Shown: positions 1-64,000 of the stretch, in pieces | Layout: each line of letters begins with the position of its first letter | How positions within the stretch are numbered: position 1 is the stretch's first letter | Assembly (NCBI GenBank): GCA_963422705.1 | Contig: OY730443.1 | Coordinates: 2,910,956 to 2,974,955 of the forward strand | DNA: 64,000 nt | Direction of reading: 5' to 3' | DNA from: Candidatus Poribacteria bacterium | Lineage (GTDB): Bacteria > Poribacteria > WGA-4E > WGA-3G | Program-made: the position numbers and the translations under genes | The notes under the pieces: generated by a model | Seen by the model: only the letters and a program-made list of their open reading frames with translations | What the model was told of the DNA's origin: nothing | The model's database searches: none

Positions 1-285
1 GCTCCTATTCTTAATTAACCAAATCGATTTTGTGGAAGAGAAGAGAAATCATTTAACTTTATAGCATAAAAAAGTAAGAAAAGTCAATTTCTTTATCGCC
101 TGCTCAGTAGGGAGCTTCCGTAAAAGCCTTGAGGTAAGGGGAATTTAGGGGATTTCAGCCTGCGTAGAAAGAGGATATAGTCAGTTTCCTTCTTGTTCCG
201 AACCTCGGGCACAAAATACCCTAAGTTCATTCTTAATCTTCCTGATAAATCACCTCTTAATCCTAACAGGAATATATATGATGAT

Positions 286-873
286 TTATTTCACGTTCTT
301 TTTAAGAAGCCTATTGAGCACAAGTGCAGTCCTATTTTCAGAATCGATTTGCAGTGCGTTGTCAATTTCCTGTTTGGCTATCTGATTTTCGCCGAGGTAG
401 TAGTAACAGGCGGCTTTGAGTGCATACAGGGCGGCATTTGAATCATAATCATGCCGGAAAAAATATGGTGTATCGCTGTTCAAAGCATTATCAAGTGCGC
501 GGATGGCTGCGTTGAAATCGGCGGTATCCTTCTGTCGCAAATAAAGCACATTCGCGAGTCCTACCCAGGCATCTCCATGAGTACCATCAAGTTGAATGGC
601 ATTTTGGAATGCTTCTTGTGCAACCGGAATTGTTAAGGATAAACTGAGGTGGCTCCATCCGATTCCGTTGTAGGCATCGGTGAGTGATTCATCAAAATTC
701 AAGGCACGTTCAAAACTGAGCAATGCCTGCGCATAATTGCCCGCAGCATAAAAATCCCATCCCTTTTCGACATGCATGAGGCCCGTTTCTGTAGCGTCCT
801 CCGTCCCATCAGAACAACTCATAAATATGCCGAGCCATATCAGTACTACAAATTTCACAGAAAAACACCGCAT
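286..873 (-). CDS. TPR-repeat lipoprotein
   Basis: 195-aa ORF with an N-terminal signal and lipobox-like IFMSC. TPR-like helices are visible (AGNYAQALLSFERAL, DAYNGIGW, DAWVGLANVLY). It lies 3 nt downstream of the ABC permease on the same strand. Confidence 0.7.
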   Translation of the reverse strand: MRCFSVKFVVLIWLGIFMSCSDGTEDATETGLMHVEKGWDFYAAGNYAQALLSFERALNFDESLTDAYNGIGWSHLSLSLTIPVAQEAFQNAIQLDGTHGDAWVGLANVLYLRQKDTADFNAAIRALDNALNSDTPYFFRHDYDSNAALYALKAACYYYLGENQIAKQEIDNALQIDSENRTALVLNRLLKKNVK

Positions 874-876
874 CGC

Positions 877-3800
877 TTACAAATCCTTTTTTAAGGTTTC
901 CAATAAAGGGCTGCGGAGGGCTACCGATACCGCCACCGCATTTGCCATGATACCAAAACCCGCAATCAAAAGCAACGTGATTGTGAGTGAGCGCCACGGG
1001 AATGCCGGGAAATATCCTTGTGTCCCGAGAACTGAGACGAACCCCGCCACGCTCCCGATGAACATTCCGATAACAAGCAGAAAACTGCTTTCAATCAACA
1101 ACATCCGCAACAAAAGTTGCCGCCGGAACCCGAATGCGCGAAGGGTTGCTAACTCCCCGCGACGCGCAATAATGTTTCTGAACAATACCAGGGCTAAGCC
1201 GAAGGTGCCGATAATAACACCGAAACCGCCGAGACTCTGGAATGTCGAGATATAAGCGTTCGTAACACCTTGATAATTTGAAAGCCGCTCCGAAGCCAAC
1301 GTAACATCAAATCCGTAATCATCTAACGTTTTTTCTAAGATTTTTGCCGTTTCTCCCCACAATTGAGGAGGGGTTTTAATCAAAAAATAACGATATCCAC
1401 TTTGACTCGGAAAGTATTTCATGAAATTCGATTCTGAAATAATCAACTGACTTTGGAAGAGGCTGTTCTGCAACGTGTAAAGGTGCAAACCGAGTGGATT
1501 CCCAAATTCATCTTCTATCAGGAGTTCCTCATCCGGATTATGGTGTAAAACCCAACGGATTGAGTTATCGTCCGCAAGGGCGTAAACATTATCACCCTCT
1601 CCCCTTATTTTTCGCCATGGGGTTTCGTCCAAAACACGATGTGAAACCCCTAAAATTTGCGGTTTCTGTGGTTGGTAGAGATTGAGACAACTCACATCTT
1701 CCCCCGGAAGGACTCGGAACGGAATCACTTCGGAGTTACTGAGAAGTTGCAAATCTTTCTCGGAAAACCCCAACTCAAACCGTCCATCCGGCGTATCTAG
1801 ACGATGGTGTAACGGGATATCGGCTTCCGCTACGAAAGCATATTCTGTCTCTGGCGGTACCCCCTGCCGATTTATTCCAACTGCGACGACGATACAGCAC
1901 GCTAAACTCATCATGACAACACAGCTTTTAGTCTGAGTAGGATGCCGGGCAGCATTTTTGAGCGTAAAATGAAGGCGGGTTAACCGCTTCGGGACTTTTT
2001 CTGACGTTAACCATCTGTCAAACGCGAGCCATCCGCCACCAATAACGGAGAGGGTGAACGTCAGTAATTGGAAAACCGGATGTGTTATCAAACCTTCAAC
2101 AAACTTGAAACCAAAATTCGCTAAGAAAAGACTTGTCAGTGCAATGAGGACGATGAATATGAGAGTGATGATGACAAAATGCCACTTGAATCTTTTGGTA
2201 TCATCAGTCCTTTTTGCGGTTCCTGGCGCGCGCTTCGCCTCAACGAAACCTGTCTCACCGGACAGGAGGGACGACGTTGTTCCCTTACCTAGCTTATTAA
2301 CAGTCCGTCGGATAGTAAATAGAACCACAACCATTACTATCAAGATTCCAGTGAGTAACGTCCAGCCACGCATATGGAATGTTACAAAGGGTGTCCCAAT
2401 CGCAGGCAACCACCAAGTTCGAAGCCCGTGCAGCAGCAGGTGGGCATACCCTATTGCGAAGAGACAACCGAGCAGGCTGCCCAGTCCGGCAATGATACCG
2501 GCTTCCTGTAGGAAACGCCGGCGGATTCTTACAAGCGGATACCCTAACGCACGGAGAAGAACGGTTTCACGCGAGCGCTGCTCTACGCCAATTTGGAAAA
2601 TCAGACGGATGAGATAGGCAACAGAAAAAATAATAAGGGCGCTCATTCCACTAAACAGCACCCCGAAATCCGTTGTGCCAGATGACACGCGAAGTCCGTC
2701 AGCCCGCGGAGATAAAAATTCAAAGCCTACCCGGGCAGGCTCAATTTTCTTGAGAAATTCGGCCTCAAATCGCTCCCGCATCGCATCGCGCGCGACATTC
2801 GCGGAAAGTTGCATCCGAATAGAGGTGAGCTCGCCGAACCGGTTTTTCCAGAGCTTTTTGCCGGTTTCTAAAAAAATAAACGCCTTCGGCGTTGCGCGGT
2901 ACGCATCCCAATATGCTTCGTCCTTTGCCCGAATCAGCGAATAATCAATCGGAAAAGGCGCATCCCAATTCGACATATCAGTCGTATCATGAATACCTGG
3001 AAACTCAGGAATCAGGTGCCTGGCCTCGGCAAATTCCGCAATCGGTATCACCGCCTTTAAGCGGAACAACGCCGTTTCAGTCGTGTATTGTTCCGCCGCA
3101 TCGACACGATAGTAGGTGAGTTCAATCGTATCGCCTACTTTCGTTCCCAGTTCCGTTGCTGCCCAACTATTTAGGATAATCTCATTGTCAGCAAGCGGGA
3201 CAGAAATGGCAGCTTCCACACGTGGAAGCGCAACAATTGTAGAATACGGAACGGTTTTGCCGTTAGCCGTTATCGTATTGGCGAGATAAGTCAACGTAGG
3301 AAGTGTCGAAATGTTGTTTTCTGTCGCAACAGACAGTGCTACTTCCGAGAATTGTGGGTTGAGAAGGTACTGCTCACTTTTCAAATCAAGATGATTTCCA
3401 TGTTCATGAATTTTCAAGCCGAGTGCGTCTAACGTTAACGCGAGCGCATCTGGCGAAATCGCCTCGCCCTCTGAGGTAAACAGAGCGTTCACTTTGCCTT
3501 TTTGTCCGAGTGCTTTTTGTAAAACAGGTAACGCAATAAATGCATTCAATGGGAAACTTTGATGTGCAAGAAGGTGGAATCTCCCAGCGTTCTGAGTCGG
3601 AATAATCTCGCTAACGACGAAACGGAGCGTTTGGATGACAGCTGATGTCTCCCGGCGGCCGAGTAAAAAATCCGGCGAGATGTCGGAACCTCGTGGAAGA
3701 TTAATCAGAACCGCGTCACCAACCTGCACGTTCAATTCGGCTTGGAGTGCCGTGTTAATAACAACCGATGGAAAGGGGGCCCTAGACATCTGATTGAGGT

Positions 3801-4146
3801 GCGGGATAGAGGAATCTTCCCAGAACTGAAAAAAATCTGGGTTTATGCCGTGTATATTAACCTTTGAGGCACGCGTTTGGGCATCCGGAACGACAACCGT
3901 CCCATTCAGCAGCATCGCCGGCACCATGTCCGGGCGCCTGAGCAATTCGGGACTGAAAAACCTGTCTGCGAGGAGCGCGTGCTCAATCGTACCGAGTCTT
4001 TCCAACGTAACTGCTTTGAGGCTCCCTCGCACAGAATTTCCAACAATCAAGGCGCCGGCGAGCACGCCTGTTGCCACCGCGGTGCAAAGCGCCACCGCCA
4101 AATGAATCTGCCAAAAATGTATGAGGGATGCCCAAAACGTGCGCAT
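877..4146 (-). CDS. ABC transporter permease, FtsX/MacB-like with two FtsX domains
   Basis: 1089-aa ORF with many TM helices. Two FtsX-type modules are present (..EQRSRETVLLRALGYPLVRIRRRFLQEAG.. and ..ARRGELATLRAFGFRRQLLLRMLLIES..). It sits directly downstream of the ABC ATPase. Confidence 0.85.
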   Translation of the reverse strand: MRTFWASLIHFWQIHLAVALCTAVATGVLAGALIVGNSVRGSLKAVTLERLGTIEHALLADRFFSPELLRRPDMVPAMLLNGTVVVPDAQTRASKVNIHGINPDFFQFWEDSSIPHLNQMSRAPFPSVVINTALQAELNVQVGDAVLINLPRGSDISPDFLLGRRETSAVIQTLRFVVSEIIPTQNAGRFHLLAHQSFPLNAFIALPVLQKALGQKGKVNALFTSEGEAISPDALALTLDALGLKIHEHGNHLDLKSEQYLLNPQFSEVALSVATENNISTLPTLTYLANTITANGKTVPYSTIVALPRVEAAISVPLADNEIILNSWAATELGTKVGDTIELTYYRVDAAEQYTTETALFRLKAVIPIAEFAEARHLIPEFPGIHDTTDMSNWDAPFPIDYSLIRAKDEAYWDAYRATPKAFIFLETGKKLWKNRFGELTSIRMQLSANVARDAMRERFEAEFLKKIEPARVGFEFLSPRADGLRVSSGTTDFGVLFSGMSALIIFSVAYLIRLIFQIGVEQRSRETVLLRALGYPLVRIRRRFLQEAGIIAGLGSLLGCLFAIGYAHLLLHGLRTWWLPAIGTPFVTFHMRGWTLLTGILIVMVVVLFTIRRTVNKLGKGTTSSLLSGETGFVEAKRAPGTAKRTDDTKRFKWHFVIITLIFIVLIALTSLFLANFGFKFVEGLITHPVFQLLTFTLSVIGGGWLAFDRWLTSEKVPKRLTRLHFTLKNAARHPTQTKSCVVMMSLACCIVVAVGINRQGVPPETEYAFVAEADIPLHHRLDTPDGRFELGFSEKDLQLLSNSEVIPFRVLPGEDVSCLNLYQPQKPQILGVSHRVLDETPWRKIRGEGDNVYALADDNSIRWVLHHNPDEELLIEDEFGNPLGLHLYTLQNSLFQSQLIISESNFMKYFPSQSGYRYFLIKTPPQLWGETAKILEKTLDDYGFDVTLASERLSNYQGVTNAYISTFQSLGGFGVIIGTFGLALVLFRNIIARRGELATLRAFGFRRQLLLRMLLIESSFLLVIGMFIGSVAGFVSVLGTQGYFPAFPWRSLTITLLLIAGFGIMANAVAVSVALRSPLLETLKKDL

Positions 4147-4181
4147 GATTTTTTATCGTTGCCTAAAAACCAATCTCACAA

Positions 4182-4874
4182 CTAAGGTTCTTCCCCACGC
4201 GTTTGTACAGTACAGACACCATCAACGAGTTCAAGATGATGCTCAAACCGGGAAGCGAGTTCAAGGTGATGTGTAACAACGATTAAGAGATTCTTTTCTG
4301 TGCGATGCAGTTCAAAAAGGACATCGGTGACACGCGCTGCGTTCGTATTATCGAGATTCCCCGTCGGTTCATCACAAAGCAGAATCCCCGGGTTGTTGAT
4401 GAGGGCACGCGCAATGGCAACGCGCTGACGCTCCCCACCAGAGAGTTCCGACGGACGATGCGAAAGGCGATGTGTCAAACCGACGCGTTGGAGAAGTTCA
4501 CGCGCACGTTCTGTTGTTCCAAACGCATCTTTAAAAGCAAACGTCGGAATTAACACATTTTCAAGAACAGAGTACTGCGGCAGCAGGTAATGCTCCTGAA
4601 ACACAAACCCGATTCCGGAATTGCGATAACGCGCCAATTCCGGCTCTGACAGCGAAAATGGCTCGAAATTGTTAATCTCAACGCTGCCCTTTGACGGGGA
4701 CTCTAACGTGCCAAGGATATGCAGCAGCGTACTCTTACCGGAACCGGAGGGCCCGGTAACCGCGACGGATGCACCCGCGACGAATGAAAATGAGATATCG
4801 CGCAGCACCTGGACTGCCCCGAAATCCTTACTAACGTTCAAAACTTTCAGCGCTGTTGTTTGAGAGGTAGGCAT
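4182..4874 (-). CDS. ABC transporter ATP-binding protein (LolD/MacB-type)
   Basis: Walker A GPSGSGKST, signature LSGGERQRVAIARAL, Walker B ILLCDEPT. I start at the internal Met (MPTSQTT..) rather than the ORF-track start at 4961. Confidence 0.9.
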   Translation of the reverse strand: MPTSQTTALKVLNVSKDFGAVQVLRDISFSFVAGASVAVTGPSGSGKSTLLHILGTLESPSKGSVEINNFEPFSLSEPELARYRNSGIGFVFQEHYLLPQYSVLENVLIPTFAFKDAFGTTERARELLQRVGLTHRLSHRPSELSGGERQRVAIARALINNPGILLCDEPTGNLDNTNAARVTDVLFELHRTEKNLLIVVTHHLELASRFEHHLELVDGVCTVQTRGEEP

Positions 4875-5047
4875 ACGTTTTTCCCGAGCAGCGTGGATTG
4901 TAAAAAAAGAGACATCCAAACTCCCCGGCCGCGGTGTTACCGCCAAATACCCGACTGGCATTCACTCGGTTCACAAGAGATTTTGGGGCTTTGGACTTCA
5001 GCCACGTCGAGCAAACGTCCAAATAATTGTAAAACCTACTATAAAAG

Positions 5048-5461
5048 TCAGATTTCTGTTAACTGATTGAAAATAAAATCTGGAATCGGAATCGCTCGTA
5101 ATTTTTCATCCGGATTACAGATACAGCAAACCGTCGTGAGTTCCCCGTAGGCGATAGCCTCTCCTTCATGCGTAAAATTGAATTGGTAAGTCAGCGATTT
5201 TCTGCCTTTTTTCGAAAGGGATACCTCAATGTCCACTTCGTCCTCAAAACGGAGCGGTAGAAGATATTCGCAGGATGCCGCAAGGCGCGGCCACCCAATT
5301 TTATCCCCATTCCATTCAGTAGCAACGCTGGTACCGAGGCTCCTTAAGAATTCATGCTCCGCGGTTTCCATGAATATGAAGAATCGTGTAAAATGCACAA
5401 TGCCCGCCATATCCGTATCCGCAAACTCTATTTTCCGCTTTGTTCGGTACGCTACGCACAT
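5048..5461 (-). CDS. acyl-CoA thioesterase, hotdog fold (YbgC/4HBT-like)
   Basis: 137 aa. The N-terminal motif FADTDMAGIVHFTRFF is typical of 4HBT-type thioesterases. Confidence 0.8.
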   Translation of the reverse strand: MCVAYRTKRKIEFADTDMAGIVHFTRFFIFMETAEHEFLRSLGTSVATEWNGDKIGWPRLAASCEYLLPLRFEDEVDIEVSLSKKGRKSLTYQFNFTHEGEAIAYGELTTVCCICNPDEKLRAIPIPDFIFNQLTEI

Positions 5462-5473
5462 ATTAGGTGAACC

Positions 5474-6895
5474 TTACATTTTTTGAAAATCAGGGACATC
5501 CTCATAGAAACGCCACGATTCCGCGTAGATTCTCCAGTGCCCATCAGCCGGATCAACCATTAAATTTAGCTTCTTCGTCCCATAATCAGAGTAGGCAGGA
5601 CGCGTCCCTGATGCGGGCGTTCCAGTGAATTTTTGCAAGAATTTTACATCAGCTACAGCCGAGTCCCCGTTGATTTGCAAATTGGAAATTGTAACTTGGA
5701 TATCGGCATACAGACGATTCAATTTCTTCATCTTCTCCTGCAGCTGCGATTTTGTGAGGTAGGTAGGCGTGCCTTTTCCACCACCCCTCACCGTGACACG
5801 TGTGATTTGGGCTCTTTCAGCATAGAGAGACATATACGTGTTAATATCTTTCCCTTCCCAAGCGGCTTGCCATTTCCCTAATACCTGTCTTACCTTAAGT
5901 TGTGTATCAAGAGGCGCGTTGTCATCAAAAGTGTCACCAGCCCCTTCACCGGATTCCGGCGTACCGGATTGAGCAGATGCCGTCACAGATTCCGCGGGCG
6001 AAATAGCATCCCTAATTTCATCGTTAATCAACTTCCATTTCCGGAAGAAAAATCCCCTTTTCTCAATCGTAAGCCGCCGCGAATGTGTCTCAATCGCGGT
6101 GTCGCCATCATATAATGTCACACGAATATTGTCAACGATGTGACGATTTTTTCGCCGGGGGATAGCAACGTAGGTAGCCTGCGTCATATCGACAACAGCG
6201 GATGACGATATCATACTGCTCGCCCGTTGAAATTCCGCTTTGCGCTTCTTCCGGGCAGATTTATCCCACAAGTTCTCGTATTTCTCTGAATCCTTAGATT
6301 CCAGTGTCTTTTCCCACGTCGTCACAAACGGAATCACCGGACTATGAGGAGGCGATGCAGCATCGGGTTGGACTTCGGATTCTGATTTCCGCGGTACTGT
6401 TGTCAGCTCTCCACCGACGACTTCATCGTTGATAATCTTCCACCGTTTTTGAAGGATGCCTTTCTTTTCAATCAGCAGGTTCCGGAACTGCTCTTGAGAT
6501 TCACCCGGTAGATGGACAATAACAGGAATACCTTCAATTCGCAATCGATTCGGATATCGTGGTACACGGCGAGGGGCAATCGCTGTATCGCGAAGGTTAA
6601 CTTCAAATTTTACGATTCCGTTCGCATTAAGGTGTCGCACCGTGTTTTTATACACCTGCGCGTACTTTCGGCGTGCGCTTGGTACCCAGAGCGCCTCATA
6701 TTTTTTCGGTTCGCCGGATTCAAGAGCATTTTTCCATCGCGCCAAAAACGCATTCGGTTGTTCGCTGGAACGCATTGAAATTACAATTAAAACAACAATA
6801 ACGACGAAGATACTTCCAACTGCACCTCCCCATATCAGGTTATTAGGGATATTGAAGTTCCTTAGGCGGTTTTGTACGGTTTTGGAACCGTTCAT
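5474..6895 (-). CDS. membrane-anchored protein with three NTF2/SnoaL-like (DUF4440-like) modules
   Basis: 473 aa with an N-terminal TM helix. A W-x-x-x-L/W-E-x-x-D/E-x-x-x-Y-x-x-L-W/Y module occurs three times (ARWKNALESGEPKKYEALW, TTWEKTLESKDSEKYENLW, GKWQAAWEGKDINTYMSLY). Function unknown. Confidence 0.5.
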   Translation of the reverse strand: MNGSKTVQNRLRNFNIPNNLIWGGAVGSIFVVIVVLIVISMRSSEQPNAFLARWKNALESGEPKKYEALWVPSARRKYAQVYKNTVRHLNANGIVKFEVNLRDTAIAPRRVPRYPNRLRIEGIPVIVHLPGESQEQFRNLLIEKKGILQKRWKIINDEVVGGELTTVPRKSESEVQPDAASPPHSPVIPFVTTWEKTLESKDSEKYENLWDKSARKKRKAEFQRASSMISSSAVVDMTQATYVAIPRRKNRHIVDNIRVTLYDGDTAIETHSRRLTIEKRGFFFRKWKLINDEIRDAISPAESVTASAQSGTPESGEGAGDTFDDNAPLDTQLKVRQVLGKWQAAWEGKDINTYMSLYAERAQITRVTVRGGGKGTPTYLTKSQLQEKMKKLNRLYADIQVTISNLQINGDSAVADVKFLQKFTGTPASGTRPAYSDYGTKKLNLMVDPADGHWRIYAESWRFYEDVPDFQKM

Positions 6896-6933
6896 GGACT
6901 CATCTCCTTGCGCTTTTTATCCCAAACGTCCCG

Positions 6934-8346
6934 CTAGAAATTGGGGACATTCTCGTAGATTTGCCAGATTTCGTGATGGATTTTCCATTCCGTGCCAACC
7001 GGATGCATCCATACCTCGCGGACCCAAATATCGTACAAGGCTGTCGCGTTTTCGTCCACTGCTGGGGCTACGAGGCGGCTCAGACGATAAATGCCGATGA
7101 CGCTCTCACCTTCGACTTCGGTACGCCCCCGGTTCTTGCTCCAAGAATGCGCGCTCATCTCACGCAGGCTTGACTCAAGCTGCCCCCATGCGATTTTGGT
7201 GCGATGCTCCTTACTTTCGCGAATTACCACTTTATCAGCCACGATATTTGAGGCATAGTACGCGAGATGCATCGTGAGATTTTTGCCACTCCATGCAGCA
7301 TCCCACCTGCTGATTGCTGTTTTACCCGCCGTAATCTGTGCTGTGGAAAGCGATGTTCGTCCAGTTCTAACCGGTTCATTCCGCTTCTGGCTTTGCACAT
7401 AGGCGCGCGCCTCGCTCGCTTTCTTTTCCAAGTAATCCGCATGTACTACCGCAGCACTACGCTGGTTCGCTTTCTCTAGTTTTTCCGTATAGATTTCTGC
7501 TTGTTCACGTAATTGGTTTCTGAGGGATTCCGATTCAGCGATAGCCGCACGTTTCTGGTGCCCCTCTTCGCGAATCATCGAATCGGCGACTTCAAGCTTG
7601 TGCCGAAGTTCACCGATTTCCTTACCATAACCTCGGATTTCAGATTCCATCCGCAGGGCCCGCTTCTGAATCTCCTCTAAGTTCCCTCTGAGCACTCCAA
7701 TCTGTTTCCCGTACGTTGCTTGTTGACGACTTAATTCACGTTTCTCTTTTCCAAGTTCACTAATCGTCTGTTTTAAGTTTTTTTCCTCATTGCGGAGCGC
7801 CTGCGCCTGCTTTTCCACCGTCCCGAGTTGTTCTTCTTTAATAGAGAGTGCCTCGCGCAGTTTCCCCGAACGGCTTTCTTTCTCAAAAATTGTCGCATTC
7901 AATTCCGCGGTTGTCTCTGCGTTAATTGCCTGTTTGCGAACGATGGTGGCATCCGCAAACGCTTGGTACGCGAGACGAAGGGCCTCACTCCCTTTTTTAT
8001 CAGTAAGCGCAGTTTTCGCATTCTGCAGTTTCGTCTCTGCCGACGTAAATGCATCGTGATAAAGTGCTGGGGCATCAACCTCTCTAGCAGCTCGAATCGC
8101 AGATTCTGCCTGAACAATCGCTGACTCGACGTCCATGGGTTCAACGCTACCGAGCCTCCCGCCACAACCTACAATGGACAGCGAACTCACAAGCAACAAG
8201 AACAGAAGTATCCAAAGCCCCGCTGTATGCCGGTTCAATAAAGACGCGAGAAAAGGCCGCTTAACTGCCACCTGGAACTTGAAAAGTACTTGTTCTATTA
8301 ACGCGATGTACCCTTTCATGTCGTGTCTCCTTCTTTCTATAAACAT
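6934..8346 (-). CDS. lipoprotein with long coiled coil and C-terminal NTF2/SnoaL-like module
   Basis: 470 aa with lipobox-like SIVGCGG. The middle is heptad-rich, E/K/R/Q coiled-coil sequence. The C-terminus (ISRWDAAWSGKNLTMHLAYY...) resembles the modules of the upstream gene. The exact start is uncertain. Confidence 0.5.
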   Translation of the reverse strand: MFIERRRHDMKGYIALIEQVLFKFQVAVKRPFLASLLNRHTAGLWILLFLLLVSSLSIVGCGGRLGSVEPMDVESAIVQAESAIRAAREVDAPALYHDAFTSAETKLQNAKTALTDKKGSEALRLAYQAFADATIVRKQAINAETTAELNATIFEKESRSGKLREALSIKEEQLGTVEKQAQALRNEEKNLKQTISELGKEKRELSRQQATYGKQIGVLRGNLEEIQKRALRMESEIRGYGKEIGELRHKLEVADSMIREEGHQKRAAIAESESLRNQLREQAEIYTEKLEKANQRSAAVVHADYLEKKASEARAYVQSQKRNEPVRTGRTSLSTAQITAGKTAISRWDAAWSGKNLTMHLAYYASNIVADKVVIRESKEHRTKIAWGQLESSLREMSAHSWSKNRGRTEVEGESVIGIYRLSRLVAPAVDENATALYDIWVREVWMHPVGTEWKIHHEIWQIYENVPNF

Positions 8347-8574
8347 TGCTACGCAATAAAAATGCGAGGCAATGCTTCAATTAATTTTTATACTAAAATA
8401 AAAACGTCAATTTTACGGTTCGGTTACTTTTCAGGGGTATTGATTACGAAAATACAGATAATGCCAAATTTTACGGGTGGACGGTTTCAGCTTTCATTTC
8501 CATTCGTGCGTTCTTAATCACAGAGGCACTCACCTTCTAGACACCTTATGCTTGCTCGCAATGCCCCTACCTCC

Positions 8575-8608
8575 ATTTAACATGTGGGGTGATTTAACAT
8601 GTGGGGTA
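8575..8608. repeat. 2 x 17-nt tandem direct repeat ATTTAACATGTGGGGT(G/A)
   Basis: Read directly in the sequence, inside the 590-bp intergenic region. Confidence 0.9.
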
Positions 8609-8780
8609 CGCAAAGCCATAATAGACGCGAATTGGATAGAGGCCAAGATACCTTAATCGTAATACCCCTTGATTCGGGCAAGTCCGTCAATAATTTCGCG
8701 ATTACCTATAATAGAATACACCATTTTAACCGCTGATGTCAACACTATTATAGAAATAGGCAGGCGCAACAAAAATTTGT

Positions 8781-8809
8781 TTGACTTTACAGTCAAATCA
8801 GAGTATAAT
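8781..8809 (+). promoter_or_regulatory. sigma70-like promoter TTGACT-17-TATAAT
   Basis: TTGACT at 8781-8786, an exact 17-nt spacer, TATAAT at 8804-8809. It lies about 150 nt upstream of the cyclophilin ATG. Confidence 0.5.
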
Positions 8810-8956
8810 AAATTGAGGGTTTGCGCACAAATCCGTAAACCCCACTAGGCTCGTTCTGTAAAGAGGGAAGTTGAAAGCTACATCTACCGGGCGCGCTTTG
8901 TGTCTGTTTTGAAACGATGACTTAACTTATCGTTAAAATTGGAGAAAAAAAATAAT

Positions 8957-9493
8957 ATGCGAATAGGTTTGTTAGGTGCTTGTGCGCTTACACTGTTCTC
9001 ATGTAGCGGTGAACTGTTACCTACTGTAACAATCGAAACCGCTAAAGGTAACATTGTTATTGAGCTCTATCCGGATGCCGCACCGGCAACGGTAGCGAAT
9101 TTCGCAAAGCTCATCGAGTCTAAATTCTACGACGGTTTGAAATTCCACCGATTCGCGCCCGGGTTCGTTATACAAGGTGGAGACCCGGATGGCACCGGAC
9201 GCGGCGGCCCCGGATGGACAATCCCTGGCGAATTTCAAGAACTGGTGCTCCAGAAGAAGATGCCACCTCATGAAAAAGGTGTCATCGCAATGGCACGAAC
9301 CCACCATCCTGATTCCGCTGGAAGTCAGTTTTATATCTGTCTCAACCCAGAACCAACCCGTTACGGACATTTAAACGGAAACTACACAACTTTCGGAAGA
9401 GTCATCAAAGGGATGAATGTCGTGGATGCGCTGCGCCAAGGTGATGTTATGAACAAGGTGACGCTCGAAAACTATATCGCGCCCCCAGAGTAA
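8957..9493 (+). CDS. peptidyl-prolyl cis-trans isomerase, cyclophilin type (lipoprotein)
   Basis: Cyclophilin motifs are present (FHRFAPGFVIQGGDP, GSQFYI). Signal plus lipobox LFSC. ATG at 8957 with GGAG upstream; the ORF-track start at 8939 is a TTG. Confidence 0.9.
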   Translation: MRIGLLGACALTLFSCSGELLPTVTIETAKGNIVIELYPDAAPATVANFAKLIESKFYDGLKFHRFAPGFVIQGGDPDGTGRGGPGWTIPGEFQELVLQKKMPPHEKGVIAMARTHHPDSAGSQFYICLNPEPTRYGHLNGNYTTFGRVIKGMNVVDALRQGDVMNKVTLENYIAPPE

Positions 9494-9523
9494 TATACAC
9501 GCACCCGCTCTCGTGAACCCGAG

Positions 9524-10615
9524 TTGGAAACCGCTACAATAGAAGAGGAAAATCGAACTATGGAAGAATGGAAACAGCTCGTTAGGGATACTGTGAATAC
9601 ACCTGAAAAACTCGCCGCTGTCTTTGATGTTGATATAGAGGAAATCCGACGCATTCACAAAGAATTCCCAATACGCATCAATCCCTATTATCTCAGCCTC
9701 ATAGAAAAGCCCGGTGACGCGATTTGGAAACAGGTCGTTCCTAACCCCAGGGAATTGATTAGCACCGGTGTCGAAGACCCGCTTCACGAAGAAGATGATA
9801 GCGAGGTACCAAACGTGACACACCGCTATCCAGACAGAGCCCTCTTTTATGTCAACTATATGTGCCCGATTTATTGCCGATTCTGCACTCGAAAACGAAA
9901 AGTCGGGGACCCATATTCAATTTCTGAAAATAACATCGAAACTGGACTCGCCTACATTCAAGCACATCCCGAAATTCGGGATGTTATCATCTCTGGCGGG
10001 GACCCGCTCATGTTAACGGACAAGAAGATTGAATATATCGTCGGCGGGCTAAGAAAGATAGAGCATCTCGAAATTATCCGAATCGGTTCCCGAGTACCAG
10101 TGACGTTACCTCAGCGGATTACCCCCGAATTGTGTGACATTCTCAAGAAAAATCATCCATTTTACATCAATACACACTTCAACCACCCCCGCGAAATCAC
10201 GCCGGAAACAGAAAAGGCTTGTGGCATGTTAGCCGACGCCGGCATTCCCCTCGGTAACCAGACTGTACTACTCAAAGGGGTTAACGATGAACCAAAAGTG
10301 ATGGTTGAACTGATGAAAGGGTTGCTGCGCATCCGCGTCAAGCCATACTATATTTATCAGGCGGACCTCGTCGTCGGGACAGATCATTTCCGAACCGCCG
10401 TTAAGACAGGCTTAGAAATCGTGGCGGCGTTGCGCGGGCATATCTCCGGCCTCGGGGTACCCCACTATGTAGTTGATGCACCGGGCGGCGGTGGAAAAAT
10501 CGCCCTCATTCCAGATCCGGTTGTCACCTTTGATGATGATGAGATTCACCTACGGAATTACGAAGGCAATGTCTATAATTATCCAAGCACGCCTTTTTAT
10601 GATGAGGATTGGTAA
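9524..10615 (+). CDS. KamA-family radical SAM enzyme (lysine 2,3-aminomutase-like)
   Basis: CxxxCxxC cluster motif CPIYCRFCTRKR, then GGDPLM and other KamA-like blocks. The start may instead be the ATG at 9560 (MEEWKQL). Confidence 0.85.
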   Translation: METATIEEENRTMEEWKQLVRDTVNTPEKLAAVFDVDIEEIRRIHKEFPIRINPYYLSLIEKPGDAIWKQVVPNPRELISTGVEDPLHEEDDSEVPNVTHRYPDRALFYVNYMCPIYCRFCTRKRKVGDPYSISENNIETGLAYIQAHPEIRDVIISGGDPLMLTDKKIEYIVGGLRKIEHLEIIRIGSRVPVTLPQRITPELCDILKKNHPFYINTHFNHPREITPETEKACGMLADAGIPLGNQTVLLKGVNDEPKVMVELMKGLLRIRVKPYYIYQADLVVGTDHFRTAVKTGLEIVAALRGHISGLGVPHYVVDAPGGGGKIALIPDPVVTFDDDEIHLRNYEGNVYNYPSTPFYDEDW

Positions 10616-11032
10616 GATAAGAGGATAGGACGCCTCCCCTCCTTAGAGAAATGTGTGGAGCGCCCCTTCTGATATGTGCTATTAAGCTCGTTCGACTGAA
10701 TCCCTTCCAATTTCCATGAATTCTCCCGTAACAGGTTTAACTTGCAAGATATCCCTGTGCGAGTGAAACGCTGACGCGATATTCTAGGCAACGCTGAAAA
10801 CAGCTTGAAAACGGAATGACTTCGCGAACAGGCTGCCGGCCCTTAAGAAATTATCCAAAGTATTGTATAATATTCACTATAGTTGAGAGAAAAGGAGATG
10901 CTGCATCTGTTGAGAACTCACTCCTACACCGGCGGTATGATATTTTCACGAAGGAGCTCATTCTCATGTTTAGTAAACAGATATTAAGATTTTTGACCAA
11001 AAATAACGAATTGAAGTTCAAGGGGAAATACG

Positions 11033-13615
11033 ATGCAATTCCAATTAACTCTTTGGATGTGCCTAATATTAATCAGTGGTTCCAGCCTGACGGTATCTGC
11101 AAAGGAAGAAACTCCAGAAAAGAAAAAAGAGTTTGAGGATTTTGATAAGTTCATTCAAGATAGTCAAAGTTATCAAGGCTTTTTCAATCTGTACAAGAAA
11201 AAAGAGAACGTGTATTGCGAAATTCAGCCGTCACAATTGGAGAAACCGTTCTTATGCCTGACAAGTATTGCACGGGGGCTGGGTTCCGGCTTTCTTCTCT
11301 CAGGCATGACGTTGGATGATTGGTTGCTCGTCTGGCGGCGCATTGGCGACAGGGTGCATCTGGTGCGAAAAAATGCGCGATTTCGCGCGGAAAGCGGAAC
11401 GCCGATTGCGGAAGCGGTTGACTTGGGGCACAATGACTCAGTCCTGTTCTCCCTCAAGATTGAAAGTATCCATCCACAACGAAAAAGCCTCTTAGTGAAT
11501 CTCTCTCCCGTTTTTATCTCCGACTTACTGCCCTTGGCAAATCGTATCGGCGGCGGGGCGCGCTTTGATAAAACGCGTAGCACCTGGGGAATCATCAAGA
11601 CATTTCCGAAGAACGTTGAGTTGAAGGTGAATGCAGTCTATGCCGCGAGTGGCTACCGGGAAACCATCCCGGACAGCCGCGGCATCCAGGTGACGATGCA
11701 CTACAGCCTCACGAAACTCCCCGAAAACAACTATCGCGCCCGAATCGCTGATGACAGACTCGGGCATTTTATGACTGTCGTCAAAGACTATTCCCTTCAG
11801 ACTAGCGATGAACCGTTCGTGCGCTATGTCAACCGGTGGCACTTGGAGAAGGCAGACAAAAAGGCAAAACTGTCGCCACCGAAGGAACCCATTATCTTCT
11901 ATATTGAAAAAACGGTGCCGCACCGCTATCGTCCTTACGTCCGACAAGGCATCTTGGAATGGAACAAGGCATTTGAAAAGATTGGCTTTGTCGATGCAAT
12001 TGAAGCCCGAATTCAACAGGATTATGAGAATTGGGACCCGGAGGATGCCCGATATAACACGATTCGATGGGTTGTCGGTGCAGGCTTCGCCATTGGGCCA
12101 TCTCGCGTGAATCCTTTAACCGGGCAAATTCTCGACGCGGATATACTCATCGGTGAAAGTTGGATTAGATATTGGCAACGTGAGTATAACACGTTCTTTG
12201 ACGAGGTAGCGCAGGAACGTGAGCACCCAATAGCCGAATCGCATCTGATGTGTCAGAAGGCATCCGGACTCGCACAGCAGATGAATTTCATGGCAACTAT
12301 CATGCACGCACGCGGCTTGATGAACGAAGATGGGGAAATCCCTCAAGAATACATCGGACAGGCACTCAAAGCCTTGACGATGCACGAAGTCGGACACACC
12401 TTAGGGTTAAGACATAATTTCAAAGCGAGCACCATCTTTTCACTCGATGAATTGCAGAAGAAAACCGGGCAGGCACTTCTCGGTTCCGTCATGGAATACG
12501 ATGCCGTGAATATTGTCCCGGAAGGTAAAAAACAGGGAGATTACTATACGTCCACCATCGGTGCCTGGGATTATTGGGTAATCGAGTACGCCTATAAACC
12601 GATTCAGGCGGGGAGCCCTGAGGATGAACTGATGCAACTACGTAAAGTTGCTTCACGTGTTGCATCACCTGAATTGACGTATGGAACGGATGGAGATGCG
12701 TCCTGGTACCGTTATCGTGACTTGGACCCGTTGGTGAACCGCTGGGACCTCGGCGCAGACCCGCTTGAATTCGCCAAACAGCGGCGCGAGATTGTCGAGG
12801 GGTTGTGGAAGAAAATCGTGGAAAACGTGACAAAAGACGGCATGGGATACCAACGCGTCAGACGCGCGTTCGGCACACTGTTAGGGCAATATAGTCGGGC
12901 AATGTTCCTCGCAAGCCGCTATATCGGTGGACAGTACCACCATCGTGACCATCGTGGTGACAAAAATGGGCGGTTACCGTTCGTGCCGGTTACCGCCGCG
13001 AAACAACGTGAAGCAATGCAATTTTTGAAAGAACACGCACTTTCCGACAAAGCCTTCGATTTCCCAGCCGAGCTGCTCAACAGTCTTGCCATCACACGTT
13101 GGAGCGATTGGGGCTCAAGTAGCGGGAGTAGTACCCGTTTGGATTATCCGGTGCATGACGTTATTCTAAGAAACCAAACCCAAATCTTGGGACGATTGCT
13201 TTATCCAACGGTGCTGGCCCGCATTCAAGACACGGAGCTCAAATTTACAAAGGATGCATTCACATTGCCAGAACTCTTTTCAGGCATTACAGATGCGGTT
13301 TGGGTAGAGTTGGAACGCGAGGTTGGGGGAAAGCCGTGGTCCAATTCGAAGCCGTTTATCTCTAGTTTCCGCCGTGGCTTGCAGCGCGAACACCTCAAGC
13401 AGTTGATTAAGTTGGTGTTGGACGCCGATAGCGGTACACCTGAGGATGCCAGAGCGCTTGCCCGTCAACATCTGCTACAAATCAACAGGAAAATCCAGGG
13501 GAGCCTGCAAAACGCTGGGGGGAGACTCGACGACTATAGTTCGGCACATCTCCAAGAATCGGAAGTTAGGGTGGAAAAGGCGTTGGACGCCGGGTTTGAG
13601 GTGAAAAGACGCTAA
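11033..13615 (+). CDS. secreted zinc-dependent metalloprotease (DUF4953/DUF5117-like)
   Basis: 860 aa with a signal peptide and the zincin motif HEVGHTLGLRHNF. Confidence 0.8.
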   Translation: MQFQLTLWMCLILISGSSLTVSAKEETPEKKKEFEDFDKFIQDSQSYQGFFNLYKKKENVYCEIQPSQLEKPFLCLTSIARGLGSGFLLSGMTLDDWLLVWRRIGDRVHLVRKNARFRAESGTPIAEAVDLGHNDSVLFSLKIESIHPQRKSLLVNLSPVFISDLLPLANRIGGGARFDKTRSTWGIIKTFPKNVELKVNAVYAASGYRETIPDSRGIQVTMHYSLTKLPENNYRARIADDRLGHFMTVVKDYSLQTSDEPFVRYVNRWHLEKADKKAKLSPPKEPIIFYIEKTVPHRYRPYVRQGILEWNKAFEKIGFVDAIEARIQQDYENWDPEDARYNTIRWVVGAGFAIGPSRVNPLTGQILDADILIGESWIRYWQREYNTFFDEVAQEREHPIAESHLMCQKASGLAQQMNFMATIMHARGLMNEDGEIPQEYIGQALKALTMHEVGHTLGLRHNFKASTIFSLDELQKKTGQALLGSVMEYDAVNIVPEGKKQGDYYTSTIGAWDYWVIEYAYKPIQAGSPEDELMQLRKVASRVASPELTYGTDGDASWYRYRDLDPLVNRWDLGADPLEFAKQRREIVEGLWKKIVENVTKDGMGYQRVRRAFGTLLGQYSRAMFLASRYIGGQYHHRDHRGDKNGRLPFVPVTAAKQREAMQFLKEHALSDKAFDFPAELLNSLAITRWSDWGSSSGSSTRLDYPVHDVILRNQTQILGRLLYPTVLARIQDTELKFTKDAFTLPELFSGITDAVWVELEREVGGKPWSNSKPFISSFRRGLQREHLKQLIKLVLDADSGTPEDARALARQHLLQINRKIQGSLQNAGGRLDDYSSAHLQESEVRVEKALDAGFEVKRR

Positions 13616-13632
13616 ACCCATATGACGGTTTT

Positions 13633-13671
13633 CACGCCCGCCGAATGCTACTAGTGCATTCGGCGGGCGTG
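13633..13671 (+). terminator. 16-bp perfect stem hairpin downstream of the metalloprotease gene
   Basis: CACGCCCGCCGAATGC-tactagt-GCATTCGGCGGGCGTG, starting 18 nt after the stop codon. No U-tract follows, so the mechanism is uncertain. Confidence 0.55.
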
Positions 13672-13778
13672 GAAACACACACTCAATCGCGATTCCCTTT
13701 TCGCTACACCCCCTCGTCAGAAGCAAAATCCGGACAAATTTCTTCTCAGCTGATAAAGTGACCTTCATTTGAACAGAC

Positions 13779-14747
13779 ATGCGAATTGATTGCCAAAGCC
13801 ACATCTTTCCAGATGCCTATATTGAAATTCTTGCGCAGAATCCGCATCCACCGCAAGTGATTCGCTCCGGGAATGAAGCCGTCGTTACATACGGCGATGT
13901 CCAGCAGTTTCGGTTACAAGTCGAGGCGTACCAACCGATGCGAAAACTCAAGGATATGGATGCAGCCGGGGTTGACATGGCCCTGCTCAGTACCAACATT
14001 CCTCCCCCGTGTATGCTGGCTCCGGAATTAGGGCTCAAAGGAGCAGAAGCAATTAACGATGCGATTGCGACGCTTGTCAATGCGTATCCGAATCGATTTG
14101 CGGGGTTCGCATGTCTCCCGTGGCAAAACCCAGAAGAGGCGATAACGGAAATGGACCGGGTCAAGGCAATGGCGTTCCGGGGTATCATGCTCTATTCGCA
14201 CATTGGTGGGGCTCCGGTTGATGAAGCGCGTTTTCTGCCAGTCTACGCGCACGCTGAAGCAAGCCGGATTCCGATTGTTATGCATCCAACTGTCCCTACC
14301 TGGGGGGCAGCTATTAAAGCGCATTGGATGATTGGCATGATGGGACTCCAGGTGGATTGTAGTTTCGCACTATTACGCTTGATACTTAGCGGCGTTTTGG
14401 AACGGCATCCAGACTTGGAACTCGTGATGCCACATCTAGGCGGAATTCTTCCGTATATGAGCGGTAGACTTGATCATCAAACGGAAGTGTTAGGTAGGGC
14501 GAAAAAGCATATCACGCACCCACCGAGTGCTTATCTACGACGGCTCTATTTGGACACCGTGTCGCCCTCAGCCGAAGCGTTGCAGTATGCCTATCAATTT
14601 TCTGGTGCAGCGCGCCTGCTCTTCGGGAGCGATCATCCGTGGAGTGACATGCCCCGGTTTGTCCGCTTGATTGAGGAGATGCGCATTCCTGAAATGGAGA
14701 AAGCGCAGATTTTTGGAGAGAATGCGAAGACGTTGTTTCGGTTATAG
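13779..14747 (+). CDS. amidohydrolase-2 family protein (ACMSD-like metal-dependent hydrolase/decarboxylase)
   Basis: The N-terminal IDCQSHIFP motif and the C-terminal FGSDHPW are typical of the family. Confidence 0.8.
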   Translation: MRIDCQSHIFPDAYIEILAQNPHPPQVIRSGNEAVVTYGDVQQFRLQVEAYQPMRKLKDMDAAGVDMALLSTNIPPPCMLAPELGLKGAEAINDAIATLVNAYPNRFAGFACLPWQNPEEAITEMDRVKAMAFRGIMLYSHIGGAPVDEARFLPVYAHAEASRIPIVMHPTVPTWGAAIKAHWMIGMMGLQVDCSFALLRLILSGVLERHPDLELVMPHLGGILPYMSGRLDHQTEVLGRAKKHITHPPSAYLRRLYLDTVSPSAEALQYAYQFSGAARLLFGSDHPWSDMPRFVRLIEEMRIPEMEKAQIFGENAKTLFRL

Positions 14748-14811
14748 AGCTGGCCGCATAGCATCAACACCTGGCCCGACAGTCCATAGATTGCAAATGA
14801 GGTTTTAGGAT

Positions 14812-15609
14812 ATGGAATTGACAGACACGCAACGGTTTTTCTTTGATAACAACGGATATTTAGTGCTGGAAAGCTTTCTAACGGCACCGCATGTTGAGGG
14901 GCTCCGGGGAGCGCTCACGGCATCAATTGAAAAACGGCGAGAATGCGAGGAAAAAGGGCTTCCACAAACGGGGATGACGCACCTTAACGGTGAGAAAAGC
15001 ACGCGTATTTTTTACATTCTCGGTGACAATCCACTGTTCTTGGAATTGCTGGATTGGGCGCCGATTTTGCCTTACGTTACGGGGTTGCTCAATAAGATGC
15101 CACACCATCACGCATCCGATGCAATCGTTGAATATGGGACGGATTTGATGCAGCGCCCTATGGGATGGCATATTGATGGGCACGATGAAGGGTACCGCTA
15201 TCTACGTCCAATTCCGTTGTTGCAACTCAAAATCGGCTACTATTTAACCGATATGACAGAAGGGGGACAAGGCAATCTCTGGCTGATTCCGGGCAGCCAC
15301 AAGGCGATGCATAACCCGGACTGGAAAGCCCTTCGCTATCCTTATGAGTACCCCGGGGCCTTAGAAATCTGTGCGCCGCCGGGGAGCGCGATTCTGTTTC
15401 ACAACGCGCTCTGGCATTCGTCTGGAATCTTTACAAACCCCAATGGACGCCGCGAAATGCTTTATTACGCCTACGAACACCCATGGATGATAGCTTCTGA
15501 AGAACATTGGGGCTATCCAAAGGATTTCTATAACACACGGCTTTCGGCTGCACAGCGAAAGTTTTTTCATGGGTTTGTATTTGAACCGCCCGAACAGCGC
15601 TGGGGGTGA
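14812..15609 (+). CDS. phytanoyl-CoA dioxygenase (PhyH) family protein
   Basis: N-terminal FFDNNGYLVLESFL and a W-H-x-D iron-binding region (GWHIDGHD..), with a later H (ALWHSSG). Confidence 0.8.
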   Translation: MELTDTQRFFFDNNGYLVLESFLTAPHVEGLRGALTASIEKRRECEEKGLPQTGMTHLNGEKSTRIFYILGDNPLFLELLDWAPILPYVTGLLNKMPHHHASDAIVEYGTDLMQRPMGWHIDGHDEGYRYLRPIPLLQLKIGYYLTDMTEGGQGNLWLIPGSHKAMHNPDWKALRYPYEYPGALEICAPPGSAILFHNALWHSSGIFTNPNGRREMLYYAYEHPWMIASEEHWGYPKDFYNTRLSAAQRKFFHGFVFEPPEQRWG

Positions 15610-15771
15610 GACACCCGGAAATCCCGTGACGTTTCTCAATCGACGGAAAGGAACTTATCCTCGCCGCGTCAGGCACCGGGTAGGGTATACGGATTATGAA
15701 CTGTAGTGCCAACTTCGCGGATTTGCCTAAGTTCAACAAAGCCTACCGCTGAACGCGGTATAAAGGACGAC

Positions 15772-16194
15772 ATGCTGACTATATCAGAACTACCGACACT
15801 CAACGCCACTTTAAATATGATGAGTGGTACACTACTGATGGTGGGTTACGTGCTGATTCGGAAAGGCAAAATTGTGGCACATAAAAATTGCATGCTCGCT
15901 GCCTTTACGATTTCAGCCCTTTTTCTTATTTCTTATCTTATCTACCATTATCACGCCGGCTCAAAAAAGTTTACCTTGGAAGGGTGGATTCAACCGGTCT
16001 ATTTTACTATCCTGATTTCACATATCATTTTGGCGTTCCTCATTCTTCCGTTGGCCCTGCGGACGCTCTATCTCGCATGGCGAAAACGGTTTGACGCACA
16101 CCGCCGGAACGCAAAGATAACGTTACCGATATGGTTGTATGTGTCGATAACCGGGGTGATTATTTATCTGATGTTGTACCATCTTGACAATTGA
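15772..16194 (+). CDS. DUF420 family membrane protein
   Basis: Four TM helices and the N-terminal LPTLNATLN motif typical of DUF420. I start at the internal ATG at 15772. Confidence 0.75.
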   Translation: MLTISELPTLNATLNMMSGTLLMVGYVLIRKGKIVAHKNCMLAAFTISALFLISYLIYHYHAGSKKFTLEGWIQPVYFTILISHIILAFLILPLALRTLYLAWRKRFDAHRRNAKITLPIWLYVSITGVIIYLMLYHLDN

Positions 16195-16267
16195 CGTAAC
16201 AAAATGCCGGAACTTTTAAGGAGAACAGAAATGTTTTTACGGAAACACTGGTGCGCGCAAGTTGATA

Positions 16268-16723
16268 CTAATCTACCTCATTCCGTTCCGCGAGCGCCTT
16301 AACGCCCGTAAAAAATTTGCCAATCATCATCTTCCCGGCACTGCCGATGATGCGCTGCCCGACGCGGGCGAGTTTGCCACCAACGTTCAATTCGGCGACT
16401 AAGCCGATTTCAGTGTTACCGCGCTCGAACTCATTCAATGTGAACTCACATGAACCGTTGAGGAACCCGATTTTACTTTTTCCGTTAACGACGAGACGAT
16501 ACGATGCCGGGGGCTGTTTGTCCTCAATCTTGACGTTCCCCTGATAAGTCCCTTTAATTGAAGCGAGGCCGACTCTAATTGTCGCAGCAAAGGTATCTTC
16601 GTCTTCTAAAGGTTCCAATGTCTCACACCCCGGAATGCACTGGTGCAGAAATTCTGGAGTTGTCAAGTATTGCCACACCTTGTCTTGGGAAGCTGACACG
16701 GTGTAACTGTTTTTAATTTGCAT
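16268..16723 (-). CDS. coxG: CoxG/SRPBCC family protein
   Basis: 151 aa with CoxG-like blocks (VWQYL..PEFL..CIPGCE, ..IKGTYQG..). Confidence 0.75.
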   Translation of the reverse strand: MQIKNSYTVSASQDKVWQYLTTPEFLHQCIPGCETLEPLEDEDTFAATIRVGLASIKGTYQGNVKIEDKQPPASYRLVVNGKSKIGFLNGSCEFTLNEFERGNTEIGLVAELNVGGKLARVGQRIIGSAGKMMIGKFFTGVKALAERNEVD

Positions 16724-16726
16724 CGG

Positions 16727-17617
16727 CTATTCCCCTGCGTAGGGCCGGAATCCACGCAGCATTAATCCTCTATCCCCAGATTTCTTCTTCGCTTCAGCCG
16801 CGCGTCTTTCTGCCGAGGCACGATTTTCGGTTGTGGTGCCACCGACAACCACGTAGTCGTCCGTTCGACGATAGCGATTGATAAAGACAGGGCGGGGTTT
16901 TTCCGACAGATTCTGTTTAGAACCGTGAATAGTCTTGACGTTAAAGAAGATAGAGTCTCCAGCTCTTCCCGTCACCGGGAGTGCGCTCTCCCACGTCCAT
17001 TCATCCTCCCCCAAACCGAGGTGTGAAAAGGTATCAACATGCTTGAGTTGTCCCAACCGATGCGAGCCTGGAACGACGTGCAACGCGCCGTTCCGTAAAT
17101 CCGTGTCCACAACGTAGTTTAGGATGCCGACAGGACCTTCATAGCGGTGTTCAAAATACGCAGAATCTTGATGTAAATGTTTCGGATGCCCACCGACAGG
17201 CTCCTTGTAGAGACACTGCCCATTGCCGAACAACTCAACGTTCTGTCCCAAGATTGCCTCAACAATGCTGACAGTGCGTTCATCAAAAGCCGAGCGGAAG
17301 AAGGCTGCACTCGTCTGATAATTGACAGCAAGCACCATAATTTGTTTATCCCGTTGATAGCTAGAAGGGGCAGGGATGAAAAGTGTACCGTTGGGTGTAC
17401 GCCAGCCTTCGACGATGCGTTCAGCCTTATCAAGTAGCGCGAGAGATTCTGACGCTGCGGCTTCAATGTCTTGGTGAATCGCCTCAATATAAGGTTCCAT
17501 CAAACCACGAACGACAAGGCATCCGTACTCTTTAAAGAGCAACGCTGCCTTCTGGACATCCACATCGTCGGCGGACATCTCAATTTCTTTAACACCTATT
17601 TTCTGTTCTTGACTCAT
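16727..17617 (-). CDS. phytanoyl-CoA dioxygenase (PhyH) family protein
   Basis: 296 aa with H-x-D (HLHQDSAY) and a distal H (TIHGS). It is separated by 3 nt from the coxG-like gene. Confidence 0.8.
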   Translation of the reverse strand: MSQEQKIGVKEIEMSADDVDVQKAALLFKEYGCLVVRGLMEPYIEAIHQDIEAAASESLALLDKAERIVEGWRTPNGTLFIPAPSSYQRDKQIMVLAVNYQTSAAFFRSAFDERTVSIVEAILGQNVELFGNGQCLYKEPVGGHPKHLHQDSAYFEHRYEGPVGILNYVVDTDLRNGALHVVPGSHRLGQLKHVDTFSHLGLGEDEWTWESALPVTGRAGDSIFFNVKTIHGSKQNLSEKPRPVFINRYRRTDDYVVVGGTTTENRASAERRAAEAKKKSGDRGLMLRGFRPYAGE

Positions 17618-17843
17618 GAAATATTCTCCTTAAATTGTTTGATTTGAGCGGGCTACCTGCCGTGAAGCTCGGAAACCGGTAGCTCACGATAAAATCTTGT
17701 CTAGCAGCTATTGAATGCCATATGTGATTTGTCTGTTGTAATAGTGAGGTATTTTTCCATGAAGTATAAGTATGGCGAGTCTAAAGATGTGATTCTTAAT
17801 GCGGGCTGCTCATCGCTTGTTTAGAGAAAAACGGCGTAGTTTT

Positions 17844-18185
17844 TTAACCCCAGGGGGGCCGCCTGCCAGTCAATTTAGCCAAATAATCAGCTGTATTGCG
17901 GACATCGGTTTTGAGTTCATTTTTTGCCCGCGTTGTGCCGGCGTCTTCAGTGACATAAGTTACCCGGTAGGCGCCGTTTTTCATACGATGCAGTGCGTAT
18001 TCGCCTGGGACATTCCGGTTGATATACCGGAGCATGTCGTGCAACAGCCAATAAACATCTTCGGCAGAATACCTGAGTTTATTGTGTGCGGTTTCTTTTT
18101 GGACGGCATCAAGCGTCAACTGGACGAGTTCGATAACTTCATCAAGGGGATAAGATTTGTCATCTGGTAATTGAATGGCGTTCAT
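17844..18185 (-). CDS. hypothetical protein
   Basis: 113-aa ORF co-directional with xdhC. No motif recognised. Confidence 0.4.
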   Translation of the reverse strand: MNAIQLPDDKSYPLDEVIELVQLTLDAVQKETAHNKLRYSAEDVYWLLHDMLRYINRNVPGEYALHRMKNGAYRVTYVTEDAGTTRAKNELKTDVRNTADYLAKLTGRRPPWG

Positions 18186-18218
18186 GGGTATCCTCCCAGT
18201 GGTATTAGCAGATTCCGC

Positions 18219-19328
18219 TTACCCAGTCGCTAATTTGATAGTTGGCATCCGGGTGGGGTTTCTATCGAAAGCGTGAAGATTGTCCGCCGCATTGCGTACC
18301 TGAATTAATTGTGATGCGATGCTGACGGCAATCTCCGGAACGGTTTTGGAGTTAATATCCAACCCAATCGGCGCATAAACGCGCTGGAGGGCTCCCGTAG
18401 AAACGCCCAGTTCGGCTAAATCGTCAAAGATGAGTTTAATCTTGCGCCGGCTCCCGATTAGCCCGACGTATCTGGCATGGGATTCAACAACACTGTGGAG
18501 TGCGGACTCATCATGCTGATGCCCTCGCGTCACAATGACGACATAAGTCAGCGCATCTATTGGATACTTGCGTAGTTCTTCAGCAATATCGCCGATAATA
18601 ATTTCGTCTGCCTCTGGGAGCCGTTCTGACGACGCAAAATCTGCCCTATCATCAATCATGACGACATCAAAATCTAACCAGTTACCGAGATGGCAGAGCG
18701 CCTTACCAACATGCCCGGCCCCTGCGATGAGTAAAGTGGGACGCGGTTGCAGTGGTTCAAAAAAAACCGAATATGTTTGGTTGAATTCAAAGAGGCCGGG
18801 ACGGTTTTGTTCGATAATCGTATCGATTTTGCTTTCTACCGCGGTTTCCAAAGCGGTATTACCTAACGTGCCGATGCGTTCACCATTCAGGGCGAAAATC
18901 ATCTTCCTGCCCACATTCACGCTGCACTCTTCGCTTCTCACAACCATTGCACAAACGAGGGATATCTTCCGCGCATTGAGTGCTTGTATGCAGGTGAACA
19001 TCTCCGCTTCGGCTTCGGTTTGCGGAAGGTCGATGAAGATTTTCATATTCCCCCCACAGATAAGTCCATCGTCCCATCCATAGTCGCTATCCAATTGAAA
19101 CTCAAGCAGGCGTGGGATACCCCCTTGCATCAAGCCAATCGCTTGTCGACGGGCTTCAGCTTCAACACAGCCACCACCGAGTGTACCGATATTGCGAAGA
19201 TCCGGAAGGATTAACAGCTTCGAGCCCGGCTTTTGAGGTGTTGAGCCTTTCGTTTCCACAACTGTGCAATACGCACCAATTTGTGACGCCTCAATGAGTT
19301 CTGGGATTTTTTGATATATTTCTTTCAT
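18219..19328 (-). CDS. xdhC: XdhC/CoxI family molybdoenzyme maturation factor
   Basis: N-terminal XdhC_CoxI block (..GSTPQKPGSKLL.., GGCVEAE) and a C-terminal Rossmann-like LLIAGAGHVGKAL. Confidence 0.85.
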   Translation of the reverse strand: MKEIYQKIPELIEASQIGAYCTVVETKGSTPQKPGSKLLILPDLRNIGTLGGGCVEAEARRQAIGLMQGGIPRLLEFQLDSDYGWDDGLICGGNMKIFIDLPQTEAEAEMFTCIQALNARKISLVCAMVVRSEECSVNVGRKMIFALNGERIGTLGNTALETAVESKIDTIIEQNRPGLFEFNQTYSVFFEPLQPRPTLLIAGAGHVGKALCHLGNWLDFDVVMIDDRADFASSERLPEADEIIIGDIAEELRKYPIDALTYVVIVTRGHQHDESALHSVVESHARYVGLIGSRRKIKLIFDDLAELGVSTGALQRVYAPIGLDINSKTVPEIAVSIASQLIQVRNAADNLHAFDRNPTRMPTIKLATG

Positions 19329-19395
19329 TTTTACGTTGACGCGCTTTTTCGCTAAGCGCCGCCAAAGGCGCTTGAGAAAGGTGGCACCGGGGATT

Positions 19396-20322
19396 TTACA
19401 TCAGATAATCTTTATCGTTTCTATAAATGAAAATCTGTTCTTCAGCACTCCCGGCTACCAACTGTTTAAACACGTGGTGTTGTTCTTCCGTAAGTGAGAG
19501 GGGGACGATGCCTTCTACACCGTCGCTTCCGATTTTTGCGGGGACATTCAGGTAAACCGCCGTTTTGCCAGTGGCGAGATAGGTTCCAACACTCATTACC
19601 CGTTTTTTATCGAGCGAAATGGCTGAAATCACTTGCAATAGATAACTTGTCCAGGTATATTCACCGGTTGTTGCTAGTGGAGCTGCCTCGCTAAGGGTTT
19701 GCACGTCAATGTCGGGCAGGAGTTCCGACACCGGTATACCGTTGACGCGACAGTACTGCGGAAGCGGGTACATCTCCCTGTCGTTTCCGATAGCCAGTGC
19801 GGTTACGTCTTTGACAGACAGGTTGAGTTTTTTTGTAATTTGCGAGATGAGATTTGCCGTTCGGGTGGGATTTGGGAGCCCAATAACCCGCTTTTGCGCT
19901 GTGCCAATTGCCTGCTGTACCCAAGCTGCCAGGTAATTTGCGGGTGACAGGGCAACCAATATTTTCGCCTCGGGCGCATGCTGCTGGATGCCCATCAAAA
20001 ACTGCCGTGCAAACGCGATGCTCCTCGTTTTAGATACCTGTAGCGGGTAGGTTCCAATCAGCGGCAGCAGGACAATGATATCTGCGCCTTTGAATCCATC
20101 AGTTGTGGATGCGAAGGAAAGGAGCGTATCACTGGCCCCGATGGCATTTGCCGCAATCAGTTCTTGGACGTTTTTTACAGTTGGCCCGTTCTGTCTCGTA
20201 TATGTGCTCCCCGGCATTATTGCGCCTGACACGAAAGTAATTTCAGTCGCCAATTCGGATTGCCCCACCCCCCAGGCGATAGGCAGTGCCAATTGACTAG
20301 CCCCTAATAAAACGATTTTCAT
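19396..20322 (-). CDS. LDH/MDH-like protein, probably catalytically degenerate
   Basis: 308 aa, collinear by hand alignment with bacterial malate dehydrogenases (KRVIG, LSVKDV, GIP blocks). The GxGxxG motif and the catalytic His appear replaced; see findings. Confidence 0.55.
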   Translation of the reverse strand: MKIVLLGASQLALPIAWGVGQSELATEITFVSGAIMPGSTYTRQNGPTVKNVQELIAANAIGASDTLLSFASTTDGFKGADIIVLLPLIGTYPLQVSKTRSIAFARQFLMGIQQHAPEAKILVALSPANYLAAWVQQAIGTAQKRVIGLPNPTRTANLISQITKKLNLSVKDVTALAIGNDREMYPLPQYCRVNGIPVSELLPDIDVQTLSEAAPLATTGEYTWTSYLLQVISAISLDKKRVMSVGTYLATGKTAVYLNVPAKIGSDGVEGIVPLSLTEEQHHVFKQLVAGSAEEQIFIYRNDKDYLM

Positions 20323-20384
20323 GTAGCGGTTCCTTTGAATTCAGACAAGTGTTGAATTGCGACGTTTCTTACTGATAAATGTCC

Positions 20385-23144
20385 TTATAGCAGCGTTTCA
20401 AGAATTCCCTGAAACTGTTTTTCAAGGTGTTCGCGCTCGCTGTCGATTTCTGCCCCAGCAGCGAATTTCGTGGTGCTGAGCTCCTCGTAGCGTTCAACGT
20501 ACTCCATCAAGGTCTCCACCTCTTTTTCGTAGCAGACGGCGGATGCAAGCACTTTTTCTTTCAGGAATAGAGGGAGTTCCAGGGAGGTAATTTGTGTGAG
20601 TTCCCATCGCCACACCTTTTCAGATAGATAGCTGACAAACCGGTTGAGAGGTTCACCCTTATAATCGGTTGCTTGAAGTACTTTTACCTCTTGGATTAAT
20701 CCGAGCGCGTGATTAAAGAGCTCGTCAGAGAACTCGTTCCTCAACGCCATGAGGCGTCTACCTGTCGTCGATATCGGGAGTTCGTTCTGCAGAAGGAATA
20801 CCCGTAGATTCGGATACTCCTGAATCTGTTTACTATCGGGAAGCCAGGTGTCGCCTATCTCCGGAAGTTCACTCAAATCGAAGCTAAGCACCTGTTGCTT
20901 TCGAATGTCGTCAAGGTTGACGTTTCTCGGGTTGAGTGAGGCAGCAACTAAGGTTGCAATCGCCATTTCCTGCCGGTAAGGTTCGAGAAACGCAATCAGC
21001 TCCGTGACTTTTTCGGTTTCGGCTTCAATCGCGTCAAGGGCTATCGGCTCAGCGGTTTTCGACTGCCTACGCTTTCGCCTTTTGGCGGTTTTAGAGGTAT
21101 TCGTGAGCCGTACTGCCCGCTTCCTAAGCGTCTGTCGATAATTGCACAATTCCGAACCGAGTGCGGCAAGGAGCCCGTCACCATGAATTGCCAACATCTC
21201 ATCCGCCGTGATATCCGCCAATTGGTATCCGGTTTTTGCGATGAGCGCACGATTCAGATTCCGTTCGATTACCCCCCGGTCCTTCTCATTTTGGATGATA
21301 AGCGTGCTGCCTAATGTGAGATTGATTAACCTTCTAGCCTGTTCCGGGACACTGACGTTGATATCGCATGACGGTTCGAATTTCTCAAGCAGTTGTTCCC
21401 GAAGCTTGCCATCAAGGAGTAAGCACCACAGCGTTATATAATACTGCTGCAGGTTATCTGTCGCCGGCGCTTTTTCCACCCAACGCTTTATGTTCTCATA
21501 ATTAGCTTTGACATGCGTCAGGAGCTCGTTAAATTGGACCTCGGCGATTTCAAAACCCGGAAAATCAGCGGGGTTTGTGTGCTGGCCGCGTGGATTGCGC
21601 CGCCGCACTGGTGAGGGCTTGGCGCCTAACAAAATATCAACGAGCGGTTGCATAACCGTTTCAAACGCTTGGTTGTTTTGATTCGTAAAGTTAGCAAGCT
21701 CTAACAATTCCAGCCACACGGTTCTAAAACGTTCAAGCTGTGTCGCATGTAAGCTTGAATGAAGGCCCATGCCCAAGATTTTTTTCCGGACGGACGCACG
21801 CGTCCATTCCGGTAGATAGAGCTGTTCAATGTGCTCCGCATTCTCGAAAGTTAAGAGTTCAACGCGTTTCACGAGCCCGGGCGCTATGAAGTCCGTCTCA
21901 AACACCAGTTCATGGAAGAGGGCAGCAGCTCTGTCTAACATCTGATTCGTCAATGTATAGCAAGATTGAATGAGGAGGTTCAAGGTAAGTTGTTGGTTCT
22001 CCTCCAACTGCCAAAATTCCAGCATCGGGTCAATGTGCGCTGTGAGTGTCTCTATTTGTGCCTTTGTGACATCCTCTTCAAAATGTTCAGCGAGGTAGCC
22101 AGCATAGAAATCCACAAATGTCATGATGGTATTTCGTAATTCAGAGACAACCAGTTCATCCCATACCTTATTGTGAACCCGTTGTCCAGGGCTGAGTACA
22201 AGGGCTCGCAAACGGGTTTCAACACCTTGTTGGAACCGTGTCATCAGTTGGTAGGCATTCTCACTTGCCTTTTCCATGTAAGTCTCAATTTTTTCTGAAC
22301 TGTTGGCAATCACCTCCTGAATCTTTTCCGCTGGGGCAGTGAAGGCAATAGGGACAAGGCGAAGTGCCTCCGGTTCAAATGGATTGTAAACTGCGGCCGT
22401 TGGGAGGACATCTAAAGCATTACCGTTAGCGCTCTCCTTCAAACCGGTTTGAAGAGTTAAGCTGTATTCCAAATCGACGAGGTCAGGGTACTGCTTAATA
22501 TGCGTCCTGAGAACGACAAGCAGAACGTCATGCCGAGCCTCCTCAATGGTATTACGGAGAATATCTTCATTGAGATGTAGCTGGTGGATATGCGTCTGTT
22601 CGGGGATGATGACGGTTGCTAGCGGAACCTCATCGGTGTTTTCACCCACATTTTGGGCGAGGATATACCCGCCGGTTTTCAGAGTGCTCGGAACAGCCAA
22701 GCGGACTTGTAAGATTTCCTGGGCGAGCTCGGAAAGGGTCATTGCCCTGCCTAAGTGTTGAACAGTAATGTCGGTAACAACGCCGTCGGCGAAATCGGTA
22801 ATCTGCCGCGCATTGCGCTCTAATTCCTGTATCTTTTTATGAACGCGATTGTGTTCGTCCGGTGTTTCTGCCGTTGTTTTGGCCTCGTCAATCCAAGAGG
22901 CCCAGGCGCCGGGGCGCGGTTTCATTTTAACGCTCACGGCACCATCTTGCGAATCGAAGCCCGGAAGAATTTCGCCTTCGGAGGTTTGCTTGGGTGTCCA
23001 AATAATGAGATGTTTGTCGGCTTTGGCACCAAGCGCTATTCCGAAGGTATCTCCCCAACTCATTCTGCCTTCAACACTAGATTTGATTTTGTCAGTGAGC
23101 GCGAAAAGCGAATCTGAATGAAAATTAAGTGATAAACCTTGCAT
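20385..23144 (-). CDS. large hypothetical protein (919 aa, no recognisable domain)
   Basis: Long uninterrupted ORF with helix-rich composition. No P-loop, nuclease, TM or signal motif seen by eye. Confidence 0.6.
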   Translation of the reverse strand: MQGLSLNFHSDSLFALTDKIKSSVEGRMSWGDTFGIALGAKADKHLIIWTPKQTSEGEILPGFDSQDGAVSVKMKPRPGAWASWIDEAKTTAETPDEHNRVHKKIQELERNARQITDFADGVVTDITVQHLGRAMTLSELAQEILQVRLAVPSTLKTGGYILAQNVGENTDEVPLATVIIPEQTHIHQLHLNEDILRNTIEEARHDVLLVVLRTHIKQYPDLVDLEYSLTLQTGLKESANGNALDVLPTAAVYNPFEPEALRLVPIAFTAPAEKIQEVIANSSEKIETYMEKASENAYQLMTRFQQGVETRLRALVLSPGQRVHNKVWDELVVSELRNTIMTFVDFYAGYLAEHFEEDVTKAQIETLTAHIDPMLEFWQLEENQQLTLNLLIQSCYTLTNQMLDRAAALFHELVFETDFIAPGLVKRVELLTFENAEHIEQLYLPEWTRASVRKKILGMGLHSSLHATQLERFRTVWLELLELANFTNQNNQAFETVMQPLVDILLGAKPSPVRRRNPRGQHTNPADFPGFEIAEVQFNELLTHVKANYENIKRWVEKAPATDNLQQYYITLWCLLLDGKLREQLLEKFEPSCDINVSVPEQARRLINLTLGSTLIIQNEKDRGVIERNLNRALIAKTGYQLADITADEMLAIHGDGLLAALGSELCNYRQTLRKRAVRLTNTSKTAKRRKRRQSKTAEPIALDAIEAETEKVTELIAFLEPYRQEMAIATLVAASLNPRNVNLDDIRKQQVLSFDLSELPEIGDTWLPDSKQIQEYPNLRVFLLQNELPISTTGRRLMALRNEFSDELFNHALGLIQEVKVLQATDYKGEPLNRFVSYLSEKVWRWELTQITSLELPLFLKEKVLASAVCYEKEVETLMEYVERYEELSTTKFAAGAEIDSEREHLEKQFQGILETLL

Positions 23145-23481
23145 TGGGTTGATTCAATTACTTTTTGAAATCAGGGCCATAGCCGCTCCGATGAGATAGA
23201 CAGGCCACAGTTCACACTGAGGTAGCTTTAACGCTACCCGATAAAAAAATGGATTGGCTGCTTGAAAGCAACGGCAATACGCTGCAGTGGCAGCTAAAAC
23301 GATTATAGGAAATTTAAAAAGTCAATAGGCAACACCAAAAATCAGTGATATGGCGCGCATCCAAAGTACCTCTAGTTAGATAGGGACACCAAGTTTCATA
23401 CGCCGTCAGCCTTATCGTTATCGTTATCGTTTTTGCAAACGAAATAGCGGTTTTGCCTTCAATCTTCAATTACGTTATTCT

Positions 23482-24045
23482 TTAGATATCAAGCCCCCAT
23501 ACATCCCAGCCTGGGTTGTGTTTTCGAGCGAAAAGTTCAATTTTCAGGTGATGTGGAAACATTTTCTCAATCCGTTTTCGAACGGCATCAGGCTTTTCAG
23601 AATGACGAGTACGTTTCACACGCACCAATTGTCGGATATTTCTAGCACCTCTCGGTTGTGGAATTTTACCGCGTTTGAAGACAAGGCATAATTCGCATTG
23701 ACTCATCGTATAGAAGCCGGGGTTTACGGCCAGTTTATCCCAGACGAAAGCAACGGTTGCCCACTTAAACCCCCAAGCGGAGCCGAGTTCGATTGCCTGT
23801 GGCAGATGTGGCGACGAACTCCACATAAAAAGAAGACAATTTCCTTTGCATATTGCCGGGATATCCCATTCCCCCATTTCTGAAACGGGGACGGTAGGAT
23901 AGTGTAGAACCGCCCCGCCGCTATCTCGCCCCCCGATACCTGTGTGTTGGAGTTGTCCCTTGTAGTCCCAGGGTGGGTCGGCGTATATGATATCATACTG
24001 TTTATCCGGAAGTGTGACAGATACTGGCACTATCTTGTCTTTCAT
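23482..24045 (-). CDS. MT-A70 family N6-adenine DNA methyltransferase
   Basis: 187 aa with the catalytic DPPW motif in IIYADPPWDY and a downstream SEKP motif. Confidence 0.85.
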   Translation of the reverse strand: MKDKIVPVSVTLPDKQYDIIYADPPWDYKGQLQHTGIGGRDSGGAVLHYPTVPVSEMGEWDIPAICKGNCLLFMWSSSPHLPQAIELGSAWGFKWATVAFVWDKLAVNPGFYTMSQCELCLVFKRGKIPQPRGARNIRQLVRVKRTRHSEKPDAVRKRIEKMFPHHLKIELFARKHNPGWDVWGLDI

Positions 24046-24077
24046 AAAAGCGATTTTTCGCCCGTTCCGATGGCATT

Positions 24078-24626
24078 CTACTTGGCTTCTACACTCAGCC
24101 CCTCTTGCGGTATATTATTGTTTTCCACCAGCATATCCCGGTTAAAGATGAAGTCGCTGCGAGAACTTCCGAGGCTTTCTTCACCTTTCTGGCGTTCCCG
24201 GAAATATTGGGGAAGTGTGAGCCCCGTCATGCGGATAGCGTCTTCGGGACATGCTTCAACGCAATACCCGCAAAAGATGCAGCGTAGCATATTGATTTCA
24301 AAGACGTCCGGATATTTCTCGCGTTGATAACCCTCCCTCGTCACCCAGCCTTCAGGGGCCTGTGCTGCTTGAATCGTGATACAGTCCGCAGGACACGCCG
24401 TCGCGCATAAGAAGCAGGCGACGCACTTAATCTCATCCTTCTCGGTTACCGTCAATTTGTGAATTCCGCGATACCGCTCGTTCCGTTCGTTGACACTTCT
24501 CACATCTTCAGGATACTGGTACGTTAGTTTCTTCTTTGGTAGATGTTTTAGGGTGGTGAACATTCCCTTAATAAGGGCGGGGATATAAAGTCTATCCCAA
24601 AATGACATTTCTTCGTTAACTTTCAT
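24078..24626 (-). CDS. nuoI: NADH-quinone oxidoreductase subunit I-like 2x[4Fe-4S] ferredoxin
   Basis: Two CxxCxxCxxxCP motifs (CVACFLCATACP, CIFCGYCVEACP) and a NuoI-like N-terminus (..QYPEDV..RYRGIH). Confidence 0.8.
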   Translation of the reverse strand: MKVNEEMSFWDRLYIPALIKGMFTTLKHLPKKKLTYQYPEDVRSVNERNERYRGIHKLTVTEKDEIKCVACFLCATACPADCITIQAAQAPEGWVTREGYQREKYPDVFEINMLRCIFCGYCVEACPEDAIRMTGLTLPQYFRERQKGEESLGSSRSDFIFNRDMLVENNNIPQEGLSVEAK

Positions 24627-24688
24627 AGCAGTGCTCCTTTCAACTTCAAAGATTTCGGGAAATGTGAGGTAACCGCTGGAGTTCCTTG

Positions 24689-26188
24689 TTAATTAGCGAG
24701 GGTGGCTACGGTGTAGTTAGGGGCTTCCTCGGTAATGTCAATGTCGTGCGGATGGCTTTCGCGGTAGCCACTGCTTGACATGCGTACGAATTGGCTATCT
24801 CTACGTAAAGATTCAATATCAGGGGTGCCACAATAGCCCATCGCAGAACGAATTCCCCCAACGAGTTGATAGACGAAGTTGCTCAATTTGCCTTTGTGGG
24901 GGACTCTGCCCTCAATACCCCTGGGGACGAGCTTTGAAACATCTTCGCCGATTTGCTCCGGATGTTGCGTCCCGCGCTTCCGGAGCGCGCCGAGAGAGCC
25001 CATGCCTCTATGCATCTTGTAGGTGCGCCCCTGATAGATAATTGTGGCGCCCGGACTTTCATCAGTGCCCGCGAATAGACTCCCTATCATCACCGAGCTC
25101 GCACCTGCACCAATTGCCTTGGCGATGTCTCCGGAATACCGGATGCCGCCGTCGGCGATAATCGGGATACCATGTTTGTCCCCTTCCTCAGCGCAATCGT
25201 ATATCGCCGTGATTTGCGGGATACTGACGCCAGTGATGACACGCGTTGTACAAATAGAACCGGGACCGACACCGACTTTGATGGCATCTGCACCGGCTTC
25301 TATTAGGCTTCGCGCGCCTTCCGACGTCACTACGTTTCCTGAAACCAGTTCTACATCCGGAAATTCGGATTTAACGAATTCTGTAGCGCGAATAACGTTT
25401 TTAGAATGTCCGTGTGCCGTATCCAGTACAAGAACATCTACATCCGCTTCAACCAGCTGCGCCACGTCATCCAGCGACGTTGATGGCTGTATCGCTGCCC
25501 CGACGCGAAGACGGCCAGATTTATCCTTACACGCATGCGGGAACTGTTGGACTTTGTCAATGTCCTTAATCGTGATGAGCCCACAAAGATGAAAACGAGA
25601 GTCAACGATGGGAAGTTTTTCCTTACGGGATTCGTGAAGAATCCGCTTCGCCTTTTCAAGCGTAATGCCCGGCGATGCCGTCATCAGCTTGTCACCAGGC
25701 GTCATCCGTTCAGTGACGGGTAAATCCAGATTCTCTTCATATTTAAGGTCACGATTGGTAATCAACCCGACTAAATATCCTTCTTGTGTGACGACAGGTA
25801 CTCCCCCGATACGGTATCTCGCAGTTAATTCCAGTGCGTCGCGAATCGTCTTGTCCGGGGTGAGCGTAATTGCAGAGGTAATCATTCCACTCTCGGAACG
25901 CTTGACGCGGTCCACCTCAGATACCTGTTCTTCAATGCTACAATTATAGTGAATGATTCCGATGCCCCCCTCTCTTGCGATTGCGATGGCGAGGGTTGAC
26001 TCTGTGACAGTGTCCATCGGCGCACTGCTGAGGGGAACGTTCAGGCGGAGTTTGCGCGTGAACTGCGTACGGGTATCCACATCGACAGGGAGCAATTCCG
26101 ATGCCGCCGGAATTAGCAAAACATCGTCAAAAGTCAACCCTTCTTTTGCAAATTTTTTGGGGAAAGTATCGGAAATTTTGGTGTCCAT
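24689..26188 (-). CDS. guaB: IMP dehydrogenase
   Basis: Blocks [10 protein letters not shown], a CBS pair, [11 protein letters not shown] (catalytic Cys loop) and GGIRYSGD. I start at the internal Met (MDTKISD). Confidence 0.95.
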
Positions 26189-26815
26189 TGGAATCAACTC
26201 CTTAAAAGGCAAGATACGAGAAAGTCTCCAGTGAGATAGATACGGCAAAACCAAACCACTGAAATGAGCACCGGCATTCGTAGCCTTGATTCACCTGCTT
26301 ATCGCTACTGTCTAAAAAAAATGCAAACTATAATACATGATAGCACATTTTCTTTTTTGTGTCAAACTATTTCTGATTTTGATTTTCCCCAAACACGATA
26401 AGCCTTTCCCCAATCAGCGGTTGCAAAAGTATAGGCATAACTTATGCTAAAATTGTAAAGCAAACCGCAAATTATGTCAATGATTCAGTTTGGCATCTCA
26501 AGAGGGAATTGTCAACGAGTTCGGTTTTTTCCGCCGCGTGAATCTCTCTCTAATGATAATTGAGACTCAGCCAAAAACGGAATTTTTCGCAATCCTTCTC
26601 ACCGATGTGAACGGAACTGCCAAACGGATGGCATCGAAATCTGCGGAGTACCGAAGAACGAAAATACGGATATCGGTGCAAATGCCCTGTGTGAGGCAGC
26701 GCTTGCAACAGAGACACTTGCGGATAACGTTTTAAACTTGCCACAGAACGACTATCCTCTTCAAAATAAAAACCGCAACAATCTGGAGTTGTGCTAAAAT
26801 TTCAGTACTTTAAAA

Positions 26816-26845
26816 AACAGGGCTTGATAAAACAGGGCTTGATAA
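26816..26845. repeat. 2 x 15-nt tandem direct repeat AACAGGGCTTGATAA
   Basis: Read directly, about 35 nt upstream of the Gfo/Idh/MocA gene. Each unit contains a TTGATA -35-like hexamer. Confidence 0.9.
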
Positions 26846-26880
26846 ATTTTGTGAAACGGTAGAAAAAGGAAAGCCATACG

Positions 26881-27933
26881 ATGAATATGAAAGAAAATTT
26901 AAACGTCGGTATTGTTGGGCTAGGCTGGGTTGCGGGGGCACACATTGAGACGTTCAAAACCGTTCAAGGGGGTGCAGTTACGGCTATCTGCTCACGGCGT
27001 GAGCACAATGAAGCGGAACTCGCAGCAACGTACGGGACACCCTTAAAAGCCTATACTGACTATGAAGAGATGCTCGCTGACCCGGATATTGACATTGTTG
27101 ATATCTGCACGCCGCATCCATTCCATGCGGCACAATCAATCGCAGCAGCGGAAGCCGGAAAGCATCTGATTATTGAAAAACCGCTCTGTCTCACCTATGA
27201 AGACGCCAAAGCGATTCGAGATGCGGTAAAAAAGGCGGGAGTGCATGTATGCGTCTGTTTCGAGTGCCGCTACAGCGCACATTTTACCATGATTCGTTCC
27301 GTCATTGATAATGGACTGCTCGGCGAACTCCACTACGCCGAAGTTGATTACTACCATGGGATTGGAACCTGGTACGGGCAGTACGAGTGGAATATCAAAA
27401 AAGATTTTGGCGGGAGTACCCTCCTAACGGCGGGATGCCACGCACTTGACGCGCTCCTCTTCTTTATGGATGGGAAGGTTGAAGAAGTCACGAGTTATCA
27501 TACGCAATCCGCCGGCCAGGTATTCAAACCGTACGAGTACAAGACGACGAGTGTGAGCCTCCTTAAATTTGAAGGCGGCCATAAAATTGGGAAGGTGACA
27601 TCGTGTATTGACTGCCTACAGCCTTACTACTTCCACATTCACCTTGTCGGAAGTGAAGGCAGCCTCTTAGACAACCGTATCTATTCGGCGAAAATTAAGG
27701 GGATGGACAAGAACCGGTGGAGCACACTTGAGACATCGCTAATTGACTCCGGTGATGTCAGTGAGCACCCTTATGAGCCGCAGTTCCAAGCATTTATCGA
27801 CGGTATTAACAAGGATGAACCGATGCCTCTAACGGATTTTGACACGGCGTTTGAGTCGCACCGCGTCGTTTTCGCGGCGGATATGTCCGCGGAAGACGGG
27901 GGCAGAACCGTAAAGTTACCCGAATTGGTGTAG
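26881..27933 (+). CDS. Gfo/Idh/MocA family oxidoreductase
   Basis: N-terminal Rossmann [13 protein letters not shown] and an EKP motif (IIEKPL). Confidence 0.85.
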
Positions 27934-28004
27934 GCAATTTTTGCCCGGCGGCAATTTTTGCCCGGCGGCTATTCCTACCCGGTTTGCGAAGGGGACTCCC
28001 ACAT

Positions 28005-28592
28005 CTACCAACGCATTGCAGCCTCGCGATAGAGTTTAACCTGTTCCATCTTACGAGGTATCGCGACATGGATAGATTTCCGCTTCCGCTCCGCCGCTTT
28101 AAGTATAATAGGCGCGCGGAGCATATTTGTCATGGTGACAAGACGCGATTGATAGAAAATCCAGGCCCGCTGTTCGGTGTAAGGGTTAAGAAGATATTCG
28201 AGGGGCTGCCCGTGGAATTCTGAATCCTCACGGCATGGAAACAGGGAATAAGTAGGATATGAGAGCTCAACACTTCTGTCGTCGCCCTGTAAAAACAGTT
28301 TTTCAGGGGGACGTTTCGGCGAATAACCGCTCAGTTTACAGGTACGAAATCGGATAGGCGCCCCTGATTTATTAACCAGGTGAAGCGACACGACTATAGC
28401 GAGACGGTGATTGTCATCGCGGTTGATGAACCACGTATCTTCAGGGATAATTTCTACCGTTAACCCTTGAATTTGCCGTTTTTTGTGATAGACGACAGCC
28501 AAGATAATAAAAGAGAGGATACCGAGTAGAACCCACTGTCCAGTGGGGGTAGATAGGAATTGTACCAGTTGCTTTAACGCTTGTTGTAACAC
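28005..28592 (-). CDS. hypothetical membrane protein
   Basis: One TM helix (WVLLGILSFIILAVV). I propose the GTG start at 28592, preceded by GGAG and overlapping the tsaC stop by 19 nt. The track start at 28646 overlaps tsaC more deeply. Confidence 0.4.
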   Translation of the reverse strand: MLQQALKQLVQFLSTPTGQWVLLGILSFIILAVVYHKKRQIQGLTVEIIPEDTWFINRDDNHRLAIVVSLHLVNKSGAPIRFRTCKLSGYSPKRPPEKLFLQGDDRSVELSYPTYSLFPCREDSEFHGQPLEYLLNPYTEQRAWIFYQSRLVTMTNMLRAPIILKAAERKRKSIHVAIPRKMEQVKLYREAAMRW

Positions 28593-29182
28593 GCGAACTC
28601 CTTGGCGAGACGTTCTGCAGAAATGACACCGGGGCGGCGAATACACGGGGGCGAGACAGAAATATCGTAGACGGTTGATGGAACGGGCCCGGGGGTTTTA
28701 CCCCCATCAACGAACAGGTCAATTTTGTTTCTCAGTTCGGCGCCGATTTCTTCGACGGAAGTGGCTGGCAGGGCACCGGAGAGATTGGCGCTGGTGATTG
28801 CCATAGCCCCCCCGAACTCTTGTAGGATTTCCAAAAGCAGCGCGTGGTTCGGAATCCTGATGCCGACAGTATCCCCGCCAGCTGTAAGAATGGGCAGGAG
28901 ATTTTTTGCTTCAACAACGATTGTCAAACCGCCCGGCCAAAAACGTTCCGTGAGATGAAAAAAGAAGCCTGGAAGGTTTTGGGCAACTTGCTCGACATCA
29001 GCGACTGTGCCGAGTACAAGCGGGATAGGTTTATCTTCCGGGCGCCCCTTCAACGTGTAGAGCTTTTGCACCGCCTCTGCATTAAAAGCATCCACACCCA
29101 CTCCGTATACGGTATCCGTAGGGAGCGCCAAGATACCGCCAGCCGTGAGATATTCAGAGGCTGTTTGTGCTAAGTTTTGCAT
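28574..29182 (-). CDS. tsaC: L-threonylcarbamoyladenylate synthase (YrdC/Sua5 domain)
   Basis: LPTDTVYGVGVDAFN, KGRPEDKP and SANLSG blocks. Confidence 0.9.
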   Translation of the reverse strand: MQNLAQTASEYLTAGGILALPTDTVYGVGVDAFNAEAVQKLYTLKGRPEDKPIPLVLGTVADVEQVAQNLPGFFFHLTERFWPGGLTIVVEAKNLLPILTAGGDTVGIRIPNHALLLEILQEFGGAMAITSANLSGALPATSVEEIGAELRNKIDLFVDGGKTPGPVPSTVYDISVSPPCIRRPGVISAERLAKEFACYNKR

Positions 29183-29235
29183 ATTTCCCGCGCTTTTATT
29201 CAGAGTTACATTAGAAACATCTCGCCTAATTCCAT

Positions 29236-30234
29236 TTATGCAACAACCAGAGAACCGTTAGCGGCGGCGTTGAGCGCAAGCCCATCTCGAACCCCTTGCC
29301 GATATTTATGATAAGCGAGCCCAGCAATCATCGCCCCATTATCGGTGCACAGTGAAATTGGCGGATAGTAGACGTTGGCGCCGATATCTTCGGCGGCTGT
29401 TTTTAGAGAGGCACGCAATTGACTGTTGGCCGCGACGCCGCCTGTCAAGGTTATCGCGCGCGCGCCGTTCTCCTTCGCGGCACGAACGGTTTTATAGACA
29501 AGCACATCTACGACAGCGGCTTGGAAACTCGCGGCGATATCTTCGACGCAAACCTGATGCGCTTTCTCCACAAAATAACGCACAGACGTCTTAATACCGC
29601 TAAAACTAAACCGGTAGTCCCCACTATTTCGCAACGGACGCGGAAATTCTATTGCACCCGGTTCTCCTTTTTGCGCCAATTCGTCAATGATGCGCCCTCC
29701 CGGGAAACCAAGTCCAAGGTATTTCGCGACTTTATCATAAACTTCACCCGCAGCATCGTCCTCTGTACTGCCTAATACCTTGTATTTCCACCCTTCATAA
29801 ACCTCTACGAGCAGGGTGTGCCCCCCGGATACCGTGAGGCAAATATGCGGAAACGGCAGGGTATCGTGTACCATAAAATTTGCGTAGATATGCCCTTCAA
29901 TATGATTAATCCCGAGTAAGGGCAGGTTGTGGGAGTACGCGAGGCTTTTCGCTGATGCAACACCTACAAGCAGCGCCCCGATTAAGCCCGGCCTATTCGT
30001 AACGGCGACGGCGCCTAAATTGTCGAAAGAGACATCCGCTTCCGTCATCGCCCGATTCACGATGTAGTTAATCACTTCAATGTGTTTGCGGGATGCCAAT
30101 TCCGGAACAATCCCCCCGTATTCGCTGTGCTCTTCAATCTGTGAAGCAATAACGTTGGAGAGGAGCGCCCGGCCGTCTTTAACGACGGCGGCAGCCGTTT
30201 CATCACAAGAGGTATCAATACCGAGGATTTTCAT
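29236..30234 (-). CDS. tsaD: tRNA N6-adenosine threonylcarbamoyltransferase
   Basis: ILGIDTSCDETAAAV, HIEGH and GGVAAN blocks typical of TsaD/Gcp. Confidence 0.95.
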   Translation of the reverse strand: MKILGIDTSCDETAAAVVKDGRALLSNVIASQIEEHSEYGGIVPELASRKHIEVINYIVNRAMTEADVSFDNLGAVAVTNRPGLIGALLVGVASAKSLAYSHNLPLLGINHIEGHIYANFMVHDTLPFPHICLTVSGGHTLLVEVYEGWKYKVLGSTEDDAAGEVYDKVAKYLGLGFPGGRIIDELAQKGEPGAIEFPRPLRNSGDYRFSFSGIKTSVRYFVEKAHQVCVEDIAASFQAAVVDVLVYKTVRAAKENGARAITLTGGVAANSQLRASLKTAAEDIGANVYYPPISLCTDNGAMIAGLAYHKYRQGVRDGLALNAAANGSLVVA

Positions 30235-30366
30235 TGTTCATTAATTCTTTGTATCATGCTCAGACAGATTTCCTCCCCGGGGCCACCATTATTTCGCTCA
30301 AGCGAACCGAGCCGCAATTTTCCTCACGAGCAGCGAATCTGACAGGCCTCTTATCCGGCTAACCTC

Positions 30367-32403
30367 CTAATTAAATCCGCCACCCATCATGCTCAGCATT
30401 TGAATCAATTGTTTGAAATCGCCCAACGTGAGGAGGAGTTTCGTGTCAATGCCCGCATCTTGCACTTTGGCAGCGAAACCGATGCTATAACTATCCGGTA
30501 AATTCATCATCATCCCTTCAAGCATTTGCATTGCCGCTGCAGCACTCGGTTCTGCCATTGAAATTAAAGGGAGCGCACTTTTAACCGCGATAATCGGCGA
30601 CATTGCTAAAAAGACGTTGTTCGTCGTGCCTAATTTCTCAGCGAGGTGCTGATAACTCTGATTTTCTCCAAGGGTAGCGCCTGTGCCTGACATCCGGTCC
30701 AAAGCATTTTTAATCGATTCCGAGCTGGCTCCCACAGACTGCAACAGCTGTCCTTCGTGAAAAGCGTAGTAAAAGTTAAACGCTTGCGGCATCATTTGGG
30801 ACATGGCTGGTGGCATATCCTGAAAGGCAGTAGTGAAATTGGGAAAAAGGTAACTTTTAATTTCCACACCGTTGTGCATTTCAGGGGTTCCCGCCTGGGC
30901 ATCCTTATACAAATTAGGGGTTTGCATCGTACTTAGGAATCCTAGGAAGAATTGCTGTGATGTCTGTAATGTCTGTAATTGCTCAAAAAATGTTTCCTCC
31001 ATATAGGTTCTCGCCTTTTTTTCATCTTGTAAGTCAAGGACGTTAAGATAAGCTGGAAGCAAACTATCCTCGAAGTTCATGGTGAAGCTGTTACTCCCGC
31101 TAATTGCCTCATAAAATGGTGCCCTCATTTGAAGTAACTGTTCCAGATGTTTTTCAGCTTCTGGTCCTTCTCCAAGAAGCTTTAAGGAGACCTTTTCAAG
31201 CTGAAGCATCAAGTCTGGCACCATCTGCAGTGCGCCATTGATGAACGCGCGTTCCGGGAGTGCGCCGAGGCCAGTTAATTCTTGCGGTACTCCTTTTAGA
31301 TATTTTTGAATCTCGCTATCGCTTTTGAATCCGAGGTGAGATGCCATTTGCACATCTGTCTCTTCAAGTTGAAGGGTGAAACGCAGCGATTTTAACTGTT
31401 CAATGCCGACTATCACAATTCCGAGCATCTTTTCAAATAGAGAACCGGCCCCCATTGACGCCGGGTCACTTTGCATGCTGTCAACCATCGATTTCATCTC
31501 TTCCCGAAGCTCAGCAATCATCATGGGTGCGATGGTTTCCAAGTCAAGGTAAGCTGTCAGGAGATTATCGGCTTGCAAGGCGTCGGTGAGAAGTGAGGCG
31601 TAATCGGAATTCATGGTGACAGCCGGTGCCATCCCTTTATGGGTATCAATCGCATTTTCACAAACAGCCGCCTGTTGCGAAAAAACGAGGATGTCTTCCA
31701 AAATCGCGAAGCTGCCGCCACCGCCCGCTGCGCTCCAATACGTTACACCGTTATGGGTGACAGGCTTACTCCCCTCCGCTTCCGCCTCAATGACTTGCAT
31801 TATCGCTTCAGGTTCAGTTAGATGGACTACTGCCGAAATTATCGGTGGTTCCAGACTCGTGAAAAAAATTGAAAAATCCCTATTTAAATCAATCCCAATT
31901 TCTTCAAGTTCCGCGAGGCTCTCAAATCCGGCACCAAACGTATCGGCTAGGATACTGGCGAGAAGTTCTGGCGGCGCTGCGGATGGCAGCAGCTCAGCAG
32001 CTATTGCGTTAAGCCGGGTGTCTAATTGATGCAAACTGGGGCAATAAAACAGCCCTAAGCTCTCCTCAGGAATTAGATGTAAAACACTACCGTCAGGCAC
32101 CGTCGGTAGTGGTATTACTACTGCTTCGGGCGAATCTTCGGGTATATTCTCTGCTTTTACGAGTTCTGCTTCCTGTGAATCTTCGGGCATATCCTCTGCT
32201 TTTACGAGTTCTACTTCCTGGGAACCTTCCGGCATAACCCCTTCTCTTTTTTCTGATTCGTCCGATTCAGCTTCAGCCGTGTGTGCTTCCAGCGAAGTTG
32301 GTGGCGTCTCTTTTGAACCACATGCGATGAACAAAAACGGCGTTAAGAATGAAAAGAGGATAAGAATCAAAAACAGACATTTCTTCATGATAGATTTCTC
32401 CAA
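30367..32403 (-). CDS. hypothetical lipoprotein with acidic 15-aa repeats
   Basis: 678 aa with lipobox FIACG. The N-terminus carries MPE(G/D)SQE(V/A)ELVKAE repeats (45-nt DNA repeat at 32133-32235). No family assigned. Confidence 0.6.
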   Translation of the reverse strand: MEKSIMKKCLFLILILFSFLTPFLFIACGSKETPPTSLEAHTAEAESDESEKREGVMPEGSQEVELVKAEDMPEDSQEAELVKAENIPEDSPEAVVIPLPTVPDGSVLHLIPEESLGLFYCPSLHQLDTRLNAIAAELLPSAAPPELLASILADTFGAGFESLAELEEIGIDLNRDFSIFFTSLEPPIISAVVHLTEPEAIMQVIEAEAEGSKPVTHNGVTYWSAAGGGGSFAILEDILVFSQQAAVCENAIDTHKGMAPAVTMNSDYASLLTDALQADNLLTAYLDLETIAPMMIAELREEMKSMVDSMQSDPASMGAGSLFEKMLGIVIVGIEQLKSLRFTLQLEETDVQMASHLGFKSDSEIQKYLKGVPQELTGLGALPERAFINGALQMVPDLMLQLEKVSLKLLGEGPEAEKHLEQLLQMRAPFYEAISGSNSFTMNFEDSLLPAYLNVLDLQDEKKARTYMEETFFEQLQTLQTSQQFFLGFLSTMQTPNLYKDAQAGTPEMHNGVEIKSYLFPNFTTAFQDMPPAMSQMMPQAFNFYYAFHEGQLLQSVGASSESIKNALDRMSGTGATLGENQSYQHLAEKLGTTNNVFLAMSPIIAVKSALPLISMAEPSAAAAMQMLEGMMMNLPDSYSIGFAAKVQDAGIDTKLLLTLGDFKQLIQMLSMMGGGFN

Positions 32404-32484
32404 TTTGTTTTTCGGTGTGAGGTAACAGCGGAACTCACTTATCTGAAAGCGTTGCGAGCCGGTGCTCGGATTTCCAAAGAAAAT

Positions 32485-33579
32485 TCATTGATTGAGGTTG
32501 ATTTTAGATATCTTCTCTTGTAGGGCGTCGATCTCGGCATTGGAAGTGAGGACACCGATTTCGACTTCGTAGTGTTTCCGTCCCCCGGGTTCAATATGCT
32601 GTAAGGTACCTTGCGCGCGCGCCCTTTCTCCGCCATCAACCCAGCAATTTGATGGCTCCAATCCCATGACATAAGTGCCTTCGCCGCACATTTTCCACTG
32701 AACAAAGTTTGGGAATTGTGTTTTGTGGTATCGGACGGATACACCAATTCCCTGGCCGTTGTTAAAAGAGCGGTTGACTAATGCTACGTGGATGTGATTA
32801 TCCACATCAGGTTCCATGGTGTGGTAGTAAACTTCTTCTTGAAAATCGACGGTAGGAGGCTCCCCGCGGTTGTAATTATTCAAGGTTTGAGCGGCTTGTT
32901 CGTCTCGCGGTGTGATTTGTGTTGAAGGGGCAAGGAATTCGCTTCCTGCTGCGAGAATAGGGAAGCCGACATTAATATGGAAGAGGTACATATGCGGGGA
33001 ATCTTGGTATCCCAAGTTTTCTACCACGTCCTCAATATGCAATGTACGCGAGCCTAATTCCGTCCAAATCCGCCGCGTCCTACAGAGGTTCTCACCTAAA
33101 GCAGCGGTTTCAATGGCCTTGCCTTGTGTCCATAGGATATACCTGTCACCTTCCCAACGCCCATCAACCCACACATTTTGGGCGGGTATGTTTGAGATTC
33201 TGCCGTGGAGCCCTAATGCTTCATCGTTATCGTGCGAGGGTGGGCCAACATGCCGCAGGCCACAGGTTGTCAGCAACCCCCCGGAGAAACTGCGAAGCCA
33301 GCCAAGTCCCTGGGGTTCATAATGAGCTGAGTTGACATCGCCAGTGCTTGAACGCCAACAGAGCGGGATACCCTGATATTCCGCGTAAGAGATATCCAAT
33401 CCGCGCCCCGGTAGAACGGTGAAGTTTAAGCCGGAGCCCGTCCGGAAATCAATCGCATCAACCCCTTTTTCAGAACCATCTGTGAGTTCATATTGTTTGA
33501 CATGCGCGAGCTGTGAGATATCCCCAACGTGGCGAAGCAGTTGTATTCTATCATACCTTGCTCCATATAGGTTGATCAA
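32485..33579 (-). CDS. aldose 1-epimerase family protein (DUF4432-like)
   Basis: 364 aa with an N-terminus and GLHGR block typical of DUF4432/galactose mutarotase-like proteins. Confidence 0.75.
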   Translation of the reverse strand: MINLYGARYDRIQLLRHVGDISQLAHVKQYELTDGSEKGVDAIDFRTGSGLNFTVLPGRGLDISYAEYQGIPLCWRSSTGDVNSAHYEPQGLGWLRSFSGGLLTTCGLRHVGPPSHDNDEALGLHGRISNIPAQNVWVDGRWEGDRYILWTQGKAIETAALGENLCRTRRIWTELGSRTLHIEDVVENLGYQDSPHMYLFHINVGFPILAAGSEFLAPSTQITPRDEQAAQTLNNYNRGEPPTVDFQEEVYYHTMEPDVDNHIHVALVNRSFNNGQGIGVSVRYHKTQFPNFVQWKMCGEGTYVMGLEPSNCWVDGGERARAQGTLQHIEPGGRKHYEVEIGVLTSNAEIDALQEKISKINLNQ

Positions 33580-33699
33580 ATTAAGATTCTCCTGTGTTTA
33601 GATTCCATAAATAAGGACGTGCCAATAACTCAAGCTTACACACGAATTATAGCATAAAAGCGTCATAAAATACAAGTTTTTTGTCGTTTGAGTTTTCAG

Positions 33700-33728
33700 T
33701 TGACTTCATTTATGCGGTATGGTATATT
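33700..33728 (+). promoter_or_regulatory. sigma70-like promoter TTGACT-17-TATATT
   Basis: TTGACT at 33700-33705, a 17-nt spacer, TATATT at 33723-33728. It points toward the tnpB remnant and sulfur-carrier cassette. Confidence 0.4.
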
Positions 33729-33825
33729 TAATGTTTAAAGTAAATTCTCGGCTGCCGTCGCGCACCACTGAATTACTTTTTCATAGCCACTTCACCGCTC
33801 AGACGAAGATGGATTCAATTCTAGC

Positions 33826-34146
33826 TTGACGTCTCGTCGCAGACGGAGGATGGTTAATTCTTGGCATTATTTTGAAGGGACTCCCTTTCAAACCTGCCCG
33901 TCTTGCGGACATAGAAAGAAACCGAGTCGTAGGACTTACCATTGTCGCCAATGCGAGTGGCAAGGACACAGAGACGTTGTAGGTGCGAGTAACATTCTGA
34001 CAACGTATCAGGGTTTTATTCCAAACCCTGTAGTTGGGGCAGTGGTATCCCCCGTAGGTATTCGATATAATCCGAACCTATGTAGACTTGATAAGTGGAC
34101 ACCGTTTCCGGGACTCAAATCAAGTCAGCTTTCCAAGAGAAGGTAA
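33826..34146 (+). pseudogene. tnpB: tnpB (IS200/IS605 family) 3' fragment: zinc ribbon + RuvC-III only
   Basis: The fragment has CPSCGH..(12)..CRQCEWQGHRDVVGASNIL, which parallels CRDCGF..CPACGSHHDRDINAARNIL of the intact TnpB at 62827-63936. The N-terminal ~250 aa (WED/REC/RuvC-I/II) are absent. Confidence 0.75.
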
Positions 34147-34179
34147 GAAGAACACGCCTTTAGGCGTTGTGAGTATCAC
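34139..34179 (+). repeat. IS200/IS605-type right-end terminus, copy 1 (hairpin + GTGAGTATCAC)
   Basis: GCCTTTAGGCGTTGTGAGTATCAC (34156-34179) is identical to 35939-35962. About 17 further nt upstream are similar. It is analogous to the terminus ..CCACGCTTTCGCGTGTGGGTGCTATCAC downstream of the intact tnpB. Confidence 0.7.
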
Positions 34180-34276
34180 AAAGGAATGGTTTTAGCTTCA
34201 TAATACCGGCGCGGCTTTAGCACAAGCAGAAAACGACAATCGTTGAAGTCCGCCATTCACTTAAGGCAATTCCATC

Positions 34277-34534
34277 ATGAATTTTCCCAATATTACGCCT
34301 GACGGCGTTTTTGACCTGGATGAACTAAGCTGCGGTGACCTGATTATCGCACTACTAAGGGCCATGCGTTCTCTTGAGCCGGGACAGATAGCACAAATCC
34401 GAGCAGTGGACACGGGCGCCCCGGTGGACATCGCGGCATGGTGTAACATGAAAGGCAATAAACTTCTCGCAGATTGCTGTGGTGAAGACAATGCCTATTT
34501 TTTTATAAAAAAAGGAGAGCTTTCTAATGGCTAA
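34277..34534 (+). CDS. TusA/SirA-like sulfur-carrier protein
   Basis: 85 aa with a TusA-like fold signature: a conserved Cys near the N-terminus (DELSCGDLI) and the ..AWC.. block. It overlaps the dsrE-like start by 8 nt. Confidence 0.7.
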   Translation: MNFPNITPDGVFDLDELSCGDLIIALLRAMRSLEPGQIAQIRAVDTGAPVDIAAWCNMKGNKLLADCCGEDNAYFFIKKGELSNG

Positions 34535-34886
34535 GCTCATGATTAGCATAACGCATGGGAAAGATAACACCGACAAAGCCACAGTCGGTTTTGTTGTGGC
34601 AAACGCATCCGTCGCTTCCGGTGTTGAGACGGTTGTATTCCTCAGTACGGATGGGGTATATCTCTCGAAAAACGGCTACGCCGATGATATTCACGAGGAA
34701 GGCTTTGCCCCCTTAAAACAGCTGATGGCGGATTTCGCAGAATTCGGCGGTACGATTTGGGTGTGCTCACCCTGTTTCAAAAAACGGGCACTTGATGAAA
34801 ACAACATTGTCGATGCCGCTACAATTGTTGGGGGCGCCAAGGCGGTTGAATTCTTAACAACAGGTGCTTCTTGTATCACCTATTGA
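34527..34886 (+). CDS. DsrE/DsrF-like family protein
   Basis: 119 aa with a DsrE-like pattern (ISITHGKDN.., VVFLSTDGV, VCSPC). Confidence 0.7.
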   Translation: MAKLMISITHGKDNTDKATVGFVVANASVASGVETVVFLSTDGVYLSKNGYADDIHEEGFAPLKQLMADFAEFGGTIWVCSPCFKKRALDENNIVDAATIVGGAKAVEFLTTGASCITY

Positions 34887-35024
34887 CACCGGAAAAAGGA
34901 GTTGCTGCCACGGCTGGTAGAAACTTCTTTCCGGGATGGGTTTCATCCCAAATCTGATGCTGCAACAACCTGGGCTTGGAAACTGCGCCCTTGGCCCTGT
35001 GGGAGCAAACCTCTGATTGGGATT

Positions 35025-35096
35025 CCTCCACCTACAAGCGAGTGGATTTCCAAAAGCGCCGTCTTTTAATAAGATATCCCTACCTTGTAGGTGAGG
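35025..35096. repeat. imperfect inverted repeat CCTCCACCTACAAG ... CTTGTAGGTGAGG (45-nt spacer)
   Basis: Read directly, in the 280-nt gap between the dsrE-like gene and the TusA-OsmC gene. Confidence 0.7.
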
Positions 35097-35166
35097 CTTT
35101 CACCAAAAAACTTCACTTCCCACAATTCTAGAACATTAAAACACTTATCCTAATAGACAACACAGA

Positions 35167-35907
35167 ATGCGAGAAGAAGATTTAAAAGCACCCGACGCGC
35201 TTCAGACACTTAATATATGTGAAGGTGGAAATCTTGACTGCGGCTCCGGACTCTTGCTCCTCATTCGTAAATCGATGGAAGACGTGCCGGATGGGGAGGT
35301 ACTGGAAATTCGCAGTACTGAGATAAGCGTCAAGGAAGACTTGCCGGCGTGGTGTCGGATGACGAAAAACCCGTATCTTGGATGGCGCCCTGCAACGGAA
35401 CATAACAAATACTTTGTCCTGCGCGGTGAAGCCGAACAGGACGCACATCTTGCCTACCAGCAAGCCCGAGATTACCGGTGGACTACCCGAACCCATTGGG
35501 ACGGCGGCATGCAGGGGAAGGTTTTCTGCCGGAACCATGCCTGGCAGGTGGGACAGCCTGCCAGTTTTGACGTGCAGGATACGGCACCCAGTGCTGTCGA
35601 GTATGTCCTCGGCGCACTCGGGGCATGTTTAGCGATGGGACTTCAGATTCGGGCTTCGCAGCAGAACGTGGAAATTGAGGAACTGGAGATTTCGTTAAGC
35701 GCCCAGATCGATAATATCTTCGTATTTATCGGCACCGAGCAAGATGGACATAGCGGTTTCAAACAGATTGTGGGGACAATTTACGTCGCATCCGATGCAG
35801 ACGAGGACGTTTTGGAGCAGCTTTGGAAAGAGACAGTCGCCGCATCCCCGGTGACGAATACGTTAGCAAGCAACATTGAGATGGACGTTGCATTGCGGGT
35901 GATTTAA
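35167..35907 (+). CDS. TusA-like domain fused to OsmC/Ohr-family domain
   Basis: The N-terminal ~75 aa parallel the 34277 gene (NLDCGSGLLLLI.., ..PAWC..). The C-terminal ~130 aa are OsmC-like (APSAVEYVLGALGACL..). Confidence 0.65.
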   Translation: MREEDLKAPDALQTLNICEGGNLDCGSGLLLLIRKSMEDVPDGEVLEIRSTEISVKEDLPAWCRMTKNPYLGWRPATEHNKYFVLRGEAEQDAHLAYQQARDYRWTTRTHWDGGMQGKVFCRNHAWQVGQPASFDVQDTAPSAVEYVLGALGACLAMGLQIRASQQNVEIEELEISLSAQIDNIFVFIGTEQDGHSGFKQIVGTIYVASDADEDVLEQLWKETVAASPVTNTLASNIEMDVALRVI

Positions 35908-35921
35908 GCGCACGATACGAG

Positions 35922-35962
35922 GAAGCAAAGAAGCACAAGCCTTTAGGCGTTGTGAGTATCAC
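35922..35962 (+). repeat. IS200/IS605-type right-end terminus, solo copy 2
   Basis: A 24-nt exact match to 34156-34179 plus similar upstream bases. It supplies the last 6 codons and the stop of the truncated DUF3179 reading frame on the opposite strand. Confidence 0.7.
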
Positions 35963-36644
35963 TAGCGAACCTGTCATCGGTGTAGTTCATTCCGCTCACA
36001 CCTAAGTGTTTACTCGCATGATAGTCGGCATAAACATCTTGCCTTTCGCTTTCGCACGTCCTATTCTTAGATGTGACAGATAATACTTGTGTCGTTGGGT
36101 AGCTTAATTCCCAGGTGCTCCAGGCAATCTGTGGCATGGCAGCCAGGCGTTTTAACCGTTTGCCCTTGAGTTTTCCCCGGACGGCTTCACCCGTAATATA
36201 TCACCAGAACGAGTGGGTTTGATGTTCATACATTAAGAGCGCGTCGCGCCACAGCTTCCCGCTGACGCCGAAGGTATAGGTATTTCCATCCAACTTGCGA
36301 CTATACACGATAGCGGTTTTGCACAATGGACACCAGGTGGTTGCAATTTTCTGTGCACCCACAACGTCATTGACAATTTCATGTCCGTTTAGCAGATAAA
36401 GGGAGTAGGCCTGGCTTTCCTCGTTAAAACTAACACCGATGACTGGCGCGTCCGCCTCTAATTTTGCCTTATCCGCTGAAACGAATTGCGGCTCGAGGAT
36501 GGCAGGAATGGCATCAAACGGGAGCAACGTTCGAATCGCGTCATTTTATGCGGTTGCGGTTTGCTCCGGTGCGAAAAAAAGCACGGACATAATGAAAAAT
36601 AGGATAACAAAAGGAATCTGAATTCTCGACATGATGCGCCTCAT
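35943..36644 (-). pseudogene. DUF3179 family gene, decaying (two in-frame stops, 3' truncation)
   Basis: A signal peptide MRRIMSRIQIPFVILFF.. (ATG 36644) is followed by in-frame TAA at 36545-36547. DUF3179 blocks follow (..TWCPLC.., GVSGKLW, ..W*YITGEAVRG..) with in-frame TGA at 36201-36203. The frame then runs into the IS right-end repeat. Confidence 0.7.
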
Positions 36645-36731
36645 TTTTATAAGCTCCTCATTTCTATCAGTTGTCGGCTAAAAAGTTGATAACGCGTTGT
36701 ATATCTATCCGGCAGGTACCGGTTTTCACTT
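36543..36731 (-). repeat. duplicated 5' region (upstream sequence + signal peptide), copy A
   Basis: Near-identical by eye to 38641-38811, apart from one small indel and a few substitutions (including CAA->TAA). Confidence 0.85.
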
Positions 36732-38741
36732 GTCGTTCGTTTTCCTTTCGCCGAAGTGACTGGCAACAGCGACGAGGTCCAGAATGTCCACGGTGCCATC
36801 GCCATTGACATCGGCACGCGGGTTAGCAGGCGCGGCTGTACCGAAGTTTTGGGCGACTGCCGTTAGATCCAGAATGTCTACATTGCCATCCTCATTCACA
36901 TCCCAAGTGGAAATTGTTTGGTATCTGTAGAAGTAATTATCCAGATTAGCTCTCAATCCGGCAATTGGGGAGAAATCGAATATATGGTTGTCTTGAAGAT
37001 TCAAGTCTGTCAGGTTTACCAACCCTTTTAGCGGCGATATATCAGATATCTGATTGTACCAAAGCCACAACCTTGTTAGGCTTACCAACCCTTGGAGCAC
37101 CGAGATATCAGATATCCGGTTGTAGGAAAGATTCAAGTCTGTCAGGTTTACCAACCCTTGGAGCACCGAGATATCAGATATATGGTTGTCTTGAAGATTC
37201 AAGTCTGTCAGGTTTACCAACCCTTGGAGCACCGAGATATCCCATATCTGGTTGTACCAAAGCCACAACCTTGTTAGGCTTACCAACCCTTGGAGCACCG
37301 AGATATCAGATATCCGGTTGTAGGAAAGATTCAAGTCTGTCAGGTTTACCAACCCTTGGAGCACCGAGATATCAGATATATGGTTGTCTTGAAGATTCAA
37401 GTCTGTCAGGTTTACCAACCCTTGGAGCACCGAGATATCCCATATCTGGTTGTTCTCAAGATTCAACCTTGTCAGATTTGTTGCAAACTCAAGTCCGGTT
37501 AGATTGCTAATTCGGGAATCAGGCGCCTCAAGCCCTTCTAAGCTGGCCATCTCCGCCTGCGTGATGGCCGCCCCTGCATCTTTGTCTAACGCGGACTCAA
37601 GGGTATCGCGTAGAGTCGCGTCGGGAATGTCTACATTATTCACATCCCAGGTGGGAAATTGGTTCCTTTGGTTGCTATTGCTGTAGCTATACAGATTATT
37701 TATCAATTCGGCAATTGGGGAGAAATCCGATATCTGGTTGTCGGCAAGCTCCAAGTCTGTCAGGCTTACCAACCCTTGTATCGGCGAGATATCAGAGATA
37801 GTGTTCCAGGTAAGACTCAAGTCTGTCAGGCTTACTAACCCTTGGAGCGGCGAGATATCAGATATCTTGTTGCGGGAAAGAGACAACTCTGTCAGGCTTA
37901 CCAACCCTTGGAGCACCGAGATATCAGAGATAGCGTTATTGTCAAGCTCCAAGTCTGTCAGGCTTACCAACCCTTGGAGCGGCGAGATATCAGATATATG
38001 GTTGTTGTAAAGCGACAACGTTGTCAGGCTTACCAACCCTTGGAGCGCAGAGATATCAGATATCTTGTTGTTGTGAAGCTTCAATTCTGTCAGGTTTACC
38101 AACCCTTGGAGCGCAGAGATATCTGAGATTTCGTTGTCGGAAAGCGACAACGTTGTCAGGTTTACCAACCCTTGGAGCGCAGAGATATCTGAGATTCCAT
38201 TTTCCCAAAGCTTCAATTCTGTCAGGTTTACCAACCCTTGGAGCGCAGAGATATCAGATATCTGGTTGTTGTAAAGATTCAACTCTGTCAGTTTTACCAA
38301 CCCTTGAAGCGCCGAGATATCTGAGATATAATGGTTGTGGTCAAGCTTCAATTCTGTCAGGTTTACCAACCCTTGGAGCGCAGAAATATCTGAAATATCG
38401 TTGCCGTAAAGATACAACGTTTTCAGTTTTACCAACCCTTGAAGCGCCGAGATATCTGAAATATCGTTCCAGGAAAGATCCAACCTTGTCAAATTGGTTG
38501 CAAACTCAAGTCCGGTTAGATTGCTAATTCCGGCAGAACCCCCATCAAGCCAGTCTAAGCTGGCCATCTCCGCCTGCGTGATGACTGGCCCAAACTTGGA
38601 CTGAAGGCCACGGCGTAGAGTCGCGTCTGGAATGTGTACGTTTTGTGCGGTTGCGGTTTGCTCCGGTGCGAAAAAAAGCACGGACATAATGAAAAATAGG
38701 ATAACAAAAGGAATCTGAATTCTCGACATGATGCGCCTCAT
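36726..38741 (-). CDS. secreted leucine-rich-repeat protein with C-terminal dockerin-like pair
   Basis: Signal peptide MRRIMSRIQIPFVILFFIMSVLFFA. Two blocks of 22-aa LRRs follow (LQGLVxLTxLxLxxNxISDIS). The C-terminus has DVNEDGNVDILDL...DVNGDGTVDILDL. I start at the internal ATG 38741; the track ORF extends to 38999. Confidence 0.85.
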   Translation of the reverse strand: MRRIMSRIQIPFVILFFIMSVLFFAPEQTATAQNVHIPDATLRRGLQSKFGPVITQAEMASLDWLDGGSAGISNLTGLEFATNLTRLDLSWNDISDISALQGLVKLKTLYLYGNDISDISALQGLVNLTELKLDHNHYISDISALQGLVKLTELNLYNNQISDISALQGLVNLTELKLWENGISDISALQGLVNLTTLSLSDNEISDISALQGLVNLTELKLHNNKISDISALQGLVSLTTLSLYNNHISDISPLQGLVSLTDLELDNNAISDISVLQGLVSLTELSLSRNKISDISPLQGLVSLTDLSLTWNTISDISPIQGLVSLTDLELADNQISDFSPIAELINNLYSYSNSNQRNQFPTWDVNNVDIPDATLRDTLESALDKDAGAAITQAEMASLEGLEAPDSRISNLTGLEFATNLTRLNLENNQIWDISVLQGLVNLTDLNLQDNHISDISVLQGLVNLTDLNLSYNRISDISVLQGLVSLTRLWLWYNQIWDISVLQGLVNLTDLNLQDNHISDISVLQGLVNLTDLNLSYNRISDISVLQGLVSLTRLWLWYNQISDISPLKGLVNLTDLNLQDNHIFDFSPIAGLRANLDNYFYRYQTISTWDVNEDGNVDILDLTAVAQNFGTAAPANPRADVNGDGTVDILDLVAVASHFGERKTNDK
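37040..37474 (-). repeat. 198-bp (66-aa, 3 LRR) tandem duplication inside the LRR gene
   Basis: The unit starting at 37079 repeats at 37277 and looks identical by eye for about 175 nt. The encoded 66 aa are repeated exactly. Confidence 0.85.
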
Positions 38742-38811
38742 TTCTCTCAGTTGTCGGCTAAAAAGTTGATAACGCGTTGTATATCTATCCGGCAGGTGCC
38801 GGTTTTCACTT
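38641..38811 (-). repeat. duplicated 5' region (upstream sequence + signal peptide), copy B
   Basis: See copy A at 36543-36731. Confidence 0.85.
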
Positions 38812-39222
38812 CCGTTGTGTGATTCAATCCTGAGTCCTGCTGCGAACCCGTGGGTGATACTGGCGTCCCCGACGATGACAAGGCGCCCCATCTTAAGGGT
38901 ATACACCTCATGTTCATCAATGCTGATACAGATAATCCCGTCGGCGGTGCTGAAGTCGCTCATCGCTTGGAACCGCGGTATTGTTTTCAACGTTATCACT
39001 TTTCATGGGTGTTTTTTCCTCCAAATTAGGCATCTTTCCTCAAGGGTATTCCCATAAAATGTAAAATTAGACTGAATCTATCTGGCTTTTGTCATGTCTC
39101 GACAATACGTGCTTTTCTGCCGAGGATGCTGTGAGAGTCATGGCGTTAAAAAGTTGTTTTAAAATAGGAATACCGCTATAATGTTAGGCAATTATACCAC
39201 AATTGCCAAGTGGAAAGCAAAT

Positions 39223-39375
39223 ATGAGTCAAAAATCCATCGAATTACTTCAATTGCTGACACAGGCGGATGCGGATAGCGTCCCTGGACATGAGGCAGAA
39301 GTCCGGGAAATTTTTCGAGCAGATGTGCAAGAAGAGTCAAATGGCACACGTTTTACCGAAAATTTCGTTTTGTGA
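39223..39375 (+). pseudogene. N-terminal fragment of an M42-type aminopeptidase-like gene
   Basis: MSQKSIELLQLLTQADADSVPGHEAEVREIF resembles the N-terminus of M42 peptidases. Similarity is lost after about 33 aa and the frame stops at 39375. Confidence 0.4.
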
Positions 39376-39563
39376 ACATCAGATTAGCAGGCTGCTCATC
39401 GGCGATAACCCGATTTACGGTTATTTTAACGGAAATTAACATACATGCCTTACACTGATGGTAATTTACCAAAAGAACCGATTCTGTGTGAGAACGTCTC
39501 GAACTTATCCGCAAATTGCCGGATAGTAGTGTTCAAAAAGAATATAGGAAGGCTGAAATTTAA

Positions 39564-40727
39564 ATGAAAAATCTACCACCATTCCCTGTGACAGTCGTCG
39601 GAAGTTTACCGCGAGCACGGGCAGTTTCAAGCGCTTTGCGAAAGAGACAGAGAGGCCGGATGACAGATACCGAATTTAACGCCGTCGCAGATGAGGCGGT
39701 GCTTGAAAGCCTCACACTGCAGGAAAGCGCCGGTATCGATATCGTGAGTGACGGCGAGCAACGCCGTGACAATTTCTATTCCTTTATCACGGAGTGTATT
39801 GATGGCATCCGTTTGATGACGCTCGCGCAAATGCTTGACTATGTTGAAGATAAAGCCGCCTTTGAACAATTGCTCAATGCGTTGGATGTGCCAGCGTTCG
39901 CGCTAAAAAATCCTGTCGTTGATGGAAAATTGGTGCGCACGGCGCCACTCGTATTAAGGGACTACCGCTTTCTCAAACAGCATACCCCCAAACCGATTAA
40001 AGCCACCTTGCCTGGCCCGTATCTCCTAACCCGTTCCATGTGGGTGAAGCGACTTTCCCACGAATTTTATCCCGACAAAGAATCCCTCGGAGATGATGTC
40101 GTTGCAATTCTTCGGGAAGAATTGAGCGAATTGCGGGATGCGGGATGTCAATTTGTTCAATTTGACGAACCGGTGTTGACGGAAGTTGCGTTCACGGGGC
40201 CTCATGAAACCCATACCTTTATGTGTGCTGCCCTCTCCGAAAAGAGCAGTCCGGAGGAAGAACTCAATTTTGCAGTGGAGCTCCTCAATCGTGTGGTTGC
40301 AGGCATGACTGGTGATATGAAAACCGCCATCCACGTCTGCCGTGGGAACTGGAGTCAACAAGAGGATGTACTGCTTCGTGGCTCCTACCATCGACTGATT
40401 CCGTATTTTAGCAGGATGGATGTGACGCAGTTTGTGCTCGAATATGCGACAGAACGCGCCGGGAGTATCGAGGCATTGGCGGATTTACCAGCGGATAAAG
40501 AAATCGGACTCGGTGTCGTGGACCCGCGGACAACGGAGGTAGAGTCCGTGGATTTTGTGTTAGACAAAGCGCGCGCCCTGTTAAAGCACCGGAAACCGGA
40601 ACAGATTTATCTGAACCCAGACTGTGGCTTCGGTACATTCGCAGACAGGCCGGTCAATACGACAGAAATTGCAGCACGAAAGCTACAGGTTATCCGGGAT
40701 GCCGCTGAGATATTGCGGGCAGAATAG
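39564..40727 (+). CDS. cobalamin-independent methionine synthase-like (MetE C-terminal domain family) methyltransferase
   Basis: 387 aa with VGSLPR, DGEQRR, HVCRGN and NPDCGF blocks typical of the MetE catalytic domain. Confidence 0.8.
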   Translation: MKNLPPFPVTVVGSLPRARAVSSALRKRQRGRMTDTEFNAVADEAVLESLTLQESAGIDIVSDGEQRRDNFYSFITECIDGIRLMTLAQMLDYVEDKAAFEQLLNALDVPAFALKNPVVDGKLVRTAPLVLRDYRFLKQHTPKPIKATLPGPYLLTRSMWVKRLSHEFYPDKESLGDDVVAILREELSELRDAGCQFVQFDEPVLTEVAFTGPHETHTFMCAALSEKSSPEEELNFAVELLNRVVAGMTGDMKTAIHVCRGNWSQQEDVLLRGSYHRLIPYFSRMDVTQFVLEYATERAGSIEALADLPADKEIGLGVVDPRTTEVESVDFVLDKARALLKHRKPEQIYLNPDCGFGTFADRPVNTTEIAARKLQVIRDAAEILRAE

Positions 40728-40774
40728 CGTCCTTTGTATCGGAAGGCGATAAGGCAGGTTTGACGCGAACGTTT

Positions 40775-40811
40775 GTGGGCGGTGGTGGCGAGGAACCTCG
40801 CCACCACCCAC
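40775..40811. terminator. strong GC hairpin between convergent genes
   Basis: GGTGGTGGCGAGG-aa-CCTCGCCACCACC (13-bp arms) at 40781-40808, flanked by further pairing. It lies between the metE-like stop (40727) and the stop of the gene at 40830. Confidence 0.55.
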
Positions 40812-40829
40812 ATCAATAACGTTTTGGCT

Positions 40830-41711
40830 TTAGTGCGTCTCTGCACGCTCGAGCCATCCGGGCAGTCTTATCTTCTCAGATAATTTCCACGCCGTGAGGT
40901 AGAGCGAGGCAGTCCATCGGACTGACTCACGCGCCCGTTCATTGGCAAAATCAACGAGGGCCGCCGTCGGATTTTCAGAATCTTTCAACGGTGCTGCCAA
41001 TTCATAGACGTCATCAACTAAACTGTGTCCGGCTTCCATCTGTGCAATGATGGTGGGCATCAACTCGTCGACAGGGAGGATGTGTTGTTCCTTTGCCAAT
41101 TCCGCGGGCACCAATTTGAGCCGTTCAACAAGGGCGTCCACATTCTCATGAATCCCGGCATGGAGCTTCGTGCCATCCTCTTGAACAATCCCATTAAAAT
41201 GAATCGTGAGATGCAACGGTTGACACATATCTTGCGCGTAGTGCGATAGAAACCCTGCATAGACAAAACATTTGTTCCGAATCATGGGGTTATCTGGCCA
41301 TTTTCGATGCTCAGCGAAAGCGACAGCGAGTCGTTCTGTCCATTCTGTGAGGGCATAAGGGAGGGTGCCAATCGTACGGGGGGCGATGCCTAACTCGGCA
41401 CACAACTCAATATGAGCCTCACGTCCCTCTGGGACGGGGTGCCCTTTTAGCAATTCTATGTCAAAATAGTGTTCACCGTATTCAGCCTGTCGGGCGTGGG
41501 GCGTTCCCCGTTCCTTGGATATGTCCGCATCGTAAACACAGTGGCTAATCATTTTTTGGGCGACGTCAGAACGGAAAAATGTGGGCATCTCTTCGGGCAA
41601 TGCCTTTACTGATGCCTCTGTAAGGATGGCGTGCCCGCCACCCCACCAAGTCCACGCGGGGACAGTAAAAGTGAAAAGGAACAGCCAGATAATAGGACGA
41701 AAATATTTCAT
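40830..41711 (-). CDS. secreted S1/P1 nuclease-like (zinc phospholipase C/P1 nuclease superfamily) protein
   Basis: A signal peptide is followed by WWGGGHAI (mature N-terminal Trp/His). HYFDIE and HYAQDMCQPLH resemble the S1/P1 zinc-ligand motifs. Confidence 0.55.
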   Translation of the reverse strand: MKYFRPIIWLFLFTFTVPAWTWWGGGHAILTEASVKALPEEMPTFFRSDVAQKMISHCVYDADISKERGTPHARQAEYGEHYFDIELLKGHPVPEGREAHIELCAELGIAPRTIGTLPYALTEWTERLAVAFAEHRKWPDNPMIRNKCFVYAGFLSHYAQDMCQPLHLTIHFNGIVQEDGTKLHAGIHENVDALVERLKLVPAELAKEQHILPVDELMPTIIAQMEAGHSLVDDVYELAAPLKDSENPTAALVDFANERARESVRWTASLYLTAWKLSEKIRLPGWLERAETH

Positions 41712-41735
41712 ACTTCTCCTTTTTCTTATCAGTTG

Positions 41736-42686
41736 CTATAAACTAAGATAGGTTGCGGCGTTCGCTTCCTGCCACTGGAATTGGAGTTCAGTCGTTTCGT
41801 GTGGCTTAAATGGTGTGGCAACGGTGTCAACGGCGGGGCCAACAATGTCAATCTTGTCCAACTGGGCGTTGCCGTAGCGGAGCTGATTTGCATAATGGAA
41901 TAAGCCTATCTCCAACGGCTCGAATCCCATTGCTTTTGCTGCGACAGCGTCCGCGGCAAACACATCCCCGCTGGCGATTGCGATGCCAAGCGGTACAGAA
42001 TCCGTGCCACCGGGGCCGTTGCCTTGCAGTCCAACGGTGCCATCAACGATGGCGATGTCAGGGCTGAGTGGCCGGGAGAGACGCAGCAGGTTCATATTAA
42101 GTGTCTGTGCTTCACGCGGTAGCATGCGCTCGGCATGACTGTGATACCCATGCATTTTAATCCTGTCTTCTTTGTGCAAAGTCCCCATAATCATATTCTT
42201 CATGGCGAGGGTTACCACACCCACATCATGTGTTTTGGCAATCGCCACGGAAATTGTACAGGGACATTCTAACACAAGTTTGGGTATTCGGACGGTATCT
42301 TCCTGTCGTCCTGCAAGGTACACCTTCTCTTCTTCCCATCGGTTCTCCTGATGCAAATCGATGAGTCGAATCGGGAAATCGTATTCTGCCTGTAAAGCCT
42401 CATAGCCGAAAACCTTGAATGCTTCTCCGGAAAACTTCTCATTAGCACCTTCAGCAATTATCACTTCTGTTGGTGGTTCGGGTGTACTTAACAAAAAATC
42501 TAGCGCGCCACGTATCGCGTCGACATGCGAGGAGGCGAGTTGATTCGTGCTGGAGAGGAAATTCGGTTTCAATAGCACTTGTTCATAAATTTTCGGTATC
42601 AGTTCCTCTCGTATATTATCCAACGCCTTAAAAACGTTAGCGCGGCGTCTACCGGTTTTGGCAAGTCCAACCTTTGTCATTTTCAT
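41736..42686 (-). CDS. DUF362 domain protein
   Basis: 316 aa with VLLKPNFLS.. and later blocks resembling DUF362. Confidence 0.55.
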   Translation of the reverse strand: MKMTKVGLAKTGRRRANVFKALDNIREELIPKIYEQVLLKPNFLSSTNQLASSHVDAIRGALDFLLSTPEPPTEVIIAEGANEKFSGEAFKVFGYEALQAEYDFPIRLIDLHQENRWEEEKVYLAGRQEDTVRIPKLVLECPCTISVAIAKTHDVGVVTLAMKNMIMGTLHKEDRIKMHGYHSHAERMLPREAQTLNMNLLRLSRPLSPDIAIVDGTVGLQGNGPGGTDSVPLGIAIASGDVFAADAVAAKAMGFEPLEIGLFHYANQLRYGNAQLDKIDIVGPAVDTVATPFKPHETTELQFQWQEANAATYLSL

Positions 42687-42867
42687 AAAGTTACTCCTTT
42701 GTTATTTCGTCATTCGCGAACGGAAGCGCTGAGATTATGGCATACCAAACGTATTTTTTCAATCTGCGCGTCTCGCTAGGCAATTTTTGTAATTCTCGAA
42801 CGGGAATGGTGAGTCGCCTAGCCTAAAGGGAGACGTCTTACCAGAACCGCTTATCTCATTGCGCGAG

Positions 42868-43773
42868 CTACGCTGACGAGCTTGATGTCGGGATAGGTTC
42901 AAGAATCGCTCTCAAAAACCCGTTATGTTTTTCTAATAGCGTGTGGGCATCAATTGCATTCATCCCCCGGGCCAGCATGACAATTGCCAGCTTCGCGCTG
43001 CCATCAGCTTCTGCCAAAGCTACTTCGGCGCGTGGGGCATCAACGCCTGTGACAGTTTGAACAATGCGAATGCTCCGTGCGATGAGTTTGGCGTTAGAGG
43101 CATGCACATCCACCATGAGGTTGTTGTATACCTTCCCGATTTTCACCATTGAGATTGTCGTCATCATATTGAGAACCAGTTTTGTGGCAGTGCCGGCTTT
43201 CAATCGGGTTGAGCCTGTCAGGAGTTCAGGCCCGACGATGGGCGTGATGAAATGTTCCACGAATTCCTTCAGTTCTTCTGCCGGTGGTACACAAGCGAGA
43301 AATATGGTTGTCACCCCGATGGTGTGTGCTTCCTCCAAGGCACCTAATACATAACGCGTGCGTCCACTACTTGAAATCCCGAGTAATACGTCTTTTGGCG
43401 TGAGCTGCCGCGCGCGGATTTCTTGTCTACCGCGTTCTGCTTTATCTTCTTCCCCTTCTACTGCCCGTCGTAACGCGGTGTCGCCCCCGGCGATAATTCC
43501 CTGAACCATTTCCGGGGGCGTGCTGAAGGTTGGGGGGCATTCAGAGGCATCGAGTACGCCAAGCCGCCCGCTTGTCCCGGCGCCGACATAAAAGAGGCGT
43601 CCCCCGTGGAAAAAGGCGTTTGTGATAAGATTAACCGCATGTGCAATCGCCGCTGCTTCCGCTTCTACCGCCGCAACGGCGTTCCTGTCTTCGCGGTTAA
43701 AAATCTCGACGATTTCTAACGTTGATTTCACATCGATGTCAGTTGAATGTGGGTTTCGCTGTTCTGTAATCAT
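42868..43773 (-). CDS. murQ: N-acetylmuramic acid 6-phosphate etherase
   Basis: TEQRNP..T..ID and SIS-domain blocks (GAGTSGRLG, SSSGRT). I start at the internal Met at 43773. Confidence 0.9.
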   Translation of the reverse strand: MITEQRNPHSTDIDVKSTLEIVEIFNREDRNAVAAVEAEAAAIAHAVNLITNAFFHGGRLFYVGAGTSGRLGVLDASECPPTFSTPPEMVQGIIAGGDTALRRAVEGEEDKAERGRQEIRARQLTPKDVLLGISSSGRTRYVLGALEEAHTIGVTTIFLACVPPAEELKEFVEHFITPIVGPELLTGSTRLKAGTATKLVLNMMTTISMVKIGKVYNNLMVDVHASNAKLIARSIRIVQTVTGVDAPRAEVALAEADGSAKLAIVMLARGMNAIDAHTLLEKHNGFLRAILEPIPTSSSSA

Positions 43774-43882
43774 TTTTTTTCGATTAAACGATAAGGCGAA
43801 TTTCGTGTGAAATCGCATGTCCCCAGCTCATCAAAGATGTCTGGCCCGTCCATTTTTTCACGAAAGTGATGTCCGTTGCTCG

Positions 43883-44851
43883 TCATTGCAGGCTGCATGC
43901 CCGTACATTTTTATCTATTGCCAATAAGACGGCCCCGACTGCGGGCTCGTGCTTTGGCAAAACACCCGCCGCAGTGGGGGCAATCGTCTTAAGCTTCGTG
44001 TGAAGTTCCTCAAAAAAGAGGGGTTGGTTCACCAGATTTCCGCCACTGAGAACAATCTGAAAATATCCAGTGAATCCTAATCGCTTTATCACCACGGCTG
44101 CGGCGCAAGCGAGTTCATCGACGGCGGCAGTAACAATTTGTTTCGCGGCCCCGTCGCCTGTTTCAGCAGCGAGAAAGACTTCTTTAGCGAGTTCCGCGAG
44201 CGCGTTACGTTCCGCTGCATGCACCCATCGGATTAACGCGTTCGGTTCATTTAATCCCAGGGTGTCGAGAATCCGGCAGGTCAATTCCGTTGGTGTCCCT
44301 CTACCATCCGCTGCACGTGCGACGGCTTTGAGGCCCCGTAAAGCGATGTCATAACCACTGCCTTCATCACCAAGGAGCGGGCCCCATCCACCGGTACGCG
44401 CCTCTTGTCCATGAACGTTTATGCCGTAGACGATGGAACCTGTCCCTGATATGACAATTATCCCTTCCTGTTTCCCGACGCCACTCATCAAAGCAATGTG
44501 GGCATCGTGCGTCAGAATGCGATTTTTCCCGATACTTAGTTCATCACAAATTCTGCCGATGATTTTCCTGTCAGTAGCCCGCCCTAACCCCGCCATTCCC
44601 AAACAGACTTTTGTATGCGCAAGCGACAGTGCTGCACAAGAACCCCTATCTGCCGGTTTACCTGAATTAGAGATACCGGCTTGTTCAAAAAGCCCGACAA
44701 TCAGGGTTTTCAAAACCGTCTTCGTAACTGCTTCGCCGACGACATGGTAATTTGAGGGGCCCACTTCGAGTTGAGCGATGCGTTTGCCGGTTTCTGTGGT
44801 TAGGATGCCAACGGTTTTCGTCCCGCCCCCGTCCACCCCGATGATGTACAT
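43883..44851 (-). CDS. BadF/BadG/BcrA/BcrD-type ATPase (N-acetylglucosamine/MurNAc kinase-like)
   Basis: GVDGGGTKT phosphate-1 motif and GTGS, adjacent to murQ. Confidence 0.8.
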   Translation of the reverse strand: MYIIGVDGGGTKTVGILTTETGKRIAQLEVGPSNYHVVGEAVTKTVLKTLIVGLFEQAGISNSGKPADRGSCAALSLAHTKVCLGMAGLGRATDRKIIGRICDELSIGKNRILTHDAHIALMSGVGKQEGIIVISGTGSIVYGINVHGQEARTGGWGPLLGDEGSGYDIALRGLKAVARAADGRGTPTELTCRILDTLGLNEPNALIRWVHAAERNALAELAKEVFLAAETGDGAAKQIVTAAVDELACAAAVVIKRLGFTGYFQIVLSGGNLVNQPLFFEELHTKLKTIAPTAAGVLPKHEPAVGAVLLAIDKNVRACSLQ

Positions 44852-44871
44852 GAGTTATGCTTGACTGCTCC

Positions 44872-44900
44872 TTGACAATTTGCTAACATTTTCTTATTAT
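44872..44900 (+). promoter_or_regulatory. sigma70-like promoter TTGACA-17-TATTAT
   Basis: TTGACA at 44872-44877, a 17-nt spacer, TATTAT at 44895-44900. It is upstream of the BNR-repeat gene. Confidence 0.45.
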
Positions 44901-44951
44901 ATAAATTATCACAGCTTAAAAAATAAATACAATTAATTTCAACGTTCCGCC

Positions 44952-45953
44952 GTGGAGGTAAAGAAGATGAAAAAAGAGAAGAGACAGTTACGCTCAAACG
45001 CCCGTGCAGGAAATATCATGGAATTGTTCATACCGTTCCTGTTCGTTTTATGTGGAAGTTTCCTCTTCCTCGGCTGTTCACAAGATGCGCCGCAAGTACG
45101 GTGGAAACAGGTTGTCAGTGGGACAGATGCACATCTCTACGGGGTGCATTTCGTTGATGCGAAACGGGGATGGGCAGTGGGTACCGAAGGAATTGTGCTG
45201 AGCACTACCAACGGCGGGGTGACATGGAAATCCCAGACGCTTCCCCCTCAGTTTGCGAAAAATGCGCTAACCCAGATTAATTTCACAACGCCGAAAAATG
45301 GATGGATTCTCAGCATCGGAACGGTGCTTTATACCGGCAGCGGCGGAAAATCCTGGCTTCCACAAAATCCAAATATTAAACACGGGCTCTTGGGGCTGCA
45401 TTTCGTTAGCAGAACGGAAGGCTGGGCAGTCGGGGGTAGAGGCACTATTCTACATACGCAGAACGGGGGAACTCGATGGAAAAAACAGAAAAATCATTCA
45501 GAGAGACATTTGTGGGGCGTCCATTTTGTCGATAACCTGAACGGATGGATTGTCGGTGAGAAGGGTGAAGTACTTCATACACGAGATGGGGGAAAAGACT
45601 GGGCCAGACAGCAAAGCAACGTTGAGCAACCACTATTCGCTGTCCATTTTGCGGGGCTTAGGAAGGGGTGGATTGTCGGAGGAAACGGGCTGATTCTACA
45701 GACAGAAAATGGCGGCAGGACATGGCAGCGGCAGCAGAATCCGGAGAAGAATAACTTGCGAGATGTCGCATTTCACGATGAAAACGAGGGGTGGGCAGTC
45801 GGGGAAGACGGACTTATTCTCCATACAATCGATGGCGGAAATACCTGGAACCGTTATGCGACGCCAGCACAATCTAATTTGCAGGATATCTACCTCTTGA
45901 AAAATTCGGGATGGATTGTGGGCGCGAAAGGTACAATTCTACGCAGCGATTAG
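44952..45953 (+). CDS. BNR/Asp-box beta-propeller protein (Ycf48-like)
   Basis: Six repeats of x-x-G-G-x-x-W (TNGGVTW, SGGKSW, QNGGTRW, RDGGKDW, ENGGRTW, IDGGNTW). Lipobox-like FLGCS; the exact start is uncertain. Confidence 0.75.
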   Translation: MEVKKMKKEKRQLRSNARAGNIMELFIPFLFVLCGSFLFLGCSQDAPQVRWKQVVSGTDAHLYGVHFVDAKRGWAVGTEGIVLSTTNGGVTWKSQTLPPQFAKNALTQINFTTPKNGWILSIGTVLYTGSGGKSWLPQNPNIKHGLLGLHFVSRTEGWAVGGRGTILHTQNGGTRWKKQKNHSERHLWGVHFVDNLNGWIVGEKGEVLHTRDGGKDWARQQSNVEQPLFAVHFAGLRKGWIVGGNGLILQTENGGRTWQRQQNPEKNNLRDVAFHDENEGWAVGEDGLILHTIDGGNTWNRYATPAQSNLQDIYLLKNSGWIVGAKGTILRSD

Positions 45954-46155
45954 AGACTTGTTGTTAGCATGGATTCTAAAAATAAGCAGAATCGGTAACC
46001 CTAGAAGGGATATGAATGCCTCAATTGAAGAAGGAGTTGGAACATGAGCGAAAAAGTCTGGATACCCCTAATTGTCTTGCTCGTGGTGATAGAATATGTT
46101 CCGTTTTGAGAGAGGAGATTGACGCAAGAGATAACAAGAAAAGAACATCTATAGG

Positions 46156-47784
46156 TTACACCCCGATTGCATACCCATCGCGTCGCGAATCGGCGCCCCC
46201 CATGAAGCTGCCTTCGTCCGGTTCAAAAGCGATGCCCTGCCCACCACCGACAATCGCCGTCCAAGGCGGTAGCACTTCAACCTCGTGCCCGCGTGCTTCG
46301 AGGGCAGTACGTACCGGAGCGGGAATACGCCCCTCTACCGCGACATGCGTGCCCGGATTTATCAGCCGAACGCGCGGCGCCTCAATCGCGCCCTGAATAT
46401 TCATGCCGTGTTCAATCAGATTCAGGAGCATCTGCACTGTCGTCTGAAGAATACCGTGGCTGCCCGGGGTACCGATTGCAGCAAACGGCATCCCGGCTTT
46501 CCACACTTGGCACGGGGACATACACATCTCAATGCGTTTATGCGGGCCAACAGCGTTTGGGCTCATCGGTTCTGTGTCGAACCAGTTCATAAAATTATTG
46601 AGAAACATTCCGGTTGAACCGAGAATTTCGCCGGAACCGAAAGGTTGTCCGAGGCTCTGTGTGACTGCGACGATATTGCCTTCTGCATCTGCTGTGTCAA
46701 AATGCGTTGTGCATTCCGTCATCCAACGCCTTTCTGTGTAAGGTAGGACTTCACCGGGGCGTTTCTGCCTCGTCCAACGTTCGCCCCGATTCACTGCTGC
46801 CCGTTCGCAGATGCGCTCACGTTGTGCATTCGCATAGTCTTTTGAAAGCAATCGCGCGATGGGTGGATTCGGACGCGCCGCGTACTCGGCTCTATCGGCA
46901 CTTGCCAGTTTAATCGCCTCTAGCAGCAGGTGTAAGTATTCCGCGCTGTTATGCCCTAACATCCCGAGTTCATCATTCTCCAAGATATTCAACGTCTCTA
47001 AATACTGAAATCCTGAACACGGTGGCGGTGGACAGTAAACCTCATAATCCTTGTAGTTAATAGAGAGCGGCGCTTGCCATTCTACCTCAAAATCGGCTAA
47101 ATCCCTTTCGGTAATCAACCCGCCGGTTTTTTCACAGAAGCGAGCAATGTCTTTTGCAATTTCACCGTGGTAGAAAGCTTCCGTGCCACCTTCAACAACC
47201 CGGTGAAACGTTCGTGCTAAATCTTTCTGGACTAAGACTTCCCCGGGAAGCGGTGTTCTCCCTCGCGAGGCGATGATTTGAGTTCCTCGTGTAGAGAGAT
47301 ACGGGAACGCGTCTGCCATGAATCCGGCATTCTTAACTGTAACAGCGTATCCATTTTCTGCCACTTCAATCGCTGGTGCAAAGATATCGGCGCGCGGCAT
47401 GCTTCCGTAACGTTCCAGTAGTGCTAACCAACCGCCACATCCACCTGGTACCATTCCGGAGCGGATACCTTCCTGTTGGTTCGCAATGGTAACAAAAGCC
47501 TCCGGTGTTGCTGCATAAGGGGCAGTGCCTAAATAGTCGAGGACGCGTAATGCCTTCTCCTTCGCGCTATAGAGCAACATATATCCATTGCCGGCGATGC
47601 CTGACATATAGGGTTCAACCACGTTGAGGGTAGATGCAATAGCGACTGCCGCGTCAAACGCGTTTCCGCCGTTGAGCAGCATGCGCGCGCCGGCAAGACT
47701 TGCCTGCGGATGCGCACTTGTTACCATGCCACGCGTCCCAGTTACCGTTGAACGGTGCGTTGTTCCGTGTGATGGAAATGCCAT
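46156..47784 (-). CDS. ggt: gamma-glutamyltransferase
   Basis: 542 aa with the autoprocessing/catalytic Thr context ..ECTTHF.. and GGG..I.. blocks. Confidence 0.9.
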   Translation of the reverse strand: MAFPSHGTTHRSTVTGTRGMVTSAHPQASLAGARMLLNGGNAFDAAVAIASTLNVVEPYMSGIAGNGYMLLYSAKEKALRVLDYLGTAPYAATPEAFVTIANQQEGIRSGMVPGGCGGWLALLERYGSMPRADIFAPAIEVAENGYAVTVKNAGFMADAFPYLSTRGTQIIASRGRTPLPGEVLVQKDLARTFHRVVEGGTEAFYHGEIAKDIARFCEKTGGLITERDLADFEVEWQAPLSINYKDYEVYCPPPPCSGFQYLETLNILENDELGMLGHNSAEYLHLLLEAIKLASADRAEYAARPNPPIARLLSKDYANAQRERICERAAVNRGERWTRQKRPGEVLPYTERRWMTECTTHFDTADAEGNIVAVTQSLGQPFGSGEILGSTGMFLNNFMNWFDTEPMSPNAVGPHKRIEMCMSPCQVWKAGMPFAAIGTPGSHGILQTTVQMLLNLIEHGMNIQGAIEAPRVRLINPGTHVAVEGRIPAPVRTALEARGHEVEVLPPWTAIVGGGQGIAFEPDEGSFMGGADSRRDGYAIGV

Positions 47785-47874
47785 CTTTTTGGTGCCCTCT
47801 TTTTCGTATGAAGCTTAATATTTTAATTCGGTGGCGAAACGATGCTTGTACCAATCTTGAACAGGAGCGAGAAC

Positions 47875-48165
47875 CTATTTCCTCATAAAATACCGCCGAA
47901 ACCGGTACCATCGCAATTGCCACAGGAACTTTCGTCTATCAATGCGATGAACAAAAAAACGTTTTCCATTCATTTCAAGCACCGGAATCAAGTGCTTATA
48001 TCTCGTAAACATGCCTAAATCTTTTGTGATATCAATCTCTATGAATTCAAAAAGGTACCTTGATTTCGCCGCGATGCTTTGTAGTTCCGCTTTTGCTTCA
48101 TCGCAAAGCGGACAATCCGGTTTTGTATAAAATTGAAACTGGATTTTTTCGTATTTCACACGCAC
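47875..48165 (-). CDS. glutaredoxin-like protein (DUF836/Grx2 family)
   Basis: 96 aa with a CPLC redox motif in YTKPDCPLCDEAK. Confidence 0.7.
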   Translation of the reverse strand: MRVKYEKIQFQFYTKPDCPLCDEAKAELQSIAAKSRYLFEFIEIDITKDLGMFTRYKHLIPVLEMNGKRFFVHRIDRRKFLWQLRWYRFRRYFMRK

Positions 48166-48209
48166 TTATCAGAAAAAAAATAAAGGGATTTTATCGGGCG
48201 CAACCAACT

Positions 48210-49148
48210 TTAAGTGCGCCGAGTACGTCGCTGCCGAAAGAACCGGACGAGGGGTTTTACGTAAGTTTCGTCCGTACGTATGTCGATAACATCAATCTGA
48301 TTTGTGTGAAAGAGCTTCCTGCGTTTAGCATCCGCGCGCTGATTGATTTCGGCATACAATTGTCGCGCACGTGTTGAGCGGGTGTCTACAACCACGTGTT
48401 CCCCAGTTTCCGAATCTACGAGTTCAATCAAGCCGACATTCGGCAATTCGGCTTCAGCCCTATCACGTAGTGTTATCGCAATGAGCGAATGCCGCTGGCT
48501 GATAAGGCATAATTCTTTTTCATACCCGGTGTCTTTAAAATCTGAAATGAGAAACACAACGCTGTGCGGCTTAAGAAGCCGAGCGGTAAATGCTAACGCC
48601 GCCGCAATGTTTGTTCCGCGATGCTGCGGCCCTAGCTGAGTCTCCTTATGTTTCCGGTGCACTGCTTTTTCCGGATTACCCCAATAGAGGATATCTCGAA
48701 CAACGCGGAGAACGTGCCTTTTTCCTTTTTGGGGTGCTACAAAATGTTCAACCTCGTCCGTAAAGCAGATTAACCCTACCTTGTCGTTATTTTTTATGGC
48801 AGAAAAAGCGAGCACGGAGGCAACCTCTGCGGCCACTTCCGCTTTCGTCTGGGGGATACTGCCGAATCCCGTTGAAGCACTCATATCAACAACTAACATC
48901 ATCACTAATTCACGTTCGTCTACATACTTTTTGATATAGGCTTGCCCCATGCGCGCCGTTACATTCCAATCTATCATCCGAATCTCATCACCCGCCTGAT
49001 ATTCGCGAACTTCGTCAAACGTAATCCCCTGCCCCTTAAAGACGCTTTGGTACTCACCCGCAAACATAGTGTTTACCAGTCGATTGGTGAAGATGTCAAT
49101 ACGCTGAATTTCTTTCTCCTTGCTAATCTCTGATTTAACCTCGCTCAT
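48210..49148 (-). CDS. DUF58 domain protein (vWA-like, MoxR-associated family)
   Basis: G.Y.S.FKGQG..F.EVREYQ.GD..R.IDW block. I start at the internal Met at 49148. Confidence 0.8.
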   Translation of the reverse strand: MSEVKSEISKEKEIQRIDIFTNRLVNTMFAGEYQSVFKGQGITFDEVREYQAGDEIRMIDWNVTARMGQAYIKKYVDERELVMMLVVDMSASTGFGSIPQTKAEVAAEVASVLAFSAIKNNDKVGLICFTDEVEHFVAPQKGKRHVLRVVRDILYWGNPEKAVHRKHKETQLGPQHRGTNIAAALAFTARLLKPHSVVFLISDFKDTGYEKELCLISQRHSLIAITLRDRAEAELPNVGLIELVDSETGEHVVVDTRSTRARQLYAEINQRADAKRRKLFHTNQIDVIDIRTDETYVKPLVRFFRQRRTRRT

Positions 49149-49396
49149 GGGCAGTATTTCCTTTTGAAGTTCGGGCCGGGGTAAGATTAGCACTATGCCT
49201 TGTCTGACATTTTCAGTGCCCGTTTCTTAGCGTGATGTCTAACGTCTCTTCTGAAGGTTGTCGGAGCGAGCTACAGTTCACGACATCCTTGGCGAACCTG
49301 AGCAGATATTGAAAATGGAGTGACACTGGCAAATTAGAAATTGCTTGATTAATAACCGATACGACTTTATACTACCAAAAAGAAAGAAAGAAATCA

Positions 49397-50287
49397 ATGC
49401 AGTTAGCCGGCAGCTTGCAAAACCGGCGCCGGCTTTTTAACGGTATCACCGGGGGGATGTCAATGCAGTATGCTTCTTCGGACGGAATTGAAATTCACAG
49501 CGATATTGAAAAGGGTAGCATTAGCCATGTTGTGTTTGATTTTGACGGCACCATCTCGCTTATCCGAGACGGTTGGCAGAACGTCATGGTACCGATGATG
49601 GTTGAGTTTATCCAAACCGGTACCGATACCTCTGAAACGCCGGAGCAACTAGAGGCAATCGTCGTTGAATTTGTGGACAGACTGACGGGTAAGCAGACTA
49701 TCTACCAGATGATTCAGTTAAGCGAGGAGATTTCGAAACGCGGTGGGGTAACGAAGAACCCGCTCGATTACAAAGATGAATACAATCGCCGATTGCTACC
49801 TATCGTTGAGCAGCGCACTGCGGGACTCGCGGCAGCAACACTTTCTCCAGAAACGCTCCGCGTCCCAAAGTCCCTGGAATTTCTCAAACGCTTGCGCGCA
49901 AAACAGGGATTAACCTGCTATCTGGCGAGCGGCACCGATATTGAATTTGTACAAAAGGAAGCGGAACTTCTCAACGTGGCGTCCTATTTTGATGGGGGCA
50001 TCTTTGGCGCCTTACGCGAATATAAGAAGTTTTCCAAAGCCATGGTAATCCAGAAAATCCTCACAGATTTTCGTATCACGGGGGGTGAGCTCCTCATCAT
50101 TGGTGATGGATACGTAGAAATTGAAAATGCGAAAGCGGTAGGCGCAATTGCTGTCGGCGTGGCATCCGTGGAGGACAACATCTACAATATGAACGCGAAT
50201 AAACGCCAACGCCTGATTCGCGCAGGGGCTGATATCATCATTCCTGATTTCCGAGATGGGGAAAAACTCCTTGAATACCTATTCTAA
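49397..50287 (+). CDS. HAD-superfamily hydrolase
   Basis: Motif I FDFDGT and motif IV GDG. The start is possibly an internal Met around 49457-49463. Confidence 0.75.
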   Translation: MQLAGSLQNRRRLFNGITGGMSMQYASSDGIEIHSDIEKGSISHVVFDFDGTISLIRDGWQNVMVPMMVEFIQTGTDTSETPEQLEAIVVEFVDRLTGKQTIYQMIQLSEEISKRGGVTKNPLDYKDEYNRRLLPIVEQRTAGLAAATLSPETLRVPKSLEFLKRLRAKQGLTCYLASGTDIEFVQKEAELLNVASYFDGGIFGALREYKKFSKAMVIQKILTDFRITGGELLIIGDGYVEIENAKAVGAIAVGVASVEDNIYNMNANKRQRLIRAGADIIIPDFRDGEKLLEYLF

Positions 50288-50472
50288 CATACCGTTTCGC
50301 ATTGATGCTAAAATGACAGTAGCTGCCCGGAAGCAGCGCACCTGATTGCAGTGAAAAAATTGGGTGACACGAATATAATAATACAAAATAATGACTTTAT
50401 ATTTTGAGTGGAATTCGTTTCGGAGATTCGTTCCCGAGCGACATATTAATTTCTAAACTGTAGGAGATTCCC

Positions 50473-51276
50473 ATGAAATCTATCATGCAATTAACTTTTG
50501 TAGGACTGAGTTTAATTTTCAGCGTTTGCTTCATCATCACGCCCAGCTTCGCAGCACTTGATATGAGCACTGTGACAGGACTTTGGCTCTTTGATGATGG
50601 GAGTGGTGACGTTGCCGTGGATTCATCCGATAGCGCACTTGATGCAGCGGTGATGGGCAGCCCCACGTGGGTAAGCGGAAAATTCGGTTCGGCGTTGGAA
50701 CTTAACGGCGTCGATGCTTACGTTGAAGTCCCCGCACACGTGAATCCAACCGACGCAATCACTATTTCAATGTGGGTGAAAGGGTTGAGCGAAAACTGGC
50801 TGCAAAACGGGTGGTTCATTGAAAAACGGGACGCATATATTATTCACCCGAACGCCGATACCAAGAATGTGTCCTGGCCGATTTGTAACGGTGGCTGTTG
50901 GAATAAGCCCGGCGGCTGGCGCGACGGGGAAGTCGGCCCAGAAAATATCATGGACTGGCATCTCTACACCACCACCTTTGACAGCACGACAGGGGAGTGG
51001 AATATTTACATCGATGGCATCGCGGAAAGCACCATGACTATTGACACGGCGCCGATTGATGCCGACGACGGGGCGCTCTTTATTGGCAGGGATACATGTT
51101 GCGACGGACGCTTCGGAAACGCCATTATTGACGAAGTCGCTATCTTCAATGTTGCCCTCGGCGCCGCGGATATCCAAACGTTGATGGAAAAAGGACTTTC
51201 AGCTACACTCCTGACACCCGTTGAACCCGTCGATAAACTCTCTACGAGATGGGCAGACGTTAAACAACAGTACTAA
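50473..51276 (+). CDS. secreted LamG (concanavalin A-like lectin) domain protein
   Basis: A signal peptide, then LWLFDDGSGD..A.DSS, GKFGSALELNG, WH..T..FD and IDEVAIFN, which are typical LamG_3 blocks. Confidence 0.8.
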   Translation: MKSIMQLTFVGLSLIFSVCFIITPSFAALDMSTVTGLWLFDDGSGDVAVDSSDSALDAAVMGSPTWVSGKFGSALELNGVDAYVEVPAHVNPTDAITISMWVKGLSENWLQNGWFIEKRDAYIIHPNADTKNVSWPICNGGCWNKPGGWRDGEVGPENIMDWHLYTTTFDSTTGEWNIYIDGIAESTMTIDTAPIDADDGALFIGRDTCCDGRFGNAIIDEVAIFNVALGAADIQTLMEKGLSATLLTPVEPVDKLSTRWADVKQQY

Positions 51277-51285
51277 GCTTTTATT

Positions 51286-51311
51286 AAAGGCGGATTCCTA
51301 TATCCGCTTTT
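51286..51311 (+). terminator. rho-independent terminator
   Basis: AAAGGCGGAT-tcctat-ATCCGCTTTT, 10 nt after the LamG stop, ending in a T-run. Confidence 0.6.
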
Positions 51312-51405
51312 AATAAATTAATTAAATTTTTGAGGTTTCCAACCCGAAAATCTCACTAGGCTCGCCCCACGGTTGCTCTAAAAACAAAGGAGATGACATC
51401 ATATC

Positions 51406-52191
51406 ATGACAGCAAAAGCGATTTTCGTGTCCCTAATAGCGGTGCTATTTGTAACCGCACCCCTGATACACGCCCAACTGCCTCTAGATGGCGTTGTCAG
51501 TTACTGGCCATTTGATGAGGGAACAATTGCCGGGAACACCGTTGAGGACGTTCTCGGGGATAACGACGGTGAACTTGATGGCAATTTTAAGAAAGTTGAT
51601 GGAAAAGTCGGAAAAGCGTTGGAATTCGATGGTGAAAATTTCGTCCATATTCCCGGCACGGCCACGCTAGAATTCGCAGGGGCAGAAGAGATGAGTGTTG
51701 CCGCCTGGGTAAACGCCGATAGCGACAGCCCGGTAAAAGGCGTCGTTGCCGGGTGTTGCGGGACTATCGTCGCCCAGCGCGATATGAACGGGTGGGCATT
51801 AAGATTCGATGGAAGAAATGCAGGACAAGAGATGGAATTTATTGTCATGCCCGGGTGGCAGGGTGATGGCGGCTTTGGCGCCGCAGCCTTCAAGAAGGGA
51901 CAGTGGCACCACATAGTCGGCATTGTGAACAAAAAGGAGATGTTACTCTACGTTGATGGACAATTAGAGAAAGAGATGACTTACAACGGTCCCATGGCAA
52001 CGAACGGTTCTGAAACCGAGATTGGCAAGGCGGGGGACGGTGGCTTCGTCGGCATCATTGACGAGGTAATGATTTATAGCAAGGCGCTCTCAGCTGATGA
52101 AGTCGAACAAATCTTTGAAGCAAAGGGGTTACCCGTTCAACCTACCGGTAAACTTACAACCACTTGGGCGAACGTTAAACACCAGGACTAA
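51406..52191 (+). CDS. secreted LamG domain protein
   Basis: A signal peptide, then YWPFDEG, GKVGKALEFDG, WHH..G.. and IDEVMIYS. Confidence 0.8.
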   Translation: MTAKAIFVSLIAVLFVTAPLIHAQLPLDGVVSYWPFDEGTIAGNTVEDVLGDNDGELDGNFKKVDGKVGKALEFDGENFVHIPGTATLEFAGAEEMSVAAWVNADSDSPVKGVVAGCCGTIVAQRDMNGWALRFDGRNAGQEMEFIVMPGWQGDGGFGAAAFKKGQWHHIVGIVNKKEMLLYVDGQLEKEMTYNGPMATNGSETEIGKAGDGGFVGIIDEVMIYSKALSADEVEQIFEAKGLPVQPTGKLTTTWANVKHQD

Positions 52192-52430
52192 GCCGTTTCC
52201 AAATCAGGTTCCCCCCGGGGGGAGAAAATAAAAAATCACACGAAAACGTTGCGTTTGAAAATCCAAATTTCATGTCAATAAAACATGTGTAAGAAGCAGA
52301 ACCATTTCGCACCCCGCTCAGAACGATGCTAAATCCCACGTCGTGTGGGGGCGATTATCTGCTCGCGATATCCCTTGAGAAACTGAAAACGAAACGCCCT
52401 CGCTTGAGCGTTAATACGAAAGGAGCCGTT

Positions 52431-53513
52431 ATGGAACCAGTAAGAGTCGGCGTTATCGGATGTGGCGTGATTGGCAGTAGACATCTCAATATCGCCGCAA
52501 CCGCACCGCATATTGAGCTCGTCGCCGCGGCAGACATCATCCAAGAAAATCGGCAGCGGGCCGTCAAACGATTTCAGCCACCGAAAATGTACGAGAATGA
52601 CGTTGAACTGCTCAATGACGATGACATTGAGGCGGTTGTCCTCGCCTTTCCGACACAATACCGCACCGAGGTGGCACTCCGCGCCTTTGAAAGCGGCAAA
52701 CACGTGCTGATAGAAAAACCGATTGCGATGAACGCCGATGAGGTTGAAAAACTTATCGCGGCCCGGGGTTCCCTGACGTCGGCTTGCTGCTCATCGCGCA
52801 ATCGCTTTTCCAAATCCGCGCAGCTCGCGACGCGGCTGATTACGGCCGGCGAGTTAGGAGAACTTCGTACCGTCTACTGCCGGGCTATCGTTGGGGCGCG
52901 CCAAAAACCGGACACCCCGCGCCCAGCATGGCGGTTAATAAAGGAAATGAACGGCGGAGGAATTCTCGTCAACTGGGGATGCTACGATATCGATTATCTG
53001 CTCGGGATTACCGGATGGGAACTCAAACCGAAAACAGTCTTCGCGCAAACCTGGACTGTACCCCAGCGCTTTGAATCCCACATCGCACCCGGCTCCGATG
53101 CAGAAACACACTACACCGCTCTCATTCGCTGTGACGGCGGAACGGTAATTAGCCTCGAACGGGGAGAGTTTATGACGATGCAGTCGCACGCCGACTGGCA
53201 GATTATCGGAACAAAAGGTTCACTCAAACTCAAAATGGGCGACGGAAAACCGGAAAGCGTCACCCATAACCAAACAACAATGGAAGGCGGTGTCACGGCA
53301 GCACCCCTCCCCGATTTCACAATCGACAACGACGGCAAGAAAATTCAGGGTATCACATCTCAATACGATACCCCGTTGGCAGATTTCGCCGCCGCAATTC
53401 GTGAAAACAGGCAACCCATGACATCCCTGGAACAGGCGCTTGTTGTCCAGAAAATAACCGATGCTATTTACACCTCGGCAGAGAGAGCAACCGCTGTGGA
53501 AATAGGAGGCTAA
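52431..53513 (+). CDS. Gfo/Idh/MocA family oxidoreductase
   Basis: VGVIGCGVIGSRH Rossmann motif and EKP. ATG at 52431 is preceded by AAAGGAG; the track start at 52326 is rejected. Confidence 0.85.
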   Translation: MEPVRVGVIGCGVIGSRHLNIAATAPHIELVAAADIIQENRQRAVKRFQPPKMYENDVELLNDDDIEAVVLAFPTQYRTEVALRAFESGKHVLIEKPIAMNADEVEKLIAARGSLTSACCSSRNRFSKSAQLATRLITAGELGELRTVYCRAIVGARQKPDTPRPAWRLIKEMNGGGILVNWGCYDIDYLLGITGWELKPKTVFAQTWTVPQRFESHIAPGSDAETHYTALIRCDGGTVISLERGEFMTMQSHADWQIIGTKGSLKLKMGDGKPESVTHNQTTMEGGVTAAPLPDFTIDNDGKKIQGITSQYDTPLADFAAAIRENRQPMTSLEQALVVQKITDAIYTSAERATAVEIGG

Positions 53514-53515
53514 AC

Positions 53516-53918
53516 ATGAAGCCCATCGCTCTATTTTTTTTACGGGCTCAATCATAACTCCATATTGTTGTACAGCATCGGTACCAGCATCACGCTCTTT
53601 TCTCTCAGCTATTTGGATGACTTCGACGGTGTCTGGTTGTTCGATGAAGACAACGGAAAAACCGCATCAAACGGAACGGTGGGGCCGGCTTCTGGGCAAT
53701 GAGCGCTAGTATTGATAGAAACACCGGTTTTTTTATCTTTGAAGGCGGCGGGCATCACATTGACGATGGAAAAACCGAGATTGTTAAGAAGGGCTGGCAT
53801 CACACCGTCGCTGTCCGGAGAAATGGCGTTATCTCCCTCTACGTCGACGGTGAAAAGGAGACAGAGCGCAATGTCGGCGCCAATATGGATAATCCCGCAT
53901 CCCTCAAATTCGGTGACA
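53516..53918 (+). pseudogene. third LamG gene, degraded (frameshift in T8 run, internal stop, 3' end deleted)
   Basis: AGGAGG lies 6 nt before ATG 53516 (MKPIALFF..). The frame is lost in a run of 8 T. LamG blocks occur in other frames (LDDFDGVWLFDEDNGK.., GWHHTVAVRRNGVISLYVDGE). Homology ends abruptly at about 53918. Confidence 0.6.
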
Positions 53919-54094
53919 GGGGCTTTCACCGCTGATTTTGGCAGCGGTTCCCCCGCTGATTTCGGCAGCGATTCAACGCGTTTGTCACGCTTGAGCGGTG
54001 CTTTCCGGGACTGTGTCTGTAGCAAGTAGAGGCTCACAGCAACAACTGCCAGGAGCAACAGAGATAAACTGAACCAGATTTTTCGGATAACCAT
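53919..54094 (-). pseudogene. truncated sixth copy (F6') of the array family: first ~59 codons only
   Basis: MVIRKIWFSLSLLLLAVVAVSLYLLQTQSRKAPLKRDKRVESLPKSAGEPLPKSAVKAP, then antisense LamG remnant sequence. The track ORF 53609-54199 is therefore chimeric. Confidence 0.65.
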
Positions 54095-54293
54095 TCGGTG
54101 CTCCTTCCACACGTGTACGTGCACGGTGAAATCACACCAACGCAGCTCCGATGAGTTGCGCGGGGAAATACAACGGATGGGCGTGTTGCCGAAACACAAC
54201 TACGTCCCAAATCGAAAAGATACTTTTACGCCAAGATTCAACGTCACAGACATTTTAGAAAAAAACACATGTTTTCGCACGCATTTTTTGAGA

Positions 54294-54326
54294 CAATACC
54301 AGCAAAAAAATACACACTGTTTTCAT
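54294..54326 (-). pseudogene. decapitated remnant of the M15 peptidase gene start (ATGAAAACAGTGTGTATTTTTTTGCTGGTATTG)
   Basis: It lies 12 nt after the F5 stop. It matches the first codons (MKTVCIFLL..) of the gene at 60746 and is then fused to leader sequence. Confidence 0.65.
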
Positions 54327-54338
54327 GATAAAACACCT

Positions 54339-55259
54339 CTATTTTAGACGCGCAAGCGCACCGCGCGCGGCTATTTCTTCATCGTAATTAGGTTTTTCTT
54401 GCGCCAAAACCGCTTCCCATCTTGGTATCAGGATGTGTTCCACAATGCCGCCGAGCTCGGCACGATGCCGTGCGGCAATCCTGCCTAATACCTCAATGGG
54501 GTAACGTCGTTCGTAGGGCTTCGCGCCCATATCAAGCATATAAGGGATAAGATACGGCACGGCAGCCACCCCCATCTCTGCCAACATATTTATCGGACTC
54601 AGTCCTCCAACAAGCCCTTCACAGAGATAAGTTGCCATAACAACGATAGAACGCGGGTCATTCGTATCAAGACTGCCGAGTAGATCGAATGTTTCTTCCA
54701 TATCGCTGTGTCCTGTCGGGCCTGAAAACCCATCGGGGGACGGCATGAGTTGCGCGATGAGGCTAGGCGTTTCGGGGTTCGGCACACCGCCCCATTCCCA
54801 GATATTGTTGGCGATGTACTCCACCCGGTGCCACGCCGCAAGCACCGCCGGTTCGGTGATACCTTCAGGGATGTCCACTACTGCGGCGGTATACTCGCGC
54901 GAGGCGGACACCGCCGGCGACGCAGCAATATTCTCGTTAGGAACTTCAGGGGGCGCAGGCAGTTCGGCATGCGATTCTTCGACGGGCACTTCTCCACCTT
55001 TGTTAGGAATTTCGGGGGTATCAGACTGTTCGGCGTCCCGTGCGTCGCCGGGCACTTCTCCGCCTTGCGAGGACTCATCAACGGGGGCTTTCACCGCTGA
55101 TTTTGGCAGCCCTTCCCCCGCTGATTTCGGCAGCGATTCAACGCGTTTGTCACGCTTGAGGGATTCTTTGGGAGACTGTGTCTGTAGCAAATAGAGGCTC
55201 ACAGCAACAACTGCCAGGAGCAACAGAGATAAACTGAACCAGATTTTTCGGATAACCAT
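54339..55259 (-). CDS. array family protein F5 (signal-anchor, PE-rich linker, unknown C-terminal domain)
   Basis: 306 aa. GGAAGGAG lies 7 nt before the ATG (MVIRKIWF..). It has a TM helix and is a paralog of F1-F4. Confidence 0.8.
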   Translation of the reverse strand: MVIRKIWFSLSLLLLAVVAVSLYLLQTQSPKESLKRDKRVESLPKSAGEGLPKSAVKAPVDESSQGGEVPGDARDAEQSDTPEIPNKGGEVPVEESHAELPAPPEVPNENIAASPAVSASREYTAAVVDIPEGITEPAVLAAWHRVEYIANNIWEWGGVPNPETPSLIAQLMPSPDGFSGPTGHSDMEETFDLLGSLDTNDPRSIVVMATYLCEGLVGGLSPINMLAEMGVAAVPYLIPYMLDMGAKPYERRYPIEVLGRIAARHRAELGGIVEHILIPRWEAVLAQEKPNYDEEIAARGALARLK

Positions 55260-55458
55260 TCGGCACTCCTTCCACACGTGTACGTGCACGGTGAAATCAC
55301 ACCAACGCAGCTCCGATGAGTTGCGCGAGGAAATACAACGGATGGACGTGTTGCCGAAACACAACTACGTCCCAAATCGAAAAGATACTTTTACGCCAAG
55401 ATTCAACGTCACAGACATGCTAGAAAAAAACACATGTTTTCGCAAGCATTTTTTGATA

Positions 55459-55491
55459 CAATACCAGCAAAAAAATACGCACTGTTTTCAT
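55459..55491 (-). pseudogene. decapitated remnant of the M15 peptidase gene start
   Basis: 12 nt after the F4 stop; same sequence logic as 54294-54326. Confidence 0.65.
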
Positions 55492-55503
55492 GATAAAACA
55501 CCT

Positions 55504-56409
55504 CTATTTTAGACGCGCAAGCGCATCGCGCGCGGATTTTCCTTCATGGTAATCCGGTTCTTCTTGCGCCAAAATCGCTTCCCATCTCGGTATCAGGATG
55601 TGTTCTACAATGCCGCCGAGCTCGGCACGATGCTGTGCGGCAATCTTGCCTAATACGTCAATCGGGTAACGTCGTTCGTAGGGCTTCGCGCCCATATCAA
55701 GCATATAAGGGATAAGATACGGCACGGCAGCCACCCCCATCCTTGCCAACGCATTTTCTGGTCCCAGTCCTCCAACACGCCCTCCACAGTAGTAAGTTGC
55801 CATAACGACGATAGAACGCGGGTCATTCGTATCGAGGCTGCCGAGTCGATTGAATGTTTCTTCCATATCGCTGTGTCCTGTCGGGCCTGAAAACCCATCG
55901 GGGGACGGCATGAGTTGCGCGATGAGGCCAGGCGTTTCGGGGTTGGGTACACCGCCCCATTCCCAGATATTGTTGGCGATGTATTCCACCCGGTGCCACG
56001 CCGCAAGCACCGCCGGTTCGGTGATACCTTCAGGGATGTCCACTACTGCCGGGGTATACTCGCGCGAGGCGGACACCGCCGGCGCAGCAATACCCTCGTT
56101 AGGAACTTCAGGGAGCGCAGACCGCTCGGCATGCGATTCTTCGACGGGCACTTCTCCGCCTTTGTTAGGAATTTCGGGGGTATCAGGCTGTTCCTCGCCG
56201 GGCCGTTCTCCGCCTTGCGAGGGTTCATCAACGGGGGCTCCCCCCGCTGATTTTGGCAGCTCTTCCCCCGCTGATTTCAGCAACGATTCAACGGGGGTGG
56301 CACGCTTGAGGGATTCTTTGGGAGACTGTGTCTGTAGCAAATAGAGGCTCACAGCAACAACTGCCAGGAGCAACAGAGATAAACTGAACCAGGGTTTTCG
56401 GATAACCAT
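55504..56409 (-). CDS. array family protein F4
   Basis: 301 aa, same architecture. The RBS is GGAAGGAG. Confidence 0.8.
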   Translation of the reverse strand: MVIRKPWFSLSLLLLAVVAVSLYLLQTQSPKESLKRATPVESLLKSAGEELPKSAGGAPVDEPSQGGERPGEEQPDTPEIPNKGGEVPVEESHAERSALPEVPNEGIAAPAVSASREYTPAVVDIPEGITEPAVLAAWHRVEYIANNIWEWGGVPNPETPGLIAQLMPSPDGFSGPTGHSDMEETFNRLGSLDTNDPRSIVVMATYYCGGRVGGLGPENALARMGVAAVPYLIPYMLDMGAKPYERRYPIDVLGKIAAQHRAELGGIVEHILIPRWEAILAQEEPDYHEGKSARDALARLK

Positions 56410-56457
56410 TCGGCGCTCCTTCCACACGTGTATGTGCAGGGTGACATCATTTTGAGA

Positions 56458-56491
56458 CAATACCAGCAGAAGAAATACACACTGTTTTCAT
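56458..56491 (-). pseudogene. decapitated remnant of the M15 peptidase gene start
   Basis: 13 nt after the F3 stop (ATGAAAACAGTGTGTATTTCTTCTGCTGGTATTG). Confidence 0.65.
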
Positions 56492-56504
56492 GATAAAAAC
56501 ACCT

Positions 56505-57359
56505 CTATTTTAGACGCGAAAGCGCATCGCGCGCCCGCTTTTCTTCAGAGTAATCCGGTTTTTCTTGCGCCAAAATCGATTCCCATCTCGGTATCAGGAT
56601 GTGTTCCACAATGCCCTCTAAATCGGCGCGATGCCGTGCGGCAATCTTGCCTAATACGATAATCGCTCTACTTCGTAAGTTCGGACTGTGCTCCATATCA
56701 AGCATATAACGGATAAGATACGGCACGGCAGCCACCCCCATCCTTGCCAACGCATTTTCTGGTCCCAGTCCTCCAACACGCCCTCCACAGTAGTAAGTTG
56801 CCATAACGACGATAGAACGCGGGTCATTCGTATCGAGGCTGCCGAGTCGATTGAATGTTTCTTCCATATCGCTGTGTCCTGTCGGGCCTGAAAACCCATC
56901 GGGGGACGGCATGAGTTGCGCGATGAGGCCAGGCGTTGCGGGGTTGGGCACACCGCCCCATGCCCAGATATTGTTGGCGATGTATTCCACCCGGTGCCAC
57001 GCCGCAAGCACCGCCGGTTCAGTGATACCTTCAGGGATGTCCACTACCGCGGGGGTATACTCGCGCGAGGCGGACACACCCGGCCGCGCAGCAATACCTT
57101 CGTTAGGAACTTCGGAGGTATCAGGCGGTTCGGCGTCCCGTGCGTCGACGGGCACTTCTCCACCTTGCGAAGGCTCATCAACGGGGGCTCCCGCCGCTGA
57201 TTTTGGCAGCGGTTTCCCCGCTGATTTCGGCAGCGATTCAACGCGTTTGTCACGCTTGAGGGATTCTTTGGGAGACTGTGTCTGTAGCAAGTAGAGACTC
57301 ACACCAACAACGGCGATGAGCAACAGAGATAAACTGAACCAGGGTTTTCGGATAACCAT
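56505..57359 (-). CDS. array family protein F3
   Basis: 284 aa with the shortest linker. Confidence 0.8.
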   Translation of the reverse strand: MVIRKPWFSLSLLLIAVVGVSLYLLQTQSPKESLKRDKRVESLPKSAGKPLPKSAAGAPVDEPSQGGEVPVDARDAEPPDTSEVPNEGIAARPGVSASREYTPAVVDIPEGITEPAVLAAWHRVEYIANNIWAWGGVPNPATPGLIAQLMPSPDGFSGPTGHSDMEETFNRLGSLDTNDPRSIVVMATYYCGGRVGGLGPENALARMGVAAVPYLIRYMLDMEHSPNLRSRAIIVLGKIAARHRADLEGIVEHILIPRWESILAQEKPDYSEEKRARDALSRLK

Positions 57360-57438
57360 TCGGCGCTCCTTCCACACGTGTACGTGCAGGGTGAAATCAC
57401 ACCAACGGAGCTCCGATGAGTTACGCGGGGATTTGAGA

Positions 57439-57472
57439 CAATACCAACAGAAAAAATACGCACTGTTTTCAT
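57439..57472 (-). pseudogene. decapitated remnant of the M15 peptidase gene start
   Basis: 13 nt after the F2 stop (ATGAAAACAGTGCGTATTTTTTCTGTTGGTATTG). Confidence 0.65.
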
Positions 57473-57485
57473 GATAAAAATACCT

Positions 57486-58382
57486 CTATTTTAGACGCGA
57501 AAGCGCATCGCGCGCGGCTATTTCTTCATCGTAATTAGGTTTTTCTTGCGCCAAAATCGCTTCAAATCTCGGTATCAGGATGTGTTCTACAATCCCGCCT
57601 AGCTCCGCGCGATGCCGTGCGGCAATCCTGCCTAATATGATAATGGGTCTATACCGTAATAGCGGTGTCATCTCCATATCAAGCATATAAGGGATAAGAT
57701 ACGGCACGGCAGGAACCCCCATCTCTACCAACATATCTATCGGACCCATCCCTCCAACAATCCCTTCACAGAGGTAAGTTGCCATAACGACGATAGAACG
57801 CGGGTCATTCGTATCGAGGCTGCCGAGTCGATTGAATGTTTCTTCCATATCGCTGTGTCCTGTCGGGCCTGAAAACCCATTGGGGACGGGCATGAGTTGT
57901 GCGATGAGGCCAGGCGTTGCGGGGTTGGGCACACCGCCCCATGCCCAGATATTGTTGGCGATGTACTCCACCCGGTGCCACGCCGCAAGCACCGCCGGTT
58001 CGGTGATACCTTCAGGGATGTCCACTACCGCGGGGGTATACTCGCGCGAGGCGGACACACCCGGCCGCGCAGCAATACCTTCGTTAGGAACTTCGGAGGT
58101 ATCAGGCGGTTCGGCATGCGATTCTTCGACGGACACTTCTCCACCTTTGTTAGGAACTTCGGGGGTATCAGACTGTTCGGCGTCCCGTGCGTCGACGGGC
58201 ACTTCTCCACCTTGCGAAGGCTCATCAACGGGGGCTTTCACCGCTGATTTCGGCAGCGATTCAACGCGTTTGTCACGCTTGAGCGGTGCTTTCGGGGACT
58301 GTGTCTGTAGCAAGTAGAGGCTCACAGCAACAACTGCCAGGAGCAACAGAGATAAACTGAACCAGATTTTTCGGATAACCAT
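57486..58382 (-). CDS. array family protein F2
   Basis: 298 aa, same architecture. Confidence 0.8.
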   Translation of the reverse strand: MVIRKIWFSLSLLLLAVVAVSLYLLQTQSPKAPLKRDKRVESLPKSAVKAPVDEPSQGGEVPVDARDAEQSDTPEVPNKGGEVSVEESHAEPPDTSEVPNEGIAARPGVSASREYTPAVVDIPEGITEPAVLAAWHRVEYIANNIWAWGGVPNPATPGLIAQLMPVPNGFSGPTGHSDMEETFNRLGSLDTNDPRSIVVMATYLCEGIVGGMGPIDMLVEMGVPAVPYLIPYMLDMEMTPLLRYRPIIILGRIAARHRAELGGIVEHILIPRFEAILAQEKPNYDEEIAARDALSRLK

Positions 58383-58730
58383 TCGGCACTCCTTCCACAC
58401 GTGTACGTGCCGGGTCAAATCACACCAACGCAGCTCGGATAAGTTGCGAGGGGAAATGCAACGGATGGGCGTGTTGCTGAAACACAACTACGTCCCAAGA
58501 GGGTGCTAGTCTCTATTGGTATCGCACACAAACCGAGTTGTACGCTATGATAGAAACTAGCGCTGTTATCGTCTACTTACGGGTGCTCGGTAAAGCATTC
58601 TATAAAAAACACACACTGTTCGGCAAGCATTTTTTCATACAATAACGCCAATAAGACGAACGCCCCCGCAATCAAAAGAACATAGGGTTGAAAAGGGTGA
58701 TGCTGTTTCTCTCATCGTCGAAAAAGCACA

Positions 58731-60746
58731 CTACTCCGGCCAACACCGCAGCCCGTTTCTCTTTCGATACGGCTTATTGCAAATCGGGGTGCTACGGACA
58801 CACCGCTGCCAGGTTTGACGGCATTCGCGCAAACGACACGTACGCACCCTATGTTTATTCTCGGCACTCTCCGATTCAGGATTATACGAATGTCCCGCAG
58901 AACACGTCGCAACAAAACGGTGTTCATGCGGGGTGCAATAATAATAACCACCAGAAGTCTGACACGAATACGGGCCATATTCCATACGACACGATGATAC
59001 CCACGCATGATACGAACGCCGTCGACGATGCGTCGTGTCATGTCCACACGCATATTGACGCACCGCAGACGGTGCCGGTACCTCTGGATAGACATGTTTA
59101 TGGCTCGGACGCGTACAGACATAATACGTCCCGATGAGACACGCCTTGCCATTCTTGCTAGGGCAGAACTGTGCTTCGGTATGTGAACGCCCGGCTTTAC
59201 AACGATAACCCGAATGTGAACCACACGGCAATGTGCCATACGCATGACGAGAAAACTCAGACGACGATGGCGGTTGACACGCATAATAACTATGTGAACC
59301 ACACGAAAAACTCACTGATGCATGAGAAGACGCTTCAGCCTTCTTATGACGATGCCCACACGGACTCGTTACATACGTATCGCTCGGCGCCGGTGCAGCT
59401 GGAAATCTATGAACATGCGGGGTACACGCATAATAGTCACTCCCGTTCGTACACGTATCGCCATTCGAATTCGTCACCGAACACGAGGAGATACGAGAAT
59501 GCTCGCCACTCGCCGTCAAAGGGTGCCCACACCGATGATATTGCCCGGCGGGCGGATGCATCACCCGCGGTTGCAGGGACGACAGCACCTGCACAGCAGT
59601 CGTGGTGCTGTCAGTGCCTTTCGGCGGCTCACACGGCGGAGAATAGACGGTACCAGGAAAGGGCGGCCAACTCCCGCCATCTCCCCGACGCAACGTCCAA
59701 TCCGCATGCGTATGTGTGCTATAGTATTCCCAAGAACCTGTCCATTTCGCACCCGCATCTATGGCACTACGTGCCATCAGTTTAGCATCATCGCTTTTTG
59801 CCTCGTTTTTTCTTACCTGCTCCACCGTGCCATCGCCATCGACATCAAGCGTCTTAATATCTAACGCATCGCCATAGCAGTGGCGACTATGGAAGGAGGC
59901 CTTAGCGGGCGCAGCGACATGAAATCGCTGGTGATACGGGTTGCGATACGCACTGTTGACTTTGAAGGCTTTATCCGAAAAGACGGCTAATCCATTCTTC
60001 TTGCGGTATGCGTTGACTTGCGACAGCCACCCCGACTTTTTGGCTTTCAAGCCGTCATCTATCATATAACGGTAGTGTCCCGTATTCCAGTCATCAACGC
60101 CGTTGCTCGATAGCTCATCCTTAAATTTATCGCGCGCAGGAACAGGCAACTCGGCCCGAGCATCCGGCGGTGTCATGTCCACATATTCCTGACGCAGTAT
60201 GTCAATTTCATCTTGCGTCCACGTTTTCGTCAGCCTCACAGTCTTCAGGTTATCGGCATCCGAACCGTAGTAGCCGATAAACTGGATTTTTACCGCCATC
60301 GGGGTGTTGCCTCTGCCATTTTTACCACGACATGTTTCAACCTTTGTCGTATCCGCGGGACCCTCCAACATCGCCTCCACTGAAAAAGTGGTGTCCGGCG
60401 AAAACGGCGACACATCAGAAACGCGACTCGACTTCACCGCCTTGCGCACCGTAAAACCGTTGTTCATCGTAATCTGAAAATTAAAACGCTCAATCGGGTA
60501 GACATACTGTGAAGGTTGGCGCGCACAATACTTCACATCGACTTTCACACATGCCGTCTTCTCTGAGTTCGTAATAAATGTCGTGAAAACCGCGTTATCT
60601 GAACCGGAACTTTGCCCGATTGTCCAATCTCCCCAACGGACACACGGCGCTGTTGGGGAGACTTCACCAGAAACCAGCGCTGTTCGCACCGACAGACACG
60701 GTACCAATACCAGCAGAAAAAGTAAAAAAATACACACTGTTTTCAT
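58731..60746 (-). CDS. secreted M15-type (hedgehog/DD-peptidase fold) zinc peptidase-like protein with C-terminal Cys/His-rich repeats
   Basis: 671 aa with signal peptide MKTVCIFLLFLLVLVPCLSV. M15 zinc motifs are SRHCYGDALDI (S-x-H-x-x-G-x-A-x-D) and THTHAD (H-x-H). The ATG lies 12 nt after the F1 stop. Confidence 0.8.
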   Translation of the reverse strand: MKTVCIFLLFLLVLVPCLSVRTALVSGEVSPTAPCVRWGDWTIGQSSGSDNAVFTTFITNSEKTACVKVDVKYCARQPSQYVYPIERFNFQITMNNGFTVRKAVKSSRVSDVSPFSPDTTFSVEAMLEGPADTTKVETCRGKNGRGNTPMAVKIQFIGYYGSDADNLKTVRLTKTWTQDEIDILRQEYVDMTPPDARAELPVPARDKFKDELSSNGVDDWNTGHYRYMIDDGLKAKKSGWLSQVNAYRKKNGLAVFSDKAFKVNSAYRNPYHQRFHVAAPAKASFHSRHCYGDALDIKTLDVDGDGTVEQVRKNEAKSDDAKLMARSAIDAGAKWTGSWEYYSTHTHADWTLRRGDGGSWPPFPGTVYSPPCEPPKGTDSTTTAVQVLSSLQPRVMHPPAGQYHRCGHPLTASGEHSRISSCSVTNSNGDTCTNGSDYYACTPHVHRFPAAPAPSDTYVTSPCGHRHKKAEASSHASVSFSCGSHSYYACQPPSSSEFSRHAYGTLPCGSHSGYRCKAGRSHTEAQFCPSKNGKACLIGTYYVCTRPSHKHVYPEVPAPSAVRQYACGHDTTHRRRRSYHAWVSSCRMEYGPYSCQTSGGYYYCTPHEHRFVATCSAGHSYNPESESAENKHRVRTCRLRECRQTWQRCVRSTPICNKPYRKRNGLRCWPE

Positions 60747-60758
60747 GATAAAACACCA

Positions 60759-61667
60759 CTATTTTAGACGCGCAAGCGCATCGCGCGCGGATTTTTCTTC
60801 AAAGTAATCCGGTTTTTCTTGCGCCAAAATCGCTTCAAATCTCGGTATCAGGATGTGTTCTACAATCCCGCCTAGCTCCGCGCGATGCCGTGCGGCAATC
60901 CTGCCTAATACCTCAATAGGGTAACTTCGTTCGTAGGGCTTTGCACCCATATCAAGCATATAAGGGATAAGATACGGCACGGCAGCCACCCCCATCTCTG
61001 CCAACATATTTATCGGACTCAGTCCTCCAACAAGCCCTTCACAGAGATAAGTTGCCATAACAACGATAGAACGCGGGTCATTCGTATCAAGACTGCCGAG
61101 TAGATCGAATGTTTCTTCCATATCGCTGTGTCCTGTCGGGCCTGAAAACCCATCGGGGGACGGCATGAGTTGTGCGACGAGGCCAGGCGTTGCGGGGTTG
61201 GGCACACCGCCCCATGCCCAAATATTGTTGGCGATGTACTCCACCCGGTGCCACGCCGCAAGCACCGCCGGTTCGGTGATACCTTCGGGGATGTCCACCA
61301 CTGCCGGGGTATACTCGCGCGAGGCGGACACCGCCGGCCGCGCAGCAATACCTTCGTTAGGAACTTCGGAGGTATCAGGCGGTTCGTCGACGGGCCCTTC
61401 TCCACCTTTGTTAGGAATTTCGGGGGTATCAGGCGGTTCGGCATCCCGTGCATCGACGGGCACTTCTCCACCTTGCGAAGGCTCATCAACGGGGGCTTTC
61501 ACCGCTGATTTTGGCAGCGGTTCCCCCGCTGATTTCGGCAGCGATTCAACGCGTTTGTCACGCTTGAGGGATTCTTTGGGAGACTGTGTCTGTAGCAAAT
61601 AGAGGCTCACAGCAACAACTGCCAGGAGCAACAGAGATAAACTGAACCAGATTTTTCGGATAACCAT
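60759..61667 (-). CDS. array family protein F1
   Basis: 302 aa; first copy, directly upstream of the intact M15 gene. Confidence 0.8.
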   Translation of the reverse strand: MVIRKIWFSLSLLLLAVVAVSLYLLQTQSPKESLKRDKRVESLPKSAGEPLPKSAVKAPVDEPSQGGEVPVDARDAEPPDTPEIPNKGGEGPVDEPPDTSEVPNEGIAARPAVSASREYTPAVVDIPEGITEPAVLAAWHRVEYIANNIWAWGGVPNPATPGLVAQLMPSPDGFSGPTGHSDMEETFDLLGSLDTNDPRSIVVMATYLCEGLVGGLSPINMLAEMGVAAVPYLIPYMLDMGAKPYERSYPIEVLGRIAARHRAELGGIVEHILIPRFEAILAQEKPDYFEEKSARDALARLK

Positions 61668-61824
61668 TCGGCACTCCTTCCACACGTGTACGTGCACGGT
61701 GAAATCACACCAACGCAGCTCCGATGAGTTGCGCGGGGAAATACAACGGATGGACGTGTTGCCGAAACACAACTACGTCCCAAATCGAAAAGATACTTTT
61801 ACGCCAAGATTCAACGTCACAGAC

Positions 61825-61853
61825 ATGCTAGAAAAAAACACATGTTTTCGCAA
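61825..61853 (-). promoter_or_regulatory. candidate promoter TTGCGA-17-TAGCAT in the conserved array leader
   Basis: Read on the minus strand. The same element recurs in the F5 leader, and as GTGCGA-17-TAAAAT in the F6' leader. It is absent from the shortened F3/F4 leaders. Confidence 0.3.
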
Positions 61854-61874
61854 GCATTTTTTGAGACAATCGAG

Positions 61875-62468
61875 TTATTGGATTCGTAGAGATTCCTTGA
61901 TTGCTTTAATCTCTTTTAATCCTTTGCGGTTGGCTTCACTCGGATAGAAAAAGTATAACAATTCATGCATGACAATCGCCTCGTCTAGAAGGAGCCCCTC
62001 CTCTTCTTGTGCTCTGTGATATAAATCAATGAATTGCTCAATTTCTGGAATCTCCCCGTGTTTTTGTATCAGTCCTTCTCTGATAGCATCTTTATTGGAT
62101 GCTGTTATGGATGGAAATTTCCAGGTAGGGGCGGTTGTACCGGTGTTTATCTCTTCCTCCTTTTGCCACGCTGGTTCCTCATCAGCCGTTAAGGTGGGGG
62201 ACAATGGTGTGTCCTTATCTGTCTCTAGAGACGGTATGTGTGGTTCTGCGGTTGATGTCCGGTTAGGCTGAGGGTTCGGGTGTTCACTGATATCTTCGTC
62301 ATCTTTTATCAGGGCAGCGTCGGGTTTTTCTGGTATTTTCTCCTCTGTTTACTGCTTTACAGGCACTGTGGGGAAACTCTTCTCAAAACGTTTATTATCG
62401 ATATGAATATAGATAGCAGACGCGCAACATAAGAGAATAATAAAGAGGAAAAACAAAATGGCTTTCAT
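61875..62468 (-). pseudogene. hypothetical exported protein gene interrupted by an in-frame TAA
   Basis: AAGGAG precedes ATG 62468 (MKAILFFLFIILLCCASAIYI.., a TM/signal segment). TAA lies at 62349-62351. The same frame stays open to 61875, which is track ORF 61875-62204. Confidence 0.4.
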
Positions 62469-62698
62469 GGGATGTTCTCCTTAACAACAAAGCTCGATTC
62501 CGGTAAGGCGCCTTGCGGCGTATCTTACCTGACTTGTTAAGCGTGATAAAATACTATCTAAGAAAAAAACACAGATTTAGGGTTACATTCCTCCAAAAAT
62601 GCTCAAAGTCGTTTAATTTACCTTTTTTTACACGATTCGAGAATCTGCTGTCCCTGTCATGTTACAAGACGTTAAAAGACACAAAATGGGTTACGGAA

Positions 62699-62930
62699 GT
62701 GATAGCACCCACACGCGAAAGCGTGGGGCTTCGGTTTCGTAGCAACTGCGGTTTTCTCATAGAGTCAACCGTCTTACTGTCGCTCCACCAGCGGGCGTTT
62801 CCCTGTAGGTTTCTACAGGCATATCGTCAAGTGACGGCTATCCCTGCCCGCAAAATGTTTCGCGCAGCGTTGATGTCTCTATCGTGGTGGGAACCACAGG
62901 CGGGGCATGTCCACTGCCTATCGTCCAATG
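62699..62930 (-). ncRNA. putative TnpB omega-RNA (reRNA) scaffold / IS right end
   Basis: The 3' end of tnpB plus about 125 nt downstream contains hairpins (CCTGTAGAAACCTACAGG, CCACGCTTTCGCGTGTGG). It ends in GGGTGCTATCAC at 62699, mirroring the GTGAGTATCAC termini at 34179 and 35962. The 5' boundary is a guess. Confidence 0.4.
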
Positions 62931-63936
62931 TTAGGGTTTCGTTATGAAAACCGCAATCACGACAAGGTTTGGTTGTAGCTGTCCATTGTCCGACTTTTTT
63001 AAAATGATGCTTATGTTTTTGACACTTATATTCCAATATCTTAACGAACTGGTAGAAGGCGAGGTCCGATACTTTACGCCCCCACAGGCGTTTCATGCCG
63101 TCAAGGTTCAATGTCTCAAGGACAATGATATCAAACTTTTTACAAAGTTCACTTGCCAGTTGCCAGTGAAAATCTTTGCGGTGGTTGCTAATTTTCCGAT
63201 ACAGACGTGCGAGTTGTCTCACACACCGCCACCACCGGTTAGAACCTTTAACTTTACGAGAAAACGCTTTATTGAGAGTCCGAAGTTTGTTCAAGGACTG
63301 TTTCAAAGGTTGTGGGTGTTGGATTTTCTCACCCGTGCTAAGTGTCAAGTACGCGTCTTTCATTCCGAAGTCTGCCCCAACGCTTTTACCTGTTGTCGGC
63401 AGTGGTAAAAAATCTGTGTCATCCGTTATGAGGTAAAGCCAATAGTCGCCGCAATTGTCACGTTTGATCGTGATACGCCTAAGTTTTCCATGCCAGTGGC
63501 GGTGTTTATGAAACGTATAAGGCACTTTATCAAATCGCCACTTCCCTTTATCCCACTGACGAAAACTGAGTGTAATACGGTTGTTAGTGAGTTTAAATCC
63601 AGTTTGTTTCAGCGTGATAGACTTAAACTTATGCTCCGGTTTGATATGGGGGTTACCTCCCCGTTTATTAAAGAACCTTTGATACGCATTATCAATTCGT
63701 TCCAACTCTGCTTGGAGCCCTTGGCTTGGCAACAACTTCCAATGTTGATGTATGGTTCGTTTCAATATGCAGGCATGTTGACACATTGCAGCGTAGTTGG
63801 CATACGGCAAGCCGTCTTTATACCGGTGACGCTGCCACTTATGGAAATAGACATGCACCTGCCACATATCGTCAAGCAGATTTCCAATGCGGATGGTATT
63901 AGATTGTTTCCCAAGCGGGTATTTATAGGTTTTCAT
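62827..63936 (-). CDS. tnpB: IS200/IS605-family TnpB (RNA-guided RuvC nuclease), apparently intact
   Basis: 369 aa. RuvC-I is VGADFGMKD, RuvC-II is IVLETLN, the zinc ribbon is CRDCGF..CPACG and RuvC-III is HHDRDINAARNI. No tnpA is seen within the 64 nt left upstream. Confidence 0.9.
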   Translation of the reverse strand: MKTYKYPLGKQSNTIRIGNLLDDMWQVHVYFHKWQRHRYKDGLPYANYAAMCQHACILKRTIHQHWKLLPSQGLQAELERIDNAYQRFFNKRGGNPHIKPEHKFKSITLKQTGFKLTNNRITLSFRQWDKGKWRFDKVPYTFHKHRHWHGKLRRITIKRDNCGDYWLYLITDDTDFLPLPTTGKSVGADFGMKDAYLTLSTGEKIQHPQPLKQSLNKLRTLNKAFSRKVKGSNRWWRCVRQLARLYRKISNHRKDFHWQLASELCKKFDIIVLETLNLDGMKRLWGRKVSDLAFYQFVKILEYKCQKHKHHFKKVGQWTATTKPCRDCGFHNETLTLDDRQWTCPACGSHHDRDINAARNILRAGIAVT

Positions 63937-64000
63937 CGACTATCAAGTATCAAGTCTTTTACCCCGGTTTAGTGGGGAGGCAGACACGTTACCAAGTGGT

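Follow-up and report, generated by a model that had tools for sequence, protein, structure and literature searches.

The window, by which we mean the whole stretch of 64,000 nucleotides of Candidatus Poribacteria DNA analysed here, carries five intact minus-strand paralogs of one gene family, referred to as F, which encode proteins of 284-306 aa and are 83-91% identical in pairwise comparison (87-91% in protein alignments against F1), together with a sixth, truncated copy, F6' (Table 1). ORF calling and alignment returned all six copies with the coordinates, strands and lengths of the original prediction, and the sequence motifs quoted there, with their distribution over the copies, are all correct in the alignment. 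Its description of the locus as a tandem array needed amendment: the copies are there but they are not strictly contiguous, a 671-aa gene separating F1 from F2-F6'. This gene, called the partner below, had been missed, as had the partner stubs behind the F copies; the two supply the functional context of the array. Homology of F6' to the other copies is limited to positions 54094 to ~53919, and its ORF continues to 53609 through unrelated sequence. Every F copy has its own ribosome-binding site and an intact ORF, and no silent-cassette or expression-site architecture was found among the copies. A 109-aa ORF upstream of F1 (61875-62204) was rejected as a part of the cassette, having no relatives in any fetched locus.

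Table 1. Features of the F array and its flank (positions in the window)
Feature	Coordinates	Strand	Description	Evidence
F1	60759..61667	-	intact, 302 aa; directly upstream of full partner gene, 12-nt gap	ORF, alignment, AF2
Partner gene	58731..60746	-	671 aa; signal peptide, beta-sandwich ~30-178, M15/LAS zinc peptidase ~180-360, Cys/His-rich repeats 365-671	Pfam, alignment, AF2
F2	57486..58382	-	intact, 298 aa; unique patch 2 (DMEMTPLLRYRPI)	ORF, alignment
Partner 5' stub behind F2	57439..57472	-	ATGAAAACAGTG...GGTATTG; joined to F3 upstream region	
F3	56505..57359	-	intact, 284 aa; patch 1 common to F4	ORF, alignment
Partner 5' stub behind F3	56458..56491	-		
F4	55504..56409	-	intact, 301 aa; clear mosaic	
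Partner 5' stub behind F4	55459..55491	-		
F5	54339..55259	-	intact, 306 aa; patches 1 and 2 both F1-type	
Partner 5' stub behind F5	54294..54326	-		
F6'	53919..54094	-	truncated; anchor and proximal linker only; breaks at ~53919-53935	
LamG pseudogene	53664-53924	+	3'-truncated; abuts F6'	Pfam E=1.7e-6
Flanking syntenic block	50473..53935	+	LamG, LamG, GFO/IDH/MocA oxidoreductase, LamG fragment	Pfam, tblastx

The AF2 model of F1 comprises a transmembrane helix (residues 4-27), a disordered stretch (residues 28-120) and ten helices that form an all-alpha solenoid over residues 133-301 (pLDDT >90); the membrane anchor and disordered linker that had been proposed are thus also what AF2 predicts. 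The indel-variable linker units proposed with them are real, a 66-nt (22-aa) unit and a 24-nt unit each occurring once or twice per copy: F2 has one 24-nt and two 66-nt units, F3 a single 66-nt unit. Apart from its inner-membrane anchor, F has no signal for secretion or for the outer membrane, so the solenoid should be periplasmic and not exposed at the cell surface. As modelled, F is an inner-membrane anchor followed by an acidic/proline-rich disordered tether of ~100 aa and a periplasmic PBS-type HEAT domain.

The fold of this domain was resolved by profile searches only. Queried as a single sequence, F1 had no usable match in Pfam, NCBIfam, PADLOC or PDB sequences, and no Pfam, NCBIfam or PADLOC model exists for the F family. 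The F family profile matches a synthetic alphaRep-type PBS-HEAT protein (E=9.7e-10), importin-alpha and, at profile positions ~150-230, ~3000 multi-repeat HEAT_2/HEAT_PBS proteins. Two family members, P0075 and P0081, exceed the HEAT_2 gathering score; the window copies alone stay below threshold (F3 only, E=0.068, 13.9 vs 27.7 bits). Foldseek ranked designed armadillo-repeat proteins and importin-alpha as the best matches of the F model (prob 0.9-0.97, E~0.05, low TM-scores), which are matches of fold class only, because a third of the full-length model is disordered; this model-based comparison supports the HEAT/ARM fold class and not a close match. We conclude that the C-terminal domain of F is a divergent PBS-type HEAT repeat solenoid. 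The original prediction had called it unassignable, which no longer stands, while hinting at a weak HEAT-like periodicity, which the family profile bears out.

We then placed the variation among the copies on this fold. In the HMMER register, the residues that vary within the window are helix-B repeat positions 18, 19, 22, 23, 26 and 30, the natural hypervariable and target-binding positions of alphaRep proteins (PMC3754942). The predicted concentration of diversity in two short patches was confirmed, and patches 1 and 2 are also the most variable positions across the whole F family. Outside them, the scaffold evolves with an omega of ~0.42, so that purifying selection must act on the F copies, which are thus no pseudogenes. 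Within the patches omega is ~1-1.3, dS and dN both being very high; an omega of ~1 does not prove positive selection. Between window copies the scaffolds share 88-93% identity, against at most 80% with anything outside, and patch 2 of F3 (DMEHSPNLRSRAI) has its nearest relative, P0016, in another genome, with 77% identity against at most 54% to the window paralogs. Given the very high dS and dN and nearest relatives in other species, the patches look, from these comparisons, older than the scaffold that carries them: ancient segments that have stayed distinct while the scaffold was homogenised, and not the product of recent diversification.

The copies are mosaics of each other. The 68 parsimony-informative sites among them define mutually incompatible and spatially clustered splits (F3F4, 18 sites; F2F3, 14; F4F5, 13; F1F5|rest, 8). 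None of 10,000 permutations reached the observed PHI value (z=-5.7, p<1e-4), Hudson-Kaplan Rm is 13, and 12 of 30 triplets are at p~0.001 in the max-chi2 test, which is the permutation floor. In the same test, F4 is identical to F3 at 20/20 discriminating sites between nt 496 and 683 and becomes F5/F1-like downstream. The incongruent patch sharing is far beyond chance, and the recombination or gene conversion postulated at the outset is now statistically supported. A scan of ORFs between 42 and 64 kb found no reverse-transcriptase domain, and the variation is common to copies block-wise, as recombination predicts; the array is probably not the target of a diversity-generating retroelement.

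The partner gene encodes a divergent peptidase. Its product scores below the gathering threshold of Pfam M15_4 (E=2e-4, 22.3 vs 25 bits) and below that of M15_3 (17.3 vs 23.2 bits); M15_3 matches 11 of the 20 partner family members (best E=3.7e-7), and the NCBIfam MepK model gives a weak match in one. The zinc ligands H289, D296 and H347 of the SxHxxGxAxD...H.D signature are invariant in the 20 members, as are Y267, R268, H272, G292, A294 and W350. The peptidase domain is conserved in the family and the C-terminal Cys/His repeats vary. The partner most likely cleaves peptidoglycan peptides, its putative substrate. A Sec signal peptide is its only export signal. The partner profile had no match among PDB sequences. 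With the full partner model, Foldseek gave no specific hit to either the peptidase domain or the tail, and it matched the N-terminal domain to beta-sandwiches of a generic kind (PmoB, T-cell receptor). An NCBIfam match of the N-terminal domain to the colicin Z C-terminal domain is tempting, because colicin Z degrades peptidoglycan (PMC6668396); being far below threshold (E=0.007, 16.6 vs 50 bits, 5/20 members), it was rejected as an assignment and is kept as a lead only.

Each extra F copy in the window is followed by the first ~11 codons of the partner, with an identical junction throughout. These copies sit downstream of the full partner, where a simple tandem duplication of an F-plus-stub unit would have put them upstream. 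The flanking syntenic block lies downstream of the partner and on the same strand in a related locus (L001), and is inverted relative to F and the partner in the window (tblastx). The junction between F6' and the LamG pseudogene is, as read from the sequence, a rearrangement (inversion) breakpoint, which suggests that further rearrangement took place. The array could have arisen as follows: a unit of F plus the first ~11 partner codons would have arisen once, through illegitimate joining at an ATTG microhomology, with amplification of this unit afterwards; the scaffold would be continually homogenised by gene conversion and unequal crossing-over, chiefly of adjacent copies, while the patches stay different, presumably through selection. 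Rfam, promoter and terminator scans of the conserved leaders revealed no RNA element and no excess of signals. A MurQ-like SIS protein and a BadF/BadG ATPase (peptidoglycan recycling) are encoded 10 kb from the array, and an LRR-dockerin protein is encoded in the same window.

All 54 F loci found in GTDB genomes belong to Candidatus Poribacteria, and the F/partner locus is a cassette found only in that phylum. Among 40 unique adjacencies of F with its secreted M15 peptidase gene, F lies upstream in 40/40, with gaps mostly of 4-30 nt. Genomes carry several divergent cassettes (up to 4 loci), and other arrangements comprise F-F-(F)-partner arrays, F-partner-F-partner repeats and multi-F; comparable arrays are present in independent complete Poribacteria chromosomes. 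Fused multi-F proteins also occur (P0075 with 4 domains, P0081 with 2). In seven loci (L007, L008, L010, L014, L030, L047 and L048), as in the window, an intact F lies beside truncated partner remnants. The linker consensus of the family is GHxHxDGTxHxGxH, in place of which the window copies have acidic/proline repeats. Distances between F proteins correlate with those between partners (r~0.8), and the patches contain additional signal related to the partner (r 0.23-0.28, p~5e-4 in a partial Mantel test, which is liberal under shared phylogenetic structure).

These features lead us to propose, tentatively and with slightly less than even confidence, that the window carries a polyimmunity-like array whose products bind M15 cell-wall peptidases in the periplasm. 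F would be a specific binder of such peptidases, and patches 1 and 2, on the helix-B face of two successive HEAT repeats, would determine its specificity; F1 would neutralise the cell's own peptidase, the putative toxin, and the orphan copies F2-F5 would neutralise variant peptidases released by rival Poribacteria strains within the sponge. Multiple divergent cassettes in one genome, arrays, fused multi-F proteins and intact F genes beside decayed partners are hallmarks of immunity, and the F family shows the tandem paralogs, orphan copies and fused versions of an immunity array. An N-terminal anchor followed by a periplasmic domain is moreover the known layout of immunity proteins directed against periplasm-acting cell-wall toxins, such as that for colicin M. 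Against this reading, immunity genes usually follow their toxin, and F precedes the partner; the partner has a Sec signal only and no delivery module was seen, so that its export beyond the producer's periplasm is only putative; and a conserved peptidase with a variable tail differs from the classic pattern of a variable toxin tip. No delivery genes of T5SS, T6SS, T7SS, RHS or PAAR type were found in the window or in the Pfam-annotated neighbourhoods of four loci. Literature searches gave no report that connects polymorphic toxins with Poribacteria, or peptidoglycan effectors with conversion of immunity genes. The fuller claim, that this is an undescribed phylum-specific interbacterial system opposing Sec-exported M15 peptidases to inner-membrane-tethered HEAT immunity proteins, with a recombining library of binders in which gene conversion reshuffles two old specificity cassettes, is doubtful, though we consider it a real possibility.

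The main rival to immunity is that F is a regulatory adaptor or scaffold that recruits, activates or restrains the cell's own peptidoglycan-remodelling M15 peptidases at the wall, as the alpha-solenoid adaptors NlpI and LbcA do for other hydrolases; its paralogs would tune the choice of substrate or partner. The tight operon with F in first position, a partner whose Sec signal makes the producer's own periplasm its default destination, a modelled tether of ~100 aa that could reach the wall layer, the peptidoglycan-recycling genes 10 kb away and the lack of toxin-delivery genes in the neighbourhoods examined all fit this role. However, a genome does not normally carry a housekeeping pair of hydrolase and adaptor in 3-4 divergent cassettes with the adaptor genes in tandem, and an adaptor accounts poorly for fused multi-F proteins, for an intact F that repeatedly outlives its decayed partner gene, or for old divergent patches maintained against strong concerted evolution; we regard it as rather unlikely.

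Other explanations fare less well. It is improbable that F is a variable eukaryote-like repeat protein for interaction with the sponge host, for instance in evading recognition, and that the array generates antigenic or ligand variation by recombination. Eukaryote-like repeat proteins abound in Poribacteria, which live as sponge symbionts, the LRR-dockerin protein of the window being in keeping with this, HEAT repeats are reportedly counted among such proteins in sponge and coral MAG surveys, and mosaic variation is typical of contingency loci; yet with an inner-membrane anchor the HEAT domain should face the periplasm, this reading does not explain why F is so strictly paired with a peptidase gene, and all copies are independently translatable, without a silent-cassette layout. 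A role in zinc handling, in which the His-rich linker seen in most of the family would supply the peptidase with metal or buffer that metal, draws on the consensus linker and on a partner that is a zinc enzyme with many Cys/His repeats, but it is highly improbable: the window copies lost the His-rich motif and are still intact under purifying selection, and neither the hypervariable HEAT patches nor the arrays are accounted for. We give almost no credence to an assembly artefact or a neutral, functionless amplification. Repeats of 1 kb can indeed mis-assemble, and one copy is truncated; collapse is nonetheless unlikely, given a divergence of 9-17% between copies and intergenic regions that are not alike, and further arguments against an artefact or neutrality are the distinct junctions and intergenic lengths, the 4.0-Mb parent contig, the five intact ORFs with their constrained scaffold, and the comparable arrays in independent chromosomes.

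Poribacteria are uncultured and abundant sponge symbionts. A conserved multi-copy cassette of peptidase and putative binder would offer a concrete, testable way into how their strains compete or coexist, or into how they control their cell wall. The array is also a clean natural case in which concerted evolution homogenises a repeat scaffold while selection would preserve old variants of the binding surface, and these variants occupy exactly the positions that engineers randomised in alphaRep binders. If it is indeed a library of binders, it would be a natural analogue of the engineered alphaRep scaffold, covering the peptidase variants of rival strains inside the sponge; should the reading as immunity fail, an anchored HEAT protein with a LAS peptidase is still an uncharacterised phylum-specific envelope module.

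Among known systems, the NlpI-MepS-Prc and LbcA-CtpA adaptors, which are TPR lipoproteins encoded by single-copy housekeeping genes, likewise pair an envelope helical-repeat protein with a cell-wall peptidase; unlike F, they do not form polymorphic arrays. Periplasmic immunity proteins against cell-wall toxins, such as Cmi (colicin M) and the T6SS Tsi, Tai and Rap proteins, whose paralogs can cluster (Serratia rap), resemble F as small membrane-attached, periplasm-facing proteins encoded beside a peptidoglycan-directed enzyme, and bear no sequence or fold relationship to it. The partner keeps the zinc-binding signature of MepK (Peptidase_M15_3), to which it adds an N-terminal beta-sandwich and a long Cys/His-rich tail, and is very divergent, below curated cut-offs. 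Imm-HEAT immunity proteins and tandem polyimmunity loci have been described in polymorphic toxin systems (Zhang et al. 2012, PMC3482391). The F locus differs from these in that its putative toxin is a Sec-only M15 peptidase for which no delivery module was recognised, and the F gene in preceding its partner, in the long disordered linker that tethers its product to the membrane and in the restriction of its family to Poribacteria. In common are the tandem paralogous genes for small binders, putative in the case of F, beside the gene of a secreted enzyme, the use of HEAT repeats for binding, orphan copies, fused multi-domain versions and more than one divergent cassette in a genome. Compared with alphaRep and natural PBS-type HEAT proteins (PMC3754942), F is natural, membrane-anchored and periplasmic, with about two canonical repeats, the rest of its 190-aa domain being divergent and its turns carrying insertions; it nevertheless keeps the 31-residue register DPRAV..L...L.D.D..VR..A..ALG.IG and varies on the same target-binding face of helix B.

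The ORF list bears out the predicted minus-strand array of five intact copies and one truncated copy of F, a membrane-anchored protein family, and each motif quoted in the original prediction occurs in exactly the copies named. The other copies are 87-91% identical to F1, and the length differences behind the predicted linker indels trace to two units, one of 66 nt (22 aa) and one of 24 nt, each occurring once or twice. Collapse in assembly is an unlikely source of the array because the copies are distinct, with 9-17% divergence and differing intergenic lengths; the parent contig is 4.0 Mb long according to its database record.

Coordinates of the F array, its partner gene and other features (window positions unless a locus from another Poribacteria genome, L, is named)
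Feature	Position	Strand	Description
F1	60759-61667	minus	302 aa, intact
F2	57486-58382	minus	298 aa, intact
F3	56505-57359	minus	284 aa, intact
F4	55504-56409	minus	301 aa, intact
F5	54339-55259	minus	306 aa, intact
F6'	54094-~53919 (homologous part only)	minus	truncated copy
Partner	58731-60746	minus	671 aa, between F1 and F2
Third gene	L060 11773-12246 and 18705-18843; also L028, L029, L033, L041, L046, L047		
Anchor-tether proteins	L060 15454-15891, L048 7873-8493, L044 8430-9074, L030 7879-8484		
Third LamG	53513-53935	plus	pseudogene
TnpB-like	62827-63936	minus	369 aa
MurQ-like and BadF/BadG pair	42868-44851	minus	adjacent genes
LRR-dockerin	36726-38999	minus	757 aa
Met-zincin	11033-13615	plus	860 aa
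ORF	20385-23144	minus	919 aa

Single-sequence searches with F found nothing. Among 5.8 billion proteins searched we recovered 74 relatives, and all those named are hypothetical proteins of Candidatus Poribacteria. AlphaFold2, given the alignment of these relatives, predicted an N-terminal membrane helix (residues 4-27), a disordered tether (28-120) and an all-helical domain (133-301, pLDDT >90). The family profile has multiple hits in each of ~3000 long repeat proteins, falling within profile positions ~150-230, and those sampled are HEAT_2/HEAT_PBS proteins; two F family members pass the HEAT_2 threshold, the profile matches a synthetic PBS-type HEAT protein (E=9.7e-10) and importin-alpha among PDB sequences, and Foldseek with the F model placed armadillo-repeat proteins at the top. 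Thus, the C-terminal domain is a divergent HEAT solenoid: the earlier suspicion of a HEAT-like fold was right, and the claim that the domain could not be assigned falls. In the family-wide alignment most members carry a His-rich GHxHxDGTxHxGxH in the tether (corresponding to F1 residues ~65-100), in place of which the window copies have acidic/proline 22-aa repeats. Proteins adjoining F loci share the F-type anchor and His-rich tether and have another C-terminal domain or none, which suggests that the anchor-tether module is reused.

The original prediction missed the partner gene, which begins 12 nt beyond the stop codon of F1 and encodes a putative secreted M15/LAS zinc peptidase. In its product a signal peptide is followed by a beta-sandwich predicted with confidence (~30-178), a domain bearing the M15/LAS signature and a tail of Cys/His-rich repeats. 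Across 20 partner homologs neither the zinc ligands H289, D296 and H347 nor the motif residues around them vary; 11 of these homologs match Peptidase_M15_3, and the partner's 33 database relatives lie on the same contigs as the F relatives. When one genome per GTDB species was scanned, 54 F loci were found, all in Candidatus Poribacteria MAGs and at most four per genome. All fetched loci together yield 40 unique adjacencies of F followed by the partner, mostly with gaps of 4-30 nt; arrangements elsewhere are F-F-partner, F-F-F-partner, runs of several F and F-partner-F-partner. Some Poribacteria loci, the window not among them, hold a third conserved gene 3' of the partner, whose membrane-anchored product of ~157 aa contains ...IIDNNIFRPLGW.... 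P0118, a 628-aa member of the representative-protein library, has an F-like HEAT domain fused C-terminal to an M16 (insulinase-type) peptidase, a further tie of such domains to peptidases.

As predicted, diversity is concentrated in two short segments of the C-terminal domain, patches 1 and 2, and the same columns vary most family-wide. In the HMMER register the patches are the turn and helix B of two consecutive HEAT repeats, the window's variable residues being repeat positions 18, 19, 22, 23, 26 and 30. These positions are hypervariable in nature, were randomised for alphaRep binders and, in complexes of alphaRep proteins, make up the binding face (PMC3754942). Codons of the scaffold outside the patches have dS ~0.1 and omega ~0.42; the copies are therefore under purifying selection. 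Omega is ~1.3 in patch 1, and in patch 2 dS (0.3-2.3) and dN (~1.0-1.3) are both far above scaffold values. Scaffold protein identity is 88-93% among window copies and does not exceed 80% in any other comparison; patch 2 of F3 shares 77% identity with P0016, a protein of another genome, but no more than 54% with the other window copies, and patch 1 of F2 is nearest to the related proteins P0026, P0013 and P0007. The simplest reading is that the scaffold is under concerted evolution and that old divergent specificity segments are shielded from homogenisation; the patches do not look like recent point-mutation diversification.

The 68 parsimony-informative sites in the codon alignment define mutually incompatible, spatially clustered splits (F3+F4, 18 sites; F2+F3, 14; F4+F5, 13; F1+F5 versus the rest, 8; F1+F2 versus the rest, 5; F2+F5, 3). 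In our own implementation of the PHI test 0 of 10000 permutations were as low as observed (z=-5.7), the Hudson-Kaplan minimum is 13 recombination events, and 12 of 30 triplets reached the permutation floor (p~0.001) in max-chi-squared tests, all supporting the recombination or gene conversion that incongruent patch sharing had indicated. F4 equals F3 at 20/20 discriminating sites within nt 496-683, and F5 at 54 of the 73 remaining sites. Sharing is mostly between physical neighbours (F2-F3, F3-F4, F4-F5), the pattern expected if gene conversion or unequal crossing-over acts within the array.

The stops of F2, F3, F4 and F5 are followed by a stub, the partner's ribosome-binding site and first ~11 codons, which in every case runs into the sequence upstream of F at the same point, an ATTG microhomology. 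Because this junction is the same behind all four, the F-plus-stub unit probably formed once and was amplified afterwards. The single-copy relative L001 has F, partner, LamG, LamG, oxidoreductase and LamG on one strand; the window's LamG block is inverted relative to it, and F6' breaks off precisely at its border with a truncated LamG fragment. The third LamG of the syntenic block ends at the F6' junction, with its 5' part shortened and only the middle surviving (matching L001 14778-15038). The TnpB-like gene (OrfB_IS605 and Cas12f1-like TNB domain, E~1e-20) lies ~1.2 kb beyond F1 and may be relevant to these rearrangements; it is the only copy found in the window. Another window gene encodes a leucine-rich-repeat protein that ends in a dockerin domain; its LRR region consists of highly similar internal repeats at the DNA level (80-94% identity), spaced by multiples of 66 nt, which makes it a second, independent repeat-protein locus that could vary in length. 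The window also encodes a secreted Met-zincin (DUF4953 with DUF5117/5118), and a 919-aa ORF without a Pfam match at E<=1e-5.

The tight operon, the parallel divergence of F and its partner (r~0.8) with a modest additional signal linking patches and partner (partial Mantel r 0.23-0.28, p~5e-4, in a liberal test), the periplasmic topology and the confinement of variability to the binding face point to F as a putative specific binder of M15 peptidases in the periplasm. A putative polyimmunity-like role of the array is a tentative proposal, with a little under an even chance of being correct. We favour it over a housekeeping adaptor because genomes hold multiple divergent cassettes, F forms arrays, two or four F domains can be fused in one protein, and truncated partner remnants sit beside intact F in the window and in at least seven other loci; polymorphic toxin systems are known to include immunity proteins built of HEAT repeats, as well as tandem 'polyimmunity loci' (PMC3482391). 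Against immunity count the partner's export signal, which is Sec only, the lack of a toxin delivery system near the loci in the neighbourhoods examined, and a gene order that puts F ahead of the enzyme gene instead of behind it. A regulatory adaptor role seems rather unlikely, and host interaction, metal handling and artefact each have only a small chance of being right. Two adjacent genes some 10 kb away from the cassette encode a MurQ-like SIS-domain protein and an ATPase of the BadF/BadG family, which suggests that peptidoglycan or amino sugars are recycled.

Our literature search found no description of the F family or of the F-partner cassette. HEAT binders, LAS peptidases, paralog arrays with gene conversion and polyimmunity loci are already known kinds; what is new is that the pairing is restricted to one phylum, that the architecture is tethered and that old patches are retained on a homogenised scaffold.

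Follow-up and report, generated by a model that had tools for sequence, protein, structure and literature searches.

A genome of the sponge-symbiont type of Poribacteria carries one exported zinc peptidase gene of the wall-cleaving type together with six tandem copies of a membrane-anchored partner gene, here called F. The layout looks most like an enzyme with a putative inhibitor array, and it recurs across the phylum. The sequence analyzed, referred to below as the window, was a stretch of 64,000 nucleotides. Our best reading, which we regard as evenly poised between right and wrong, is that the array encodes inhibitors or immunity-like partners of the peptidase. It draws on the anatomy of the array, its junctions, the conserved linkage of the two genes, the recurrent decay of the peptidase gene with F kept, and the topology and fold class predicted for F.

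All of the F and peptidase genes of the array are on the minus strand (Table 1). Five F copies are intact (F1–F5) and one (F6') is truncated. The sequence ATGAAAACAGTG was found exactly five times on the minus strand, at 60746, 57472, 56491, 55491, and 54326, and the spacing between the F stop (..CGTCTAAAATAG) and this sequence was 12 nt for F1, F4, and F5 and 13 nt for F2 and F3. These five sites confirmed the proposal in the initial annotation that F1–F5 each lie 12–13 nt ahead of a peptidase gene start, one opening an intact gene and four opening stumps. The intact gene follows the first F copy, not the last. F6' lies outside the range 54294–60760 given in that annotation; it has a complete L1 leader (54095–54293), an RBS, and an ATG at 54094, with a coding sequence of only about 176 nt. 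It breaks at approximately 53919, where it is fused tail-to-tail with a decayed, truncated LamG gene that, relative to its counterpart in locus L001, has lost the last ~55 codons and ~230 nt internally. A TnpB/IS605 OrfB gene is located 1 kb upstream of the array.

Table 1 Features of the F–peptidase array and its boundary (positions in the window)
Feature	Position	Strand	Remarks
Leader L1 of F1	61668–61866	−	Starts directly after CGATTG
F1	60759–61667	−	302 aa
Intact M15/LAS-like peptidase gene	58731–60746	−	671 aa; opens at the 60746 site
Peptidase signal peptide	60687–60746	−	Sec-type
Peptidase N-terminal β-sandwich domain	60213–60659	−	
LAS zinc-peptidase core	59679–60059	−	
Peptidase Cys/His-rich repeat tail	58734–59549	−	
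Leader L2 of F2	58383–58639	−	Behind the intact peptidase gene; starts after GTTATTG
F2	57486–58382	−	298 aa, intact
Stump 2	57439–57472	−	34 nt, frameshifted relative to the intact peptidase gene; 57-aa ORF runs across the F3 start
F3	56505–57359	−	284 aa, intact
Stump 3	56458–56491	−	34 nt, frameshifted; ORF 14 aa
F4	55504–56409	−	301 aa, intact
Stump 4	55459–55491	−	33 nt, in frame; ORF 23 aa; junction ATTG followed by TATCAAAAAATGC
L1-type leader of F5	55260–55458	−	Full length
F5	54339–55259	−	306 aa, intact
Stump 5	54294–54326	−	33 nt, in frame; ORF 23 aa
L1-type leader and F6'	53919–54293	−	F gene cut to its first ~58 codons
Decayed LamG (Laminin_G_3-like) pseudogene	53565–53935	+	Distal rearrangement boundary of the array

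All four stumps end in ..GGTATTG, after which the next leader begins with TCTCAAA.. or TATCAAAAAATGC... Each matches the opening 14 codons (42 nt) of the intact gene with 8 nt (F2 and F3) or 9 nt (F4 and F5) of a T-rich tract removed; the peptidase frame is kept in only two of the four, and the peptides show no likeness beyond codon 6–11. Because two stumps are frameshifted and the peptides differ, we conclude that the stumps are nonconserved duplication scars and not the 11-codon modules envisaged previously. An alternative is that the stumps are functional, either as leader peptides or translational couplers driving the promoter-less F3 and F4, or as homology blocks for cassette-type variation before the peptidase gene. 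Each stump does retain the Shine-Dalgarno-like TAGAGGTG and an ATG, F3 and F4 have no promoter-like leader of their own, the mosaic units described below indicate frequent gene conversion, and short stumps recur in other genomes. We nevertheless consider a function very unlikely: the stumps disagree in reading frame and in peptide (57, 14, 23, and 23 aa), and the junction position varies by genome from 7 codons to 216 aa, a pattern consistent with random end points if the one constraint is that F stays intact. Furthermore, an exchange between direct repeats would remove the peptidase gene, not replace it. Because F1, F2, F5, and F6' have promoter-like leaders of their own, the array is not one of silent cassettes.

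The amplified unit deduced in the initial annotation (leader, F, 12 or 13 nt, and start of the peptidase gene, with a single shared ATTG-microhomology junction) was borne out by the sequence. The units are direct repeats of 1.0–1.2 kb with 76–98% identity, which excludes chance as the origin of the pattern. Their similarity is mosaic: F1 and F5 share 98% identity across the C-domain region, and F2 and F6' have N-terminal variants in common. As judged from these comparisons, the mosaic shows recombination among the units. There are three kinds of leader, L1 (F1, F5, and F6'), L2 (F2), and an internally deleted kind (F3 and F4). The native F1 leader begins at 61866 with TCTCAAAAAATGC directly after CGATTG and contains TTGCGA-17-TAGCAT (promoter-like, 8/12 matches) and the RBS GGAAGGAG. 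L2 holds ~95 nt absent from L1 and has a promoter-like TTGCCG-18-TAGAAT at 58626–58597, and the F3 and F4 leaders, of which F4's is the shortest, lack the promoter-like part.

Because the intact gene trails F1 and F2 has a different leader, one tandem duplication at ATTG is insufficient for the present order. Recombination at ATTG thus accounts for the junction but explains neither the F2 leader nor why the intact gene comes after copy 1; further rearrangements are required for the present order, in which L1-type leaders stand at the far end. In the mechanism that we propose, an ATTG microhomology would have joined codon 14 of the peptidase gene to the start of an F leader, and unequal homologous recombination and gene conversion would then have multiplied and reordered the resulting leader–F–stump unit. 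As leftovers of the founding junction, the four stumps would have no function of their own.

The array might instead be neutral debris or an assembly artifact: duplications of recent origin and no function, in a region prone to repeats beside mobile elements. The TnpB/IS605 OrfB gene, the rearrangement junction with a pseudogene at the far end, and copy-to-copy differences in the length of homopolymer tracts are in keeping with such an origin, but we judge it extremely improbable. The five F copies are intact, each with an RBS, at a divergence of dS 0.085–0.18 and with a core pN near zero, and the units differ by 2–24% and so are not collapsed or duplicated reads. In addition, a protein search reported the proteins of the window on a single 4.0-Mb contig, and independent genomes show the same architecture.

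F1 begins with a membrane anchor, after which comes a disordered linker that is rich in Pro and Glu and contains 66-nt repeats; the C-terminal domain of F1 (residues ~120–302) is an all-α solenoid. The predicted structure of F has a TM helix at residues 3–27, a disordered linker, and a nine-helix C-domain at pLDDT >90 with weak ARM/HEAT-type matches. F is thus predicted to be a membrane-anchored, periplasm-facing α-solenoid, in agreement with the earlier description of an anchored protein with an outward-facing folded domain. The core of F is strongly constrained (pN 0–0.03 vs. pS 0.05–0.2). Three variable patches have pN ≥ pS, and each covers a loop together with the first part of the helix that follows; whole-gene dN/dS among the window copies is below 1 (0.44–0.86). 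These values suggest diversifying selection that is only local, a pattern that relaxed constraint could also produce.

In the peptidase family, Y267, R268, H272, H289, G292, A294, and D296 are invariant and H347, A348, D349, and W350 are near-invariant. Thirteen of 23 family members matched PF08291 (best E 3.7e-7) and two weakly matched the MepK model; the window peptidase itself scored under the Pfam curated cut-offs, and fold searches recovered no LAS structure. The M15 identity assigned previously is probable at the family level, on the strength of the LAS zinc-site motifs and PF08291 matches. The proteins share the motifs SxYR..H, HxxHxYGxAxD, and HxHAD with Peptidase_M15_3/M15A LAS enzymes such as the L,D-endopeptidase MepK; unlike MepK-type enzymes, the Poribacteria proteins add a β-sandwich N-terminal domain and a Cys/His-rich tail of variable length. 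No recognized trafficking domain was found in the peptidase beyond the Sec-type signal peptide.

To place the array in context, 67 F genes elsewhere, at 52 loci in species-representative genomes, were sorted by what comes next; every organism-named locus was from Ca. Poribacteria. An intact peptidase gene on the same strand followed 27 of the 67 F genes at a gap of ≤56 nt (mostly 12–47 nt). After another eight, the peptidase gene was shortened, split, or frameshifted, although some of these "disrupted" genes in MAGs may reflect homopolymer sequencing errors. A 5' peptidase remnant followed 20, of which 14 had remnants of 33–216 aa and six had a stump of ≤12 codons and then the next F gene. Of the remaining 12, four had a further F gene next with no stump in between, and eight had nothing recognizable after them. 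The stumps elsewhere have other junctions, namely MKVKCLVF followed by SC and a stop (L036 and L042), MNRKFY.. (L038), VNRKFTF.. with a GTG start (L033), and one fused in frame to the next F (L037), and these short stumps arose in those genomes. In arrays L036, L037, L042, and L054 an intact peptidase gene closes the run.

Nine peptidase genes were also looked up on their own, and all nine had an anchored partner upstream: F directly upstream in eight, and in the ninth a protein with the same anchor and a different C-domain. Distances of F and the peptidase core co-varied in 32 pairs (r = 0.83, a value reached by 0 of 2000 permutations). The coupling of F to this peptidase subtype across genomes is thus tight, and F homologs elsewhere clearly do neighbor it; F directly upstream of an M15-like gene is a Poribacteria-specific operon. 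No T6SS, T7SS, CDI, Rhs, or other secretion or delivery genes were found in any neighborhood read, which extends the initial remark on the absence of T6SS, T7SS, and CDI genes. In one genome, four loci hold six intact F genes in all, none with an adjoining peptidase gene; dN/dS among these F genes was 0.13–0.31 at dS 0.24–1.36 (0.75–1.36 in 14 of 15 pairs). These orphan genes remain intact under purifying selection, which may predate loss of the partner.

The linkage could also mean that F is a positive partner (anchor, localizer, activator, or turnover adaptor) of an endogenous wall-remodeling enzyme, the array being a set of dosage or sub-functionalized paralogs with no antagonism. The Sec signal as the only export signal, the neighborhoods without delivery genes, the conserved catalytic core, the strong co-divergence of the pair, the anchored partner preceding all sampled peptidase genes, and one locus adjoining the peptidoglycan-recycling genes AnmK and NamZ are all compatible with this possibility. 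On the other hand, about half of the F genes have no adjoining intact peptidase gene, the enzyme has been truncated repeatedly with F surviving, several divergent pairs occur per genome, and at least four genomes amplify F without the enzyme. A dedicated helper would be expected to decay with the lost enzyme, so the retention of F, including the six constrained orphan genes, argues against a positive partner, which we consider unlikely. As a positive partner, F would resemble the α-solenoid adaptors of NlpI-MepS-Prc and LbcA-CtpA, which bind endogenous peptidoglycan endopeptidases and control their activity or level. Like F, whose control of the enzyme is putative, they are helical-repeat envelope proteins tied to a wall endopeptidase; unlike F, NlpI and LbcA are TPR lipoproteins, are not in an operon with the enzyme, and are not known to be amplified or kept as orphans.

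Indirect support for the putative inhibitor or immunity-like role comes from the F genes kept as orphans, from the repeated decay of the peptidase, and from the variable patches. In this role F would hold its cognate peptidase in check by binding it in the periplasm, and extra patch-diversified copies would broaden the set of peptidase variants open to neutralization, as in a homogeneous polyimmunity array. The peptidase would act on a cell wall, either that of the own cell or that of neighbors; because the signal is only Sec-type and the neighborhoods read have no delivery genes, its action may be confined to the wall of the cell that makes it.

The periplasm-acting T6SS peptidoglycan-hydrolase effector/immunity pairs (such as Tae/Tai and Tse1/Tsi1) likewise have a wall-cleaving enzyme gene adjoining the gene of a partner that faces the periplasm, the place where it would encounter the enzyme. 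Those effectors lack signal peptides and are T6SS-dependent, whereas the enzyme here carries a Sec signal and the neighborhoods read contained no T6SS genes; the partner families are unrelated. Cmi, which protects against the imported wall-targeting toxin colicin M, resembles F in having an N-terminal anchor in the inner membrane and a periplasmic body. Colicin M has receptor and translocation domains, no signal peptide, and an oppositely oriented immunity gene, and it cleaves lipid II and is not a LAS peptidase. We know of no arrays of colicin M or Cmi. PMC11796386 cites the Tae3/Tai3 pair, and PMC6668396 mentions colicin M and Cmi.

The initial annotation likened the layout to polymorphic toxin systems, but defining features of these systems (a variable C-terminal toxin, downstream immunity, and C-terminal cassettes; PMC3482391) are absent here. 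Counting against our reading, F is upstream of the enzyme, whose catalytic domain is conserved and lies centrally rather than being a swappable, variable C-terminal cassette. Further differences from homogeneous polyimmunity loci (Zhang et al. 2012, PMC3482391) are that 5' ends rather than 3' cassettes make up the remnants, that the signal peptide is the only recognized trafficking element, and that the immunity role of F is putative. The same source nevertheless provides precedents in HEAT-repeat immunity proteins, toxins exported by Sec/T2SS, and the polyimmunity loci themselves. Like the F array, these loci consist of tandem same-orientation paralogs with short spacers and genome-variable copy number, often have mobile-element genes nearby, encode protein-binding folds, and include orphan copies that persist without a toxin gene.

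All of the relevant genes of the array lie on the minus strand, and the actual start of each F gene is the ATG of MVIRK.., 6 nt past GGAAGGAG; this layout was found six times. The sequence ATGAAAACAGTG has five minus-strand occurrences, each 12–13 nt beyond an F stop codon. At four of the five it extends for just 33–34 nt and ends in GGTATTG, followed by T(C/A)TCAAA.., with which a leader begins. These sites confirm the proposal in the initial annotation that each array copy abuts the start of a peptidase gene. The four short forms, or stumps, consist of the first 42 nt of the intact peptidase gene minus 8 or 9 nt of its T tract, and because of this loss two of them are out of frame. The peptides encoded by the stump ORFs are mutually unlike (57, 14, 23, and 23 aa), and it is very improbable that the stumps are functional. 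The stumps are scars of duplication: copying or keeping F without the enzyme gene requires an endpoint in the 12–13-nt spacer or, far more often, within the enzyme gene. The lengths of the remnants, which span 7 codons to 216 aa across the loci, agree with this explanation. Promoter and terminator scans showed no enrichment over shuffled sequence. Coordinates of the features are listed in the table.

Features of the F array and of F loci in other genomes (coordinates with an L prefix refer to loci fetched from those genomes)
Feature	Coordinates	Strand	Remark
Leader L1 of F1, 199 nt	61866-61668	-	preceded by CGATTG
F1	61667-60759	-	followed by a 12-nt gap to the peptidase gene
Shine-Dalgarno-like sequence before the intact peptidase gene	60747-60758		TAGTGGTG
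Intact peptidase gene, 671 aa	60746-58731	-	
Peptidase residues 33-101	60444-60650		faint colicin Z C-terminal-domain match
Peptidase tail	58734-59549		repeated Cys/His-rich modules
Leader L2 of F2	58639-58383	-	differs from L1; preceded by GTTATTG
F2, stump, F3, stump, F4, stump, F5, stump		-	in this order after L2
TAGAGGT(G/A) before the four stumps	57473-57485, 56492-56504, 55492-55503, 54327-54338		nearer the Shine-Dalgarno consensus
Array end: L1-type leader and first ~58 codons of F6'	broken at ~53919	-	against an opposite-strand, decayed LamG gene
Pro/Glu-rich linker repeats of F	54914-55066, 56076-56162, 57080-57166, 58061-58213, 61334-61474		
ORF beside the array	61875-62330	-	ends 7 nt before the F1 leader
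TnpB / IS605 OrfB-type gene	62827-63936	-	1 kb upstream of the array
Second 369-aa ORF	18219-19328		
Laminin_G_3 (LamG) genes, window	50473-53935	+	third gene a pseudogene cut by the array
LamG genes, other loci	L001:12614-16355, L004:3444-5170, L002:13402-14199		near F-peptidase loci
Small membrane protein	L002:8931-9116, L005:8808-9113, L073:2896-3105, L074:2869-3090, L075:2540-2812, L078:1860-2069		
Anchor-sharing proteins	L014:4749-5375, L028:8878-9483, L043:9429-10073, L046:8872-9492, L055:9048-9728, L077:2024-3004		
Two peptidase-N-terminal-domain-only genes	L003:11015-14029		same locus as L007
AnmK and NamZ genes	L079:5337-7742		

Because a single junction is common to all four stumps, we infer one founding event at the ATTG microhomology, after which a unit of 1.0–1.2 kb was multiplied. 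The units are mosaic: the C-domain region is 98% identical between F1 and F5, N-terminal variants are common to F2 and the truncated copy F6', and 3' variants are common to F1 and F2. This mosaicism shows that the units underwent unequal crossing-over and gene conversion. A later loss of 150–200 nt affected the leaders of both F3 and F4, each in a different way. A diversity-generating retroelement was rejected, because all four bases are involved where copies differ and there is no template repeat outside the array. Tandem duplication of a unit comprising the L1 leader, F, and 42 nt, as first suggested, agrees with the L1-type leaders after stumps 4 and 5; taken alone, however, it predicts that the intact peptidase gene should come last, as it does in the arrays of loci L036, L037, L042, and L054, whereas here it comes behind the first copy, with a separate leader, L2, for F2. 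The order of the units could have arisen from an ancestor that had two operons in tandem, like loci L017, L039, and L040, or via later recombination.

An unrelated rearrangement cut through the distal end, which is therefore uninformative about the history of the array. The syntenic relative L001 has F and the peptidase gene immediately upstream of, and in the same orientation as, a LamG-LamG-GFO-LamG series; relative to L001, the F and peptidase genes of the window are downstream of the LamG genes and inverted, and the third LamG gene is truncated. A single inversion from an L001-like order did not account for this arrangement, the predicted partner fragments being absent from the window.

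An F profile scan of one genome per species yielded 52 loci with 67 F genes, which were sorted by downstream content. An intact peptidase gene follows 27 of the 67, and a shortened, split, or frameshifted one follows another 8. Downstream of 14 there is a 5' remnant of 33–216 aa; 6 are followed by a stump of at most 12 codons and then the next F, 4 by another F without a stump, and 8 by nothing recognizable. F is invariably upstream of the peptidase gene, its stop codon at most 56 nt (mostly 12–47 nt) before the peptidase start. A metagenome scan with the peptidase profile gave only distant LAS-domain relatives (27–41% identity), and nine single look-ups were substituted: F was directly upstream in eight, and the ninth has instead a protein that shares the anchor of F but not its C-domain. 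Distances among F C-domains are correlated with those among peptidase cores (r = 0.83). In one genome, six intact F genes spread over four loci lack an adjacent peptidase gene; their dN/dS is 0.13–0.31. Short stumps at loci L036, L042, L038, and L033 differ in sequence and junction from those described here, and the stump of L037 is fused in frame to the next F; these differences indicate that the same outcome arose independently.

Other genes were also associated with F outside the window. A small membrane protein of 60–100 aa, of at least three sequence types, is often found just upstream of F elsewhere, with tblastn matches in about 20 loci and no copy in the window; the conserved module elsewhere may thus comprise three genes. 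Proteins with an F-like anchor (MxKKLYWGL..) and other C-terminal domains occur in the same loci as F, one of them standing in for F upstream of a 954-aa peptidase, which suggests that anchored periplasmic partners form a wider family. At one locus, two 177-aa genes that encode the N-terminal domain of the peptidase and nothing more share 99.4% identity, whereas the F genes adjacent upstream share only 73%; this contrast would fit if part of the unit had recently undergone conversion or if F diverges quickly.

F belongs to no family in Pfam, NCBIfam, or PHROG. Its homologs form at least 236 clusters of 260–320 aa and are from Ca. Poribacteria wherever the source gives a name. The AlphaFold model has an N-terminal helix (residues 3–27), a disordered linker, and a confident all-alpha C-domain of nine helices; from residue 131 onward, pLDDT exceeds 90 in most blocks of 10 residues. 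The C-domain gave only weak matches of ARM/HEAT type. In a PDB profile search, the matches were a synthetic fusion protein whose repeat type is unstated (E 2.4e-9), a phycocyanobilin lyase subunit (0.045), and importin-alpha (0.06–0.1); the best Foldseek match was to designed armadillo proteins (E 0.087, probability 0.93, TM ~0.26). The linker of most family members contains a GHxHxDGTFH motif, in place of which the window F proteins have 66-nt (22-aa) Pro/Glu-rich repeats, differing in copy number from one F to another. An F profile search of viral contigs gave no match, making a phage lysis cassette unlikely.

Pairwise comparison of the window F copies gave dS of 0.085–0.18 and dN/dS of 0.44–0.86. 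The core of the C-domain is nearly unchanged among them (pN 0–0.03), and pN reaches or exceeds pS in three patches (aligned positions 211–235, 246–265, and 281–305). In the model, each patch spans a loop together with the first part of the helix after it. The same positions are variable across the whole family, and the three may form a single variable surface. We consider it very improbable that the array is debris or an artefact.

The peptidase begins with a hydrophobic signal, which is followed by a beta-sandwich N-terminal domain, a core, and a low-confidence Cys/His-rich repeat tail. Three core motifs (SxYR..H, HxxHxYGxAxD, and HxHADW) are invariant; Y267, R268, H272, H289, G292, A294, and D296 are invariant in 23 homologs, and H347, A348, and D349 are nearly so. 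The zinc-ligand and catalytic motifs of M15/LAS enzymes (H..D in HxxGxAxD, and a later HxH or HxD) are thus present. The window protein scored below the Pfam cut-offs (17.3 bits against 23.2 for PF08291, and 22.3 against 25 for PF13539); nevertheless, because 13 of the 23 homologs match PF08291 (Peptidase_M15_3) at E<=0.01 (best 3.7e-7), the downstream protein is, judging from its sequence, probably a zinc peptidase of the LAS/M15 type. A PDB sequence-profile search with the core returned mostly His-tag artefacts, with an M15C domain at only E 0.46. The model is confident over residues 230–350. Full-model Foldseek searches of PDB and BFVD returned no LAS structure and were dominated by the N-terminal beta-sandwich, whose matches were only immunoglobulin-like or cupredoxin-like; PHROGs and NCBIfam gave no usable family. 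The modules of the tail (CGH..H..C..YYxCxPHxH) match no Pfam family, and tail length differs among homologs; the tail is possibly a new zinc-binding repeat. Part of the N-terminal domain has a faint NCBIfam match to the colicin Z C-terminal domain (16.6 bits against a cut-off of 50, in 4 of 23 homologs), a domain with a proposed receptor-binding role in colicin Z; the match was set aside as too weak.

These results define a pattern of four features. First, F is retained, amplified, and under constraint. Second, the enzyme gene occurs singly, is often truncated, and was not found without an anchored partner. Third, F and enzyme co-diverge, and fourth, the variable patches of F are localized. 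A partner of the inhibitor or immunity type accounts for all four. We consider it about as likely as not that F is such a partner of the peptidase, with antagonism between cells making up roughly half of that likelihood. That F might neutralize a toxin is suggested only indirectly, by the retention of orphan F genes and the asymmetric dependence of F and enzyme. A serious rival is that F is a positive helper of an endogenous autolysin. The main weakness of this rival is that intact orphan F genes persist, and we consider it rather unlikely.

The initial annotation had likened the layout of the locus to a toxin with an immunity array, but the locus departs from polymorphic toxin systems in gene order, domain order, and cassette type. 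A homogeneous polyimmunity locus has at least four tandem genes of one family, in one orientation, with small spacers and content varying between genomes (PMC3482391); the window has five intact copies and one truncated copy, and other genomes have 1–4. In polymorphic toxin systems (PMC3482391) the variable toxin domain is at the extreme C-terminus beyond a conserved N-terminal part, the immunity gene is adjacent and downstream of the toxin gene, and standalone 3' toxin cassettes occur with immunity genes. Here, in contrast, the catalytic core is central (~230–356) and conserved, the C-terminus consists of Cys/His repeats of variable length, F is upstream, and all of the remnants are 5' ends. 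Type VI effector–immunity pairs are linked to T6SS genes (Hcp, VgrG, PAAR) and their effectors lack a signal peptide, whereas the peptidase has a hydrophobic N-terminal signal. Neither Hcp, VgrG, and PAAR Pfam families nor a secretion apparatus was found among the neighbors in eleven annotated loci, and there is no visible route to other cells. A literature search for M15 type VI effectors matched mostly "lacZ delta-M15" strain names. For export, the peptidase has only its N-terminal signal peptide and a lineage-specific domain, which would place it in the Sec/T2SS class of PMC3482391. That paper also supplies precedents for the inhibitor or immunity reading: immunity proteins built of HEAT repeats, toxins exported by Sec, and homogeneous polyimmunity loci.

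A specific form of the inhibitor reading, which we regard as tentative and on balance doubtful, is an antagonism system specific to the phylum and without a dedicated injection machine, comprising released peptidase, F immunity arrays, and orphans. The Sec-exported protein would be a wall peptidase with a beta-sandwich targeting domain, LAS core, and zinc-rich tail that is released and attacks neighboring cells. The membrane-anchored alpha-solenoid F encoded upstream would be a new immunity family, amplified into arrays and kept as orphans, that lets cells in a dense sponge community survive one another's enzymes. A third component would be supplied by the small membrane protein that frequently precedes F.

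Poribacteria are uncultivated, abundant symbionts of sponges. We found no paper on how they compete or control their cell wall, and both gene families are uncharacterized. The mechanism of duplication scars is ordinary; what is new is a phylum-wide gene pair with recurrent amplification of the partner. If F inhibits the peptidase, the locus would offer a new fold for inhibiting, or giving immunity to, LAS peptidases and a natural series of diversified inhibitors, with three variable patches pointing to the interface, and the 5' stumps would record amplification of the partner gene while the dangerous enzyme gene stays single or is lost. Should F turn out to be a positive partner, it would represent a new kind of autolysin control. 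Under either reading, the phylum-wide regularity of partner kept and enzyme truncated is a testable evolutionary signature.

Neighboring genes vary from locus to locus. The TnpB-type gene near the array has a Cas12f1-like TNB domain, and the F loci of L003 and L074 likewise have transposase or TnpB genes beside them; the second 369-aa ORF of the window was rejected as a relative of this gene. The ORF next to the F1 leader has no homolog in the fetched loci and is open for 151 codons with a start codon only for the last 109, and so may be a truncated gene. The proximity of LamG genes may merely mirror their abundance in the phylum. At a single locus, the peptidoglycan-recycling genes AnmK and NamZ adjoin the F–peptidase pair.

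What the first reader, a model, noticed from the sequence alone, without database searches (positions are those of the whole stretch)
58734..59549. Unassigned Cys/His-rich repeat region (22 Cys in ~270 aa) at the C-terminus of the M15 protein
After the M15 core (about aa 262-350, 59697-59963) the protein carries at least four similar modules. They are YHRCGHPL..HSRISSCS..GDTC..DYYACTPHVHRF, SPCGHRH..HASVSFSCGSHSYYAC.., LPCGSHSGYRC..HTEAQFCPSKNGKAC..TYYVCTRPSHKHVY and YACGHD..HAWVSSC..YSC..GYYYCTPHEHRF. A Cys/Arg-rich tail follows. The consensus is roughly C-G-(H/S)-x(n)-H-x(3-6)-C-x(5-10)-C-x(4-7)-Y-Y-x-C-x(2-4)-H-x-H-(R/V)-(F/Y). This looks like a repeated metal-binding or disulfide-knotted unit that I cannot place in a known family. 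It may target the enzyme to a substrate or receptor.
Basis: seen in the sequence. Interest (0 to 1): 0.7.

Follow-up and report, generated by a model that had tools for sequence, protein, structure and literature searches.

The report
Unclassified Cys/His repeat tail, Poribacteria
The Cys/His-rich end of this exported peptidase-like protein is a real, conserved repeat domain found in no curated family; it forms the shared tail of several hundred otherwise unannotated exported proteins, apparently of sponge-symbiont Poribacteria, each encoded next to a matching membrane-anchored partner gene.

Summary
Window 58734-59549 (- strand) encodes aa 400-671 of a 671-aa exported protein, with 22 Cys, 21 His and 20 Tyr in 272 aa.

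The tail holds three full 47-aa modules, one truncated variant and a 60-aa Cys-rich terminal unit. The module consensus is C-G-x0-1-H ... H ... C ... C ... Y-x-C-x2-H-x-H-x-Y-P. A module profile built without the window protein or its three closest relatives scores the tail at 101 bits; 1000 shuffles reach at most -0.2.

Across 289 distinct modules the four Cys are 99-100% conserved and the four His 87-97%. Pfam, NCBIfam, PDB sequences and Foldseek give no match. A search of 1.84 billion representative proteins finds 247 clusters. Every member that carries a source name is a Candidatus Poribacteria hypothetical protein.

N-terminal heads vary. Here the head is a divergent LAS/M15 peptidase-like domain. 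Each gene follows a membrane-anchored partner gene whose C-domain co-varies with the head. The window holds five full and one truncated partner copies.

His-to-Cys swaps and the lack of even-Cys bias favour metal (Zn-type) knuckles over an all-disulfide knot. The tail's function, whether targeting, anchoring or export handling, is inferred and untested. It is a new domain family in a polymorphic effector/partner cassette.

The parts
58731..60746 (-). Whole gene: 671-aa exported protein made of signal peptide, Ig-like domain, LAS/M15-like domain, linker and Cys/His tail
   Evidence: ORF. 33 homologues. Full-length alignment A2. AF2 model.
60678..60746 (-). N-terminal signal peptide or signal anchor (aa 1-23)
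   Evidence: The sequence MKTVCIFLLFLLVLVPCLSV has a basic residue followed by a hydrophobic run. The layout is conserved in homologues. AF2 predicts a helix at aa 2-23. No dedicated signal-peptide predictor was available.
60216..60659 (-). N-terminal beta-sandwich (Ig-like) domain, aa 30-177
   Evidence: AF2 predicts an all-beta fold, mostly with pLDDT 80-95. Foldseek PDB hits align it to Ig-like domains of KirBac, TCR and PmoB. No Pfam family matches.
59637..60209 (-). Divergent LAS/M15 metallopeptidase-like head, aa 180-370, with R268, H272, H289-x6-D296 and H345-x-H347
   Evidence: Pfam M15_4 gives E 2e-4 and M15_3 gives E 5e-3, both below gathering score. R268, H272, H289, G292, A294, D296, H347 and W350 are invariant in 22 homologues. 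The only PDB profile hits are M15 peptidases 2vo9, 8q2g, 23ri and 1lbu, at E 0.17-0.33.
59541..59636 (-). Pro/Ser/Thr-rich linker, aa 371-402
   Evidence: The sequence is. AF2 pLDDT is below 50 for aa 380-404. Length and sequence vary among homologues.
59400..59540 (-). Cys/His module 1 (aa 403-449), full CHHCCCHH pattern
   Evidence: HMM domain E 4e-19. With the leave-out HMM it scores 60 bits.
59235..59366 (-). Truncated variant unit (aa 461-504) with 3 Cys. It directly precedes the 5-Cys module 2, as in the relatives read.
   Evidence: Only a weak HMM match at aa 461-492. The same variant-plus-module pair recurs in P0002, P0003, P0011, P0014, P0022, P0023 and P0027.
59085..59234 (-). Cys/His module 2 (aa 505-554), with one extra Cys at C516
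   Evidence: HMM domain E 5e-12. Leave-out HMM score 35 bits.
58914..59054 (-). Cys/His module 3 (aa 565-611)
   Evidence: HMM domain E 7e-12. Leave-out HMM score 26 bits.
58734..58913 (-). Terminal Cys-rich unit (aa 612-671): C-x2-G-H-x-Y ... H-R-x-R-T-C ... C-x3-W-x2-C ... C ... C-W
   Evidence: A separate HMM finds it in 105 of 173 module proteins, and within 12 aa of the C-terminus in 90. AF2 pLDDT is 72-82. hhalign shows no relation to the module.
60759..61772 (-). Upstream partner gene: membrane anchor, Pro/Glu-rich linker and a conserved 190-aa C-domain. The probable start is the ATG at 61667. It ends 12 nt before the peptidase gene.
   Evidence: ORF. A homologue lies immediately upstream of the M15-like gene in almost all of the 25 related loci. 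No Pfam, NCBIfam or PDB match.
53609..58487 (-). Downstream array of partner paralogues: 57486-58487, 56505-57377, 55504-56460, 54339-55364, and a truncated copy at 53609-54199
   Evidence: The full-length copies are 75-91% identical to one another. The truncated copy matches over its first 108 aa only.

Best explanation
The last 272 residues are an array of small Cys/His-rich units of an undescribed family. The array holds three 47-aa modules (ligand pattern C-H-H-C-C-C-H-H), one truncated module and a distinct 60-aa terminal unit.

Each module most likely folds around bound metal. The proposal is two Zn-type sites built from short knuckles, C4-x1-2-H7 with C39-x2-H42, and H15/C21/C31/H44. 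The alternative of two disulfides alone is less likely.

The array is the constant, non-catalytic tail of a large family of exported proteins. Every member that carries a name or a genome assignment is from Candidatus Poribacteria. The N-terminal heads are interchangeable. In this protein the head is a divergent LAS/M15 zinc-peptidase-like domain behind an Ig-like domain.

The tail is proposed to hold or direct the head outside the cytoplasm by multivalent binding to a cell-envelope or matrix ligand. Its role would be like the C-terminal wall-targeting domains of lysostaphin-type enzymes.

The membrane-anchored partner encoded just upstream matches the head type. It is proposed to neutralise or escort the head, in an immunity-like role. 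That would explain the five-plus-one partner copies in this window.

Shown: the anatomy, the conservation, the absence from known families, the variable heads, the synteny and the head/partner co-variation. Inferred: metal binding, the targeting role and the immunity-like role.
For: - **Real repeats.** The composition and repeats are real and non-random.
- **Conservation.** In 289 distinct modules C4, C21, C31 and C39 are 99-100% conserved. H7, H15, H42 and H44 are 87-97% conserved.
- **Deviations behave like ligand changes.** Most are register shifts that keep the His count. H44 is replaced by Cys in about 12 modules. In P0166, H7 and H44 are both replaced by Cys, giving C-x2-C.
- **Joint loss.** One variant lineage loses C21, C31 and H44 together but keeps C4, H7, C39 and H42.
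- **No even-Cys bias.** 54 of 106 mature proteins and 49 of 106 tails have an even Cys count. An obligately disulfide-bonded domain would not behave this way.
- **No known family.** Pfam, NCBIfam, PDB and Foldseek give no match.
- **Family size.** 247 representative clusters carry the module, with up to 19 modules per protein. Only about 45 of 173 also carry a LAS motif.
- **Swappable tails.** Family members P0012 and P0013 carry other C-terminal regions in the same position.
- **Intact head site.** The LAS zinc-site residues are invariant.
- **Partner synteny.** The partner gene is immediately upstream in nearly all 25 related loci.
- **Co-variation.** Three further head types pair with three other partner C-domains, while the partner N-terminus is shared.
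- **Taxonomy.** 23 of 25 M15-family loci are Candidatus Poribacteria MAGs. The only named tail proteins are Poribacteria hypothetical proteins.
Against: - No metal, ligand or binding was measured.
- The proteins look Sec-exported, and Cys in exported bacterial proteins usually forms disulfides rather than binding zinc.
- The AF2 single-module model is only moderately confident (pLDDT 74, with three of five models near 50). The repeats are below 50 in the full-length model.
- The joint loss of C21, C31 and H44 rests on six similar sequences, probably a single evolutionary event. It also fits a C21-C31 disulfide.
- The layout is the reverse of classical polymorphic toxins: the shared part is C-terminal and the partner gene is upstream.
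- A GspC-like gene often lies downstream in related loci. This would suit an export-signal role for the tail at least as well as a targeting role.
- The M15 assignment of the head is below curated thresholds.
Confidence: 0.45

Rival explanations
1. The modules are disulfide-stapled mini-domains, with C4-C39 and C21-C31 bonded. They form a rigid extracellular stalk or spacer. The conserved His residues serve some other purpose, such as pH sensing or weak metal contacts.
For: The proteins begin with signal-peptide-like segments. Canonical modules have exactly four Cys in 217 of 289 cases. The C21-C31 spacing varies from 4 to 12 residues around a conserved N-G turn, as in a disulfide-closed hairpin. 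C21 and C31 are lost together.
Against: Cys counts show no even bias in mature proteins or in tails. His is replaced by Cys at ligand positions, giving 5-Cys modules. The four His are almost as conserved as the Cys. H44 is lost together with C21 and C31.
Confidence: 0.25
2. The shared tail, and above all the terminal unit, is an export or sorting signal. After Sec transport it would be recognised by a secretin-type (T2SS-like) pathway through the GspC-like protein encoded next to many family members, or it would anchor the protein to the producer's surface.
For: The terminal unit lies within 12 aa of the C-terminus in 90 of the 105 proteins that have it. The tail is constant while heads vary. 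A 160-175-aa membrane protein with a weak Pfam T2SSC match (E 5.6e-5) lies directly downstream in L029, L031 and L034 and downstream of the M15-like gene in L005, L011, L013, L017 and L019.
Against: The T2SSC match is below the gathering score, and the gene is absent from this window. The terminal unit also occurs internally, up to four times per protein. Module number varies from 1 to 19, which is unusual for a signal. NCBIfam, which includes models of C-terminal sorting domains, matches nothing in the tail.
Confidence: 0.2
3. The tail is a metal store or scavenger, a metallothionein-like buffer for Zn, Cu or Ni in the sponge matrix, and not a binding or handling domain.
For: Each 47-aa module has eight potential ligands, and the tail is 8% Cys and 8% His. 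Partners in other loci carry a His-rich motif, GHWHGDEWH.
Against: Spacing is strictly conserved, as are non-ligand residues G5, G28, Y37, Y46 and P47. That points to a defined fold, not a loose chelator. The tail is always fused to large heads with cognate partners. The window's own partners lack the His-rich motif.
Confidence: 0.05
4. The region is a chance or compositional feature, or is not translated in this frame.
For: None beyond the unusual composition.
Against: It lies in a 671-aa ORF with 33 homologues. The leave-out HMM gives 101 bits against -0.2 or less for shuffles. 247 clusters carry the module.
Confidence: 0.01

Closest known systems
C-terminal cell-wall-targeting domains of bacteriolytic metallopeptidases and endolysins (lysostaphin SH3b, zoocin A target-recognition domain, Ply500 cell-wall-binding domain, LysM repeats). 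This comparison rests on established knowledge, not on a test here.
   Same: A non-catalytic, swappable module lies C-terminal to a LAS-type zinc peptidase-like domain behind a flexible linker. Copy number varies. Some family members carry a different C-terminal region in its place.
   Different: There is no sequence or fold similarity. The unit is rich in Cys and His. The same tail serves many unrelated, unannotated heads. No ligand is known.
Zinc-knuckle and zinc-ribbon type mini-domains (C2H2/C4 sites built from two short knuckles)
   Same: Ligand pairs are spaced by 1-2 residues (C-x1-2-H and C-x2-H). His and Cys interchange at ligand positions. The predicted structure has only short beta bridges and no hydrophobic core.
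   Different: The eight-ligand pattern matches no Pfam zinc-finger model. Foldseek finds no PDB neighbour. The proteins are exported, whereas the well-known zinc fingers are cytoplasmic or nuclear. Metal binding is untested.
Polymorphic toxin and immunity cassettes, and bacteriocins with immunity genes
   Same: An enzymatic or variable domain is fused to a shared region. An adjacent small gene co-varies with the variable domain. Partner-gene arrays occur (five plus one here). Truncated head remnants sit after orphan partners. Mobile-element genes lie nearby.
   Different: The shared part is C-terminal and the variable head N-terminal. The partner lies upstream and is membrane-anchored, with its own shared N-terminus. 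No known toxin, immunity or secretion-system domain is detected. Toxicity is untested.
Peptidase family M15 / LAS enzymes (Ply500 L-alanyl-D-glutamate peptidase 2vo9, Streptomyces DD-carboxypeptidase 1lbu). This applies to the head only.
   Same: The S-x-H-x2-G-x-A-x-D and H-x-H zinc-site motifs are invariant. All weak Pfam and PDB matches point to this family.
   Different: Scores are below curated cut-offs. There are long insertions, an added N-terminal Ig-like domain and an RQEYVD helix specific to this family.

Membership tests
Any curated repeat or domain family (Pfam-A 2025, NCBIfam 20.0) | A significant profile match over aa 400-671 or over tails of relatives | tested here: not met
   No hit at E<=1 on the window protein, its tail alone, P0011, P0014, P0022, P0034 or P0036. 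Among 87 tail-bearing proteins only stray He_PIG, Dockerin and M15_3 hits appear.
Any solved structure (PDB) | Sequence, profile or fold similarity of the module | tested here: not met
   phmmer and the module profile give nothing below E about 2-6. Foldseek on the module model gives its best E at 9.2. The model has only pLDDT 74, so a fold match could have been missed.
Zinc-knuckle / zinc-ribbon type metal-binding mini-domain | Two or more ligand pairs spaced by 1-4 residues, with Cys/His interchange tolerated | tested here: met
   C4-x1-2-H7, C39-x2-H42 and H42-x-H44 are conserved. H44 to C and H7 to C replacements occur.
Zinc-knuckle / zinc-ribbon type metal-binding mini-domain | Stoichiometric metal bound by these residues | not testable with these tools
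Disulfide-knotted extracellular domain | An even number of Cys per mature protein or domain array | tested here: not met
   54 of 106 mature proteins and 49 of 106 tails are even, with binomial p of 0.92 and 0.50.
Peptidase M15 / LAS (head domain) | Zinc ligands H-x6-D plus a distal H (H-x-H) | tested here: met
   H289, D296 and H347 are invariant, and H345 is nearly so, in 22 and 12 homologues.
Peptidase M15 / LAS (head domain) | Score above the curated family threshold, or a clear structural match | tested here: not met
   M15_4 scores 22.3 bits against a cut-off of 25. M15_3 scores 17.3 against 23.2. PDB profile hits are at E 0.17-0.33. No M15 structure appears among the top 50 Foldseek hits.
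Polymorphic toxin / immunity cassette | A variable domain on a shared scaffold, with an adjacent gene that co-varies with it | tested here: met
   Four head types pair with four partner C-domain types. The window carries a partner array.
Polymorphic toxin / immunity cassette | Canonical layout (toxin at the C-terminus, immunity gene downstream) and known trafficking domains | tested here: not met
   The head is N-terminal and the partner upstream. No known toxin or trafficking domain is detected.
Polymorphic toxin / immunity cassette | Toxicity of the head and its neutralisation by the partner | not testable with these tools
   This needs expression experiments.
T2SS-dependent substrate with a dedicated GspC-like adaptor | An adjacent GspC/T2SSC-family gene | tested here: inconclusive
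   The downstream protein in eight related loci gives Pfam T2SSC at E 5.6e-5 and 7.4e-4, below the gathering score of 27 bits. There is none in the window.

The most novel reading that the evidence does not exclude
The Cys/His tail and the membrane-anchored partner together define an undescribed effector system, so far seen only in Poribacteria. Several hundred exported proteins would have interchangeable N-terminal heads, among them a LAS peptidase. All would carry a metal-binding C-terminal array that acts as a new kind of export or targeting tag, possibly read by a cassette-encoded GspC-like adaptor. Each would be guarded by a cognate TonB-like anchored immunity or escort protein. The system would be used in competition among sponge symbionts or in dealing with the host matrix.
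Probability: 0.3. Interest if true: 0.75.

Novelty: new variant of a known kind. Interest (0 to 1): 0.6.

Why it matters
Poribacteria are abundant, uncultured sponge symbionts, and their large sets of exported 'hypothetical' proteins are unexplained. This finding ties at least 247 protein clusters (at 50% identity) together through one recognisable C-terminal domain and one cassette logic: a partner matched to each head. That gives an entry point for annotating them.

If the modules bind metal outside the cytoplasm through mixed Cys/His sites, they would be an unusual kind of extracytoplasmic zinc-knuckle repeat. If the tail is an export or targeting tag, it would be a rare case of a recognisable sequence signal on envelope-crossing substrates.

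The head/partner co-variation and the five-copy partner array suggest bacterial antagonism inside the sponge holobiont. That idea can be tested by heterologous expression.

Tried and rejected
- **Genome scan with the module alignment (A1):** The full-length alignment A2 was used instead.
- **The search for homologous proteins with A1:** found nothing, probably because the word filter fails on 47-aa queries. P0014 was used for the last search.
- **Exact look-up of the window protein:** not on record. The taxon is therefore inferred from relatives.
- **Foldseek, single module against PDB:** no hit.
- **Foldseek, full-length model against PDB:** only the Ig-like domain plus signal helix matched, to KirBac, TCR and PmoB.
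- **Foldseek, full-length model against the viral library:** nothing significant.
- **hhalign, module against terminal unit:** no relation. They are treated as two unit types, although one hybrid-looking copy exists in P0011 at aa 806-856.
- **NCBIfam colicin Z C-terminal hit to aa 33-101:** E 0.007 and 16.6 bits against a cut-off of 50. Treated as noise.
- **Promoter and terminator scan of 53.4-62.3 kb:** fewer sites than in shuffles.
- **Tandem Repeats Finder:** no DNA-level repeat under the modules.
- **Heme c attachment:** considered and rejected, because no CxxCH motif is present.
- **Cupredoxin-type copper site:** considered and rejected, because the C-x2-H-x-H loop lacks the roughly 100-aa beta-sandwich.
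- **Literature:** searches for Poribacteria with 'cysteine-rich', 'peptidase M15', 'immunity protein' and 'histidine-rich' found nothing relevant.
Full report
**1. What is there**

The finding lies in one ORF, 58731..60746 on the minus strand, 671 aa. Residues 400-671 correspond to 58734-59549. They hold 22 Cys, 21 His and 20 Tyr in 272 aa. The first 399 aa hold 8 Cys and 8 His. No curated family covers this part. Pfam gives only two sub-threshold M15 hits at aa 260-347, and NCBIfam gives nothing relevant. A PDB sequence search is empty.

**2. Anatomy of the tail**

A first search returned 33 relatives. None carries a name and none has a Pfam hit on the C-terminus. Their sequences show the same unit again and again.

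A regular expression, and then an HMM, define a 47-aa module. The window protein has:
- full copies at aa 403-449, 505-554 and 565-611;
- a truncated variant at aa 461-504;
- a separate unit at aa 612-671.

An HMM built without the window protein and its three nearest relatives scores the real tail at 101 bits. One thousand shuffles of the same residues reach at most -0.2. There is no DNA-level tandem repeat, so the copies are old.

Conservation across 289 distinct full modules:

| Position | Conservation |
|---|---|
| C4 | 99% |
| G5 | 91% |
| H7 | 97% |
| H15 | 87% |
| C21 | 99% |
| G28 | 82% |
| C31 | 100% |
| Y37 | 90% |
| C39 | 100% |
| H42 | 88% |
| H44 | 93% |
| Y46 | 84% |
| P47 | 78% |

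The truncated variant has 3 Cys. In the window and in the relatives read it is directly followed by a module with an extra Cys, 5 in total.

The last 60 aa are a second unit type. It is present in 105 of 173 module proteins and lies within 12 aa of the C-terminus in 90 of them. It also occurs internally, up to four times per protein. hhalign sees no relation between the two unit types.

**3. Metal or disulfide**

Coordinates of the AF2 models were not available, so the argument rests on sequence statistics.
- The ligand pattern CHHCCCHH holds in 65% of modules. Most deviations are register shifts that keep the number of His.
- H44 is replaced by Cys in about 12 modules, giving five Cys. In P0166, H7 and H44 are both Cys, which creates a C-x2-C knuckle.
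- One variant lineage (six sequences) lacks C21, C31 and H44 together but keeps C4, H7, H15, C39 and H42. This fits two ligand sets, {C4, H7, C39, H42} and {H15, C21, C31, H44}. It also fits a C21-C31 disulfide.
- The number of Cys shows no even bias: 54 of 106 mature proteins and 49 of 106 tails are even. A domain array that depends on disulfides would not behave this way.

AF2 on the module alignment gives pLDDT 74 with only short beta bridges. Foldseek finds no PDB neighbour. I lean towards metal-stabilised knuckles, at roughly 55:35 over a pure disulfide knot. The exported location argues the other way.

**4. The rest of the protein**

AF2 on the full-length alignment predicts:
- a signal helix at aa 2-23;
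- a confident beta-sandwich at aa 30-177;
- a confident alpha/beta domain at aa 180-370;
- a disordered linker;
- low confidence over the repeats;
- pLDDT 72-82 for the terminal unit.

Foldseek aligns only the Ig-like part to PDB entries. The viral library gives nothing.

The domain at aa 180-370 keeps R268, H272, H289, G292, A294, D296, H347 and W350 invariant in 22 homologues. This is the S-x-H-x2-G-x-A-x-D ... H-x-H zinc site of LAS/M15 peptidases. A profile of this domain hits only M15 peptidases in the PDB (2vo9, 8q2g, 23ri, 1lbu), but weakly, at E 0.17-0.33. I therefore call it M15-like and do not file it as a member of a curated M15 family.

**5. Distribution**

The module profile was run against 1.84 billion representative proteins. 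It finds 247 clusters at E<=1e-3 and 104 at E<=1e-10, with up to 19 modules in one protein.

Most full-length members of the 173 proteins in hand start with a signal-peptide-like segment. Only about 45 of the 173 have a LAS motif. Pfam finds almost nothing in 87 of them.

A scan of one genome per species with the M15-family alignment found 25 loci. Of these, 23 are Candidatus Poribacteria MAGs, one is an unnamed MAG, and one weak partial hit is in a Bryobacteraceae MAG. The only tail proteins that carry a source name are 'hypothetical protein [Candidatus Poribacteria bacterium]'. The window therefore very probably comes from a Poribacteria genome. This is an inference, because the exact protein is not on record. 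Literature searches found no description of this repeat or cassette.

**6. Genomic context**

Immediately upstream of the gene, with a gap of 12 nt, lies a gene for a protein with a membrane anchor, a Pro/Glu-rich linker and a 190-aa C-domain (60759-61772). A homologue sits in the same place in nearly all 25 related loci, often overlapping the start codon.

The window holds four more full copies and one truncated copy downstream, at 53609-58487. The full-length copies are 75-91% identical to one another.

Tail-bearing proteins with other heads also have an upstream anchored partner. The partners share the N-terminal ~90 aa, which is the anchor plus a GHWHGDEWH-type motif that the window copies lack. 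Their C-domains differ and co-vary with the head:

| Head type | Partner |
|---|---|
| M15-like head | window-type C-domain |
| P0011/P0022/P0181/P0036 head | L029_326, L032_335, L030_335 |
| P0052 head | L031_271 |
| P0045/P0190 head | L033_244, L034_241, L029_237 |

Orphan partners followed by truncated head remnants occur (L030_73, L029_104). Transposase or integrase genes are often nearby. In the window this is a TnpB gene at 62827-63936.

A 160-175-aa membrane protein with a weak T2SSC (GspC) match lies just downstream in eight related loci, but not in the window.

**7. Interpretation**

The shown facts describe a polymorphic cassette: a variable exported head, a constant Cys/His tail, and a partner matched to the head.

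The best-supported reading has three parts.
- The tail is a non-catalytic array of metal-stabilised mini-domains. It positions or handles the head outside the cytoplasm, in the manner of the wall-targeting domains of lysostaphin-type enzymes.
- The partner is an immunity-like or escort protein.
- The partner array in the window resembles arrays of orphan immunity genes.

The main rivals are a disulfide-stapled stalk, and an export or sorting signal read by the GspC-like protein. Neither is excluded. Nothing here measures metal, binding, export or toxicity.

**8. Verdict**

The 'unplaced, conserved repeat' part holds. The function remains inferred.

It is a new domain family, in fact two unit types, inside a new variant of the effector-plus-partner theme, so far seen only in Poribacteria. 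Interest is moderate to high, because the finding organises a large block of dark exported proteins of an uncultured symbiont phylum and poses clear experiments.

Noticed in passing
window 53609-58487 and 60759-61772 (- strand): Six tandem paralogues (five full, one truncated at 53609-54199) of a membrane-anchored protein with no known domain. The full copies are 75-91% identical. The same family lies upstream of the M15-like gene in nearly all related Poribacteria loci.
   Followed up: yes
window 61668-61772, 58383-58487, 55260-55364 and 54095-54199: The listed ORFs of four paralogues (three full copies and the truncated one) extend about 35 codons upstream of the likely ATG (MVIRK...). This leader (CFGNTSIRCISPRNSSELRWCDFTVHVHVWKECR) is itself conserved between copies. 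The duplicated unit therefore includes the 5' region.
   Followed up: no
window 62827-63936 (- strand): A TnpB / IS605 OrfB-type gene (Pfam OrfB_IS605 and Cas12f1-like TNB, E about 1e-20) lies next to the cassette. Related cassettes also sit beside OrfB, Y1 transposase, DDE transposase or integrase genes (L001, L002, L032, L029, L030).
   Followed up: partly
L029 10988-11467; L031 6445-6942; L034 5592-6116; also L005, L011, L013, L017, L019: A 160-175-aa membrane protein with a weak Pfam T2SSC (GspC) match (E 5.6e-5, below threshold) lies directly downstream of the tail-bearing gene in L029, L031 and L034 and downstream of the M15-like gene in the five other loci. It is absent from the window.
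   Followed up: partly
L002 6944-7192; L031 2939-3124; L030 685-891: Small ORFs of 61-82 aa with one membrane helix and a Pro-rich stretch holding four Cys. In L002 and L031 they lie just upstream of the partner gene; in L030 the ORF lies at the head of the gene cluster. No clear equivalent was found in the window.
   Followed up: no
L029, L030, L032, L033 (GHWHGDEWH); L002, L031, L034 and the L029 214-aa ORF (GH[FW]H.DG[TE][WF]H-type variants): Partners in other loci carry a conserved His-rich motif, GHWHGDEWH or a close variant, after the membrane anchor and a Pro-rich stretch. The overall layout is TonB-like. The window's partners have a Pro/Glu-rich linker without this motif.
   Followed up: no
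L030 2647-2868; L029 6426-6740: Short ORFs that look like truncated N-terminal remnants of tail-bearing head types. Each follows an orphan partner gene, which suggests decay and turnover of cassettes.
   Followed up: partly
window 50473-51276 and 51406-52191 (+ strand): Two adjacent paralogous genes with Laminin_G_3 (concanavalin A-like lectin) domains. Nearby are genes for gamma-glutamyltranspeptidase (46156-47784), a DUF58/VWA protein (48210-49193), a HAD hydrolase and a GFO/IDH/MocA oxidoreductase.
   Followed up: no
window 60444-60650 (aa 33-101 of the protein): A weak NCBIfam match of the N-terminal Ig-like domain to 'colicin Z C-terminal domain-related' (E 0.007, 16.6 bits against a cut-off of 50). 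Probably noise, but it fits a bacteriocin-like reading.
   Followed up: no
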